Below are positions 1 through 64,000 of a stretch of 64,000 nucleotides of DNA, piece by piece. The translations under genes and the position numbers were made by a program. The stretch lies in assembly GCA_964016885.1 (NCBI GenBank), contig CAXHJY010000554.1, positions 1 through 64,000 of the forward strand. Direction: 5' to 3'. Within the stretch, counting starts at the first letter, position 1. The number at the start of each line of letters is the position of its first letter. Origin of the DNA: Eledone cirrhosa (taxonomy: Eukaryota). The notes beneath the pieces were generated by a model. The model was not told the origin of the DNA. It was given only the letters and a program-made list of their open reading frames with translations, and made no database searches.

Positions 1-2072
<2,072 letters not shown>

Positions 2073-4098
2073 ATCATCATCATCATCATCAACGTTTAAC
2101 GTCCGTGTTCCACGCTTGCATGGGTTTGGACGGGGGTAGTCCCACTTGAGGCAAGAGTGATTGTCTTGCTCGCATAGTACTGTCTGGCAGGTTTTCTACA
2201 GTTGGATGCCCTTCCTAACACCAACCACATTTACAGTGTGGGTCTGGGAGGTTTTTACCGTGTTGCCTACACGACCACATTACAGCGTGGACTGTGTGTT
2301 TTTTTTGTCGTGACACCTACACGATCTCATTTGTTTCGGCCTGGATGGCGCGGCACCAACATAACTTTACATAGAATGGGGTGGTGTGGATGGGGTGGGG
2401 GTGGTGGGACGGGGTGTATTTTGTTAGAGATGCCTACTGGCTGGAGTAGGTTTTACTATATATTTAGGTAGGCGGGTCTTCTCTGTTACTGAGTACCGCC
2501 AAAGGTCTCGGTCCAGTGACATTGTCTTGGAGAGGTGTAAGTGTGTGAGGTCGGAGTTTATCAGCTCGTCCCAGGTTTTTCTAGGTCTGCCTATTCCGTG
2601 ACTACCGTCTATCTTTATTGCCCTGCACTTTGTTATACAGCTATCGACTTTCATGCGCATCACGTGTCCATACCAACGTAGCCTTCTCTCGAGTAAACAA
2701 CATCTGATCCCTCTTATCTATAATTTTTTCCTTAGTTCGTTTATGCTTTGCCGTTCACGTATATTACTGTTACACATCCAGCGGAGCATGCAAGCTTCGT
2801 TCCTCTCTAGTCTGCGTATATCCTCTGCACACAATGCCCAGGTCTCACTGCCATGCAACATTGCTGTTCGTATGCAGGCATCGTAAAACCTGCCTTTCAT
2901 TTTTAGGGAGAACCCTTTAGCAGCTAATAGTGGTATAAGCTCTCTGAACTTTTTCCAACCAGTTCTGACTCTAGCTACAGTACTTTCAGAGCACCCTCCC
3001 CCACTGCTGATTTTATCGCCCAGGTAACGGAAGCTGTCCACTATTTCTATAGAACCCTCTGCGCAATTGAAAGATCTAGTATTTTGTGGGCACTTGCTGC
3101 TACTTATTGCACCAGAGCACCGGCCACATGTAAAATCTGTGTTCTTAGTTAGCTTACCTGTGATCCCACTACATCTTTTATGCACCCATACTTTGCATTT
3201 AGAACATAAAATGGAGTTTCTACCTACGCCTTTCCTACACACCGAGCACGACCATTTCCCAGAAGGGACCGCCGCCTTGTTTTCTTTCCTACAAACTAGA
3301 ACTTTGGTCTTAGCCAGGTTAATTTTAAGTCCTTTTGACTCTAGGCCGTGCTTCCATGTTTGGAATTTCTTCTCTAGCTCGGCCATTGATTCCGCTATGA
3401 GTGTCAGGTCGTCTGCGTATAGGAGTTCCCATGGGCAGCCTGTCTTGAACTCCTCTGTTATAGCCTGAAGGGCAATAATAAATAGTAGGGGGCTGAGAAC
3501 AGAGCCCTGATGGACACCAACTTTTACGCTAAACTCTTCACTATATTCGTTGTTAATTCTAACCTTGCTGACTTTTTCTTTATACATGGCTTGTATAGCC
3601 CTCACAAGCCATTCGTCAACGCCTAGTTTTCTAAGAGCCCACCAGATAATGGAGCGGGGGACTCTGTCGAAGGCTTTCTCCAAGTCGACAAAAGCTAAGT
3701 ATAGGGGTTTACCTTTAGCTAGGAACTTCTCCTGTAGTTGTTGTACTATGAAAAGAGCGTCTGTGGTACTTTTGCCTGACACAAACCCGAACTGCATTTC
3801 ATCTAGGTCAATTCTCTCTCTGATTAGTTGCGCTATTACTTTTTCCGTGACCTTCATGACCTGGTCGATTAATTTAATGCCTCTATAGTTACTCCTATCT
3901 AGGGCGTCTCCTTTACCCTTATAACAGTTAACGATGATGCTGCTATGCCAGTCCTTCGGAACAACCCCATTCTGTACGACTTGGTTAACTATGCGAGTGA
4001 CCATGGTGTGTCCCACCGTGCCAGATGCCTTCAGCATCTCAGCAACTATTTCCGAAGGCCCAGCCGCCTTACCCGTCTTCATATCCTTGATTGCCTTA

Positions 4099-4102
<4 letters not shown>
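2073..4102 (-). mobile_element. 5'-truncated RTE-clade LINE (family A): RT, C-terminus, 3' UTR and (GAT)n tail
   Basis: ORF 2718-4082 has RT motifs KAAGP, NYRGI, QFGF, FVDLEKAFD, GVHQGSVLSPLLF, LLYADD, FRYLG; premature stop near 2718; C-terminal RRLRWYGHVMR and GRPRKTW; (CAT)n at 2073-2090 on +. Confidence 0.93.
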
Positions 4103-4149
<47 letters not shown>

Positions 4150-4252
4150 CATATATATATAATATATATTATATATATATATAATATATATTATATATAT
4201 ATATATATATATACATATATATATAATATATATATATATATATTATATATAT
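4103..4252. repeat. (TA)n tract between two divergent RTE copies
   Basis: Directly visible. Confidence 0.95.
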
Positions 4253-6955
4253 GACCTAAATGGTCACGTTGGACAACATTGTGACGGCTACGACGAAATC
4301 CATGGAGGCTATGGGTTTGGTACTAGAAATGAGGAAGGCTCCAGAATCCTGGAATTCTGTGACGCAAATAACCTAACTATCTGTAACACTAACTTCAAAA
4401 AACGTGACAATCACCTGATCACCTATAGATCCGGGGAACACACAAGCCAGGTAGATTATATCTTTACCAGAAGACGTGACAGAGTGTCTGTTGTAAACAC
4501 TAAATCCCTCCCCCATGAAGAATGCACCTCCCAACATAGACTGATAATTAGCGACCTCATAGTCAGGAGGAGACGTACTCGACAGCAGAAGAGGACTATC
4601 CTCAGGAGAAAAATATGGAAGCTAAAGGACCCCACAGCCAGAAATAAATTTCAAAGCATATTACTTGATGCTTTCGACAGTAAGGAAGAGCATTTAGAGT
4701 CGGACAATATAGAGGGACAGTGGGAATTTCTGAAAGCAAACGTGCTGATGGCGACAGACAAAGTCTGTGGCTGGAGCAGGCCTATAGGCAGGAGGAGAGT
4801 AACATGGTGGTGGAACAGTAAGGTGGAGGGGTCAATTAAGGCCAAAAAGCGGGCTTGGAAAGTATGGCGGGATGGGGGAAGTAGAGAAGACTATCAAGTG
4901 GCCAGGTGGGAAGCTAGGAGACAAGTGTACTTCGCAAGAAGGGAAGCAGAGGAGAGAAAGTTCAAGCATATTCTACAACGCGAGGACCAAAAACGTGAGG
5001 TGTTTAGGATTGCTAGGCAATGTGTCAAGGAAAACCGTGATATTGTCGGGGAGAAGTGTGTACTTAATGATGATGGCATACTTGCCATCATTGACGCTGA
5101 TAAGAAGGTAGCTTGGAAGTGTCACTACGAAAGGCTACTAAATGAGGAGAATAAATGGGAGAAAGACAGTCTCCCCCACATCGACCCAATAGAGGGACCA
5201 GCAATGTTAGTCGAGGGTAGTATAATAAGTAAGGCAATCAAGGATATGAAGACGGGTAAGGCGGCTGGACCTTCGGAAATAGTTGCTGAGATGCTGAAGG
5301 CATCTGGCACGGTGGGACACACCATGGTCACCCGGATAGTTAACCAAGTCGTACAGAATGGGGTTGTTCCGAAGGACTGGCATAGCAGCATCATCGTTAA
5401 CTGTTATAAGGGTAAAGGAGATGCCCTAGATAGGAGTAACTATAGAAGCATTAAATTAATCGACCAGGTCATGAAGGTCACGGAAAAAGTAATAGCGCAA
5501 CTAATCAGAGAGAGAATTGACCTAGATGAAATGCAGTTCGGGTTTGTGTCAGGCAAAAGTACCACAGACGCTCTTTTCATTGTACGACAACTACAGGAGA
5601 AGTACCTAGCTAAAGGTAAACCCCTATACTTAGCTTTTGTCGACTTGGAGAAAGCCTTCGACAGAGTCCCCCGTTCCATTATCTGGTGGGCCCTTAGAAA
5701 ACTAGGTGTCGACGAATGGCTTGTGAGAGCTATACAAGCCATGTATAAAGAAACAGTCAGCAAGGTTAGAATTAACAACGAATATAGTGAAGAGTTTAGC
5801 GTAAAAGTTGGCGTCCATCAGGGCTCTGTTCTCAGCCCCCTACTATTTATTATTGCCCTTCAGGCTATAACAGAGGAGTTCAAGACCGGCTGCCCATGGG
5901 AACTCCTATACCCAGACGACCTGACACTCATAGCTGAATCAATGGCCGAGCTAGAGAAGAAATTCCAAACATGGAAGCACGGCCTAGAATCAAAAGGCCT
6001 TAAAATTAACCTGGCTAAGACTAAAGTTCTAGTTTGTAGGAAAGAAAATAAGGCGCTGGTCCCTTCCGGGAAATGGCCATACTCAGTGTGTAGGAAAGGC
6101 GTAGGTAGAAACTCCATTTTATGTCCCAAATGCAAAGTATGGGTGCATAAAAGATGTAGTGGGATCACAGGTAAGCTAACTAAGAACATAGATTTTACAT
6201 GTGGCCGGTGCTCTGGTGCAATAAGTAGCAGCAAGTGCCCACAAAATACTAGCTCTTACAACGGCGCAGAGGGCTCTATAGAAATAGTGGACAGCTTCCG
6301 TTACCTGGGTGATAAAATCAGCAGTGGGGGAGGGTGCTCTGAAAGTACAGTAGCTAGAGTCAGGACTGGATGGAAAAAGTTCAGAGAGCTTATACCACTA
6401 TTAGCCGCTAAAGGCTTCTCCCTAAAAATGAAAGGCAGGCTGTACGATGCCTGCATACGAACAGCAATGTTGCATGGCAGTGAGACCTGGGCATTGTGTG
6501 CAGAGGATATACGCAGACTAGAGAGAAACGAAGCTTGCATGCTCCGCTGGATGTGTAATAGTAATATACGTGAACGACAAAGCATAAACAAACTAAGGAA
6601 AAAATTAGAAATAAGAGGGATCAGATGTTGTTTACTTGAGAGAAGGCTACGTTGGTATGGACACGTGATGCGCATGAAAGTCGATAGCTGTATAACAAAG
6701 TGCAGGGCAATAAAGATAGACGGTAGCCACGGAATAGGCAGACCTAGAAAAACCTGGGACGAGCTGATAAACTCCGACCTCACACACTTACACCTCTCCA
6801 AGACAATGTCACTGGACCGAGACCTTTGGCGGTACTCAGTAATAGAGAAGACCCGCCTTACCTAAATACAAAGTAAAACCTACTACAGCCAGTAGGCATC
6901 TCTAACAAAATACACCCCCGTCCCATCCATAAACGTTGATGATGATGATGATGAT
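4253..6955 (+). mobile_element. RTE family A copy: C-terminal part of APE endonuclease plus RT, long open frame to 6865, internally deleted 3' UTR
   Basis: Frame is open from DLNGHVG (4253) through SQVDYI, SQHRL and the RT motifs; the catalytic motif reads YPDD where sister copies have YADD; 3' UTR jumps to AAACGTT(GAT)n at about 6930. Confidence 0.93.
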
Positions 6956-6990
6956 ATACATATATATATACTATATATAAATATATACAT

Positions 6991-8270
6991 ATCATCATCA
7001 TCATCATCATCAACGTTTAACGTCCGTGTTCCACGCTTGCATGGGTTTGGACGGGGGTAGTCCCACTTGAGGCAAGAGTGATTGTCTTGCTCGCATAGGA
7101 CTGTCTGGCAGGTTTTCTACAGTTGGATGCCCTTCCTAACACCAACCACATTTACAGTGTGGGTCTGGGAGGTTTTTACCGTGTTGCCTACACGGCCACA
7201 TTACAGCGTGGACTGTGTGTTTTTTTGTCGTGACACCTACACGATCTCATTTGTTTCGGCCCGGATGGCGCGGCACCAACATAACTTTACATAGGACGGG
7301 GTGGTGTGGATGGGGTGGGGGTGGTGGTGGTGGGACGGGGTGTATTTTGTTAGAGATGCCTACTGGCAAGGCGGGTCTTCTCTGTTACTGAGTACCGCCA
7401 AAGGTCTCGGTCCAGTGACATTGTCTTGGAGAGGTGTAAGTGTGTGAGGTCGGAGTTTATCAGCTCGTCCCAGGTTTTTCTAGGTCTGCCTATTCCGTGG
7501 CTACCGTCTATCTTTATTGCCCTGCACTTTGTTATACAGCTATCGACTTTCATGCGCATCACGTGTCCATACCAACGTAGCCTTCTCTCGAGTAAACAAC
7601 ATCTGATCCCTCTTATCTCTAATTTTTTCCTTAGTTCGTTTATGCTTTGCCGTTCACGTATATTACTGTTACACATCCAGCGGAGCATGCAAGCTTCGTT
7701 CCTCTCTAGTCTGCGTATATCCTCTGCACACAATGCCCAGGTCTCACTGCCATGCAACATTGCTGTTCGTATGCAGGCATCGTACAACCTGCCTTTCATT
7801 TTTAGGGAGAACCCTTTAGCAGCTAATAGTGGTATAAGCTCTCTGAACTTTTTCCAACCAGTTCTGACTCTAGCTACAGTACTTTCAGAGCACCCTCCCC
7901 CACTGCTGATTTTATCGCCCAGGTAACGGAAGCTGTCCACTATTTCTATAGAACCCTCTGCGCAATTGAAAGAGCTAGTATTGTGTGGGCACTTGCTGCT
8001 ACTTATTGCACCAGAACACCGGCCACATGTAAAATCTATGTTCTTAGTTAGCTTACCTGTGATCCCACTACATCTTTTATGCACCCATACTTTGCATTTA
8101 GGACACAAAATGGAGTTTCTACCTACGCCTTTCCTACACACCGAGCACGACCATTTCCCAGAAGGGACCGCCGCCTTGTTTTCTTTCCTACAAACTAGAA
8201 CTTTGGTCTTAGCCAGGTTAATTTTAAGTCCTTTTGACTCTAGGCCGTGCTTCCATGTTTGGAATTTCTT
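6991..8270 (-). mobile_element. 5'-truncated RTE family A copy
   Basis: (CAT)n tail at 6991, same 3' UTR as 2090-2470, ORF 7350-8141 matches the RT C-terminal region. Confidence 0.92.
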
Positions 8271-8281
8271 ATATTATATAT

Positions 8282-8355
<74 letters not shown>

Positions 8356-8396
8356 TATACATATATATATAATATATATATATATATATTATATAT

Positions 8397-8427
<31 letters not shown>

Positions 8428-8516
8428 GTATATATTATACATATATATATTATATATTATATATTATATATATGTATATATTATACATATATATATAATA
8501 TATATATATTATATAT

Positions 8517-8565
<49 letters not shown>

Positions 8566-8576
8566 TATATATTATT

Positions 8577-8615
<39 letters not shown>

Positions 8616-8617
8616 TA

Positions 8618-8699
<82 letters not shown>

Positions 8700-8706
8700 C
8701 ACACAC

Positions 8707-8753
<47 letters not shown>

Positions 8754-8822
8754 CACACACATGTATATATATATAGATATATAGATATATAGATATATAC
8801 ATATATATATATATACACACAC

Positions 8823-8893
<71 letters not shown>

Positions 8894-8894
8894 A
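8271..8894. repeat. (TA)n tract
   Basis: Directly visible. Confidence 0.95.
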
Positions 8895-10054
8895 AGTATT
8901 GAAGTTTCCGTTGAAAATTGAAGAAGTCATAGGAGTGAAGAGTGCTCTATGTAAGTACCAGAGCAAAATTTAATGTATTATAAACAATACAATATAATTA
9001 CCTCATTACCAGAGGTTTCCCGAATAAGACGAATACGAAAAACGTCCCCATTCGTTCATCGGACAAGGCAATATAAAACATAGTGAAATATTTGAAAAGT
9101 CTCCTCAAGAAAGGCAAGAGTTTAACGGGCAAAAAATATATAAATAAAAGTAATGCAAGAATAAAAAAATAAGGGAATATAGTTAGGGTATGTGTATATG
9201 TTTGTGTATACACTCACAAATGTACATATGTGTGTATGTACAAATGCATGTGTATGGTGAAAATGTGTGCGTAAGTACATATATGAGGGCAAGTATATTT
9301 GTGTATATGAGACACAAATACGTATATAATATGAGTTGAAAAAGAAATTGTAAGATAATATAGTTAACACGCATCCAGATACAGGTATTAAATACACATA
9401 CGAGTATGAAAGCACGCGTATGAACATACACACGCACGCGGTCACTTATATGCGGAAGATAAAGAGGTAATGGAGTGTAATAGTAAAAAGATGTGTCGTT
9501 CTCGATATATGTATAAAAATGAAACAATATATGAGAATGAAAATTTTTTTTTTTTTTTTAAAATCAAAGAGAAAGTAATCAATTAACACTAGAGAAAAGA
9601 AAACAAACATAGGTACGAACGTACACACACATATATATATATATAAATATTTATTCACACAAATACATACAGACAAAAGCACATGCATGCGTACATACAT
9701 ACACACGAGGCATGTATATATATATATATATATATATATCGCTACATGTATATCTAATCACACGTACGTACGCGACTATATATATATATACATATATACA
9801 TACACACCCATACATACATATACAAATACACACATATACATACACATACACATACATTCACCCGCATACACACACACACGTATAAATAAGTATGTAAAAA
9901 ACATAGATATAAAAAACATAGATATAAAAACACACATACACACACATATATATACGTACGCACGCACACATACGGAGGCGTTCGTATACATATACAGAAC
10001 GTATACACACATATGTACACTCACACGCATAGATACAGATTATAAACCGGCCGT

Positions 10055-10388
10055 ATGAATAAATGAATGTGTTGAGAGAGAAACTGTGTCTGAGAAGGAT
10101 AGAATGTAGTGTGCGAGAGAGGAGACTGAGGTGGTATGGACACGTGACGTGCATGGAGGATGACTGATGGGTGAAGAAATGCCAGGAAATGCCAGTTGAA
10201 GGAAGACGTGGTAGAGGTAGACCACGAAAAACATGGGTGGAGGTGGTGAAAACAGACCTCAGAATTCTGAAGCTCACGGTGGAGATGACGACGGACCGTG
10301 ACAACTGGAGAGATGCTGTGCTGAATAAGACCCGTCCCACCCTTGCAAGCAGGGAAAAGCGGACGTAAAATGATGATGATGATGATGT
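10055..10388 (+). mobile_element. 3' fragment of a second RTE family (B) with (GAT)n tail
   Basis: RRLRWYGHV...KKCQEMPVEGRRGRGRPRKTW...DRDNWR, then CCCGTCCCACCCTTGCAAGCAGGG...(GAT)n. Confidence 0.8.
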
Positions 10389-10451
10389 ATACATATATAT
10401 AGTTATGTATGTATGTATACATATATATATTTATGTATGTATGTATATATA

Positions 10452-11115
10452 CATCATCATCATCATCATCATCATCATCAGGTTTAGCGTCCGTGTTCCA
10501 CGCTTGCATGGGTTTGGACGGGGGTTTTCCCACTTGAGGCAAGAGTGGTTGTCTTGCTCGCATAGGACTGTCTGGCGGGTTTTCTACAGTTGGATGCCCT
10601 TCCTAACACCAACCACATTTACAGTGTGGGGCTGGGAGGTTTTTACCATGTTGCCTACACGGCCACATTACAGCGTGGACTGTCTGGCGGGTTTTCTACA
10701 GCTGGATGCCCTTCCTAACACCAACCACATTTACAGTGTGGGGCTGGGAGGTTTTTACCGTGTTGCCTACACGGCCACATTTACAGCGTGGACTGTGTGT
10801 TTTTTTGTCGTGACACCTACACGATCTCATTTGTTTCGGCCTGGATGTTGTGGGACCAACATAACTTTACATTGAAAGGGGCGGTGTGGATGGGGTGGAG
10901 GTGGTGGGACCGGGGGTGTTTTGATAGAGATGCCTACTGACTGTAGTAGGTTTTTACTTTGTATTTAGGTAAGGCGGGTCTTCTCTATTACTGAGTACCG
11001 CCAAAGGTCTCAGTCCAGTGACATTGTCTTGGAGAGGTGTGTGTGAGGTCGGAATTTATCAGCTCGTCCCATGTTTTTCTGGGTCTGCCTACTCCGTGGC
11101 TACCGTCTATCTTTA
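10452..11115 (-). mobile_element. 3' fragment of RTE family A with an internal ~110-bp tandem duplication in the 3' UTR
   Basis: (CAT)n tail; GGACTGTCTGGCGGGTTTTCTACAG...CAGCGTGGAC occurs at about 10566 and again at about 10677. Confidence 0.87.
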
Positions 11116-11199
11116 TATATTTATGTATGTATGTATACATATATATATTTATAGTATAAATACATGCTAGCGTGGAAGATAGACGTTAAACGTTGATGA

Positions 11200-12130
11200 T
11201 GTTGAAAATATATAGTACTGTACAGTATTACTGTTGAAAATATATTGTATAGTATAGTATTACTGTTGAAATATATAGTATAGTATTACTGTTGAAAATA
11301 TATAGTATAATATTACTGTTGAAAATATATAGTATAGTATTACTGTTAAAAATATATAGTACAGTATTACTGTTGAAAACATATAGTATAGTACAGTATT
11401 ACTGTTGAACATATATAGTACAGTATTACTGTTGAAAACATATAGTGTAGTATTACTGTTGAAAATATATGGTATAGTATTACTGTTGAAAATATATAGT
11501 ATAGTATTACTGTTGAAAATATATAGTATAGTATTACTGTTGAATACATATAGTATAGTATAATATTACTGTTGAAAATATATATTATAGTATAGTATCA
11601 CTGTTGAAAATATGTAGTATAGTATTACTGTTGAAAATATATAGTATAGTATGACTGTTGAAAATATATAGTATAGTATAGTATTAATGTTGAAAATATA
11701 TAGTACAGTACAGTATTACTGTTGAAAATATATAGTGTAGTACAGTATTACTGTTGAAAATATATATAATATTACTGTTGAAAATATATAGTATAGTATT
11801 ACTGTTAAAAATATATAGTACAGTATTACTGTTGAAAATATATAGTATAGTACAGTATTACTAAACATATATAGTACAGTATTACTGTTGAAAATATGTA
11901 GTATAGTATTACTGTTGAAAATATATAGTACAGTACAGTATTACTGTTGAAAATATATAGCATAGTATAGTATTACTGTTGAAAATATATAGTACAGTAT
12001 TACTGTTGAAAATATATAGTATTGTATAATATTACTGTTGAAAACATATAGTATAGTATGACTGTTGAATACATATAGTATAGTATCACTGTTGAAAATA
12101 TATAGTACAGTATTACTGTTGAAAATATGT
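11200..12130. repeat. Minisatellite, unit ~27-32 bp (GTATTACTGTTGAAAATATATAGTATA, with or without an extra GTACA/GTATA)
   Basis: About 30 imperfect tandem copies directly visible. Confidence 0.95.
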
Positions 12131-12771
12131 ACACAAATATATAATTATATATATATATTCTCGTTTGGTGTGTGGATACTTGTGACGTTTGTGTTGTTGT
12201 TGTCTTTATTGTTGCTGTTGTTGTCGTTGTTGTTGTTGTTTTCAGTTTCTTCGATGCCTTCCCTATTGAAATGAGGTTGTCCTCGTCTAAATTGAGGAAA
12301 CCGTTTATATATAATTAATTAAAAGTTGGTTAGAAGCGAAGTCAATGCAGAGAGGCAGACAGATATTATAAGCGTACAACGTTATAGCTATGTATCTATC
12401 TAAAATGACAGAGTAAGAAAGAGAGAGGAATGTTGTATTATATATACTATATATAATAAAGTACCAGTAATGTATTGCTCACTTTCTTCCTTGGAAAAAG
12501 TTACATCTATGGTGCAAATTTGGTGCTGTTTGGCCAAAAGTTTGTTACATACATAGATACATACATACATACATACATACGGCCGTCAGCTTTATTAATA
12601 TAGATATATTTATGTATGTATATATACATATATATATATTTATGTATGTATATATACATATATATGTATGTATATATATATATACATATATATTTATGTA
12701 TGTATATATACATATATATATGTATGTATATATATATATATGTATGTATGTATATATACATATATATATGT

Positions 12772-16627
<3,856 letters not shown>

Positions 16628-16694
16628 TATATGTATGTATATATACATATATATATTTATGTATGTATATATACATATATATATTTATGTATGT

Positions 16695-19600
16695 GTCAGG
16701 TTGCTCTCGAGTGCTACTGGTAACATGTAACCCAGTACTACCTGTCTCATGGTCGGGTCATCGGTGACTAAACCAGCAACCCCACCAAGCTTGCTTGGTG
16801 AGGAGGGTGATATTTGGACATGCTGCGGGATGAAATACAAGACCCGGCAACAAAGGGTGGAGGAACTCAGCAGAGTCAACGACCATCCAAATAGTACTTT
16901 TTTTTTTTTTTTTTTTACCTGGGAGAGAAGGGGCCCCTGTTGTTGTCACAACACCTTTCTAGGAGAGGGAAACTCTGAAAAAAAACCTGTGGCTTTGGAA
17001 GCATCCGATGATGTTGACCATTTCTCCTTTTCGGGTAGTGTTTTCGATGCTCAGAGAGTGGGATTGGTCGCGTGCAAAGCCTTTCCCCACTTAAAAAACC
17101 TTCAAAGCACAGACATCGCTTGTTCAGGATCTGTTACAGGTTCATGTGGCTGGCCGTAGTCTAAAAGTGCACCAAACTCTATGATGACAGATGATAACCT
17201 TGAAGTCAATGGCAGTAAGGGCTCTGGAACTTATTGTGAAGGGGTCTGGCCTGGCAGGTGTCCCATGGTACCGCAACGTGGGCCCGGTCATCATCCTACA
17301 ACTGCAAGGAGGTTCAAACCTCTGAATATTGGATGTTGGAATGTAAGAACTTTACTGGATTCCCAGTCCAGTAAAACTCGCCCTGAAAGAAGATCTGCTT
17401 TGGTGTCGAGGGAACTCGATCGCTATAGCATGGACATCGTTGCTCCTTCAGAAATGAGATTGGCAGGTGAGGGTCAATTCACAAAACAGAAGGGAGGATA
17501 TACCTTCTATTGGAGTGGTGGAGCAGAGGGTTGTAGGAGAGAGGCAGGGGTCGCATTTGCAGTCAGGAATGGAATCGTCTCAAAGCTGGAAAATCTTCCT
17601 TGTGGATTCAATGATCGGATAATGTCCATGAGAGTCCCTCTGATTCAAAACCGCTTTGTGACTCTGGTCAGTGTGTATGTTCCTACTATGTGTGCTAGTG
17701 ATGATGAAAAACTAAGTTTCTACATGTCTTTGAGAGAGGTCATCCATGGTATACCTTATGCAGACAAGATTGTCATCCTTGGTGATTTTAATGCACGTGT
17801 TGGTAATGACTGGGAAGCTTGGAGTGTGATGGGCAGGCATGGAGTAGGTAAGTACAATAACAATGGACTACCTCTGTTGCAGATGTGCACTGAGATGGAT
17901 CTTGTTGTTGGGAACATGCTCTTTCAGCAGAAAGACAAATATAAGACAACTTGGATGCATCCAGGTTCCAAGAAGTGGCACCTTATTGACTTTGTTTTAA
18001 CGAGAAAATGTGATATCAGGGATATCACGTTGGTTCGTGTATTGTGAGGCATGGAATGTTGGACTGATCATCGTCTGGTGCGCGCCAAGTTTCAATTTGT
18101 TGTGAAGCCCAAAGTAAGGGGGAAGAAGGTTGCACTTTCAAAACAACTAAACGTAGCTCGTCTGAAAACAGAGAAAGTCAGAGCTGAGCTGTCGAGGTCC
18201 CTTGGGTCCATGGAATGTGAAAACACTTGGGAATCATTGAAGAAAACCGTCTATGATGTTAGTGCTGGACTTTTGGGTCATACCAATAGAAAGCATAAAG
18301 ACTAGTTCGATGAAAATGATCCAGTGATCCAGACCTTGCTTGAAGAGAAACAAAAAGTGCTGACATCATTGTTGTGTGAGACACGTTCTGACGGGAGTGA
18401 CCGGACCTTCAGGCAGATCAAGGCACGTGTGCAACATCGATTGAGAGCCATGCAGGATACCTGGTTGAGCCAAAAGGCTGATGAAATCCAGAAGGCCTCA
18501 GATAGACATGATACAAAGCTCCTATACAGTCTGCTCAGGGAGGTGTATGGTCCGACCGGTTCACTTTGCTCCGGGGACAACAAGGAATTGCTCAGAGATC
18601 CGAAGGAAATCCTGATCAGGTGGGATGACCACTTTGATGAGCTTCTCAACAGATCATCAGAAATTGATGATGAGTTCATCTGGTCGATTCCATCCAGACC
18701 TATAAAGCTGGCAGTGGCTGATCCTCCTTCATTTGATGAGGTGGCGAAGGCCATTGCCAAATTAAACAGCGACAAGTCACCTGGAATGGATGGACTGAGT
18801 GACGAGATTTTCAAGTGTGCTGGTGATAACTTCTTAAACCGCCTCACTGATCTCTTTGTGAATGTTTGGAATGAAGAAGATGTGCCACAAGATTGGAAAG
18901 ATGCATTGATGGTGGTACTTTACAAAGGAAAGGGAGCCAAAGATGACTGTGGCAACTACAGAGGTATTTCACTGCTATCTATGGCTGGGAAGATCTTGTG
19001 CAGGATATTGTTGGACAGATTGATACAGCACATTGCTGTTGAGGTACTTCCTGAGTCCCAATGTGGAATGGCAGAGGCAATAGGAATGGCAGAAGCACTG
19101 TTGACATGATCTTCTAAGCCAAACAACTTCAAAAGAAATGCATTGAGCAGTGCATGGACTTATACCAAGTTTTTGTCGATCTGACCAAGGCATTTGACAT
19201 CGTTAATTGGAAGGCGTTGTGGATTATTTTGGAGAGATTGGGCTGTCCTAAAAAGTTTGTGAACATTCTGAAACTCTTCCACCATGACATGCAGGCATGG
19301 GTGAATGTTGGAGGCAAACTGTCTGAGCCAATCTTGGTTGAAAATGGTGTCAAGCAGGGTGATATACCTGCACCGACTTTGTTTGTCTTGTATTTCATGA
19401 TGGTGTTCTTCATGGCCTTCAAGAATTGTCAACACGGTATTTATCTCAGATATCGCACTTCCGGCAAGCTGTTTAACCTAGGGCGTCTTACTGCCAACAC
19501 TAAGTTACTGAGTACCTTGATCAGAGAATTTTTATATGCAGATGATTGTGATCTCTTTGCACACTCCCAGAGTGACAAGCAACACCTTATGGATTCTTTT

Positions 19601-20686
19601 TCCAATGCGTGCAGTGCTTTGGGACTGACAATCAGTCTGAAGAAGACTGTCGTCATGTACCAGCCTGCTCCAAATAAAGTTTTCAATGAACCCTCCATAT
19701 ACGGTCAAAAGCTAAAGGCTGCTGACACATTTGTGTATTTGGGGAGTACTCTGAATGTGACCTGCTCTCAGGATGCAGAAGTTGGTCTACGTGTTAATAA
19801 GGCAAGTGAGTCATTTGGAAGGCTCAACGACTGTCTTTGGTGCAGGCGAGGAATCACAATGAGGACCAAGGTGAGAGTGTATGCTGCATGTGTACTGTCA
19901 GCTTTGCTGTATGCATGTGAGACATGAGTTGCCTACAAATGGCATATCCACAGACTGGAACGGTTTCACCAGCAGTGTCTCAGAAAGATGCTCGGTATCA
20001 AGTGGCAGATGCATGAGTGATGTTGAGGTCCTTGAGAAAAGTGAGTGTCGGAGCATTGAGAGTATCATCCACCAACGGCGTTTGCGATAGACCAGACTCC
20101 TCTGCAGAATGGAGGATGATCGAATTCCAAAACAACTCTTGTATGGCGAGCTTTGTGAGGGTAAGAAACCACCTCACAAGCCAAAGCTCCAATTCAAGGA
20201 TTGTGTAAAGGAGTCATTGAAAAAGACTGGTTCGATGATGGCTGACTGGGAGATAGAAGCTCTTGAAAGAGAAACTTGGTGTGGAATGGTGAATGATGGG
20301 GGTCCATAATTTTGAGGACAGACGCATAGAGCACGAGAAGATCAAACACGATGTGCGTAAGCAATGCCCTGGTGTATCTCTCAAAACGATTGGTGTCTCC
20401 ATTGAATTGAAGTGCCCTGAGTGTGGAAAAATTTGCTTGAGAAAATCTGGTCTCAGGAGCCACAGTCGCAGCCATGTTCAAAGAGAACCAGTGAACTATG
20501 ATCTCCATGGTGTTGTGAGGGTTCACGGGCAACCTGATGCAGGACCTCAAGCCAGGGAGATCCATAGTTGTCGTCAGTGTGTGAAGGAGTGGAAGTCTCT
20601 AGCAGGCTTGAAAAGCCATATCCGAGCGTCCCACATCTGAATCTGACAAGCGATTGCAATACTTTGGCAGAGTTTGCAGCCATCAT
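16695..20686 (+). mobile_element. Near full-length decayed RTE/BovB-like LINE (5' UTR, APE-EN, RT, two C-terminal C2H2 fingers)
   Basis: LNIGCWNVRTL..RPERRSALV..ELDRY, GDFNARVG, TDHRLV, KSPGMDG, FVDLTKAFD, GVKQGD, LYADDC; CPECGKICLRKSGLRSHSRSH and CRQCVKEWKSLAGLKSHIRASH; several stops and frameshifts; ATATATTTATGTATGT at 16679-16694 and 20685-20700 may be a TSD, but the sequence is low-complexity. Confidence 0.9.
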
Positions 20687-20798
20687 ATATTTATGTATGT
20701 ATATATATTTATGTATGTATATATATATATTTATGTATGTATGTATATATATATATTTATTTATGTATGTATGTATATATATATATATATATATATTT

Positions 20799-21024
20799 GG
20801 AGGCACATGGCTTAGTGGTTAGAGCATTGGCCTTGCAATCGAAAGGTTGTGAGTTCAATTCTCAGACCGGGTGATGTGTTGTTTCCTTGAGCAGGACACT
20901 TTATTTCACATTGCTCCAGTTTACTCAGCTGTAGAAATGAGATGATAGGGACTGGGGTCCATATCATTCCACTGCAAAGTGGTCGTGGAGGTGCCACGGC
21001 AAAAAAGCACCCAGCACTCACTGT
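20799..21024 (+). mobile_element. tRNA-derived SINE (5' part), joined directly to an RTE fragment
   Basis: Pol III A-box-like TGGCTTAGTGG and B-box-like GAGTTCAATTC at tRNA-like spacing. Confidence 0.8.
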
Positions 21025-21029
21025 GTCCG

Positions 21030-23197
21030 TAATGATAATGGTGTACTTGCCCTCATTGATATTGATAAGAAGGTAGCTTGGAAGTGTCACTACGAGAGAC
21101 TACTAAATGAGGAGAATAAATGGGAAAAAGATAGTCTGCCCCAAATCGATCCAATAGAAGGACCAGCGGTGCAAGTTAAAAGTAGTATAATAAGTAAGGC
21201 AATCAAAGATATGAAGACAGGCAAGGCAGCTGGGCCTTTGGAGAAAGTTGCTGAGATGTTGAAAGCATCTGGAATGGTGGGACATACTATGGTCACCCAG
21301 ATAGTAAACCAAGTAATACAGAACGGGATCATACCAAAAGACTGGCGTAGCAGCATCATCATTAACTGCTTCAAGGGTAAAGGGGATGCTCTAGATAGGG
21401 GAAACTATAGAGGCATTAAGTTAGTTGACCAGGTCATGAAGGTCACAGAAAGAGTTATAGCGCAACTAATCAGAGAGCGAATTGATCTAGATGAAATGCA
21501 GTTTGGGTTTGTGTCAGGTAAAAGTACCACAGACGCTCTTTTCCTTGTACAACAACTACAGGAGAAGTACCTAGCTAAAAGTAAACCCCTCTACTTGGAG
21601 AAAGCCTTTGACAGAGTCGCCCGCTCTATTATCTGGTGGGCTCTTAGAAAACTAGGTGTAGATGAATGGCTTGTGAGAGCTATACACAAAAGAGTCTGTA
21701 TAAAGAAACAGTCAGTAAGGTTAGAATTAACAATGAATATAGTGAAGAATTTAGTGTAAAAGTTGGTGTTCATCAAGGCTCTATCCTTGATGTCCTTAGC
21801 CCCCTCCTATTTATTATTGCTCTTCAGGCTATAACAGAGGAGTTTAAGAGCGGCTGCCCATGGGAACTCCTATACGTAGATGATCTAACTCTCATAGCTG
21901 AATCTATGGCTGAACTAGAGAAGAAATTCCAAACATGGAAGCATGGCCTAGAATCAAAAGGCCTTAAAGTTAACTTGTCTAAGACTAAAGTTCTAGTTTG
22001 TAAAAAGGAAAATAGGGCACAGGAAAGGCATAGGTAGAAACTCCATTTTATGTCCCAAATGCAAACTATGGGTACATAAAAGATGTGTGGGATCACATGT
22101 AAACTATCTAAGAACGTAGATTTTATATGTGGCCGATGCTCAGGTGCAAAAGTAGCAAGTGCCCACAGGATACTAGCTCCTTCTATTGCTCAGATGGTTC
22201 TATAGAAATAGTGGACACTTTCCGTTACCTGGGTGACAAAATCAGCAGTGGTGGAGGGTGTTCTGAAAGTACAGTAGCCAGAGTCAGAACGGGATGGAAA
22301 AAGTTCAGAGAGCTTATACCGCTGTTGGCCACAAAAGGTTTCTCTCTAAAAATGAAAGTATGATGCCTGTATATGATCAGCAATGCTACATGGCAGTGAG
22401 ACATGGGCATTGTGTGCAGAGGACCTGCGCAGACTGGAAAGGAACGAAGCATGCATGCTCTGTTGGATATGTAATAGTGATATACGCGAACGGCAAAACA
22501 TAAATGAACTAAGTGAGAAATTAGGAATAAGAGGGATCAGATACTGTTTAGTTGAGAGAAGACTACGTTGGTATGGTCACGTGATGCGCATGAAAAACGA
22601 CAGCTGTATAAAAAAGTGCAGGGCGATGAAAATTGATTGAAGTTACGGAGTAGGTAGACCCAGAAACACCTGGGACGATTTGATAAATTCTGACCTTACA
22701 CACTTGCACCTCGCTAAGACAATGTCACTGGACCGAGATCTTTGGCGCCACGCAGTAATACAGAAGACCCGCCTTGCCTATATACAAAGCGAAACCGACA
22801 GTCAGTAAGCACTTCTTAACCAAATATACACCCCAATCCACTACCCCTACTCCATCCTCCTACTCCCACCAACACCACCCTTTCTCTGTAAAGTTGGTAC
22901 CACAACATCCAGTCCAAATTAATGAGATAATGGGTTCAAGATCAAGATCATGTAGGTGGCACGACAAATCAATACAAAGTCCACGCTGTAATATGGCCGT
23001 GTAGGTAACACAGTAAAAAGATCCCAGTTCTACACTGTAAATGTGGTTGGTGTTAGGAAGGACATCCAGCCGTAGAAAACCTGTCAGATAGTCCTATACG
23101 AGCAAGACACGGTCACCCGACCAACCTTACCTCAAATTGGGACAACTCCCATCTAACCCATGCTAGCGTGGAAGATAGACGTTAAACGATGATGATA
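21030..23197 (+). mobile_element. Older frameshifted RTE family A copy (RT to tail)
   Basis: ORF fragments 21169-22640 are homologous to 4484-6865; (GAT)n tail at about 23188. Confidence 0.88.
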
Positions 23198-23207
23198 TGT
23201 ATATTTA

Positions 23208-23286
<79 letters not shown>

Positions 23287-23322
23287 TTGTATATGTATAT
23301 ATATATATCATCATATGTATAT

Positions 23323-23611
23323 ATTGGCCTTGCAATCGAAAGGTTGTGAGTTCAATTCTCAGACCGGGTGATGTGTTGTTTCCTTGAGCAAGTCACTTTA
23401 TTTCACATTCCTCCAGTTTTCTCAGCTATAGAAATGAGATGATAGGGACTGGGGTCCCTATCATTCCACTGCAGAGTGGTCGTGGAGGTGCCACGGCAAA
23501 AAAGCACCCAGCCCACACTGTAAATGAGGTTGGTGTTAGGAAGGGCATCCAGCTGTAGAAATCAAGCCAGAATCAGTTCCCGTCCCACCCTTGCAAGCAG
23601 GGAAATGATGA
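23323..23611 (+). mobile_element. Second copy of the same SINE, lacking the A-box, with an RTE-like 3' tail
   Basis: Near-identical to 20826-21024, then CACACTGTAAATGAGGTTGGTGTTAGGAAGGGCATCCAGCTGTAGAAA and CGTCCCACCCTTGCAAGCAGGGAAATGATG. Confidence 0.8.
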
Positions 23612-23872
23612 AATAATATGTATACTAGCCGAATTACCTGCGCCTTGCTGAGTTTCACACATTTTTTTTGTAAGAAATGATGATTGATTTTAAATCAGTG
23701 ATATATTTTATGGAGAAAAACTCTGCATTTCAATATTACTCAATGTAAAATGTAATGCATGAAAAATGGAAAACATTATTTTTTGTAATAAATCAAATCA
23801 AAATTACATTATTAAATCTTATTCTTATTTTGTTTTTTGTAAATAATTTTTTTTAAAATATCAATTCAAAAC

Positions 23873-24137
23873 TTTTGTGAATAGGCATCATATCTTGTCA
23901 TTTACCTATGGTTTAAATTTCATATAAATCAAAGGGAAAACATTTTCAGTCGGAGTTTGAGCTCCTGGGGAACCCTAACAAGGGGTTTAACCCCCATTAG
24001 GGTGTCTTAATGTTATTGAAATTTGCTGAAGTTTTGTGAATAGGCATCATATCTTGTCCTTTACCTATGGTTTTAATTTCATATAAATCAAAGGGAAAAA
24101 ATTTTCAGCGGAGGCTTGTGCCACCGGGGAACCCTTT
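23873..24137. repeat. Imperfect direct duplication, period ~159 bp
   Basis: TTTTGTGAATAGGCATCATATCTTGTC...AAATCAAAGGGAAAA at 23873 and 24032. Confidence 0.85.
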
Positions 24138-24254
24138 GATTAAAATAAAATATACTTATGCAAGTACCCTGGGCAATGTATTTTCAGAATAGTTATGGTT
24201 ATGGGGGTCTATCGCCACTCTCTATCTTTGTATTTCATCTTTTATTTCTCATTC

Positions 24255-24340
24255 TATCTTCTGATGAAGGACTAGTGTTCGAAACATAGACTGTTTTCCT
24301 ACTATATCAAGAGTTAAACTAATATATTTCTGTGTTGTTC
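24255..24340 (+). mobile_element. Penelope-like remnant with a degenerate hammerhead-ribozyme core
   Basis: CTGATGA-AGGAC-TAGT-GTTC-GAAAC at 24261-24285; homologous copy at about 41885-41975. Confidence 0.5.
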
Positions 24341-24472
24341 CCATTTATTTTTTGCATATATATATTGTATTATATGAGGTAGATAACCAGTTAGGGTTTT
24401 GTAACTGGTAGATCTCGAAGTATCCTGAGGTAAGCACTCAACAACATTAGGTGGTCCAGTTGGAATATATGC

Positions 24473-24928
24473 AGTGAAGAATAAGTATGGAAAATGGGTT
24501 TTTACAACAATTTATTTGGAAGATTTCCAAATAAATTGTTGTAAAAACCCATTTTGATTACTTATTCTTCACTATATATATATATAGGAAAAGAGTCAGG
24601 ACCTCGACAGCTGAGCTCAGCCGTCGGGGTCCTGACTCTTTTCCTATTACCCACTCTACTACCCTAAGTATCAAGTACTCTGGTGCGTTATGATCCACCT
24701 GGTATCTTACCACACCTTCTTTGTTATATATATATATGTGTGTGTGTCAGGTTCAGTCGGGGGTAACCACAGTAAGGTACTCAATACATAGCAGAGTATA
24801 AATGTTTAATATAAAAATGGCTTCTACAGGACTAGAACTGTTTCATTCGAAGGAAATCATCATGGATTTCCTGATGATTTCCTTTGAATGAAACATTTCT
24901 AGTCCTGTAGAAGCCATTTTTATATTAA

Positions 24929-24929
<1 letters not shown>
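24473..24929. repeat. Three consecutive long palindromes (24473-24573, 24584-24647, 24805-24929)
   Basis: Arms are directly reverse-complementary, e.g. AAAATGGGTTTTTACAACAATTTATTTGGAA / TTCCAAATAAATTGTTGTAAAAACCCATTTT. Confidence 0.9.
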
Positions 24930-24972
<43 letters not shown>

Positions 24973-24974
<2 letters not shown>

Positions 24975-26512
24975 TCTTGGTGGAGCCTGACTCCCACATT
25001 GAATGGTTTCAGTTTAGCACCATTTATCCGAACACAAATACTTGGACATACATATAGAGACATCAGGGCAGCAAGATCCCATACTCCTGCAGAACCTTCC
25101 ACAGCAGGTCCCAAGGAACACAGTCATATGCCGTTTCAAGGTTTTCAAAACAAGAATATACCTCTTGGCAATATTCCCATGGTTTCTCGAAGACCTGCCA
25201 CAGTGTGAATATTTAATCAGCTGTGCTGCATCAGGGCAAAAATCGCACTGTTCTTCAGCTAGCTTGGACTCAACGATCTCTTTGCCAGACACTTTGCATA
25301 GACTTTATCGTGGAGGTTTAACAAGTAGATCCCTCTGTAATTGGAACAATCTCTCTTGTCTCATTTTTTGAAAATTGAGATTATCACTCCTGATTGCCAT
25401 TGTCTAGGTGCTTTCCAGAAATCCAGGCCACATGACACACATGAGTCAGCCAGAGAATACCTTCTCTATATAAAGCTTTTAACATCTCAGGCCAGATTTA
25501 ATCTTCCCCAGCAGCCTTGCCACATTTGAGCTCTTTAATTGCTCTTGTATCCTCAGCCTCCGAGAGATTAGTCACCGTTCCCAAATGCATCTTGTATACA
25601 TCAGAAGATGCTGTTGTGATTGCGTTTAGGAGATCAGCAAAGTATTCTCTCCACCTTGCAGAAGAGAGGAGAACCACAAATTATTTTCATGAATAGGATA
25701 AACATGAGCAGCCGGGTTGGAAGTGGTATCACGATTGGCAGGTGTAATATTTAGTCGGCTGGAATTTACAGACGACATGGTGTTACTTAACTCGATAGAA
25801 GGTGATCTCTGACTTGCACTTGATAGGTTTGATGCCGAGTGCTGCATTGCCGGAATGAAAATTCAGTGCTGCGAAAACTGAGATACTCGTACTTTGAAGG
25901 AAGCCTGCACATTGCAGTCTACATGAGAATGGAGTTCCACTGAAACAGGTGGAGAAGTTCAAGTATCTCAGGGCTGGGCTCACGACTGATGGAAGGCAGG
26001 AGGGGGAATTAAGTGCAAGAATTGTAGGAACAGGTACATTACTGCACCAGCTTTAGCATTCTGTAATCAGAAAAGTGAGGTAGGTGTAAAAGCCAAACTT
26101 GCTATCTTCAATTCGGTATTCGTACCAACTCTCATGAATCTTGAATAATGACCGAAATAATACGATCGGGAATACTAGCGGCCGAAATAGGGTTCCTCTG
26201 CAGGGTCTATAGAGTAACATTGCTTGATAGAGTGCGTAGCTCGGAGATCAGAGAGTCACTCCAGGTAGAGCTGTTACTTCTCCGAATTGAGAGATCACAA
26301 CTCTGATACTATGGGAATGTGCTTAGAATGTCTCAGAAATCACTGGACAGATTTTATGGGCAAAACCTACCGGCAGGAAACCCAGGGGTAGATCTAACTT
26401 GAAGATCCAGCCGGATCAGATGGAGACGATTGCTTCTGACAGGACCCGCTAGAAGGAGTGTTTGAGGACTCTAACCCCACGTCCCTCTCAGGAATAAGTG
26501 GGGGAAGAAAAA
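24973..26512. mobile_element. Decayed RTE-type LINE (family C) with an inverted 5' part (24973-~25660 minus; ~25675-26512 plus)
   Basis: The minus part runs RWREYF..GKAAGED..to GVRLHQ; the plus part resumes at IIFMN..LEFTDD..VEKFKYL and runs to the 3' end. Confidence 0.75.
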
Positions 26513-27040
26513 ATATATATATATATATATATATAGCGAGAGAAAGAGAGAGAGAGCATGGCTTTGTGATAAAGAAATTCGTAGTCATGGATTTGATAAA
26601 TGCCTTGTAAGTGAAGTTTGATAAACTCATTCTGCGAAATCCTGTCGCGTACGTGCGTGTTTACATTTACACCGCTTATAAAACCGGTGCTGGTGTTTAT
26701 GTCCCGTAATTTGAATATATACATAGATTATTACAATACCATTTCTTTTAGTTAGTGATTGGACTGCCGGCATGCTAGAACATATATATACTTTTTATTT
26801 TTTAACTCATTAAAACTGATAATGCATTTCATTGCAACTCAACGTTTCTAACGTGTATGTGTCCGTTTAGAGAAGATATTTAGTGTTTGATGGAGAGCTG
26901 CAAATGTATATTTCTTGGCGGGGTACTTGACTGAATAAATGCAGAGATGCGAAAAGCTCGGAGTAGCAACGAAGTGAATCATCAACTTTGAATGTTAACA
27001 CACACAGATATATATATATATATATCCATAGATACACACT

Positions 27041-27090
<50 letters not shown>

Positions 27091-27130
27091 TAGACATACG
27101 CACACACACATATGCGAGTTCTATTCTTGT

Positions 27131-27170
27131 CGCCATATTTCTGTTGAAATAAATTCCGGCGCCATTTTTT
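27131..27170 (+). promoter_or_regulatory. Two YY1-like motifs (CGCCATATTT, GGCGCCATTTT) ahead of the FLYWCH exon
   Basis: Match to the CGCCATNTT consensus in a local CpG-containing patch; function is inferred. Confidence 0.4.
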
Positions 27171-27422
27171 GGATTAAGTCGTCATGATTTTACACCCTAG
27201 AACTGTATTTACGACTTGCGCAGGATAAAAAAAATTATTATTATTATTATCATCAATTAGAAAACGATTGATTTCAGTGTCAATTTTTACTCATTTTATC
27301 TATGTAGTATATTCATTTTTTTTTTACTTTAAATTGACACTTTGTAATTTAAGAATCAATTTTAAAAATTCGGTCACTTTGTTTGATTACAAGCGGCCTA
27401 GGAAAAATATAGGGATTCGAGA

Positions 27423-27827
27423 ATGGAGCACAAACCATACAATGGGGTATGGATCCCTGTAACAGATGGTCACGATAAAGTAATGTATGAAGGATATATT
27501 TTCAATTATGAAAAAATGAGTAAAACTGATGAAGACACTCGCTTTTACTCGTGTTACAGAAAGAAATCGTTGCGTTGTAAAGCAAGATTGCACATTTGTA
27601 ACAACACAATAACAAAATTACATAAGAACCACAACCACACTGAGGATTCTTCGAACATTGATAAAAGTAATAAGTTCAGACTGGAAAGCGAGATGATACG
27701 AGCAACGGAATCACATTCGACAAGATTGTTACTTATCGCTAACAGCCTCAATTCAACAATATCTGTCCCAGAAAAACTGGCAATCACAAATTCTCCTGGA
27801 TGTATAAGACAAAGAAATATGAGCAAA
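27423..27827 (+). CDS. Coding exon 1: FLYWCH zinc-finger DNA-binding domain, phase-0 donor
   Basis: VMYEGYIF...RFYSC-x7-CKARL...HKNHNH fits the FLYWCH pattern (the W is replaced by Y); 135 codons end at AAA|GTAAGT (GT at 27828). Confidence 0.82.
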
Positions 27828-28203
27828 GTAAGTGTATATTCACGTGTGTATGTGAAAGCCTGTTTGTTTACATGTATTCAGTGAAGAATGAATCTAGTCA
27901 ACTGAATAACACAATTTAAACCTGGCGGCCCATAATTCACCAATCACACTTTTTCTTGGCACCGATTTTAGCTGTCATAAAGTCTCTTTCGAAAGTTTTT
28001 TTTTTTTTTTTTTTTTAAATATATTATGAAGGAGTGAAACTTGATATTATTGCAGATGTATCTCAATATTGTTTCTAGTAGTTACTGTTACTTTTGTTAA
28101 GTACCGATTGACGGCTCTCGCCTAAAATACGCATCTCACTCTTTGCTGTCTGCTAAAATCGGGGACGGTGAAGGATACGAAAGTTACTTTCAAAACCCTG
28201 ATT

Positions 28204-28350
28204 CAGGTATGGGTAACCCTTTTTTAGCAGTGAGTTGCATTAGATATGGTTCATCATAAGGTGAGCCGCACTACTAACAAAAATTAAGGGTAATTATTAA
28301 TAAGGCGTGCCATTCAGAAAACCAAACGGGCCGCAGTTTGCCCATGGTTG
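28204..28350. mobile_element. Short hAT-like MITE remnant
   Basis: CAGGTATGGGTAAC ... GGGCCGCAGTTTGCCCATGGTTG form imperfect terminal inverted repeats. Confidence 0.4.
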
Positions 28351-28677
28351 CAAATAGTGTATAGTTTTATTGTTTATTTTACATAAAAGATATTCCATAT
28401 CAAGAAGTGGAAAGTTATGGGACTGCCACTACGCTGACTACTACGTTCATACGACTGGATAGAGGCTATTTCTAAAAGTGTTTCCAGAAATCTCATTTAG
28501 ATCCAGAATCCTTCACGATAGACTCGTATACAATTAGTCCAAGCAACGTCAAAAATACGTTGATACATATCTTAGTGCTACCTATTACAAATAAATTAAA
28601 CAGTTTGTGAATTTTCTGTTGGGATAGCCACATAAAACCAGCAAAGTCAGGTAGCAGTGCATTTAAGTTCTTTTACT

Positions 28678-29242
28678 GTCAAGGGTGCGTATTGTCACCT
28701 CTCCTGTTCATAATCTTCATGAACAGTATTGACATGCACAGCTGACTGGAAGTGGTATCAAAACTGGTGGGTGTAGGATCAAACTCGCTAATTTCAATTT
28801 GGTGTTTGAGCTTATCCTCACCTATGGTCATGAATCTTGGGTAATGACTGAACGATTACAAGCAGCCAAATGGGGTTCCTCCAAAGGGTCTTTGGAGTAA
28901 TATTACTTGACAGGTTGCATAGCTTGGAGATCAAGGAGTCACTCCAGGTAGAGCTGCTATTTCTCTGAGTCGAGAGATCACAGTTCTAATACTATGAACA
29001 TGTGGTTAGAATGTCTCAGGAAAGAATTGCTGGGAAGATTTTACAGGCAAAGCCAACTGGTAGGACACTCAGTGATAGACCATGAGCAAGATATTTGGAT
29101 AACATCCATGAGCTTGGTTGGTCTCACTTGGGGATCCATCTGGATCAATTGGAGATAGTTGCTTCTGATAGGACATGCTGGAAGGCATGTCTGAGGATTC
29201 TGCCCCCACAAGACTTTTAGGAATAAGTGAACAAAAAAGAAT
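28678..29242 (+). mobile_element. Decayed 3' fragment of RTE family C
   Basis: QGCVLSPLLFIIFMN, LTYGHESW; 3' end similar to 26100-26510 and 37285-37435. Confidence 0.7.
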
Positions 29243-30317
29243 TGTTATATCCTAACTAGAACTTAGAAAAGCAGTTAATATCTTAACAAATAAAAGGGAT
29301 TTTGACACAGTGTAGTAAACTTACTAAAAGGGGTGTTGGGGTAAACAAAGAATTGGACAAGCCAATGTGGAATATTTAACTATCTTCCTCAAGAAGGATG
29401 CATGAAATGAAGGGGTTTTAGATACATTGTGCCCAAATAAAAGTGGTAATGTTTACAGTTAGAACATTTTTGATCATAGGTTTGCTCAACCAAAGACAGA
29501 CTTAAGAAAATTGTGGACAGAGGATGTATAATTATAAAATCTAGAAAGTTATTTCTATTTTTTAAAATTCAGAGCTTTTAATTGGCACCATATCATCTAG
29601 GTGCATAAGGTTGACAGAATAAGAATGTATTTGAGTTTGTTTGTCTCTCTCTGATATTATTAATAATGATTTAAGAATTAGGCACAAGGTCAACAATTTT
29701 TGGGGAGAGGAAAGTCAATTAAATCAACCTCAGTGCATTACTGGTACTTTATCTTATCAATCCCATAAGGATGAAAGCCAAAGCTAACCTAAGTGGGATT
29801 TGAACTCAAAGCATATTGTCAGATGCTCTATCAATACTGTCAATCCACTGTCCTAATAATAATAATAATAATAATAATAATATTTATATGGTGCCATAAA
29901 TCTATTACAATTTTAAAAGTTTCTTCACAATTCACGAGTTTCCATTGCTCCTGACAACCTCTTCTTGCTGTGATTGATGAATGTTCAAGCAGGTCTTTCT
30001 CTACTGCATCTCCTGTGAGTTGGTTCTCACAATAGTAACTTGTGTATAACTTCCTGCTTACTTCTCCAGCAATTTCTTGCAAATTGTAACTGTCTTTGAG
30101 CAATTGTAGTTGTTATCTTGGGCAGATTTCCATATAAATTTTCATTTGTAATAAGCATTAAATAAATAAATCATCTGTAAGGAGTGTATACAATATTTAC
30201 TTGCCTCCACAAATCAGGAACTACACCCATTATTATTTCCATCTACATATATACTATAAGAATACAATTATACTAATGTGTACTATTCACACTAGTATAT
30301 ATGAATGTACATATATA

Positions 30318-32062
30318 TCATCATCATCATTATACATCCTCTTTTCCATGCTTGCTTTCATTGGGCAGATTCTCTCCAGCATAACCGCCCTCGTACTTTT
30401 GTCATTTTTGTGAGGCTCAGTATCTTAAGATCAGCTTTAACCACCTCTGCCCAAGTCTTTCTAAGTCTTCCTCAATTGCAACTTCCTTCCACTGGCATCA
30501 CCTGGCACTTCGTCACCCAGTGTTCCTCATCTATATGTCCAAACCAGTGCTTCTCTCTTGCACACTATCTGATTCTTCTTATACCCAGCTTTTCTCTCAG
30601 TTCATCCATTCCTCATCATTCATGCACACTACTAACATTGCACATCCAATGAAGCATGTCACTTCATTTCTCTCCAGTCTCTGTATATCCTATGCATTTA
30701 TTGCTCATAAAGGAGAGAGGGAAGGACGACAGCTGTATAGACTTTTAATGTAATCTTGATACTGATGCCTTTCCTGTTCCATACTTTTTCCTTGAGTTTC
30801 CTTGAGTTTCCTTGGAGATCCTGTATTCTACTTCTTCGTCAATATTTGCTGTTTTAGAGAGAGTGCTACCTAGAAAAATGAATTTTCCAGTTTTTGTCCT
30901 TTTATGGTGAAGATGGATTCTTTGTAGAAGGTATCAGGTGAGAGTTGGTTCATCATTTTGGTTTTCTTGGTGCTTATAGTGAAACTAAAATCGTCACAGG
31001 CTTGAGAAAATAAATCCAAGCTTGCTTGCATAACACTTTCTGAGCTGACATAGAGGGCACAATTACTGGCAAACAAAATGTCTCAAGCTATGTCCTCCTC
31101 GGTATATGTCTTGTCCTTTAGTCTGTTCAGATTGAAGATGCCACCGCCATTAAATTTGTATGATACCTACACCTAGTGTTTCTGTAAGCATCAGAAAGCA
31201 TAGCAGAGAATACCATGCTGAAAAGCATAGGGGCTATAACACAGTCCTGTTTTACTCTGTTGGTAACTGGGAATGGTTCAGAAAACTCACCATCATCTTG
31301 TACACTTCCAATCATTCCTTCGTGTAACTGCCTGACTATTGAGATAAACTTATCTTGACACTCGGACTTGACCAAGCTATTCCAGAGACCTTTCATAGTG
31401 ACAATGTTTGACTTAGAATAAAAAAAGTCCATGGGTTCAATGGGCATCTGCAGAAAAAAACTCCTGTATCAACAGAATCAAAGATGTTTGCAGCACTGCA
31501 CTGTGGAACACATGCAGGAGACTGAATTAAGTGCACGAGCTGATGCAGTAATGCACCAGCTTCAGTAATCAGAAGAAGTGAGATAGGTGTAAAAGCCAAA
31601 CTCACTATCTTCAATTTGGTATTCGAGCCAATTCTTACCTATGGTCATGAATCTTGGGTATCAAGCGGCTGAAATGGAGTTCCTCCAAAGGGTCTTTGGA
31701 GTAATGTTACTCAATAGAGTTATCCAGGTTAAGCTGATACTTCTCCGAATTGAGATACTATGGGTATGTGGTTAGAATGTCTCAGGAAAGAATCGATGGA
31801 CAGCATTCTACACCATGAAACCCAGAAAGCTCCCAGACCTAACAATGTGCCCTTGGAATTCTTCTCACATGGTGGCCCTGAATTGAAGACCTTGTTAATG
31901 CTCCTGATACTGAAAATCTGGGAAGCTAATACTATCCCTGAGGATTTAAAAAAGGCCAACATTGTGACAATTTTCAAGAAAGGAGACCAATCATTCTGCA
32001 GAAACTCTCATAGCATCGCTGGCAAGATCTCCGCCCGAATCCTCTTGAATCGACTCCTCCCC
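30318..32062. mobile_element. Mosaic of decayed RTE fragments (family B 3' end minus, BovB-like RT minus and plus, family C plus)
   Basis: RVKQDCVIAPMLF and ISTKKT on minus; KAPRPNNVPLE..KISARILLNRL on plus; (CAT)n tail at 30318. Confidence 0.65.
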
Positions 32063-32787
32063 ATATATATATATATACAGAGAGAGAGAGATGTGAGTAT
32101 ATGTGTGTGTATTCAAAGCAAAAGCGTTTTTGTGGAGATGTGGAATGTTCTAGTTAACTGACTACTCAGTGATTTGACTTGACCACCTCCCTACTCACCA
32201 CCACCAGCACAGAGTTGGCTATCCACAGGTGTGAGCCTCGCGAGCTTGAATGGCTCTTCCAGCACGTCTCCCTCACCATCATCTGGGGGAACATCTCTAT
32301 TTTGTCCGCCGGGGTTGTAGGGAGGCCAGTGCGTGGACCCCCATTTGCTTGTAATAGTGAGAGATGGAGAGAGTGGGAGAGACGGAGGCAGTGACAGTGG
32401 GAGTTTGGTTCCATTGTGTTCAGACCTGGTGTATATGAATATATTTATTTACCACACCACATTAACAATAATTTCTCTGAAGACATAATCCAACGTTCTG
32501 ACTAGCTTAATGACGTCACTTGTTATATTTCTTGTAGTCAAGGTCCTGTTTGATGTAAACAGGATTTCATTGGATAGCTTATGATTGACGTCAATTGTTT
32601 TTATGAATCCTTGCTTTGAATGATAAACAGCCTTATTCATGTGCAAATAGAACGTTCAGGGTTTCGAATTCTGGGTTAAACCCATTACACACACACACAC
32701 ACATACATATATGTATGTGTGTGTATATATATATAGGTAAATTTACACAACTCCCTAATCGATTTCAGTGGGAAAAGAATTTCGTGA

Positions 32788-33171
32788 GCTATCAACTAAT
32801 CTAGCCACCAAGATTCTGTCAATCGACTTTTTCCCCGGAAAACGGAAACCCTGACCCTAATCAGGGGAAAAAAGTCTGTTGCGAGCATCTAAGAGGTTCA
32901 TAAAAAATTGAGGAAAGATAATTATTTCCCACCAAACGCGAGAGGCGTGTCGAGCTGCGAAACTCAGATGGTCCTTTCGCTCCCTTTCACCTCGCTTTTC
33001 CTACAAATCTAGTCGTTTCTGACTGGTTCGGAGATCCTATTCGTTGCCCCCCCCCCCCCCCCATCGTAATGAAAACCCTAAAGTGGGGGTCCGATGGGGG
33101 GGGGGCACCCCCTCCGTTCTCCAGGGAAAAAATCGATTGCTAGAATATTGGATGTTAGATTAGATGATAGC
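32788..33171. mobile_element. MITE-like element with ~60-bp imperfect terminal inverted repeats
   Basis: GCTATCAACTAATCTAGC..AATCGACTTTTTCCCCGGAAAACGGA versus TCCGTTCTCCAGGGAAAAAATCGATT..GTTAGATTAGATGATAGC. Confidence 0.65.
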
Positions 33172-33964
33172 ACAATATATGTGTGTGTGTGTTGAACTTC
33201 TTTCTTTTCTCTCTTTCACCCAAAGCGTGAACCTTATAACATTAATTGTATTTGTATCTGTGTTTGTCATTTCTTATTACACACACCCTTCTCTATATAA
33301 GTATATTCAAGTTATTTCCATTTTATTTTATCACTGTATATAAAAATATAATATAATATATTCAAAATACCTTTTATCGTAATATTGTTTTCAAGAATAT
33401 CAGTAAACGCATTTGGTTATATCTATTATAACTAGCTGATCCCGTGGCAATTCAAAGATTTAATTGAGTATTAAAGATCAATATGGCATTTTAAGTGTTT
33501 TCTTTACAAGTTACACACACACACACAAACAAACAAACTATTGTATACAGTGCTTCATTGCATGTAGGCATGGTCGCTAAATCCTTGTAGGAGTCGTAGG
33601 GGTGTCGTATATGTTTGTAGGGTATTTTCTTTCAAAACCTGGTGGAGCCCATCTCTCCATGTCTGTAGATCGCTGGACGAAATACCTTACGATTTTCATT
33701 TAGTTACAGCCTTTCGCGTTTGAAATCCCGCCAGATGTACTTTCTCTTTCGTACTTGCCGAGTTTATAAAATAAACACCAGTTTTACTATTGTAAAATTA
33801 TTATTATTATGAAATCATTATTTTTTATTGTTACCTTTCTCTTTACTATTGTCAAACCTGTTTACACGCACCCTACACGCCGACACACACATTCTGTTTT
33901 CATGTACCGTCCCAATGTTTTCTTAATGTAAACCCTTTGTGGTGAATAAGGAAATCATTATTAT

Positions 33965-34230
33965 TGGCAGAATCGATAGAGCGTCGGACACCATGCTCTG
34001 CGGCATAGAGTTTCGACTTTTTAACGTTCTGAGTTCAAATCCTGCGTAGGGAGCTTTGCTTTTCATCCTTATGGGGTCGATAAAATAAATTACCACATCC
34101 TGCGTAGGTGAGCTTTGCTTTTCATCCTTATGGGGTCGATAAAATAAATTACCAGCAACGCAGTGTCGATTTAATCGACTTTCCTGTCCCCATCTCCCAA
34201 ATGGTTGGCCTTGTGCCTAAATCGAAAATC
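33965..34230 (+). mobile_element. tRNA-derived SINE, second family (internal ~58-bp duplication here); further copies near 29680(-), 37710, 38300, 39920, 42290, 43960, 48670(-), 49990, 50220, 53450(-), 55000(-), 57405
   Basis: Shared core GAGTTCAAATCC..TTTGCYTTTCATCCTTAYGGGGTCGATAAAATAAAGTACCAG..GGCCTTGTGCCTAAA and (ATT)n tail. Confidence 0.8.
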
Positions 34231-35385
34231 ATTATCATCAGGTAAACATATTTTTGTTATATGGTTTCATGACGTCAGTTCAAGTTATGTGAAAGTCACG
34301 AGAAGGCAAAATACGCCATAATGATTTTATAACAAGCAATTAAAACCAAATTGTTGATTCTGAAAGTTGTACGGCGTAAGTTAAGGGAGATAAATAAATT
34401 GTTGCTAAGGAATTATTAGCACCTGGTAACAATCATCAGGTGGCAGCATGTGTTACCAAAACAAAAACGAAAAAATCTCAGACTGTTAGTTAAAGGGTGA
34501 ATGTAATTAAGGGCACTGTAATAATGTAATAAATGAAGGTAATTTGTTTATCAATAAAAACAAAGTAGATTATTTATATTTTTACATAGTATACTATAAA
34601 GTAGTTTCTGTTACATTTAATTTCATCTCATGGCTAAATTTCCGTAAGATTTTGATACGTGGAAGACTGCCATATTTTGACAAGCGTTGACACGCGATTG
34701 TGGGTTTGTTAGAGGAAAAAAATAAGTGGCCAGAGGAAATAGAGAAAGGACAAGTGGTGTTGTGTGTTACAGATCGGATTATTATTGTGCGCCGTTATGT
34801 GAGAGGTTTGGGGTTGATTTCAAGCAAAAGGGATTTCCTGCGATGTTTTTTCTTTTCTCTTTTTTTATTTGCAATTACTTCCTCACAAACAAGCTATACG
34901 TTTCACGCACACATCTCACGTTTTTGTGTATAATACTCCATTTACACTTGCGTGTGCGCGCGCCCACACACATACATACAAACACACACACATACACACA
35001 TATATACGCATTTCTTGGCCCCGCTTTCCTTCATATATAACCATATAACACCTGTACATTCTCTCTGTCACCAATACAATTCTCACCAGACGCCTACTCA
35101 CAAGACTTAACCATTGTATCTTACTCCCGCTCTCATTTACTCACATACGTCAATGTTAAATCTGGGCGGTATCGTTAGGAAATATAGAAAAGAAATTGTT
35201 TTATGAGAATTAAATTATATTTTATATTTTATGAAGAATAAATAGCTAATAAGGCGAACACTGAATAATTAATGAGACGGACTGGAGTTTTGCCCTCTTT
35301 TCTGTTTGTGTAGGTGGCTTCCACAGTATTTCTGAAGAGAAGTAGTTTTGGATCTATCGTAGAGATAAACAGATCGATCGAAACA

Positions 35386-35796
35386 ATGCCCCAACATTGC
35401 GTAGTTCGATTTTGTGATACCGTTCAGTCTTCGAGTTCAGAACCAGCCACTAGTTTACACCGCTTTCCAAAGGATCCCGTTCTAAGGTCCAAATGGATCA
35501 ATTTCGTGCAGACAGGGCGTAAAAACTGGACACCCAATGGCTCATCTGCCATATGTTCGCTTCATTTCACCAGCGAAGACTCACTAGGAGTTTTAATGAA
35601 GAAATTCGGATGCCGTACACGCATATTCTTGAAACAAGGAGCGATACCAACAATACAGTGCCCTAAAATGGCATTGTGTGCAGAGAAACCCACAGAGCAA
35701 AGACAGGATTTAGTCAGTGATAAAGCGATAAATGAAAATATAGCCCTGTCCGGCGGAAATCCATCAGTTCCAAAATTATCTAAAGGAAACTCTCTG
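35386..35796 (+). CDS. Coding exon: complete THAP zinc finger plus linker, phase-0 donor; an in-frame acceptor also lies at 35313/35314
   Basis: MPQHCVVRFC...LHRFPKDP..RSKW...ICSLHF...LKQGAIPTI is the canonical C2CH THAP with conserved P, W, F and an AVPTIF-like box; ends CTG|GTAAGT; upstream CCCTCTTTTCTGTTTGTGTAG|GTG. Confidence 0.9.
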
Positions 35797-36499
35797 GTAA
35801 GTTGATTGCGGTTGCTAAATATTAGTGTTTACATTAGATAACTACTAAAATACTTTTCAATGTTTAGTTACGTCACTTTATATACAGAGTTCAAATATTG
35901 CAGGGTCTAATTTGCCTTTAATCCTCCTCAAGTTGATATATGTACCAGTTGTTATAGTAGTAAATTACCGGTATCGATTCAGTCGACTCCTTATTTCATA
36001 AATATTTATGAAGTATTAATTTCATAATTCAGATAGACAATGAAGACGAGGTGACAATCGAGTAAATTCAGTAAAATTCTAGGATTAATTACCCGAAATT
36101 CTCTGCAAAAAGTTAACATAGTCTTTCGTTCTCCAGTATCAATAAAATACGTATCAATAATATATTGTAGTTAGTTTAATTGACTTTCTTCTGAAACAAC
36201 AATAGGCCCTTTATATTGTCAAAAGAAACCAGTATTTCACAGTTTCTTATTTTATACATTAGGGACCAGCTTAGCTTTTGCATCCTTCTAGGGACAACCA
36301 ATACGCAAGAGTAATTTGCTGGTTCGTCTCTGTTGAGAATTTACAGAGTTTCCATTAATTCGTGTGTGAATCTTTATCCTTAGAATTGAAGGATTTTAGA
36401 CAAAAATAATGATTTTTAAAAATATATTATTGTAATTGTTTTCTTCTTTTGGCGTACTTGCATCTAATAAAAAAAAATATTTTCATATGTAAACCCCCA

Positions 36500-37437
36500 G
36501 TCACTCATGCAGCACCCTACATCAAACCTATCGAATGCAAGTCGGAGATCAACCTTCTGTTGAGTTAAATAATACCATGTCTGCAAAATCCAGCTGACTG
36601 ATTTTACACCCGCCAGTCGTGATACCACTTCCAACCTGGCTGCGCATGTTAATCTTGTTCATGTAAATAATGAACAGGAGATGTGACAATGGTTTCAGGT
36701 TAGCACCATTTATCTCAACACAAATACTCGGGCTCTCATATAGAGACATCAGGGCAGCAAGAAGCTGACTATCGAACCCATACTCCTGCAGAACCTTCCA
36801 CAGCAGGTCCTAAGGAACGCAGTCATATGCCTTTTCAAGGTTGACAAAACAAGAATATACTTCTTGACAATACTCCCATGATTTCTCGAAGACCTGCTGC
36901 AGTGTGAATATTTGGTCGGCTGTGCTGCATCCAGGCTGAACACCACACTGTTCATCAACTAGCTTGGACTCAACAATCTCCCTGCATCTCTTTGTATAGA
37001 CTTTACTGGGGAGTCTTAACAAGTCAAAATTGGAATTACCACTCACGATTGCCATTGCTTAGGTACCTTTCCACACTCAGCATACACAAGTCAGCCAGAG
37101 AATACCTTCTCTATTTAAGGATTTTAACATCTCGGGTCGGATTTCATCTTCCCCAGTGGCCTTACCACATTTGAGTTCTTTAACTGCTCTTGTGATCTCA
37201 GCCTCTTTGATTAGTCATCGCTCTCAGATGCACCGCATGTACATCAGAAGATGCTGTTGTGATCGGGTTTAGGAGAGCAGCAAGTTGGTTGGATAACATC
37301 CATGAGCTTGGCTGGTCTCACTTGTGGATCCATCCGGATCAGTTAGAGACAGTTGCTTCTGACAGCACCCATTGGAAGGAGTGTTTCAGGACTCTGCTCC
37401 ACCACCCTCTCAGGAATAAGTGGCTGAAGAAGAAATC
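36500..37437. mobile_element. RTE family C copy with inverted 5' part (minus to ~37280) and short plus-strand 3' end
   Basis: Minus: QCGVQPGCSTADQIFTLQQVFEKSWEY..FVNLEKAYDCVP..LDFAD; plus: DNIHELGWSHL...CAGGAATAAGTGGCTGAAGAAG. Confidence 0.75.
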
Positions 37438-39272
37438 CCTAGTCCCTGGCTCTTGTATTGTTTATAATGTTTTGGGCCCTAGTGGCCAATAAAATTATTA
37501 TTATTAGTAGTAGTAGTCATATTTTCATTGCGTGTTGTCACTGCATTACCGAGCACAGCCTTGTGCGTCTTGGGTACGTACAGTGTTGTTTCCATTGCAT
37601 TGAAAGAACTCTTCATAATGTTTGTGCAAAATGTACCAGTGCTATTTTCTGTACGTAGTGTATATTTTACTCCTGGGGTTTTGATTATGTATTTGTCTTA
37701 TTATTATGGTGAATTGGCAATATCGGTAGAGGGTCAGACACCATGCTTCACAGCATAGAGTTAGGTCTCTATCCAATCTCAGTCCAAATCCTGCAAAGGT
37801 TAGCTTTGTCTTTCATTCTTATGGGGTCGATAAAATAAAGTACCAGTAATGCACTGGGTCGATTTAATCGACTTTCCCCTCTCCCCAAAATTGTTAACGT
37901 TGTGCCTAAATCAGAAATCATTATCATTATTATTATGGTGGAAAGAGAAGTGCTGTCCCCCAGTACATTTGCTAAAAGGTCGGTGAATGTGGCGAGAATG
38001 GGCCTACTCTGAGCATGCGCCTGTAGGCTGGTTGATTTGAGGAGGTGCCCTTCCTGGGTGTTCTTGAAGCATTGGGTATTTCAGGATTAGTGGGGTACCT
38101 GAATCACCCCTGGGAATTATGGGGAATTATGTTTGTATTTTTATTGCTTATTATTATTGCTGTATTTATTTTTTTTACTATTTCTACCCCCACCCCACTG
38201 TCCGTCGTTTTGTATTGTCCCCTATATGTAGGCTCTTGTGGCAAATACAGAAAAAAATTATTAAGTATTGGAGAAAAATACATGCAGTGTTTGTTCTGAA
38301 TTCAATTACTGCCATGGTCAGCATTACTTTTCATACTCTGAGGTCGATAAAATAGAGTACCAATAAAGCACTGGGGTTGTTTTAATCGATCACCTCCCCT
38401 CATCAAATTTCTGGATTTGTGCCTGTGTTAAAAACGATTATTATTATTGTTATTTCTTTTGTGATCATTATCAATTACTTGGATCAGGAGAAAGTGAGTG
38501 GGTAGTTGTTTTCAGCTACATGCATGGAGGTTGTCATAAAAGTGCCTTATTTGCAGTAAGAAATGTATGCTTTGTACACACACACACACACACATTTATC
38601 TTGGTGTTGCATTTATAAGAAGTGTAATTCAGCAAGCCTTCCAGCACTAAGAGCCTTAAGCCCCTCCAATAATGTGGAAACTTGTTCAATGATCTTGGTT
38701 TTTACAACACAGATTTTCTACTGACTCTAAATGTTAGTATGATCATGTTTTTAATTTCTTTTGTAGTCTTGTATTGGTGATAAAAAAAAGTATGAGCTAA
38801 TAATGATAATACACATGTACAGTATATATAGTTAAGGCCCTCCCCAATCCCAAAACTGTATCAGAAGCTCTGTTTGGATTAGGTGCAGACAGCTCACTTT
38901 TAAGGTATGAAATTAATTTAGGTGCTGTAATTGTAGTATGTATGCAGTGCTAGTCAGTCCTATTTTTAAAAAATTTTCTGAACAGATGATTCACCTGGGA
39001 TATTGCTAGATGTTTCTCACAACCTTTTCTTATCATACCTGGTGAGTGGTACTGTTATTGTTTGAATATTTCACGTATTTTCAATCTCTATTCCTAGGTT
39101 TTGGTATTTGCTTGGTATTTGAATACACAGATCAGTTAATTTGCAGATTTTATCTTTCCTGTCTGTGATGATGATAATATCTGGCATGATCACTAGAACT
39201 GTGCAGTTTGTGCTAAAATCCGAAAGTACCCTTACATTATGTTATTGGTTCTTGGCTGTTTTTATTTTCTAG

Positions 39273-39341
39273 TTGCATAGTGAAAATCAGAAAAGAAGCA
39301 CAGCAAATCTTCATCTGCCTAGTAGCTATGGCAAAACAACT
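39273..39341 (+). CDS. Possible internal exon (LHSENQKRSTANLHLPSSYGKTT)
   Basis: Strong acceptor TTTTTATTTTCTAG|TTG opening a phase-0 frame; donor uncertain (ACT|GTATGG at 39342, phase 0, or AAG|GTTTGA at 39364, phase 1). Confidence 0.3.
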
Positions 39342-41788
39342 GTATGGTGGACATGTCTAAAAGGTTTGAAGAGAAAAATCTTCCTCTCCAGCCATGCCCT
39401 CACCAACTTCAAGTATTCCTTGAAGAGGAAGATGCTGCCTTCTAGTGTGTTTTATAAAAGATGAGTGACAGGAAGGGTATCCAGCCATAGAAATCTTGCC
39501 AAAGGGTTGGGAGGATCCCTTCAGTTGTGTCAAAGACATGGCAGCCTACCCTGCGCACTCGGGATAACATGAGACCGTACATAAGCAAGATGACAGATCC
39601 CTAGCTTGTCTGGGAGATCATTAGCCCCGCTTCTATACTTTGGCAGAAATGAACATTTATAGAAATAGTAAACTATGTTATTGAAAGAAACAGCTTTTCC
39701 AAGAAACAAAATACAAATATTTGTCTTTGACCTGTGAGACATTGTATGTTTATGAAAAAATATTTCAAATATTGGGCCTGCATAATAAAAAATGAAGGCT
39801 ATTATAATCATGAACACTTGGATAATGCTATTTTAGTTGTAAGAATTCAAAATACACCAATGAATGAATAGGCCCTCAAATGGACCAGTAACCAGTCATA
39901 TTATTACTGATTAATGAAGGGCGGAATTAGTAAAGGACCGGACAAATGCCTCAGAGTATTTAGCTACGTTTCTTCATGTTCTAAGTTCAAATCTTGCTAT
40001 GCCTTTCATTCTTCCAAAGTTGATAAAATAAGTAACAATCAAGTATTGTGGTTGTTGTAACTATTTGGAAGACCCCGTTTAAGGGTGAAGGCAGGAATTG
40101 TTTGCTTAAACGTTTAATCTGTGCTAATAAATAAATATTGTCTAAGCACCTGAAGATTAGGTCATAATTTTGATCCCTATGACAATCTGGAGATGTGGTC
40201 AATATTGGGCCTTGTGTTCAGTGTATAAACATAAGTAATTAATATATATCAGACCTCATTCCTGATTGAGCAGTTTTCCTTTTTCAGACCTATGAGTATT
40301 TTCTACACACACACACACACATATATATATATAGACCTGCCTTCCCATGTGCACGGGTTGAAGCATATATCTTGTATGCACTGCTTTCCCCTTCCCACAC
40401 TGTAAAGTGATCTTGTAGGTGCCACGGTAAAAAAGCACCCAGCTCACACTGTAAATGTGGTTGGTGTTAGGAAGGGCATCCAGCTGTAGAAACCAAGTCA
40501 AAACCAGTCCTGTATGAACAAATCATGGTCATCAGATCGGGCTTGTCTCACAATGGGGTAACTCATCTAACCCATGCTAGCATGGAAAATACACATTTAA
40601 CGGTGATGATGATGATTATTTATTGAACATTGTGAGTCAACAAATTCTTAAAAATGGGCATAGATGTCCACATATTCAAAGGTTAGAGAATTATGGTTTG
40701 TTTCTTGTTCAGCTGGTTTGTATATGTCTTATATTTGTTTGTGTATGTCTTATATATATAGATCTTCGTTTTGTATTCACACCCTACTTACACACAGAAA
40801 TATTTAGTTGTACAAACAGGAGAAACACAGTTTAACCCTTTAAACCAGCCATATCCGGCCAGAATTCTCTCACCTCTTTCTATTCAAACCGGCTGTAACT
40901 GGCCATTCATACTGATGTTAAGGTATTGTTCTCAAAATAAATAATAACAAAATCTCATAGATCCGATATTATGTGAGGTAAAGCCTTTACCATGAAAATA
41001 CAACAGTAAATATAGAGTAATGTAAATGCTAAAGTCTTAATAAAGTGCTCTTAGGCATGAAATTCATGACCCTTGGGTCACTTGTCTGGTACAGTTTCAC
41101 AGCAATTATAATTATACATATATAGATAGTTAATGGTGAAATGCAAAGCAGTGACAAAATATTCAATGCCATAGGAGAGTACAATAAAATTTATTCAACC
41201 CTGAGTTTTTGTGAATTGCCACTCGAAGTTTCTTGGTATATGCAAGTATAAAGCTTTAACGCATATGCCCTGTAAGTGCAGGAATATATAGAATTGATGC
41301 TGAAAAGTTAACGCTTCTTTGGTAATTACATATTTAAAATTCAGCAATAACCTTCGCTTCACTATCAGGTAAATATTTTGTAACTAAAAATTGTATATTT
41401 GAATCAGGGGGAAAATTGTTTTATTTATTAAGATGAATTAATTATCTCCCTTGAACTGCGAAGCTAAAGCAAGAGACTTAATTTACTACTAAACTGTTGG
41501 GAATGCTTTCATTTCTATAAAAGTACAACTAAATCATATCATTGAAAAGAGAAAAACAATTGGACAAACACTATAAAATAATTTCTCCCTAGTATATGAT
41601 ATATTTAATAGCTTATCTCGTTCAAAGTAATAATGTCAAGTTTATCTTCCGTTGATGCTAGCTTGGTTTCAACTTCTTTTTCTTTCAGCAACTGACTCAC
41701 TCAGTTGATTATGCTTGTTTTCATATCTAGTAAGAATTAGAATATATTTTATAGTATAATATATCATGTAATTTTTTTTTCCTTGTAG

Positions 41789-41828
41789 CTGAAAACTCAG
41801 AATCAACTAAATGAAGAATTTGATATTG
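41789..41828 (+). CDS. 40-nt internal microexon, phase 0 in and phase 1 out (LKTQNQLNEEFDI-G)
   Basis: Acceptor TTTTTTTTTCCTTGTAG| and donor TTG|GTAAGT; open in frame 0. Confidence 0.7.
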
Positions 41829-42539
41829 GTAAGTCTGATGTTTCAATATTCCCATCTTTTTATTTTTTAAAATTTGTAATATATATCTTCTGATGAAGGA
41901 CTAGCATTTGAAACGTTAAGGCTCTTTTCCTTCTATATCAAGCATAAAACTAATAATATATTTCTTCATTGTACTATGTCATTTGCTTTGTTATTTCTGT
42001 TTGCCCTTTGCATACATATATAGGTGTGTGTGTGGGGCTGTGTATGTAGTTGATGGCTGAGAGTTTTATCTGCGATAATAAGCAGGCGAAACTCCAGTAT
42101 AGCAAGACTCACTATTTATCCTTAATAAAATGAATATATATATAAACTGCTCTGGCAGAGAATGTGTTGTAGCAATTTACATAGCTATCAAATTTAACAT
42201 TTTTTAATAACAAATGGTGTTGCTTCTTGTTTTCAGCAGGTTATTAAATATTCATATATGAATAAATGCTCCAGATACAAGCTTGGCAAAGAATTAAGGC
42301 AGTGTTGGATAAATACTTTGCATTTTGAATTCAAATTCCATTGAGGTCAACTTTGCCGTTTATCCTTCAGGGGTAGATAAAATAAAGTACCAGTCAACTA
42401 CTGATTATCGTTTTACACCCCACCCACCCTTTCCCAATAAAGTTCTTGCTTTGTGCCTGTTGTATCAATGGCAGTCTGCTGTTTTAGTTAAGCTACTTTT
42501 TTGTAGAATGTTTTTTTTTATCATAACCACTATTATGTA

Positions 42540-42735
42540 CAAGGGTCGGCTGAAAAGTTCATAGGCTGACCAAGATACTCATGTAACGACCAAGTGAGGT
42601 TTATTTCTCGACATTGTCCCTGGAAAGAAACAATTCAGTTATTAATAAGAAGAGTTGAAATTAACGCATGCAAGATTTCACAGCTTTAGCATCAATCCTT
42701 CATAGTCAGCCTATGAACTTTTCAGCCAACCCTTG
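42540..42735. mobile_element. Mariner-type MITE with TA target duplication; second copy at ~43102-43274
   Basis: TA|CAAGGGTCGGCTGAAAAGTTCATAGGCTGAC ... GTCAGCCTATGAACTTTTCAGCCAACCCTTG|TA. Confidence 0.85.
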
Positions 42736-43540
42736 TATATTGTTATTTACAATGATTCATTGCCAAACTAGATGCCTCACATTTCTACATTCAGGCCTTG
42801 CTAGGACATTTTTAACCTTTTGACTCTGATGAAATAAGTACTAGTTTTATATTCAGGTTGATTAGATTAAAGGACTGTCCTTCTTTTTCAATATTCAAGA
42901 CTTTGTAACTAATGTTGAACAAATATTTTTCCCTTATATAATTATTATTCAGTAAAAGAGGAAAGTCGGGGAATGCTTGTGAGTGGGAAGAGAGTGCAGA
43001 AAGTATGACCAAATACACAATAACAAAAATTAAAATGAGTTGGTAACTAAGATTTTTAATTGGCAAATATGAAAGAAAAATTTAGATATTTCATCCTTAT
43101 ATGAGTGTCGGCAGAAAAGTTCATAGGCTGACCAAATAAGACTTATTTTTCAACATAGTCCCTAGAAAGAAACAATGCAGTTATTAAGAAGGAATGAAAT
43201 TAGTGCATGCAAGATTTCACAGCACAAACATCATTTCTTCATAGTCATCCTATGAACTTTTCAGTCAAACCTTGTATAATTTCACAATATTTGTTGAACT
43301 GTGTTAACAACCAAAACTGAACCAAATAGAGTATACAGAATTATATTTTTATTTGGCATGGGGAAAGGGAATTGTTTAAAAATTAAAGAAATATTAGATG
43401 TAATCTACATGATAAATAATATTTATATAGGCCAAAACATTTTTAATGGAATATTTAAAAAGTTGAAGCAAGATCAAATATAAATTAAAAAGCTGAAGTA
43501 AGATAAAATACAAATTAAAAAGCTGAAGTAAGATAAAATA

Positions 43541-44586
43541 CAGGGTAACCAGGCAGTCAATACATTTTTATTGCAATGTTCACAGATAACTTTTTGAACA
43601 TCTGCTTTAAAATATATAGAGGAACAGAGGTCAGATTTTCAAACATTTACTTTAATTATATTTTTTAAACTACTTTTGATGTATGTATAATTTCGTAATG
43701 CATGACCAGAATTTAGTAAATATCATCACTAGGAATATAAATATTGAACTGTCCGGTTACGTATGACTCACCCTATATAACAATTAAAAAGGAAAATGAT
43801 GAGAGTTAATGGTTTGGTGAATTGTATGGGTCACTTTGAGATGGATTATTTGATGCCAAGAAATAGTTATGGAAGATCAGAATCAATTATGAGATTGACA
43901 ACAGCAACAGCTGTTTGTATTTAAAAGTAGTAGTAGTGATGTTAGTAGCTATTGACGCATAGAGTTACGGCCCTTGCCATTCTGAGTTCAAATCCTGTCG
44001 AGGTTAACTTTGCCTTTCATCCTTACGGGGTCGATAAAATAAAGTACCAGTAATGCACTGGGTAATTGATGGCATTGTGCCAAAAGTAGAAACAATTATT
44101 ATTGTAAAAATCAGCAGTGAGACCATTTAATTGTTGCCTCTGTCAATAAATTTACCTCAAATAAGGTTTGTAGCTGCACTCATACAAGATTGATTGTGTT
44201 GATTTTTGATAATTGATTGAATCATCGTTGCGATGTATTTGATACTTATTTCATTAAAAGTCAGCTTGTAAAAGGTAAACAATTAGTGTATTTAATTATA
44301 AACCAATAATTCAAACAATGGAATATATTTTATGTTGTGAGGACTAAAAGTCCATCGTTTTGGACATATCCCAACATTGGAGATTGAATAAAATCATGTT
44401 TTCATGCTAACAAATGGTGTATTTATTTACAATTTTTACAAATGCTCAATATGTAAATAACTTTATAAACATTTTAAAAAGTTATAAAAAATGAATCAAC
44501 TTTATATTTAGACATGTATCGGACAAGTTACCGCATGATTATATGGTCATTTGTTTAAAAAATATAGCCGTTTTGATTACACCCTG
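43541..44586. mobile_element. Possible decayed Tc1/mariner-type element containing a SINE insertion
   Basis: TA|CAGGGT ... ACCCTG|TA termini with weak subterminal complementarity. Confidence 0.4.
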
Positions 44587-44591
44587 TATAT

Positions 44592-44913
44592 CAGAGGTTC
44601 TCAAACTTTTTGCCCCCCCCCCCCCCCCCCCCCCCAAATAACGGCCACGTAATACTATCAGTGCCCCACCCATATTTCCAGAGAGACCTGCCTACACGCA
44701 AATTGTAAATAATATATAAATAAAATCGTTAATTTATATATAATATAATATACACTATGTATAAACATTATATATTTTTTATTTTACTATATTTATATAT
44801 ATGTATCATTTGATATTTAATATACTATTATATAATCTCTACCGCCAGCAACCCCATGGACCTTCTCAACACATCCGGGGGCGGGATGGGATAGCGCCCA
44901 ATTTGAGAACCTG
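44592..44913. mobile_element. hAT-type MITE with 8-bp TSD
   Basis: CAGAGGTTCTCAAA ... TTTGAGAACCTG flanked by CTGTATAT on both sides (44584-44591, 44914-44921). Confidence 0.75.
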
Positions 44914-45384
44914 CTGTATATCAAAGTGACCACCAGTAGATGTTAAAATGTACCAAGTATATAATTACCGTTTATAGCAAGGTCAAATTATAAACTACCC
45001 CCCAATTTTAAAAATTATTTTAAATAATCACCTGCACTGTTCCACTCTTATTCCACTCCCAGTTGAGTGGTTGCCAATAGGAAGGACATCCAAATGAATA
45101 TAAAACTGTAAAAGAAAGTAAAATAAAAGTGATATCTTTCGTTTGGCACCTCCCACTCCCTTAAGATTGACAAAAATGTCACCTACTGGAATAAACTATA
45201 AATGTATGCAAGGTTTTAATATACTACTTAAGTTGTTTTCGGCAGAGATTTTTGTTGGGTCCAATTTAATTCTGATAGAAACTGATTTTGTTAGAATTAA
45301 ATTAAGCAACGTGACAACGAAACATTAATGAGAAGATACGAGAGTTATCGAGTTTTTAAACCATTCAAACAGCTTTTATCAACA

Positions 45385-45426
45385 GACCAATGAGAAACGG
45401 GTAGACGGTAGAAGGCGGTGGTCTAC
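45385..45426 (+). promoter_or_regulatory. Putative promoter block: CCAAT plus GTAGAC..GTCTAC inverted pair, shared with 55157-55188
   Basis: GACCAATGAGAAACGGGTAGACGG..GGTGGTCTACA versus GACCAATCAGAAGCAGGTAGACGGTGGTCTACA. Confidence 0.55.
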
Positions 45427-45567
45427 ATGGGATTGTGTCTTTATTATATATTTTTTGCTAGCATTTTGATAGCCTCTGCTACGTGACAAAATTCCGTGCT
45501 AGAACTCCAACTGGCCTTCTTTTTCTATTCTGAGGCTCGCTAGTTCCTTTCTTTATTGTTCGCCACA

Positions 45568-45808
45568 ATGCCGGCTAACTGTATAGTGAAAGGCTGTCGC
45601 TCCATTCAGAAGAAAGGCGGGCCGATTAGCTTCTACCGACTACCATGGAAAAATGTCCGTTTAAGAAACGAGTGGATACGACGAGCTGGTTATGATCCGA
45701 ATAACTACGAGGAAGTGAAGCATATAAGTCGTGACCATCGAGTATGCAGCAGGCATTTCTGGAACAACCGCAAGGAAAGTCCTTATGATCTCCCGACGTT
45801 TTATCTGG
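45568..45808 (+). CDS. Coding exon 1: compact THAP domain (paralogue a), phase-1 donor
   Basis: MPANCIVKGC...ISFYRLPW...RNEWIRR...RVCSRHF...DLPTFY; homology with 55313 stops just after CTGG|GTAAA. Confidence 0.85.
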
Positions 45809-47144
45809 GTAAAAAAACAAATCTATTAAAATTTAGTTTTCTTTCTTTTGCTTTTAAATATATATATCAAAAATATATATATAATTTTCACTCTGAACTC
45901 CTTGATTCTCTTCCCTTTTCTTTTACCTCTTTTGTGATATATAATGGAAATAGTTGAGTGGCTTAATACATACACACATACTACTAAAACGAATATTGTG
46001 TATTTGTCGGTGGCCTGAAATTTCTACCTCAATTTCATTGGTTGATGAAGCTAAGTTGTCGTGACGTCATGTGACGTGGGGAGGGGGGGGGGCACTTCCC
46101 AGTGTTATGATCAAAGTAAATAATTGAAAAAGTTGCATTACATCATACATCAGTAATAGTGCATGGCACACACATTATTTGTTTACAAACTTATATATAC
46201 ATATATATATATAAAGCACAAGTAAACACTTAATACTCATACGATAACACATTTGTGTGTGTGTGTGTATATATATAAGTATCAGTATACAGTTTTAATC
46301 CTCATACGATAACACATTTGTGTATGTATATATATAGATATCGCTATAGGTAATGAGTCCTAGATTTATAACAATTTAGAGGAAGGATTTCAATAAATTT
46401 ATAATTTAAGATACGATACATACGGCATAGTAGGTTAAATTAAATTCCCATGCTACGTATTGTATGCAGATTAAAAATGTTTAATTAAACATGAAGTTTT
46501 AGTCTGAAAAGTTATATTATCAACAATTCGTCTCAAACACATAGCTAGTGAAATGTTATATATGAGTATTGTTGTTTATATAATAATATATTATCGCATG
46601 TACTCTGTATTATAACATTTGATCGAGCAATGCTTTGCATGATGTCCAGAGAAAAATATTGTCTAAGACTTAGTTTAAGACTACATTCTTTAAAGTTTAC
46701 CCAATGTTTCTCTATCTCAGAGATCTTTAGTTCCAACATCTCTCGTTTATTTTCCCATGTCTATCCATCCATCTCTCTATCATGTTATGAGTGTGTGACT
46801 CTCTAAAAATGTAAATTATTCCATCCTTGATGAAAATGTTTAAATGAAATACATTTGTACTTACATTATGGGGGAGGAGGGAGTCACCAGGTGTCCGCAG
46901 GTTAGGAAATGAAGAATTAATAGCATTTAAAAGTTATTTTATTTAATTAATTTTTTTATAGAATGTTTAAGAAATTTATCTTGGGTTGTAACCATAGTAA
47001 GATCAACTAATCTTTAAAAAATTTTCTTCCAACAATATTGAAGTGGAAACGAGTTATCTTCGATTTATTCAGCATCATAGGTGGCGCTGAAAACGGTTTA
47101 GATAACTCTGTAATCAACAAAGGCAGACTCCGGTGTTTATTATC

Positions 47145-47388
47145 ATGGGTCGTGCGCGAAAATCGTTCAGTGCTAAACAGAAGTTAAAAGTGATAGCTTT
47201 TGCCGAGATTTATGGAAACCGAGCTGCTGGTCGTCAATTCAGTGTCGATGAGAAATCGGTCAGAGAATGGCGGAAGCAGAAAGATCGGCTGGAGAACATG
47301 CCGAAAATAAATGTAGCTGATAGTAACAAGCGACCAAAAGAATGGCTGTGGGCTATGCAGAAATGCGGTTTATACATACCGAAATACG
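47145..47388 (+). CDS. Coding exon 1: Brinker/pogo-type (POGK-like) helix-turn-helix DNA-binding domain, probable phase-1 donor
   Basis: RKSFSAKQKLKVIAFAEIYGNRAAGRQFSVDEKSVREWRKQKDRL fits BrkDBD; the donor TACG|GTACTT is only moderate, so the 3' end is uncertain. Confidence 0.78.
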
Positions 47389-50300
47389 GTACTTATCAAT
47401 TCTGCTTTTCATTTCACAGCTTCTGTATACACATACATGCATGAATGCATGTAATGCATGTATATCTATTTGTTTATATATTGACTTATTACTGAAGGAT
47501 TTTTTTCTTTAATTCACTGTGCAAGAATCTATAAGCATTATCTACAGTAAAATTTTACCGGACCATACCTTGCAAATGTGTATTAATAAGTTGGGAAGTT
47601 CAGGAATGTATTATCTAAAAGTTGATCTGCTGTTTATTATATTTCACTGCTGTCGAATTTCGTTTTACTCTATGAATTCATGTACATCTTATCAGTGAAT
47701 GTGTATGCATATATATTTATATATATATACACATACACATGATGTTCCGTGGTGTTTTCAGCTTTATTATGTAAATGAGATTGCACAAATATCGAGAATT
47801 TGATGACATCTGGATAACTTCTGAGAAATGATATCGTCTGAGAAGTTAAAAGCGTATTTTGGGGGTTATTGTCCACAGAGAACTTCTGTATCAACAAACT
47901 TACGTTTCTTCGTATCTTTGGGGAGAGGATTTTCGATCAGGTTTTAAGTTGGCATTTACAGTTGCTTTTAGGAAACAAATGTAAACTTCAGATAAATAAT
48001 TTTTACTATGCTGTGTTTTTTCTAAGTGATTTTGTCAATGAACAGAAACAAATGTAGTTCTAATCATTAATTATTAGGAAATATTGATTCTTGTTTTACT
48101 TTAAATACCATATCTTTATGTCTAACCTTTTATATTTTTCGATTGATTATGTCTCCTTAGAATGGACTTTCTTTTTATTGAATCGGTCTCGAAACAAACT
48201 TTCAACATGTTTATGTTGGTTGGATTTCTTTTTTTATTTTTTTTTTAAGAATCAACCATTGAATGTGTGCACTTTGTTGAAGCTTTGTATCTGTGAGAAA
48301 TGCATATGAATATACACAAAATAATGTTTACGTTGATGTAAGAAAATAATCATTTTTAATATGGCATTTTAGTTCAGTGGTTCGTAAATTAGCATTTTTC
48401 GCTTAAACTGCTAAAACTTAAATGCATACTTACCTCCCCTGTTCCATTATATCGTGAACGTTCTGAACAGTTTTGTATGCAAACTGCATTGGTGTAAACA
48501 TGGGAAAATGACTGATTCATACTAAAGTATGGGTGTAGGGGGAATCTGACGTCAGGATATTGATGACTTTCCCAAAGGAATTATTAGCGTCTGAAGATGC
48601 CACTAATTCCTTTAGAATCAGAACTGGATTGTGAACTTGAGTTTACTGTCTAGACTTCTAACAATGATTTCTGATTTAGGCACATGGCTTACAAGTTTGA
48701 GCAAAGGAAATGTCCATTAAATAGACCCCGGTACTTTATTTTATCAACCGCATAAGGATGAATGGCAAAGCTAACCTTGTTGAGATTTGAACTCTAGACA
48801 TCTAATAATGCATATGAATGGTGTGTGTTGAGCAAAAACTTCTGAAGGTTAGTTGTATAGAATAGTGTGGTCAAAAGAGCTGGGAAACATTTCGCAAGAG
48901 TTAATTACGTCAAAACGTTAGTTGTAACTTACAGATATTTGTTGGTAAAAGGTTGATAGAAAATACACCATTGAATTAAAAGTGATGATTGTTTTAGTGC
49001 TTTTCTGATTTTGATTATATTTGGGATAAAAAAAATGATGCTCTCAAATGCATGGAACATAATAAGTTAGGTGAGAAATCTGAAACTAAATATTATCCTG
49101 TTGGCAAACCACTTTCAATTGGGATATGAAAACAGGTATTTGACACATTTTACTGAGAAATAATAACCACATCACAAATGCAACAATGTATCTATTTAAA
49201 ATTATATCAACTGCATCCTATATTTAAATACAGTTTACTGAATGTAAGCTGTATCACTGGCTTGTGTCACAATGGGACAACTCGTCTAAGCCATGCTAGC
49301 ATAGGAAAATGGACATTAAATGGTGATATGTTGTCATTGGATAATTTGGTCCTATATACACTGTCTGGTTAAACGATGAAATTGTTGTGGCTGGAATGCA
49401 TTTGATCATAGGTTCGATCAATCAGGTGATCAAGCGTCACAGCATACTGGTGATAAATTTATTTCTAGTTTCCTTTTTTTTTTTTTTTTTTTTATAGCAA
49501 TGTATTAGGAGGAAAATGCATGTTGTTGTTCATAAGTAGTCCCAACTAGCTTTACACCATATGGGGAATCAATGGAAGAATTAAGAGCAACCCAGATATC
49601 TATCATATGTGAAGGTGCTATATTTCAGTTTGCTCTGAGATTATTTACATAGACTTTGTGGAAATCAGCTTTTAATATTTTTGTGTCAATATATGTATGC
49701 ATGTTTGGTCACCTAACTCCTGAGGAAGTTGGAGGGGCGCCGTATTGACATACGGCGTCTTAAGGGCATGTTTTTAAACCTGGCAGAGCCCATCTCTTCT
49801 CCTGGCCTGAATATCACAGATTTCTTCCAGAGTCAGATAAAGAATGAGAGAATGGGAGTGAGAAAGATATATAGAGGAAGAATCAACACCCAGTCTCTGG
49901 CTGGTACTTTATTTTTTTATCAACCTTCATTGGATGAAAGGCAAAGATTATGTCAATATATAGTGTATTATTATTCTTAGGGTGAATCATGGCAAAATCG
50001 GTAGAACACTAGCCAAAATGTTTGCAGTATTTAGTTATGACCCTTTATGTTATGAGTTCAAATCCTGCTTGGGTTGGCTTTGTTTTTCGTCCCTAAGAGA
50101 GGAGGTGTCAATTTAAAATAAGCACATGTATTGAAGTTTCATTGAATTTTCTTTAAACATCTCCTAAATTTGTGTCGTTGTGCTTATATTAGAAATCATT
50201 ACTATTTCTGTTAATGGGCAGTGGATTAGCAGAAGCATCAGACAAATGTTCAAAACCGCTGAGGTTAACTTTACTTTTCATCCTTCTGGGGTTGATAAAA

Positions 50301-50756
50301 TAAAGTATCAGTCAAGCACTGGAATTGATATTATCAACTTTCCTTTCCTAAACATTTGTTAGCTTTGTGCCTAAATTAGAACTCATTGTTTCTGCTGTTT
50401 TTAATTTAAGTCAGTTAGAGTGTCCAGGTTTAAAAAAAAAAAAAAGAATTGAATTTTATTTTACATGAGTAATTTCTGTAAGTGTGATCTGCAATTTCTT
50501 TACATTTATTTTACTTGTGTATAATTTTTAAGGCTTAGCAAAAGATCCAGTGACAGCCATAGTTACTTTTGTGTTAGTGTTCCACACTCTCATCATGGTC
50601 TCCAATTTGAGATATTTGTTAATGTTCTTGGCTTCCTTTGTTAGAAGATTAGTATGGTCTGTGAACATGACATCAATAAGAAAGCAGGTCTTTGCATTTT
50701 CATTTTAGAATATTGTTTTGCTATGGTGCTGTCTGTATTGACAGCTATCTCACATG

Positions 50757-52700
50757 ATTCATCATCATCTTTTTTATGTACGTCTTTTCAATGTTGCATG
50801 ATTTGGATGGGTCCTTTTCAGCACAGCATCTCTCCACTCTCCACATTCCTTCGTTATCTCCTCTGTGAGACTTAGCAATTTGAGATCAGCTCTCACTGCC
50901 CAGGGCTTCCTTGGTCTACTTTTACTGTGGCTTCCTTCTACAGGGATTTCCTGGCACTTCTTCACCCAGCAATAATCATCCATGCATATCACATACCCAT
51001 ACCAACACACTCATCTCTTTTGCACACCACTTCAGATTCCTTTTAAACCCAAGCATGGAGGCTTCATTTCTTTCCAATTTTCACAGGTCCTCTTCGCACA
51101 GTGTCCAGGCCTCACTGCTGTGCAACATTGTTGTTTGTATACATGCATCATACAATCTTTCATTTTGAGGGAAAAATCTTTTGTAGTTAGCAGCAGTGGT
51201 AACTTCCTGAAATTTCTCCAACCCGTTTTCACTCTGGCTACTGTGCTTTCAGAACACCCTCCTCCATTTCTAATTTGGTCACCCAGGTAACAGAAACTAT
51301 CTACTACTTCTACACAGCCCTCTGGGCATTTGAAGGAGTTTGTAACCTGAAAGCTCTTGCTACTTACTTCCCCTGTGCACTGGCCACATGTAAAACCTAC
51401 ATTTTTTGCTAGCTTGCCTGAGATCCCACTACATTTCTTGTGTACTCATAATTTGCATTTGAGACATAGGATGGAATTTTTACCTAATCCTTTTCTGCAT
51501 ACTGAACACGGCCATTTCCCCGATGAGATCTGGGCCATTTTCTTTTCTACTTACTAGGACTAGAGTCTTTGCCAAGTTGACTTTGAGACCTTTTGATTCT
51601 AGGCCATGCTTCCAAGTTTGGAATTTCTTCTCTAATTCAGCTATAAGGGTTAGGTCATCTACATATAGGAGTTCCCATAGGCAGCTAGTCTTAAACTCCT
51701 CCGTTATTGTATGCAGGACGATAATAAACAGGAGAAGGCTAAGAACTAAGCTATGATGGGCACCAACTTGCACACTGAATTCTTAGTCATTATTAATTCT
51801 GACCTTGCATACTGTTCCTCTATACATGGCTTGTACTGCCTTCACAAGCCACTCATCTATTCCTAGTTTTCTAAGAGCCCACCAGATAATGGAATAGGGG
51901 ACTCTGTCAAAAGCTTTCTCCAGGTTCACAAAAGCCAAGTAGAGGGGTTTACCTTTAGGTAGGTACTTCTGCAATTACCTTACAAGAAAGAGGGCATCTG
52001 TGGTACTTTTACCTGGTACAAATTCAAACGGCATCTCATTTAGGTTAACTTGTTCCCTAATCAGCTGTGCAATGACGCTTTCTGCAACCTACATAACTTG
52101 GTCAACCAACTTAATGCCTCTATAGTTTTCTCTATCTAGAGCATCACCTTTGCCTGTGTAGCAGTTGATGATGCTGCTGCTACGCCGGTCATTGGGTATG
52201 ACACTATTTTGTATTACTTAGTTTACAATGCAGGAGACTATGGTGTGGCCCACCATTCCTAATGCTTTCAGTGTCTCAGCAACTATCTCCAAAAGTCCAG
52301 CTGCCCTGCCTATCTTCATATACTTGATTGCTGTACTTACTATACTACTGCTGACCTGTACAGCCAATCCCCCTGTTGGGTCAACTTGGGGAACACTATC
52401 TTCTTCCCATGCATTCTCCTTATTCAGTGGTGCTTCCATCATACCTTCTTTTCAGCGTCAGTCAAGACAAGTTTGCCATAATCATTTCGGACACATTTCT
52501 TCCCATCGACATCACAATTTTCCATGATACACTGGATGGTGATCCTGAACACCTCACGCTTCAAAACCTGCTTAAATTTTTTGTTTTCCGCTTCCCTTGT
52601 GGCAAGGTATAATCGTCGCCTAGCATTCTAGTAGAGATCTCTACTTCCCCCATTTTGCCAATCCTTCCAAGCATGTCTTTTGGCTTTAATTGTCTCACCT
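50757..52700 (-). mobile_element. Old decayed RTE copy (RT to tail)
   Basis: KGKPLYLAFVNLEKAFDRVP, WELLYVDD, KKCQEIPVEG..RPRKPW; many stops; (CAT)n at about 50760. Confidence 0.85.
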
Positions 52701-53667
52701 TCACCTTTATATTTAGGTATATTGGAATTTCGTTTGATATATTATACAATATTTGGGAATATTGGTATATATATATATGATATATACACAATGTACACTA
52801 TAGTTAGGTATATTGCTATTTTATTTGATCGATACACAATGTACACTATTCTTTCTCAGTTTTGATTCCTCCTCTGGGGAGCCATCATAGATAGGATATG
52901 ATTTGATGGAATTTGGCTGCTATATAGAGGGGTTTGCATGGGCTTGATGTATCTGGTGTTTAAGAACATGGAGACTCTTTGTTTTGAAGTCATTTAATGT
53001 CCTACATTCATCTAGTGGAGAATCATGATGAAAGCATGGCTGTCTTGGCATATTGCTATCCAGATTTTTCTAGTGATTACGAGGTAAACTTAGTTGGAGC
53101 GTGATAATTGCGGTCCCTCTGCAATTGCTATTGATGCTGTGACACTCACTACACTCTTTTAGGCCTATGAACTTATTGGTGCTTCTAAATTTGTTCCCAA
53201 ATGATGGATCTAATATATTGTTTCTAGATTTGTGTTGACCAATCATTTTATAGGCTAGTCAGGACAATGTCCATAACTTTTGCAGTATGTCATAAGACTA
53301 ATGAAATCGATATAATTGATGTTACGGTTGGGAAAAGCCTGTGTGTGACCTAAGTATGTTTGCACATAATTTTGTTTTGGCTGTCTTCTGCGTCCAGGTT
53401 CGTATCATTGTGGTAGCGATGTTTGAGTATTTTTTCTCACAATGATAATGGTTTCTGATTTAGGCACAAGGCCAACAATTTTGTGGAGGAGGGAAAAATC
53501 GATACCAGTACGTTACTGGTACTTTATTTCTCACTATACTAATAATAGAAACAGCAATTGTTATACTGCCTTCTTGTCTTTATATTGTTGAGCGTGGTGA
53601 TCGCTATTATCTGATGTTGCTGATAAGAAAGATATTGGAATGGATAGGTGCTACTATTAGTCTAATG

Positions 53668-53999
53668 CAGCATTTCTCAACTTTTTTACCCGTGTGGAAC
53701 CCTTAAAATAGTTTTCATGTCTCAGGGAACTCCCGCATAAAAATTACTATATACCATTATTAATATCTATCTATTTTATATTTTTATCGTAGTTCACGTG
53801 CTAAACATAATATATTTATAATATAAGAGGTTGAAGCTTTATTATATATAATAACCAAGGGTTTTCCAACAATATGCCATACTTGTATAGTAAAATTACG
53901 AGTATACAATTAAACAAAATTACTCAAAAATGCATTAGCTTATTTATCAGTATCTCGCGGAACCATAGGATTCCGGTGAACACCGGTTGTGAAACACTG
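53668..53999. mobile_element. hAT-like MITE
   Basis: CAGCATTTCTCAAC ... GTTGTGAAACACTG with degenerate 8-bp flanks GTCTAATG/GTCTAGTT. Confidence 0.55.
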
Positions 54000-55312
54000 G
54001 TCTAGTTAAGAGAGTTGTTTGTAGCAGCTCTCTCTGGAAATAATGAGATGTGAATATCATGTGTAATAAAAGTTAAAAAGTGTAAGAGGGTGTGTCCTTG
54101 TGCAACACTGTTAGGTAAATTGCAAATTCTAGACGAAACATTATTGTATTCTACATCATAAGATTCCGATCCTATACCTACGTTGTTGCAAAATGAATTT
54201 TAAAGGGAAAAAATCCTTTGAATTAATCTTAAGATCTAACAAAGATTTTTATTTTATTTTATAGATAACCGAACAATCGATATTTTATTGTTAGTGTATT
54301 ATTTTATCAACTCTAATTTATGGAGCCGGCTGGATTATCCAGAAATGATGGAAAGAGACCAGACGGTCTTACCTTTTATCTTTGTGAAAAAGATAGGCGT
54401 CTCATCTGAGACTTAACAGTCAGTGACTCTTTTGCACCCTCCCATGTCATGGACGCCGCGGTAAATGTGAGGGCTTCCGTTACCGAACGGAATAAAATTC
54501 GGAAATATCTGGATTTATCTAATAACTATTTTTCGAGACGTTTGGTGGAGTTGGGTCGCTAACAGCGAAGTTCTTATCGCTGGCGGCTTGCCTTACTGGG
54601 GTGTTAGAGTGCCTGGTTGTTTCAGCGCCTTAGCCTAGCTATTACCAGTAGTGATGTTGTGAGTGTGTTAGCTTGCCTCAAGATGTTCCGTTGATCCTTA
54701 TGATGTGCGGCCGATTGTCGCACTTGGTGGCGAATTGTTGGTCGTTTTTGCTCCCTCCCCGCTTTCTTTCGCCCTGGTCGTGTTTTGGTGCGTTGTTTTT
54801 GTGAGGTTCCTGGCGATGGCTGGTTGTATTTGTTATATGCGTTTATATGTGTATCAACATTATATTTGTAATGTTATGTGTACAACTGTGAATAACGTTT
54901 TATATTTCCAATTGTGAAAGAAACGAAGAAAAACAAAACAAAAAATATGCAAACATTGATGAATTGTAAATATACTTCTATAATAAATTGTTTTTACTTT
55001 TGGCACAAGGCCAGCAATTATATCAGTGTATTACTGGTGCCTAATTTTATCGACCCCTTAAGGATGAAAGGCAAAGTTAACCTCGGCGAGATTTGAACTC
55101 GGACCATAAAGGGCCATAACTATGCTGCAAAAGCCGTTTAAATAGTTCTGTCAACCGACCAATCAGAAGCAGGTAGACGGTGGTCTACACGATAATATAT
55201 CTTTAGGGTATTTTCTTTTTTGCTGGTACTGGGACCATCTTAAATTTGATAAATTCCCATGCAGGTCCACCGTTCTGCATTACTTTTCATTTGATTCTGA
55301 AGCTTGCTATAA

Positions 55313-55553
55313 ATGCCAACCAAGTGCATTGTGAAAGGCTGTCGTTCCCTTCAGAAGAAAGGTGGGCCGATTAGCTTCTACCGACTACCATGGAAAAATA
55401 TACATTTAAGAAATGAGTGGATACGACGAGCTGGATATGACCCAAATAATTATGAAGAAGTGAAGCATATAAGTCGTGACCATCGGGTGTGCAGCAGGCA
55501 TTTCTGGAACAACCGCAAGGAAAGTCCTTATGATCTCCCAACGATTTACCTGG
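55313..55553 (+). CDS. Coding exon 1: compact THAP domain (paralogue b), phase-1 donor
   Basis: 74/80 aa identical to the 45568 exon by manual alignment; same length (241 nt); ends CTGG|GTAAAG. Confidence 0.85.
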
Positions 55554-57770
55554 GTAAAGAAACTATCTATGAAACCTGCTTCATTTTTAAAAATTAATTT
55601 ATGAGTATAATTTGTAGTCCATCTCGTTTCCTCCTTTTTGCTCTTTAAACAGCTATCCAATGCGTGCTTTTTCTTTCTCTCATTCAGCACACATACTAAT
55701 GTGATACCGTCGCCGTCTTAACGTTACTTAATATTTCGAACCTTCTACCTCATTTTCATTGGTCGGATTAAAACTTGAGCTAGCATGACGTCACCGGTAT
55801 CTAATGCATTTACTTTAGAATACAAACTAACCGGTTTAGGTGTCCCAACCTTCTAAACATGGTTAAATCTCCTTTAAATGGTTCTCTACAGTCTTGAATT
55901 AAGAAAGGGCATACTGGATAATGTACTCTTAGATTCACTATGCCTGAAAACAAAGCACTTTTAATTGTAATGATTTTGTTGGGCAGCCGCATGTTGATGA
56001 AAACGTAAACAAGTAGACGAAGAAAAGTAAATAAATACTTGGGACTTTACTTTTATCTCTGATGGTATATTTATAACTGTTATTCTTTCATGAGGTTTTC
56101 CCTCAAGTTTAAAGGGTAGCAGAGAAATTCGTTATATCTTTCCCCTAGAAATGGAAAAGTGAAATGCCTAAAAGCGAATTGGAATGAAACAAAGAAAGGT
56201 GTGACCAGCCAATTTTATTTTACTCTATGCATATTTCAGGGTAATTTATGCATAGAAAATAATTAACGGCAACTAATGGACTGGAATAAGTAGTTAAGCC
56301 CCTGGTCGGGGACTGATTGATCCACGAGGCTAAAGTGGACACGGTTGTATAGCTGTGCGATTGCGTGGTTTCCGTTTCAGTTTCACTGACCTTGGCCAAA
56401 GTATCTTGTCATGGCATCGGGACAACCAGAATGTTTGTGAGGAAACTTAGTAGACAGAAACGTCTGAAAGCTCATGGTGTTGTTTAACACCGACACCTGG
56501 TCCATGAAAACAATCACGGAAATCTTGAAAAGAGTTGAAATATATCAACATTTATCTATCCCTATAAAATCCGGGAGATTGTGCTTTATTATAATAGATC
56601 AATTTTCAATTTGTGTATATATATATATATACATACACATGCAAATTCTATAGCGCTTTTCAAGTATTTCTAGATAAGCGACTCGATGAAATAGTTCAGG
56701 TCTAGAGAATTCGATTTATATGAAATATAAATGCATTTCAAAGTGATTTAATGATATTTGTGAAGCTGTTTCAATTGGGAGTCTGTTTTCTGAAAACATA
56801 ACTTTTATCACACACACACACATACTCTCTCTGGATGTCTGTTAATGAGAAGTCTGTGGGGAATATTTTATTTGATGTTTGTTTATTTTATAAAAAAAAA
56901 TACACGTCAAAATATTTTAAATGATATTTATTGTTTATTTCTTTTTTAAACAAGGTGTTAACTAAAGTAGTAATGTTGATTATTTAACATTAGATGCTAG
57001 GTGATATTAAAGTCACGGAAATCTTTTAATCATTCTACACACTATAGTTAATTTTCCTTAATTTTAATTATAAGGATGCTTATGTTAAATTAGTATAAAG
57101 CTGTTAATTCCGTGCAAGAAATTTTGTATGCAAGACCTTTTTTCTTATAAGGTGAAGGATGGATACAGAAAAAAGAATCAATGATCTAAAGGATGACAAG
57201 TACTCTTTAAGTAATTTGAAAGATTTTTAAAAGTAAAATATATTTCTTTGCAAGTGTTTCGAGTAAAGAGAAATAAAAGGAAGAGTCATTGTTGGTATTA
57301 TTTTTTTTTTGGGGGGGGGGGGGGGGGGGTCATTTGCAATTCTTCTATTCAAATAAATATATTGCATTGTCAGTTCAAAATTGATGATATTATGTGTACT
57401 GGATTGGCAGTATCGGTAGAGGGTCGGACGCCATGCTTTCCAGCATAGTTACGTCCTTTACGATCTGAGTTCAAATCCCGCCGAGGTTGACGTTGCCTTT
57501 CATCCTTACGGGGTCGATAAAATAAAGTACCAGTAATGCACTGGATAATTGCTGGCCTTGTGCCTAAAGTAGAAACAATTATGTGTACTAGGAGCCAGTT
57601 CTTTAAGATGTGTATTTTCCCCGTTCTCGTCAAAATAGTCGACTTAGAAAATTTAAATTGCTACTTTATATTAGATATTGTTCATCCAATGAATATACAT
57701 TTTCAGTTAATCTCAAACACCAATTGTAATAGACATAAAGAGATCGATAAATAGTTTTAACAGAACTTCG

Positions 57771-57856
57771 CAGCCATTTTTACAAGTCTTATAATAACCA
57801 TTCTTCTTTTCATTTTTTTCGGTAATTTTAATGTAAGATCAAGTCCGAACTTCCGG
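57771..57856 (+). promoter_or_regulatory. YY1-like (GCCATTTT) and ETS-like (ACTTCCGG) motifs ahead of the second HTH exon
   Basis: Motif matches at 57773 and 57849; function is inferred. Confidence 0.35.
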
Positions 57857-58072
57857 TTAAAACAAGCTTCGTTTTTTCCCCAAGTTAGAAATCATATTCG
57901 GAAAGATGCAGTGAAAGGATGAAGTGGTTTTTCGCTTTACTCAGCTGAAATATTGTCAGCTTTCATTTATAAATAATAGAGAATTTTCAACAAACCGAAT
58001 AACAACAAAATCAGGTTAGGGGAAAATACTTTCACTTCTACTTCGGCAAACGAAGAAAGAAATCTGAATAAA

Positions 58073-58304
58073 ATGGGTTTTAAACGAATGAAATATACTT
58101 CAAAATTTAAACTACAAGTCGTGATGCTGGCTTTGAAAACCAATAATTCGGAAGCTGGGAGACAATTTAGTGTTAATGAAAAACTTGTTCGGGACTGGAG
58201 GAAAAAGGAAGCTGAACTTCGGAATATGCCACCCACAAAATGTTCTAATCGCGGTAAGAAAAATACTGACAAAATCAATATACCATGTGTTAATTTTTTT
58301 ACAG
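58073..58304 (+). CDS. Coding exon 1: Brinker/pogo-type HTH DNA-binding domain, phase-1 donor (alternative phase-1 donor after 58253)
   Basis: RMKYTSKFKLQVVMLALKTNNSEAGRQFSVNEKLVRDWRKKEAEL fits BrkDBD; donors GCG|GTAAGA (58254) and CAG|GTGAGT (58305). Confidence 0.83.
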
Positions 58305-59893
58305 GTGAGTTTGACATTTCGAATTAATAATAATGATAATTTCTTACATTGCTGAAGAAATTGTATAAAGAAATGACTAATTAGTCAGCAATGTTGATGG
58401 TTATTAATTAGTCTAGGTTTTTAATTATGGATTTTTGGAGGAATTTTGCAACAACTGTTGTTGATATAAAATCATGTTTGATGAAAACAATATATTCTTA
58501 GGCGGTTGTGAAATTATAACAAATGATGATGACGACGTAATTGTAGCCACATATGAGAATATAATTTACTACTTATTTGCTTTACTTTCATTTAAAAATG
58601 TATTTGTAATTAATGAAAATCCCCTGCAACCTCACATTGTCTTGTGTATAAAGGTCGTCACAGTTGCGTAACTATTCTAAATGTAATATCGAATAAGTGG
58701 CCAGAATTGTTTTAAGTCTCCTAGCTGGGGTTTTGTAGTTTTCAGAAATTTCCGCCCTCTATATAAACAAAATTGAATTATTTCAACACTTCAAATACAA
58801 ACGAAATATATAGTTGATTACAGTATAATGTTAATGATATCAACTAAAATTCGTTGGCTCAGTGACCATGAAATAATACAGTATTTTCTGCTTGTTTTGG
58901 TATTTTTATGTTGGTGATATTCTAGAGAAACAAATGCTACGTTTTTAATATTTATACCTCCTAATTTAAGTGTAGTTTTGTTTTTAATTTTATTCTTTTC
59001 TGTTTCGCTATTTTTTGCCTTGTAAATTTCTTCGGTTATTGGATCGTTCATATTGATTGATCTGTTTGATGCTTATCAGAATTATACAGCCTTGTTCTCT
59101 CTACACGTGGTTGTTATAAGTGAGGTGTATATTTATGGTTAATAAAAAAATTAATTTTTGTTGAAATAGAAAAAATACAGGAATCAATAAAAGATCGAAT
59201 GGACGTGTAGTTTGTTTGAGAGAATTCAGCAAATAATAGATTTTTGCGCTCAATTAAACACACATTAATTTGGTGTTGATTGATAAAATTTGCTTTTTAA
59301 ATATTTCTATGTCATAACGTGAAAAATATTCGATTAGGTTCAGAAATCCCTAAGTTTTACCTCTACACGACTGCCATGCAATAGAATGTTGATTACCGAT
59401 TTTAAAAAAATTTAAAAAATTCGCGCAAAATGTTTTTTGCGGCAATTTGTTAAGAAGCAGTTTAGCGGAAATATTAAAGTTTTCAAATCGGAGCAATCCT
59501 ATTGAAATGTTTACACGCTTGTTCATTGACAGTTTCCGATTTCTGTAGTTAAAACACAATAATATAAAACAATCTGGAGTAATTCATTAATCGATTACAC
59601 TTCCGTTTTTGTATTTCCACTCGGAGTTTGTGTTTTCTTTTAAAAGAAAGCAAGCAAGCCAATCTGAATTGAATAACTGGAATAATTTGAAGACTAGTGT
59701 CAAAGGAACAGAAGATGAACCCTATATGATGGATTGGAAAAAAAAGCCGTATAGTAAGAAGGATCTACAGAGAAGTAAAGCAAGCACTAAAGCAAGCAAG
59801 CAAGCAACCTACCGACCAACGGAGTGTGCGGCCGACATGCTTGGATGTGTATGTGGGCAGCCATATTGCTTTGAATGAAAACACTGTAGAAAG

Positions 59894-59964
59894 ATGGTGA
59901 ACTTCTGTGCCGTGTTTGGCTGTAACAGTAAACACAAGACTGGGAGCGGCATTTCCTTCCACAG
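59894..59964 (+). CDS. Coding exon 1: N-terminal half of a THAP domain, phase-2 donor (absent from the ORF track)
   Basis: MVNFCAVFGCNSKHKTGSGISFH(R) ending CAG|GTAAGA; M-x3-C-x4-C...SFHR start typical of THAP; GCCATATTG motif at 59860. Confidence 0.82.
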
Positions 59965-61494
59965 GTAAGATTATTTTATCTTTTGTTGTTGCTACTTTAA
60001 ATTTGTTTTTTCATTTTTACTATTTCCATTAATGTTTGTTTAAATATATATTTATTTCTGTATGACAATTCCAGCGAAGTCTCTAAGCCAGTACATAAGG
60101 ATTAGCTAGTTTAAGTTAGTGTAGGAGCGGCGACTAATACCTTTCCAATACTATCACTGTTATTTTTCTTCCTCTCACTTTCATGTCTCTCTTATCTCGC
60201 TCTCTCACTCGATGTATTTGCATCTCTGTTTGCGCCAATCTTCTCCCCCCCCCCCCCTTCTCTCACTCTCTCACACTATCGCACTCGTTCCACGTTTTTA
60301 GAGGTTTTCACATGGGTTTTATCGATTCACTCACCGGGGTTTGCTTTTTTTTTTTTACATTATTTTCGCTATAATATAGCACTCCTGTTGATCTATTCAA
60401 TATAAATTGTCTTGTTGCAATATATCGCATTTGTAAGTCCATTTCGTCTATTAGTATTCCTTTGTCTTCGATCAAGATGAGAAGTGACTGTTTAGGAAAA
60501 AACTAGAGAAATGAAGAGGAGAGAGAGCCATAGGGGGATAATTGATGATTGCAATTTTAGCGACAGAACTACTTGTCTTTAACTTTTAATTGTATTCTTA
60601 GATTGGCCGGCACATGTTCTGTGTTTACAACGTGTGATAGAGGGTGTGTGTACTACAGTAAATAGTCCAGTCGAAAGAGCCCTTCAATTTTTCGTTTTCC
60701 TGTATATGATTATTTCTTGTTGAATTTCTGATTTCTAAACATGATCAAATGATAAAGATATGTCTTTTCTTCACCTACCCCCACCTCATGTATTGTGACT
60801 AATGTGCACTATATTGTATGTGTATCTCTTTAAGGACGACTTTCTTGTTTTTGTCAGACATAAATCGTAAGTGCTAGTAATGTTTTGAGTTCATTGATTA
60901 AAATGTCTTCTTATTTGAGGATATTTCTTGCCAGCAATGGATACACGGATGGTTTTCTGAACGTGTTACCAGCGAATACTTATCCTGGTACTTGGTTCTC
61001 AATAACTCAGTCCACTGAATTGTGGTTTAACTACACATAAGTCAGCCTAAGTGAACAGTTCTGTAATCTCTTGAGCATTGCGTAACTATGACTTCCTCGT
61101 TTTTTGAAAGTTGTAGGGTGTAATTGGAAGATTTGGCTGCTATTTCTGGCAGGTCAAGAAGCCATGTACAGGCTCCTCATACTTCTTAGCTTTCAGTAGA
61201 TACCAGCAGTAGTATTGTTCACAATTATAGACAATGATACTCTCTCTAGAATTAATGAATGATTCATTGGATTGTCATGTAATCTACATAATTCTTTCTC
61301 GGAGGGAAAAACTACCAGTATCATCATGGTTATGACTTAATTCTGCAGAAACTGGAGATAAGCCCATGGATATTTATTATTTAGAAAAGGATATGTAATG
61401 CTAGAGCATAAGTGAGCTGAAAGAAAAGTTAAGTATAAGAGGAATTGAATGTAGTATGTAAAAGAAACTATTGTGTTAGTATAGGGTCATGTTA

Positions 61495-61990
61495 TGTGTA
61501 AGGAGAGTGAAAGTTGTACTATGGAATAGGGAGACCTAAGAAGCGAAGGGATGAAGATATAAAGAATGACCTCAAGAAGCTGAGCCTCGCGAAGGAGATG
61601 ACACAAGACTAAGCTGACTGGTAATATGCTATAAAACAAAAGACCCACTCTCCCACACAAGCACAATGGCACAATATAAATTAGTGGGCAACCAGAGGCT
61701 ATAGTATTAATGATTGAATTGAGACAATAAAAGGTTTGCAAGGACCCTTCAGTCTTGATGAGCATATAATAACCACTCTATTGCTGATGCCTTGATAAAA
61801 TGCACCCACAACACTCTGCAAAATGTTAGTGTTGGTGCCACAAGAAAATGTTAGAGGTGGTGCCATGAAAATACATGCTCAGTACACTCTGTAAGGTAGT
61901 TGTTGTTGTTAGGAAGAGCATCCATCCATACAAGCCATACCAAATATGGAATGTGTGGACAAGTTGGGTAGATCTGATAACCCATTCAAC
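61495..61990 (+). mobile_element. Decayed RTE 3' fragment and SINE-like tail
   Basis: GRPKK..IKNDLKKLSLAKEMTQD; GTTAGGAAGAGCATCCA tail motif. Confidence 0.5.
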
Positions 61991-63019
61991 TGAAGCCATT
62001 GAGGAAAGCAGATAAAATGATGCTGATGATGACGACAACAATGAAAATGGATTAAAATATGTGCTAGTCACTGACAGAGCAACACAAATTCTTGCTTAAA
62101 ATTAAAGTATTTTATAGTAGTTAAATTAGAAAGTTGGTGATATTGGCCTATGACAAGTTTAAATATACTGTATACATTTTGTTGTGTACATTTTAGTTTG
62201 CATGACTGTTTATTATCAGTACCTTATCATCGGTCTGATATTTGAGATACACTGTAATTTTTCAAGAAAATGTTTATCTTAATAAAATATAACCAGTTCT
62301 TAAATATTCTGTGTATCAGCATTGTTTACATTCAGTTTTACAAGTTGGCATACCTGGAGGGACATTTGCATATGTAATTGCTGTGACAAATGTTTTATTC
62401 CTTTGTGCTAACCATTAAACCATAAAGACTTGTTATCAACCAGAGAAAATGTTGTGGGTGGTAACACATGCCAATAGCTAAATATATTAACTTACCAAAA
62501 GACTGGTCTGTTCTAGACAAGTAGACTACTCATACTTAACAAAATAGTTAAATTAGTTTCCTCTTGTAGTTGAAATTATGTACTAAATAGTTGCAAACTT
62601 CTTACAATGAAGCTACCTTACATTAACCAAGTTCTTTTTATATGTAATTACAAAGGTGATGGCATGTAGTGACATGGTAAAAACATAAAGGGGACCAATC
62701 ACAGGGTGTTGGCATTGTCTCAAATATATTTGTGTTGAATGGATACATTGAAAATGTAGTGTGAGAGGATTATTAAACTGGTTATAGCTTTAGTTAAGCT
62801 ATTTGCAAAATAACAACAAATGGTGATTTGTTGAACTTTGGTTTATTGCATGACAAACGTTTTCAAATGTAAGAAGGAGCAACCTACCCCTAAAGTCCAA
62901 GTCTTGTTACCTGACTCACTAGGAGTGTCTTCACTGTCGACTAGTTCAATAACAAGTCTGCAGTAAAGGCCTTTCCATCAACAGTTTGTCTTTTACTAGC
63001 TTGTGGCAATTCTTTACAT

Positions 63020-63590
63020 GACAAATATATTTAAGTGTAAAATGTGCATAAGGGAAGCTGCAAATGGAGAGGGTTTTCAGCTGGATCTTGAGAATGTTGG
63101 AAAAATGGAATGTGTGGTAAGGTTTTGTTATCTAAGAGACATGTTGAATGGTGGTAGTACAGTAAGGTGTGCATGGAAGAAGTTCTGGGAACTAAGTGGC
63201 ATGCTAACAAAAGAGTGTAGCTGAAAATGAAGGGGAAAGTGTATGCTGTCATAGATGTGAGACATGGGTGATGAACGTGGAACAACAGAGGAGGCTGGAA
63301 AGGATAGAAATGATAATTGTTTAGTGGATGAGCAGAATATCACTCTAACAGGAAAACTACTATGAATTGCAAAGGACGATAGTAATAGAGCCAGGGGCGA
63401 ATGTCGTTAAGAGAAATGCAATGGCATGGTTGGGTCGTGTGTTGAAGGATGAAAGAGACCAAATGACAGGAATGGTGAAAATCCATATGGAAGGAAGTAG
63501 AGGCAGAAGAATACCAAGAAAAACATGGTTTAAAATAAAGGAGATGTGGAGAATTGGGCAAAATAGAGAAGCTTGTCATGAGGCCTAGCT
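63020..63590 (+). mobile_element. Highly decayed RTE RT/C-terminal fragment
   Basis: ECVVRFCYLRDML..CAWKKFWEL..WLGRVL..EGSRGRRIPRKTW. Confidence 0.6.
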
Positions 63591-64000
63591 AACTACTGTT
63601 TTTTGGCTAAGAAAATGGCTTGAAAACACTTGTATACTTGTAATACTGCATCTTGCCTGAATAAAAACAGTATAGGGTATTGTGTATTGCCATACTGTAC
63701 CAAACAACTAGATTGAATCCTGGCATATTTTGTATGCTTGGCTTAAAAGATCATTCAGATTTGTTTGATTAACACTATAGGTTAAATAGCTTAACTGAGG
63801 CAATACAAAAACAAGCAACATTTGAAATCGTGTTTCCATCAGTGATACATATCAAGACATACATCATAAAATCCATATTTGTTATATGAATTACTGACAT
63901 ATGTTCATGGTGAAATTAGTTACATTGTTTCACTCTTATCTTTAGCCAATCTCTTTAGCAACCCTATCTTTTCATACCTGATGGCGTCATGTTCTATTTG

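Follow-up and report, generated by a model that had tools for sequence, protein, structure and literature searches.

Organization of the locus

The window analyzed here, a stretch of 64,000 nucleotides of Eledone cirrhosa DNA, contains seven cassettes and a 40-nt exon (exon A, 41789..41828), all on the plus strand, which is the strand of the gene that they serve. The first is a FLYWCH cassette, an alternative first exon whose coding part (27423..27827, 405 nt) ends at a phase-0 GTAAGT donor and which enters the shared exon chain at exon A. It matches Pfam PF04500 (E 1.6e-12), and 115 of its 135 amino acids are identical to the Octopus bimaculoides model P0005, which continues into exon A; a search among representative sequences gave 83 matches, one of them close (P0082). 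The first THAP cassette (35314..35796, acceptor at 35314, ATG at 35386) also has a phase-0 GTAAGT donor and entry A. The 411 nt from its ATG match PF05485 (E 1.8e-17), and its orthologue P0001 runs into exon A. Upstream of this cassette lies a likely short leader exon (34517..34564, plus strand, bounds approximate), whose peptide scores 48 of 83 against the 16-aa leader of P0003 and P0056. In the O. bimaculoides models the leader is followed by the THAP exon in P0003 and by exon A, with nothing between, in P0056; its start codon is absent in E. cirrhosa.

Five cassettes lie downstream of exon A. A THAP first exon (45568..45808, 241 nt, phase-1 donor, entry B) is recognized by Pfam and has 79 of 80 residues identical to P0064, which joins exon B; an orthologous cDNA gives the same junction and a collinear 5′ end. 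It is followed by a Brinker-type helix-turn-helix cassette (47145..47388, 244 nt, phase-1 donor, entry B; Pfam BrkDBD), with 67 of 81 residues identical to P0061, again joined to exon B. The THAP cassette at 55313..55553 (241 nt, phase-1 donor, entry B) is a tandem paralogue of that at 45568, with 89% nucleotide identity to 45567-45830; it shares 79 of 80 residues with P0057, which joins exon B, and its junction is also found in an orthologous cDNA. The second Brinker-type cassette (58073..58304; BrkDBD, E 1.5e-11) measures 181 or 232 nt, depending on the donor. Its donors at 58253 and 58304 are both strong, in frame and of phase 1, 51 nt apart, and two linker lengths are possible. Entry of this cassette at exon B is probable from its position and phase; a matching isoform was found neither among the 15 listed members of the 32-member orthologue cluster nor in Table 1 of Mukherjee and Moroz (2023; PMC10027918). 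The last element is the first exon of a two-exon THAP cassette (59894..59964, 71 nt, phase-2 donor, entry B), with 22 of 23 residues identical to P0053, which joins exon B, and the same form occurs in Argonauta P0009. Its second exon was not found within the window and is placed beyond its end.

Pfam confirms all six cassettes tested (FLYWCH, three THAP and two BrkDBD); a seventh query, the open reading frame at 59591, matched no family. The initial annotation gave phase 0 to the donors of the FLYWCH and first THAP cassettes and phase 1 to the others that it counted, and all were correct on recount. The cassette heads are old and appear single-copy-like in the sequencing runs, with a depth of 8-24 in the exon bins. 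The order THAP-then-Brinker occurs twice (45568-47388 and 55313-58304); the two Brinker heads share 45% protein identity and the spacers cannot be aligned. The arrangement points to a unit of two heads that was duplicated in tandem long ago, or else to homogenized THAP exons.

RTE-like reverse-transcriptase copies and (TA)n occupy the region 1-27400. Its part from 2700 to 22600 has several RTE-type LINE copies that are nearly identical, interleaved with long (TA)n arrays; open frames of 300-900 codons occur in some of the copies. The CENP-B/Tc5 head, which in O. bimaculoides lies ~0.9 kb upstream of FLYWCH, and the THAP-Psq heads, which lie farther upstream there, were unmatched in 1-27400 (best E 0.07), and these upstream heads may have been lost or displaced in the E. 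cirrhosa window. In Argonauta, the first THAP of model P0002 is preceded by another head, of Brinker-Tc5 type.

The 40-nt exon

Exon A leads from phase 0 to phase 1. Its acceptor has pyrimidines at 13 of the 15 positions before the TAG, its donor reads TTG/GTAAGT, and frame 0 is its sole open frame, with one base left over. The initial annotation had described an exon of 40 nt with strong splice sites that is open from phase 0 to phase 1, and this was borne out when the coordinates and the sites were re-read. A scan of 27828-64000 (~36 kb) by a simple in-house consensus rule gave 42 acceptors and 17 donors on the plus strand and 24 acceptors and 23 donors on the minus strand; exactly one acceptor–donor pair at a distance of 15-120 nt was found on the two strands, and it is exon A. 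Its peptide of 13 residues has no domain of its own. Ten of these residues are identical in the corresponding exon of O. bimaculoides LOC106877732, and the changes are conservative. This orthologue, LKTQNQINEEYDV, directly follows the end of the THAP cassette, and exon A is its best match in a six-frame comparison with the window, with a score of 60 of 67 against 28 for the runner-up. Six different upstream exons share exon A in the O. bimaculoides models, and it is present in all nine records that start upstream of it. Positions 41011-41915 are covered by three runs of one sample with zero differing letters, the sample being probably that of the assembly itself and not independent.

The neural microexon programme uses exons of 3-27 nt that keep the frame and are alternatively included. 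By the criterion for such microexons (at most 27 nt and a multiple of three) exon A is not one of them, since it has 40 nt and shifts the phase. An optional route to exon A through the acceptor at 39273, as the initial annotation allowed, is not supported: a matching insert occurs in none of the nine exon-A records. No strong donor follows 39273 and the DNA there is CpG-poor (observed/expected, o/e, 0.14). On its own exon A is a modest linker; it is valuable because it reveals how the gene is built.

Junctions in the orthologous gene

The first THAP cassette used as a query led to isoform X6 of O. bimaculoides LOC106877732, a protein with THAP and BTB. When the constant part was searched and the protein clusters were consulted, orthologues in O. 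sinensis, O. vulgaris and Argonauta were found, together with isoform numbers as high as X36; 15 of the largest cluster's 32 members were listed. Junctions were read from predicted gene models of these relatives (RefSeq XP_ and derived records), not from E. cirrhosa reads. NCBI alternative isoforms are built from transcript alignments. The proposed joining of the FLYWCH and THAP cassettes to the 40-nt exon is found in O. bimaculoides P0005, P0069 and P0001, which run into exon A with nothing between. It had also been proposed that donor 41828 uses the same downstream acceptor as the phase-1 cassettes, and that six of the seven cassettes can reach one phase-1 acceptor. The common acceptor is seen for the orthologues of 45568 (P0064), 47145 (P0061) and 55313 (P0057), and six of the seven cassettes are matched when 59894 is included through its own second exon, but the cassette at 58073 is unmatched.

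In the orthologue proteins exon A continues into G-DTQNVQISKQTHRFST, which is exon B. For two cDNAs listed in Table 1 of PMC10027918, the last cassette base G is joined to an exon starting with GT, that is, in phase 1. In E. cirrhosa, run X4 (kind unrecorded) contains a 368-nt contig of depth 3.6 that matches 27530-27827 and stops at donor 27827. It has 70 letters left over, the number expected from exon A (40 nt) and an overlap of 30 nt. Three DNA-like runs of one sample read straight through donor 27827, and none of the 15 joints listed for the run contigs, with 2961 more beyond the listing, connects 27827 with 41789; contig alignment on 26100-46000 is dominated by repeats. We take the X4 contig as a weak hint of splicing in E. 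cirrhosa.

Shared chain, entry points and phase

Read from the orthologue proteins, the shared chain consists of exon A (40 nt, phase 0 to 1), exon B (50 nt, phase 1 to 0), exon C (32 codons, phase 0 to 0) and exon D, followed by a glutamine-rich stretch and then by a BTB domain, which begins 214 residues into the constant chain. There are four entry points, A, B, C (HFVGG...) and D (AGPSN...). The 32 Octopus records contain 24 different last variable exons, with six entering at A, five at B, eight at C and five at D (assignments curated by hand, with the Argonauta record and the fused model P0067 excluded), and Table 1 of PMC10027918 holds three further heads beyond these. By Pfam (33 proteins scanned) the head families are THAP, FLYWCH, BrkDBD, CENP-B_N with HTH_Tnp_Tc5, HTH_psq and DUF3504, three octopus heads being DUF3504-like. 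In the same scan the A-entry exons P0056 and P0059 are domain-less leaders and P0011 had no DNA-binding match. Judged by family, the cassettes are probably mostly DNA-binding domains of transposon type.

All 13 cassettes with scaffold coordinates in Table 1 of PMC10027918 (15 rows minus one duplicate and one neighbouring gene; five for A, two for B, four for C and two for D) lie in the order A, B, C, D on one strand over ~180 kb, an order whose chance is ~2e-6 by hand arithmetic. A six-frame peptide search did not find exons B, C and D within the 64-kb window, and we infer their places in E. cirrhosa.

At A, C and D the phase is 0, as unspliced models (P0004, P0082, P0071-73, P0078, P0068, P0081 and P0198) run on with Val directly after the last cassette residue. 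Phase 1 is thereby confined to the A-B intron, and the donor of every head has the phase of its own intron. Because donor phase equals the phase of the host intron, phase 0 is found in the cassettes upstream of A, and phase 1 in the group that lies between A and B. The claim in the initial annotation that the 40-nt exon brings the cassettes to a common phase 1 holds locally: exon B returns to phase 0, and most cassettes of the locus are of phase 0 and enter farther down the chain.

CpG islands and putative promoters

From what is generally known of invertebrate methylation, CpG-rich islands can be read as unmethylated promoters within a methylated gene body. The CpG o/e is 0.82-1.21 at all seven cassette starts, whereas 27 background windows have a median of 0.29 and a maximum of 1.01 (p 1.3e-6); it is 1.21 for the FLYWCH cassette, 1.03 for the first THAP cassette and 0.48 for exon A. 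The cDNA 5′ ends of three orthologues resemble, by eye, the DNA directly upstream of the ATGs in the window. Based on the CpG islands and these 5′ ends, each cassette likely has its own promoter. A candidate shared promoter motif, GCCATNTT, presumably YY1-like, has 10 sites, of which five lie within 720 nt upstream of four of the seven cassettes (raw counts). The regions 32000-34500 and 53500-55000 are also CpG-rich with no coding cassette found in them; first exons that do not code, or promoters that serve other transcripts, may lie there.

Split THAP heads and age of the array

Several C-entry heads end at CSK or CTK. In the alignment, exon C provides the missing His of the C2CH site, along with a PDPLP stretch whose counterpart in whole THAP domains lies at their end; such half-THAP fingers (P0054, P0055, P0058 and P0197) would be complete only after splicing to exon C, which would bring the fourth zinc ligand. 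An AlphaFold2 model of a half-THAP with exon C (P0198, alignment of 16 sequences) has a mean pLDDT of 41.5, a low-confidence fold, so that the split-THAP reading rests on the alignment. The invariant P, W, C and H positions of the THAP heads are kept in 16 of 16 aligned sequences.

The identity of cassettes between octopods is 67-99%. The cuttlefish model P0197 contains two adjacent half-THAP cassettes, in which 66/66 and 54/59 residues agree with octopus; exons C and D and the BTB come after them. Since the cuttlefish has the same heads together with C, D and BTB, the array predates the octopod-decapod split, which took place ~270 million years ago. A BTB profile search beyond cephalopods gave 35 matches among 8000 scored candidates and every named one is from a cephalopod, a result that says little on range.

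The BTB domain

The model of the BTB homodimer scored 0.83, against 0.00 for the best control, with at least 90% of contacts in agreement between runs and a pLDDT of 86-87. Among solved pairs 21 of 30 reached the mark for a dimer, among single chains 0 of 23; in eukaryotes the figures are 17 of 29 pairs and 0 of 30 single chains, though only one of seven where no older solved relative exists. As the mark is so rarely reached without an older solved relative, the pass of our BTB may reflect a memory of BTB dimers. The domain is predicted to form a homodimer, so isoforms could pair. The only PDB match at E ≤ 0.01 is 6n34 (NS1A-binding protein, Kelch-type; E 1.1e-4), and an Atlas search returned generic BTB clusters only.

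Discussion

We consider it very probable that the 40-nt exon is the first shared exon of a coleoid BTB gene, in which many alternative first exons are joined to one BTB body to give a panel of factors. In the mechanism that we propose, transcription would start at one cassette, as the CpG islands and collinear cDNA 5′ ends suggest, and the donor of this cassette would be joined to the next shared exon downstream while the other first exons, which as such would need no acceptor, are skipped. The chosen head would thereby be attached by cis-splicing to the constant glutamine-rich and BTB body. The product would be a transcription or chromatin factor, predicted to be sequence-specific, whose targets differ by head and whose effector part is common, and isoforms are predicted to pair through their identical BTB domains, combining two specificities. 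The cassettes likely came by transposase capture and tandem duplication.

A further-reaching and tentative proposal, which we hold possible but rather doubtful, is that coleoids independently built, in one gene with several smaller paralogues, a switchboard of captured transposase DNA-binding heads of many superfamilies as promoter-bearing first exons, with cell-by-cell choice, some THAP fingers built by splicing and BTB pairing, which diversifies cell or neuron identity or polices transposons, so that much of the octopus THAP/CENP-B/Psq expansion is one locus. The 24 heads would allow 300 possible pairs.

The assumption that the heads bind DNA can be questioned. Their main function might instead be to bind proteins and so bring the BTB body to other factors, as the variable ends of Mod(mdg4), FLYWCH included, are described to mediate protein contacts (in the accessible text of PMC5666082), and DUF3504 heads are described without demonstrated DNA binding (in that of PMC3212892). 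However, the THAP residues P, W, C and H, which are invariant in all the aligned sequences, and the Brinker, CENP-B/Tc5 and Psq heads, which exceed the cut-offs of DNA-binding families, argue for sequence-specific binding, and we regard protein recruitment as the main role as unlikely.

A second alternative is that exon A was gained and kept mainly to convert the phase-0 cassettes, that is, as a purpose-built phase adaptor. Exon A does convert phase 0 to phase 1, all the upstream cassettes of the window are of phase 0, and 13 residues without a domain would suit such a role. Yet exons A and B together measure 90 nt, so that a phase-0 cassette spliced to exon C with both of them omitted would keep its frame; moreover, 19 of the 24 variable ends enter at phase-0 points, and the peptide of exon A is itself conserved, with conservative changes only. 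Since exon B returns the frame to 0 and most cassettes enter downstream, exon A is better seen as the first link of the chain, and we give the adaptor only a small chance.

Considerably less probable is that heads and body are joined by trans-splicing between separate transcripts. The idea draws on mod(mdg4), the nearest functional analogue, which is trans-spliced (according to the accessible parts of PMC4667647 and PMC5666082), and on the length of the array, ~180 kb. Against it, every cassette that could be placed (7/7 in the window and 13/13 mapped) is on the strand of the gene, upstream of its entry exon and in entry order; strand, position and order are needed by cis-splicing and not by trans-splicing. 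That the isoforms are annotation chimeras, put together in silico or by rare read-through from cassettes that are small genes of their own or remnants of decaying transposons, is hardly credible: the junction evidence does come from predicted models, and P0067, P0002 and the N-terminus of P0197 are plainly fused or unspliced, but each frame runs up to a canonical donor in the phase that its entry exon requires, the tiers are ordered, octopods share 67-99% identity and one cassette is 100% identical in cuttlefish, half-THAP heads lack the last zinc ligand unless spliced, and the junctions in cDNAs are exact to the base.

The preferred reading, one BTB body served by many first exons, can be compared with known systems. 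In the mod(mdg4) gene, as far as the accessible texts describe it, one locus gives 30 or more isoforms with a constant BTB and glutamine-rich part and variable DNA-binding-type domains, including FLYWCH (PMC5666082, PMC4667647). Like mod(mdg4) and lola, the octopus gene pairs one BTB with many DNA-binding-type domains (24 ends in 32 records of gene models, six families). Unlike in these genes, where the BTB is constant and N-terminal and the 3′ exons vary, the octopus variable part is 5′ and N-terminal and the BTB lies in the constant 3′ part; the heads come from at least six unrelated families, with four entry points, and are collinear on one strand. The BTB of mod(mdg4) and lola belongs to the ttk group; the only solved BTB matched by that of octopus at E ≤ 0.01 is of Kelch type, from which homology to the ttk group is not indicated. 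The octopus layout is compatible with plain cis-splicing; mod(mdg4) is trans-spliced in the sources cited.

Clustered protocadherins and UGT1A have tandem paralogous first exons with their own promoters and one entry to the common constant exons, and their promoters are chosen cell-specifically or stochastically. The octopus gene resembles them in its tandem first exons with likely own promoters (CpG islands at 7/7) that are spliced to constant exons (in models, for 6/7), but its variable exons are unrelated DNA-binding domains of a nuclear factor, of six families and with four entries, and in one case variable and constant exons each encode part of the same domain.

Host-transposase fusions such as KRABINER are described as separate fusions, mostly with KRAB, and the accessible text of that preprint has no mention of BTB (bioRxiv 10.1101/2020.05.07.082677). 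In the octopus gene, as in such fusions, heads of THAP, Tc5/CENP-B, Psq, Brinker-type, FLYWCH and DUF3504 are carried on exons apart from the host domain and, in the models, joined to it by splicing; unlike the fusions as that text describes them, one gene holds many heads, placed upstream as first exons. A closer case is isoform b of vertebrate KCTD1, in which, according to the accessible text of PMC3212892, a Crypton-derived DUF3504 exon was inserted upstream of a BTB gene and gave a longer isoform. As described there, KCTD1b is a single capture, while the octopus locus is an array. Both KCTD1b and the host-transposase fusions are single-capture versions of the step proposed for the octopus locus.

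Octopus 'THAP-BTB', 'CENPB-BTB' and 'Psq-BTB' were named as separate genes (Thap1-13, Psq1-2) by Mukherjee and Moroz (2023; PMC10027918), whose paper calls BTB a transposon source and uses the word 'isoform' zero times in its main text. In its Table 1 the exon-D peptide appears 17 times and LOC106877732 11 times; these are the same proteins. A main-text search for the locus and accession numbers returned 0 papers, and we found no description of the variable/constant design in the literature searched, which is thin on subscription papers and leaves supplements that may mention it. The isoform sequences are already in public annotation and the design itself seems undescribed.

Variable-plus-constant exon arrays are rare devices for protein diversity, and we know of a BTB version only from insects. 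If our reading is true, the coleoid gene would be a mirror-image BTB array older than the octopus-cuttlefish split, a clear convergence with insects, and the densest transposase capture in one gene among the cases found. The expansions of transcription factors in cephalopods would in this part count as isoforms and not as genes, and the switchable heads would add, next to protocadherins and C2H2 genes, a source of cell-type diversity that can be tested. The array would also put the phase rule of exon shuffling to a natural test, where a new head survives only if its donor fits its intron.

Paralogous BTB genes with alternative N-termini are LOC106872008, LOC106872000/LOC115209549 and LOC106877745. 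By scaffold numbering a cluster of BTB paralogues (LOC106877737-745) follows the locus and LOC106872000/008 form a second group; several of these paralogues (P0014-P0052) have alternative N-termini, among them FLYWCH, CENP-B, THAP, ZSWIM3-N and STPR repeats. The THAP head that comes first among those of entry A has a copy in P0030. Short contigs encode BTB proteins of more distant kinship, whose heads are DUF3504 or Brinker and Tc5 (P0040, P0041 and P0170), P0040 clustering with a cuttlefish protein, which suggests further loci of such a design in decapods.

Follow-up and report, generated by a model that had tools for sequence, protein, structure and literature searches.

Two THAP exons and two Brinker-type helix-turn-helix (HTH) exons of the octopod Eledone cirrhosa, lying in a 64,000-nucleotide stretch of contig CAXHJY010000554.1 (hereafter the window), are very probably members of a long row of alternative 5' cassettes of a single octopod BTB gene. 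Gene models splice both THAP exons, and would splice both HTH exons, onto shared downstream exons, the products being likely a family of DNA-binding regulators with a common dimerising tail. By sequence comparison, the window corresponds to part of the octopod gene annotated as LOC106877732 or LOC115209932. It is likely that this single gene gives rise to over twenty differently aimed DNA-binding regulators, promoter choice selecting a transposase-derived DNA-binding head and BTB dimers combining heads. An earlier note on this DNA had proposed purifying selection on the THAP exons and local tandem duplication of a THAP + HTH pair; selection and local duplication are borne out, the duplication of the pair is not, and the membership of these exons among the 5' cassettes of one BTB gene had been missed.

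A probable row of alternative cassettes on a shared BTB tail

The window contains seven cassettes (one FLYWCH, four THAP and two BrkDBD) together with a shared 40-nt exon, E1, the only shared exon within it (Table 1). Joins to shared downstream exons ending in BTB are modelled for five of the seven, THAP1 and THAP2 included, in the annotations of three octopods. All these joins are predicted gene models (mostly RefSeq XP_ entries) from other species, not reads, and E2 to E4 and the BTB lie outside the window, linked to it in E. cirrhosa by orthology; the modelled joins match the donors and phases read from the window (by eye for THAP1 and THAP2). The FLYWCH cassette corresponds to residues 1-135 of Octopus bimaculoides LOC106877732 isoform X9, and THAP0 is 74% identical to the N-terminus of isoform X6. 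E1 comes next in both isoforms, and 11 of its 14 residues are identical to a segment common to isoforms X5, X6 and X9. THAP1 and THAP2 each differ by one residue from their orthologs XP_014782209 and XP_014782210 (both LOC106877732), which run into E2 at the same position. The first exon of THAP3 matches the N-terminus of Argonauta hians isoform X6, a THAP + BTB protein, at 22 of 24 residues ('Thap9' model); its join is modelled in two of the three species' annotations that carry variable heads on the BTB tail, and no second THAP3 exon was found within the window.

Table 1. Features of the cassette row in the window (positions count from the first nucleotide of the window)
Feature	Position	Strand	Remarks
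FLYWCH zinc finger cassette	27423..27827	+	135 codons, phase-0 donor 27828; joins E1; Pfam PF04500 E 1.6e-12
THAP0 cassette	35314..35796	+	ATG 35386, 137 codons, phase-0 donor 35797; joins E1; Pfam THAP E 1.8e-17
Shared exon E1	41789..41828	+	40 nt, phase 0 to phase 1; AG and GT borders
THAP1 predicted promoter and 5' UTR	45380..45567	+	CCAAT-N8-GGTAGA at 45387; conserved with THAP2 amid unalignable flanks
THAP1 cassette	45568..45808	+	80 codons + 1 nt, phase-1 donor 45809; joins E2 beyond the window; Pfam THAP
Inverted CCAAT-N8-GGTAGA copy + TGACGTCA, intron after THAP1	46020..46069	-	
Brk1, predicted cassette (Brinker-type HTH)	47145..47388	+	81 codons + 1 nt, predicted phase-1 donor 47389; Pfam BrkDBD E 2e-7
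Broken LINE-type copy between THAP1 and THAP2, outside the gene	50759..52707	-	73-75% identity to other copies in the window that carry a reverse transcriptase
THAP2 predicted promoter and 5' UTR	55150..55312	+	CCAAT-N8-GGTAGA at 55159
THAP2 cassette	55313..55553	+	80 codons + 1 nt, phase-1 donor 55554; joins E2; Pfam THAP
Inverted CCAAT-N8-GGTAGA copy + TGACGTCA, intron after THAP2	55740..55793	-	27-nt arm, 81% complementary to 55155-55181
Brk2, predicted cassette (Brinker-type HTH)	58073..58304	+	two phase-1 donors: 58254 (60 codons), 58305 (77 codons); Pfam BrkDBD E 1.9e-11
THAP3 first exon	59894..59964	+	THAP split by phase-2 intron, donor 59965; joins E2

Ten database proteins (six from O. 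bimaculoides, three from O. sinensis and one from A. hians) have their last 534-596 residues in common, BTB included, and differ in their N-termini, and the supplement of PMC10027918 holds 12 further N-termini on the same tail, among them the orthologs of both THAP1 and THAP2. Altogether, gene models place 22 distinct N-termini on this tail, 12 of which are THAP. The heads belong to at least six unrelated domain families (THAP, FLYWCH, CENP-B/Tc5, Psq, Tc1-like HTH (HTH_29) and DUF3504), three heads being DUF3504-like and recombinase-like. In isoform P0002 the head occupies residues 14-72 and the BTB residues 357-460, and the same domain order is found in the other isoforms with a Pfam head.

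The order of the cassettes is colinear with scaffold KQ422521, where FLYWCH (484151), THAP0 (475451), THAP1 (449858) and THAP2 (441166) follow one another on the same strand and the listed cassettes span 500350-320408. Wherever coordinates are given, the cassettes share a single strand and are so arranged that cis-splicing is possible, and the point of entry into the shared exons shifts from E1 to E4 in step with position (12 rows with coordinates). Internal acceptors occur in some cassettes, at 35314 in THAP0 and at the second THAP3 exon, and have to be skipped by transcripts starting upstream; therefore joining a first exon to the next acceptor is an incomplete rule. THAP0 is probably preceded by a 5' leader exon, since its acceptor at 35313/35314 can be read from the sequence and is employed by the 'Thap8' model.

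Duplication, selection and probable capture

The domains first described are all recovered by Pfam above curated cut-offs, THAP in the exons starting at 45568 and 55313, BrkDBD in those starting at 47145 and 58073; THAP1 and THAP2 reach 43.7 and 43.9 bits for PF05485 against a cut-off of 23.9. The THAP signature consists of C2CH zinc ligands and conserved P, W, F and P residues, and both copies carry it in full (C5, C10, C60, H63, P26, W36, F64, P76). Our recount of the two 80-codon exons agreed with the hand count, giving 16 synonymous-only and six non-synonymous codon differences, 24 nt in total and no indel. The Nei-Gojobori estimates for the two paralogs (dN 0.032, dS 0.50, dN/dS 0.064; bootstrap 95% 0.018-0.147; Fisher p=1e-9) confirm purifying selection, and comparison with the O. 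bimaculoides orthologs yields synonymous to non-synonymous codon ratios of 8:1 and 13:1 (by eye). Selection on a captured exon is seen in this way for THAP1 and THAP2, and for the Brk exons as protein conservation only (64-82%).

The HTH exons are, as had been remarked, far more diverged, with 27 of 56 residues in common, 54% nucleotide identity and saturated synonymous sites. Each groups with its own ortholog from another genome (40/54 and 43/54 residues identical, against 27/54 to each other), and a tree joining both groups as sisters was rejected (p-AU 0.0017). The Brk1 orthologs are P0052 (82% over 90 aa) and P0043 (64% over 80 aa); the Brk2 ortholog in P0043 (72% over 64 aa) stops just past the first donor, 58254. 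P0043 has both Brk exons within one locus, which informs on the Brk exons and not on the THAPs. Brk1 and Brk2 are therefore not sisters, and both are old.

These data bear on the proposal that the THAP + HTH pair was duplicated in tandem as a unit, conversion or different constraint then producing the unequal divergence. The THAP-Brk order does occur twice and the THAP exons are clearly paralogous, but the order is no repeated unit: it sits within a row of seven mixed cassettes, longer than first described, which also takes in FLYWCH (27423), THAP0 (35386), the split THAP3 (59894) and the shared mini-exon (41789). When 33-64 kb was compared with itself by blastn (word 7, E 1e-4), 45-50 kb matched 55-59.5 kb only in the THAP exon (89% over 264 nt) and in short copies of one dispersed repeat, with no shared sequence linking THAP unit and Brk exon, and the THAP-to-Brk spacing is 1577 nt in one case and 2760 nt in the other. 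Gene conversion is not needed: 13 codons ally the THAPs of the window with their respective O. bimaculoides orthologs, whereas a grouping by species has 0 codons in its favour (by eye). Of the readings offered earlier for the unequal divergence, a difference in age is the right one. Together with the rejected monophyly of Brk1 and Brk2, each nearer to its own ortholog, this makes pair duplication very improbable. The duplicated unit is the ~0.7-kb THAP unit only, copied before the split of E. cirrhosa and O. bimaculoides; growth of the array by local duplication holds for this single cassette and not for the pair. The reported collapse of similarity after the donor is correct as to the phase-1 GT donors at 45809 and 55554, but the loss outside the exon is not total, since an upstream promoter-like block and an intron block ~210-260 nt in are common to THAP1 and THAP2.

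That the exons are dispersed members of P-like and pogo-like transposon families, the database isoforms being annotation chimeras, is hardly credible. The isoform models are indeed predictions, and the 27-nt imperfect inverted repeat that flanks each THAP could be a terminal-repeat relic. Against this stand the dN/dS of THAP1/THAP2, one-to-one orthologs in conserved order, the same tail with variable heads in the annotations of three species (with the THAP3 join in two of them), the lack of a target-site duplication (by eye) and the low depth of the exons. In three DNA runs of one sample, at 80% likeness, repeat-free bins bearing the exons had a depth of 7-43 against 1e4-1.6e6 for the strongest repeat bins (depth is not copy number), which upholds the earlier view that the THAP exons are unlike a dispersed transposon family. 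Homology of the THAP1 and THAP2 units extends beyond the downstream inverted arm, and the 25 longest inverted pairs listed for each region include none that flanks a Brk exon. Nor did scans of the isoforms and of window frames reveal a DDE or P-transposase core. In this the cassettes agree with host-transposase fusion by exon capture of the KCTD1b type, where an alternative exon brings a transposase-type domain, devoid of the catalytic core, to a domain of the host.

The joins of Brk1 and Brk2 to E2 are predicted only. No Brk1 or Brk2 isoform was found: the BTB tail was carried by 0 of 150 BrkDBD representatives (an unrelated BTB accounted for two matches), and neither Brk motif turned up in the five supplements of PMC10027918. 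Several near relatives of both carry a pogo HTH_Tnp_Tc5 or DDE_1 domain. It is conceivable, though doubtful, that the THAPs are spliced in while the HTH exons are pogo-like transposon relics or stand-alone microgenes unjoined to the tail, as the missing Brk isoform in any set examined and the weak Brk1 donor, beyond which ortholog similarity extends a few codons, would suggest. However, both are intact ATG-started frames, 64-82% conserved in other genomes in the same order and at low depth; their phase-1 donors fit the phase required by E2, neither domain is followed by a second HTH or a DDE core, and other pogo-type heads (CENP-B/Tc5, Psq) are annotated on the BTB tail.

A capture origin of the cassettes is likely, judging from the pogo-type relatives of Brk1 and Brk2, from the fact that these two do not form one clade, and from E3, which begins with the C-terminal half of a THAP matching a Lingula THAP-HARBI1 protein and gives three cassettes their last zinc ligand. 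No donor transposon was pinned down for any window cassette. More speculatively, the locus could be a standing trap for transposon DNA-binding domains, in which any DNA transposon inserted into an intron in the right orientation would supply its promoter and first exon to make a new BTB head; we regard this as conceivable but unlikely. If true, cephalopods would possess, in a single gene, a counterpart to the KRAB zinc-finger arsenal, directed at the ends of the captured elements.

Proposed cassette choice and function of the BTB tail

We propose that each cassette, with its single transposase-type DNA-binding domain detected by Pfam, likely has its own promoter, judging by 5' UTRs that are colinear with the genome, by CpG content and by a CCAAT block that has been conserved. 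The cassette donor would be joined to the next shared exon downstream along the ladder E1-E2-E3-E4, as modelled for five of the seven window cassettes, and therefore more upstream cassettes would carry more linker. The product in the models is a head, a linker and the BTB. The BTB likely dimerises, on the strength of family knowledge and one prediction, and therefore co-expressed isoforms would pair different heads, the dimers likely acting as sequence-specific repressors or chromatin-architecture factors like ZBTB and mod(mdg4) proteins. Growth of the row is likely due mainly to capture of transposon 5' ends in introns and secondarily to duplication of single cassettes such as THAP1/THAP2.

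Model 5' UTRs are colinear with genomic DNA for three cassettes (FLYWCH, THAP1 and THAP2), over ~93 nt before the ATG in the O. bimaculoides models of THAP1 and THAP2 (by eye), and for the CCAAT-N8-GGTAGA blocks ahead of these two we infer a promoter role. The CpG observed/expected ratio at the seven cassette starts is 0.59-1.29 against a window median of 0.54, five of them reaching at least 0.99 (90th percentile 1.00), with THAP3 and THAP2 unremarkable (0.59 and 0.76). No CCAAT occurs within 400 nt of Brk1 or FLYWCH and no 7-8-mer with at least three G/C recurs in four of the seven upstream regions; no common promoter motif was found.

Within the same gene, the cassettes might instead be internal exons that exclude one another and share a non-coding leader ahead of them, or be trans-spliced as in mod(mdg4), lola and mite sDscam. 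THAP0, with its acceptor and modelled upstream exon, the need to skip cassettes with internal acceptors and the known trans-splicing of analogous loci point that way; yet the FLYWCH, THAP1 and THAP2 model 5' UTRs match the genomic DNA without a break over 60-93 nt and show no leader (by eye), and with a single strand and entry points tracking position cis-splicing suffices. We consider such arrangements improbable.

The BTB dimer prediction scored 0.83 against 0.00 for the best of three controls, with runs agreeing in at least 85% of contacts and a pLDDT of 85; 21 of 30 solved pairs attained the mark for a dimer, and 0 of 23 single chains did (eukaryotes 17/29, animals 7/16). The predictor may be reproducing known structures, since BTB dimers have been solved. 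The nearest solved BTB is that of the Kelch-family NS1A-binding protein (E 1.4e-9), ahead of ZBTB18, SLX4 and BCL6, and the BTB of fly CG6765 is the last of 28 solved-structure matches. The Kelch-family match favours a reading in which the heads bind DNA and the tail is a Cullin-3 adaptor, directing ubiquitination to chosen chromatin sites in place of ZBTB-like repression. Strong Cul3 binding needs a BACK/3-box, however, and Pfam scans of P0002 and 31 further family members turned up neither a BACK nor a Kelch domain; such an adaptor is unlikely.

Gene-level RNA-seq and single-cell counts merge all isoforms into one row, and therefore any tissue or cell specificity is now invisible. If cassette choice were cell-specific as in protocadherins, the pairing of more than 20 heads could give hundreds of regulator combinations across neurons. 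The locus would also offer a single place for dating and testing repeated transposase capture, cassette duplication (THAP1/THAP2) and cassette turnover between species.

Comparison with known systems

The isoforms are already annotated in databases; a description of the locus was not found in the literature searched. Mukherjee and Moroz 2023 (PMC10027918) reported octopus THAP-BTB and CENPB-BTB factors, and their supplement lists the same proteins, 11 times under LOC106877732. Their main text treats these as separate factors that have undergone species-specific expansions, and regards BTB as a component of transposons; 'isoform' and 'alternative' have 0 occurrences in that text, and no description of a one-gene cassette layout was found there. 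If our reading is right, the published count changes: about half of the 25 Octopus THAP factors (12 THAP heads) would be isoforms of one gene and not an expansion.

Capture of a transposon-derived domain by a BTB gene has vertebrate precedents. KCTD1 isoform b and KIAA1958 are cases in which a Crypton DUF3504, having landed upstream of a BTB gene, came to serve as an alternative N-terminal exon; two such exons are present in KIAA1958 (PMC3212892). The octopod gene resembles them in its transposon-derived alternative N-terminal exons, with three DUF3504-like heads, and differs in extent, since the vertebrate cases comprise one or two captures on a KCTD-type BTB whereas the octopod tail carries more than 20 heads from several superfamilies.

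As to layout, UGT1A combines variable cassettes at its 5' end with alternative promoters. In clustered protocadherins and chelicerate sDscam, tandem 5' cassettes chosen by promoter are likewise spliced to shared 3' exons (PMC9258826); splicing of tandem 5' cassettes to shared exons is modelled in the octopod gene for five of the seven window cassettes. In all three systems one domain has been copied into a set of paralogous cassettes, which encode adhesion proteins or enzymes, whereas those of the octopod gene are unrelated DNA-binding domains; unlike in protocadherins and sDscam, its shared exons alternate with the cassettes in four tiers and no common promoter motif was found.

A close parallel concerns mod(mdg4) and lola, each a single gene with a constant BTB and 20-30 isoforms differing in their DNA-binding domain (FLYWCH or C2H2), whose pairing was proposed to broaden specificity; their BTB is of the arthropod-only TTK type, the TTK motif being given as absent from Mollusca in the sections consulted (PMC11426971). 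The likeness lies in a constant BTB with many alternative DNA-binding-domain exons, in the octopod case 22 modelled N-termini on one tail. The fly BTB is N-terminal, with variable 3' exons that are partly trans-spliced, whereas the octopod variable part is 5' and the BTB follows it; the octopod tail is nearest to solved Kelch/ZBTB-type BTBs (by structure matches, not by a TTK profile), and its heads come from at least six unrelated domain families. The resemblance is likely convergent, and if so, octopods would have independently invented the BTB gene with variable DNA-binding domains, so far a hallmark of fly mod(mdg4) and lola, in a reversed layout.

The row of cassettes and the BTB tail

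The two exons with a Pfam THAP domain (THAP1, THAP2) and the two with a BrkDBD helix-turn-helix (HTH) domain (Brk1, Brk2) lie exactly where the earlier note had placed them. Its observations were mostly right, but its reading of a duplicated THAP+HTH pair was wrong, and on predicted gene models the real object appears to be a BTB gene of cephalopods that can carry any of over 20 alternative heads of transposase type. Three additional ATG-started exons of the same kind occur on the same strand, a FLYWCH exon and two THAP exons (THAP0, THAP3), the last encoding only the first 24 codons of the domain and scoring alone under the Pfam cut-off. Beyond these cassettes, no DNA-binding domain was found in 134 more frames from CpG-rich zones (95 of 105 plus-strand and 39 of 124 minus-strand frames), most of the other plus-strand frames having been scanned before.

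Features of the window (exon starts, or full spans where available)
Feature	Position	Strand	GT donor	Phase
FLYWCH exon	27423	+	27828	0
THAP0 exon	35386-35796	+	35797	0
E1, shared 40-nt exon	41789-41828	+	41829	0 -> 1
THAP1 exon	45568	+	45809	1
Brk1 exon	47145	+	47389	1 (candidate)
THAP2 exon	55313	+	55554	1
Brk2 exon	58073	+	58254/58305	1 (candidate)
THAP3 exon (24 codons)	59894	+	59965	2, inside domain
CCAAT-N8-GGTAGA pair, THAP1	45387/46041	+/-
CCAAT-N8-GGTAGA pair, THAP2	55159/55762	+/-
TGACGTCA, near inverted elements	46062, 55786
TGACGTCA, elsewhere	32511, 32586, 34270
Possible non-coding leader of THAP0	34520-34564
Possible micro-exon	60858-60866

A search with the FLYWCH exon for longer relatives returned one protein among 48 candidates, isoform X9 of Octopus bimaculoides LOC106877732 (731 aa), whose residues 1-135 correspond to the FLYWCH exon and 136-149 to the 40-nt exon, while the remainder, including a BTB domain at 357-460, is unmatched in the window. 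With this remainder as query, 38 proteins were retrieved among 7999 scored. Ten of them are isoforms of a LOC106877732-type gene in O. bimaculoides, O. sinensis and Argonauta hians, with the last 534-596 residues in common and different N-terminal fronts: THAP, FLYWCH, CENP-B/Tc5 (two), a Tc1-like winged HTH, DUF3504-like (three), and a front for which Pfam gives no match at a threshold of E 0.05. Two of these heads are those of THAP0 (74% identical) and THAP3 (22/24). BTB paralogs make up the remaining 28, and in several of these the head is fixed, being THAP, FLYWCH, ZSWIM3_N or DUF3504. The corresponding search with THAP1 gave one match among three candidates, an ortholog representing genomic read-through.

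Further heads come from supplementary file 3 of PMC10027918, a paper which treats Octopus THAP and CENPB factors with BTB as expansions of separate factors. The file contains XP_014782209 and XP_014782210 of O. bimaculoides, both from LOC106877732. These proteins are orthologous to THAP1 and THAP2, respectively, each with a single residue changed, and pass into the common tail exactly where the window has its phase-1 donors. It supplies ten more heads, raising the distinct N-termini on the tail in the combined set to 22, among them 12 THAP and two that share a Psq exon. On the scaffold the listed cassettes all share one strand, spanning coordinates 500350 to 320408, and are ordered as in the window. 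Entry into the tail tracks position along the shared exons E1-E4, the furthest cassettes joining E1, THAP1 and THAP2 E2, the following ones E3 and the last E4; THAP3, for which the file gives no coordinates, also enters at E2. All these joins are predicted gene models.

The isoforms are already present in RefSeq. A full-text literature search retrieved no description of the locus in a corpus without supplements and most subscription journals, papers being judged partly by title or abstract, and one may exist beyond that coverage. The ESM Atlas search returned generic BTB clusters only and no information on range, and a BTB tree of 30 rows had 6 of 27 branches starred, too few to decide the orthology of the cuttlefish protein P0026. 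A cluster of paralogous BTB genes adjoins the locus (LOC106877737-745 and relatives, P0012-P0033 and P0036, one of them at KQ422521 299579), some with a fixed THAP, FLYWCH or ZSWIM3_N head; the THAP of P0014 resembles by eye the most upstream cassette, which gives the impression of an isoform fixed as a gene of its own.

Several local features were also observed. THAP0 lacks 13 linker residues that follow the THAP domain in O. bimaculoides, with the frame kept. The CpG-rich stretches 32500-34850 and 53500-55000 contain no coding exon; the first holds three copies of TGACGTCA and a segment, possibly a leader of THAP0, that looks by eye like the 'Thap8' model's upstream exon minus its ATG. Within the THAP3 intron, a pyrimidine-rich AG and a GTAAGT enclose nine bases, a possible micro-exon that is absent from both THAP3 models compared and may be due to chance. 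The CENP-B/Tc5 cassette that lies ∼0.8 kb upstream of FLYWCH in O. bimaculoides has no match in the window, where LINE-type copies and microsatellites occupy that side (positions 1-26500); it is displaced or lost here.

Histories of the THAP pair and the HTH exons

The codon alignment of THAP1 and THAP2 reproduced the 16 synonymous-only and 6 non-synonymous differences without indels previously counted by hand, and a dN/dS of 0.064 (bootstrap 0.018-0.147) bore out the proposed purifying selection. The loss of similarity described beyond the exon is less abrupt than claimed, since flank alignment recovered an upstream and an intronic block that are also conserved, which extend the duplicated unit to ∼0.7 kb. 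Compared by eye with the printed cDNAs of the O. bimaculoides orthologs, THAP1 differs at 8 synonymous and 1 non-synonymous codons and THAP2 at 13 and 1; all six amino-acid differences between the window copies recur between the O. bimaculoides copies, and 13 codons group by ortholog and none by species. Therefore, the duplication predates the species split, after which neither copy escaped conservation, and the gene conversion suggested in the earlier note is ruled out by the same by-eye count. Duplication of a haplotype was likewise discarded, because the flanks are unalignable and each copy has its own ortholog. Non-synonymous to synonymous counts, also by eye (6:8-11 versus 2:21-24, Fisher p 0.014-0.053), are suggestive only of a possible early phase, directly following the duplication, in which the proteins changed faster.

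An inverted pair of CCAAT-N8-GGTAGA elements brackets each of the two THAP exons, and these four are the only exact matches in the 64-kb window. TGACGTCA lies near the elements in both cases and occurs six times in the window versus 0.47 expected. The survival of the CCAAT-N8-GGTAGA elements amid unalignable DNA points to putative selected binding sites; each pair could be a promoter with an antisense mirror image of it, or a terminal repeat that was exapted.

Sequencing depth was taken at 80% likeness from three DNA runs of one sample, which may be the assembly's own source. Depths, which according to the tool's own warning do not equal copy number, were 7-20 in the THAP1 bin, 13-29 for Brk1, 32-43 in the THAP2-end bin and 27-35 for Brk2 (the THAP2-start bin also contains a repeat and is uninformative), resembling neighbouring intron bins and far below the strongest repeat bins (1e4-1.6e6). 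In line with the earlier note, the exons do not look like a dispersed transposon family.

The HTH exons are, as previously noted, far more diverged (27/56 residues identical, synonymous sites saturated). Self-comparison of 33-64 kb linked the supposed THAP+HTH pairs only by the THAP exon and short copies of dispersed repeats. A Brk1+Brk2 profile run against 1.84 billion representatives gave 2426 matches, the best 150 of which were examined; P0052 shares 82% identity with Brk1 across 90 residues, and the gene model P0043 contains orthologs of Brk1 and Brk2 in the window's order. Each exon falls in a separate starred clade of a 24-row tree, and forcing them together was rejected (p-AU 0.0017; 22 rows, the long P0026 and P0034 rows left out), the tested group being the hypothesis of the earlier note and the first tree being known before the test. 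Brk1 and Brk2 thus appear to be old and were likely acquired separately. Since this gene's tail was found on none of the best 150 of 2426 matches, that they are spliced to E2 is predicted from where they lie, their phase and their conservation, and we regard it as quite probable. The HTH-like N-terminus of P0026 and P0034 was not counted as a Brk isoform, because it has no Pfam match and its similarity to Brk2 does not go beyond E 0.082. Residues 226-262 of P0043, between both orthologs, form a piece resembling FLYWCH (Pfam E 0.037) that has no counterpart in window positions 47400-58000, a possible case of cassette turnover between lineages.

Possible mode of action, origin and known systems

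Whereas heads, donors, phases, shared exons, BTB domain and selection are read from sequence or gene models, the functioning of the locus can only be proposed. Each cassette would have a separate promoter; CpG o/e is near or over the window's 90th percentile at five of the seven cassette starts, and the 5' UTRs of three cassettes appear by eye colinear with the genome. Some cassettes contain acceptors that transcripts from upstream must necessarily skip, which poses a problem for the proposed mechanism. The heads would bind DNA and the BTB tails dimerise, the isoforms acting as repressors or architectural factors. A BTB homodimer was predicted with a score of 0.83 versus 0.00 for the best of three controls (pLDDT 85, at least 85% contact agreement across runs), though this prediction may reproduce known structures, because BTB dimers are already solved; the score mark was reached by 21/30 solved pairs, 0/23 single chains and 7/16 animal cases.

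The heads may have originated by capture from transposons, an origin supported by their domain types and by E3. The start of this shared exon (P0002 residues 166-197) matches the C-terminal half of the THAP domain in a Lingula THAP-HARBI1 protein, and in O. bimaculoides models three cassettes end before the last zinc ligand, which E3 supplies. Such an arrangement amounts to a split THAP domain, with variable first halves and a single shared second half.

Among known systems, oyster BTB clusters (PMC12111275) are clusters of whole genes with no bearing on the octopod cassette locus. P0086 and P0113 also fuse BTB to a pogo head, but the order is inverted, BTB standing at the N-terminus before BrkDBD and HTH_Tnp_Tc5, and their BTB is only distantly related (22-25% identity). 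KCTD1b (PMC3212892) is an analogue with a single capture, and the protocadherin and sDscam 5' arrays (PMC9258826) have a similar layout, whereas the octopod heads are mutually unrelated. Drosophila mod(mdg4) and lola, as described in PMC11426971, work alike; however, the octopod gene falls outside their class, because its domain order is reversed and its BTB is not of the TTK type.
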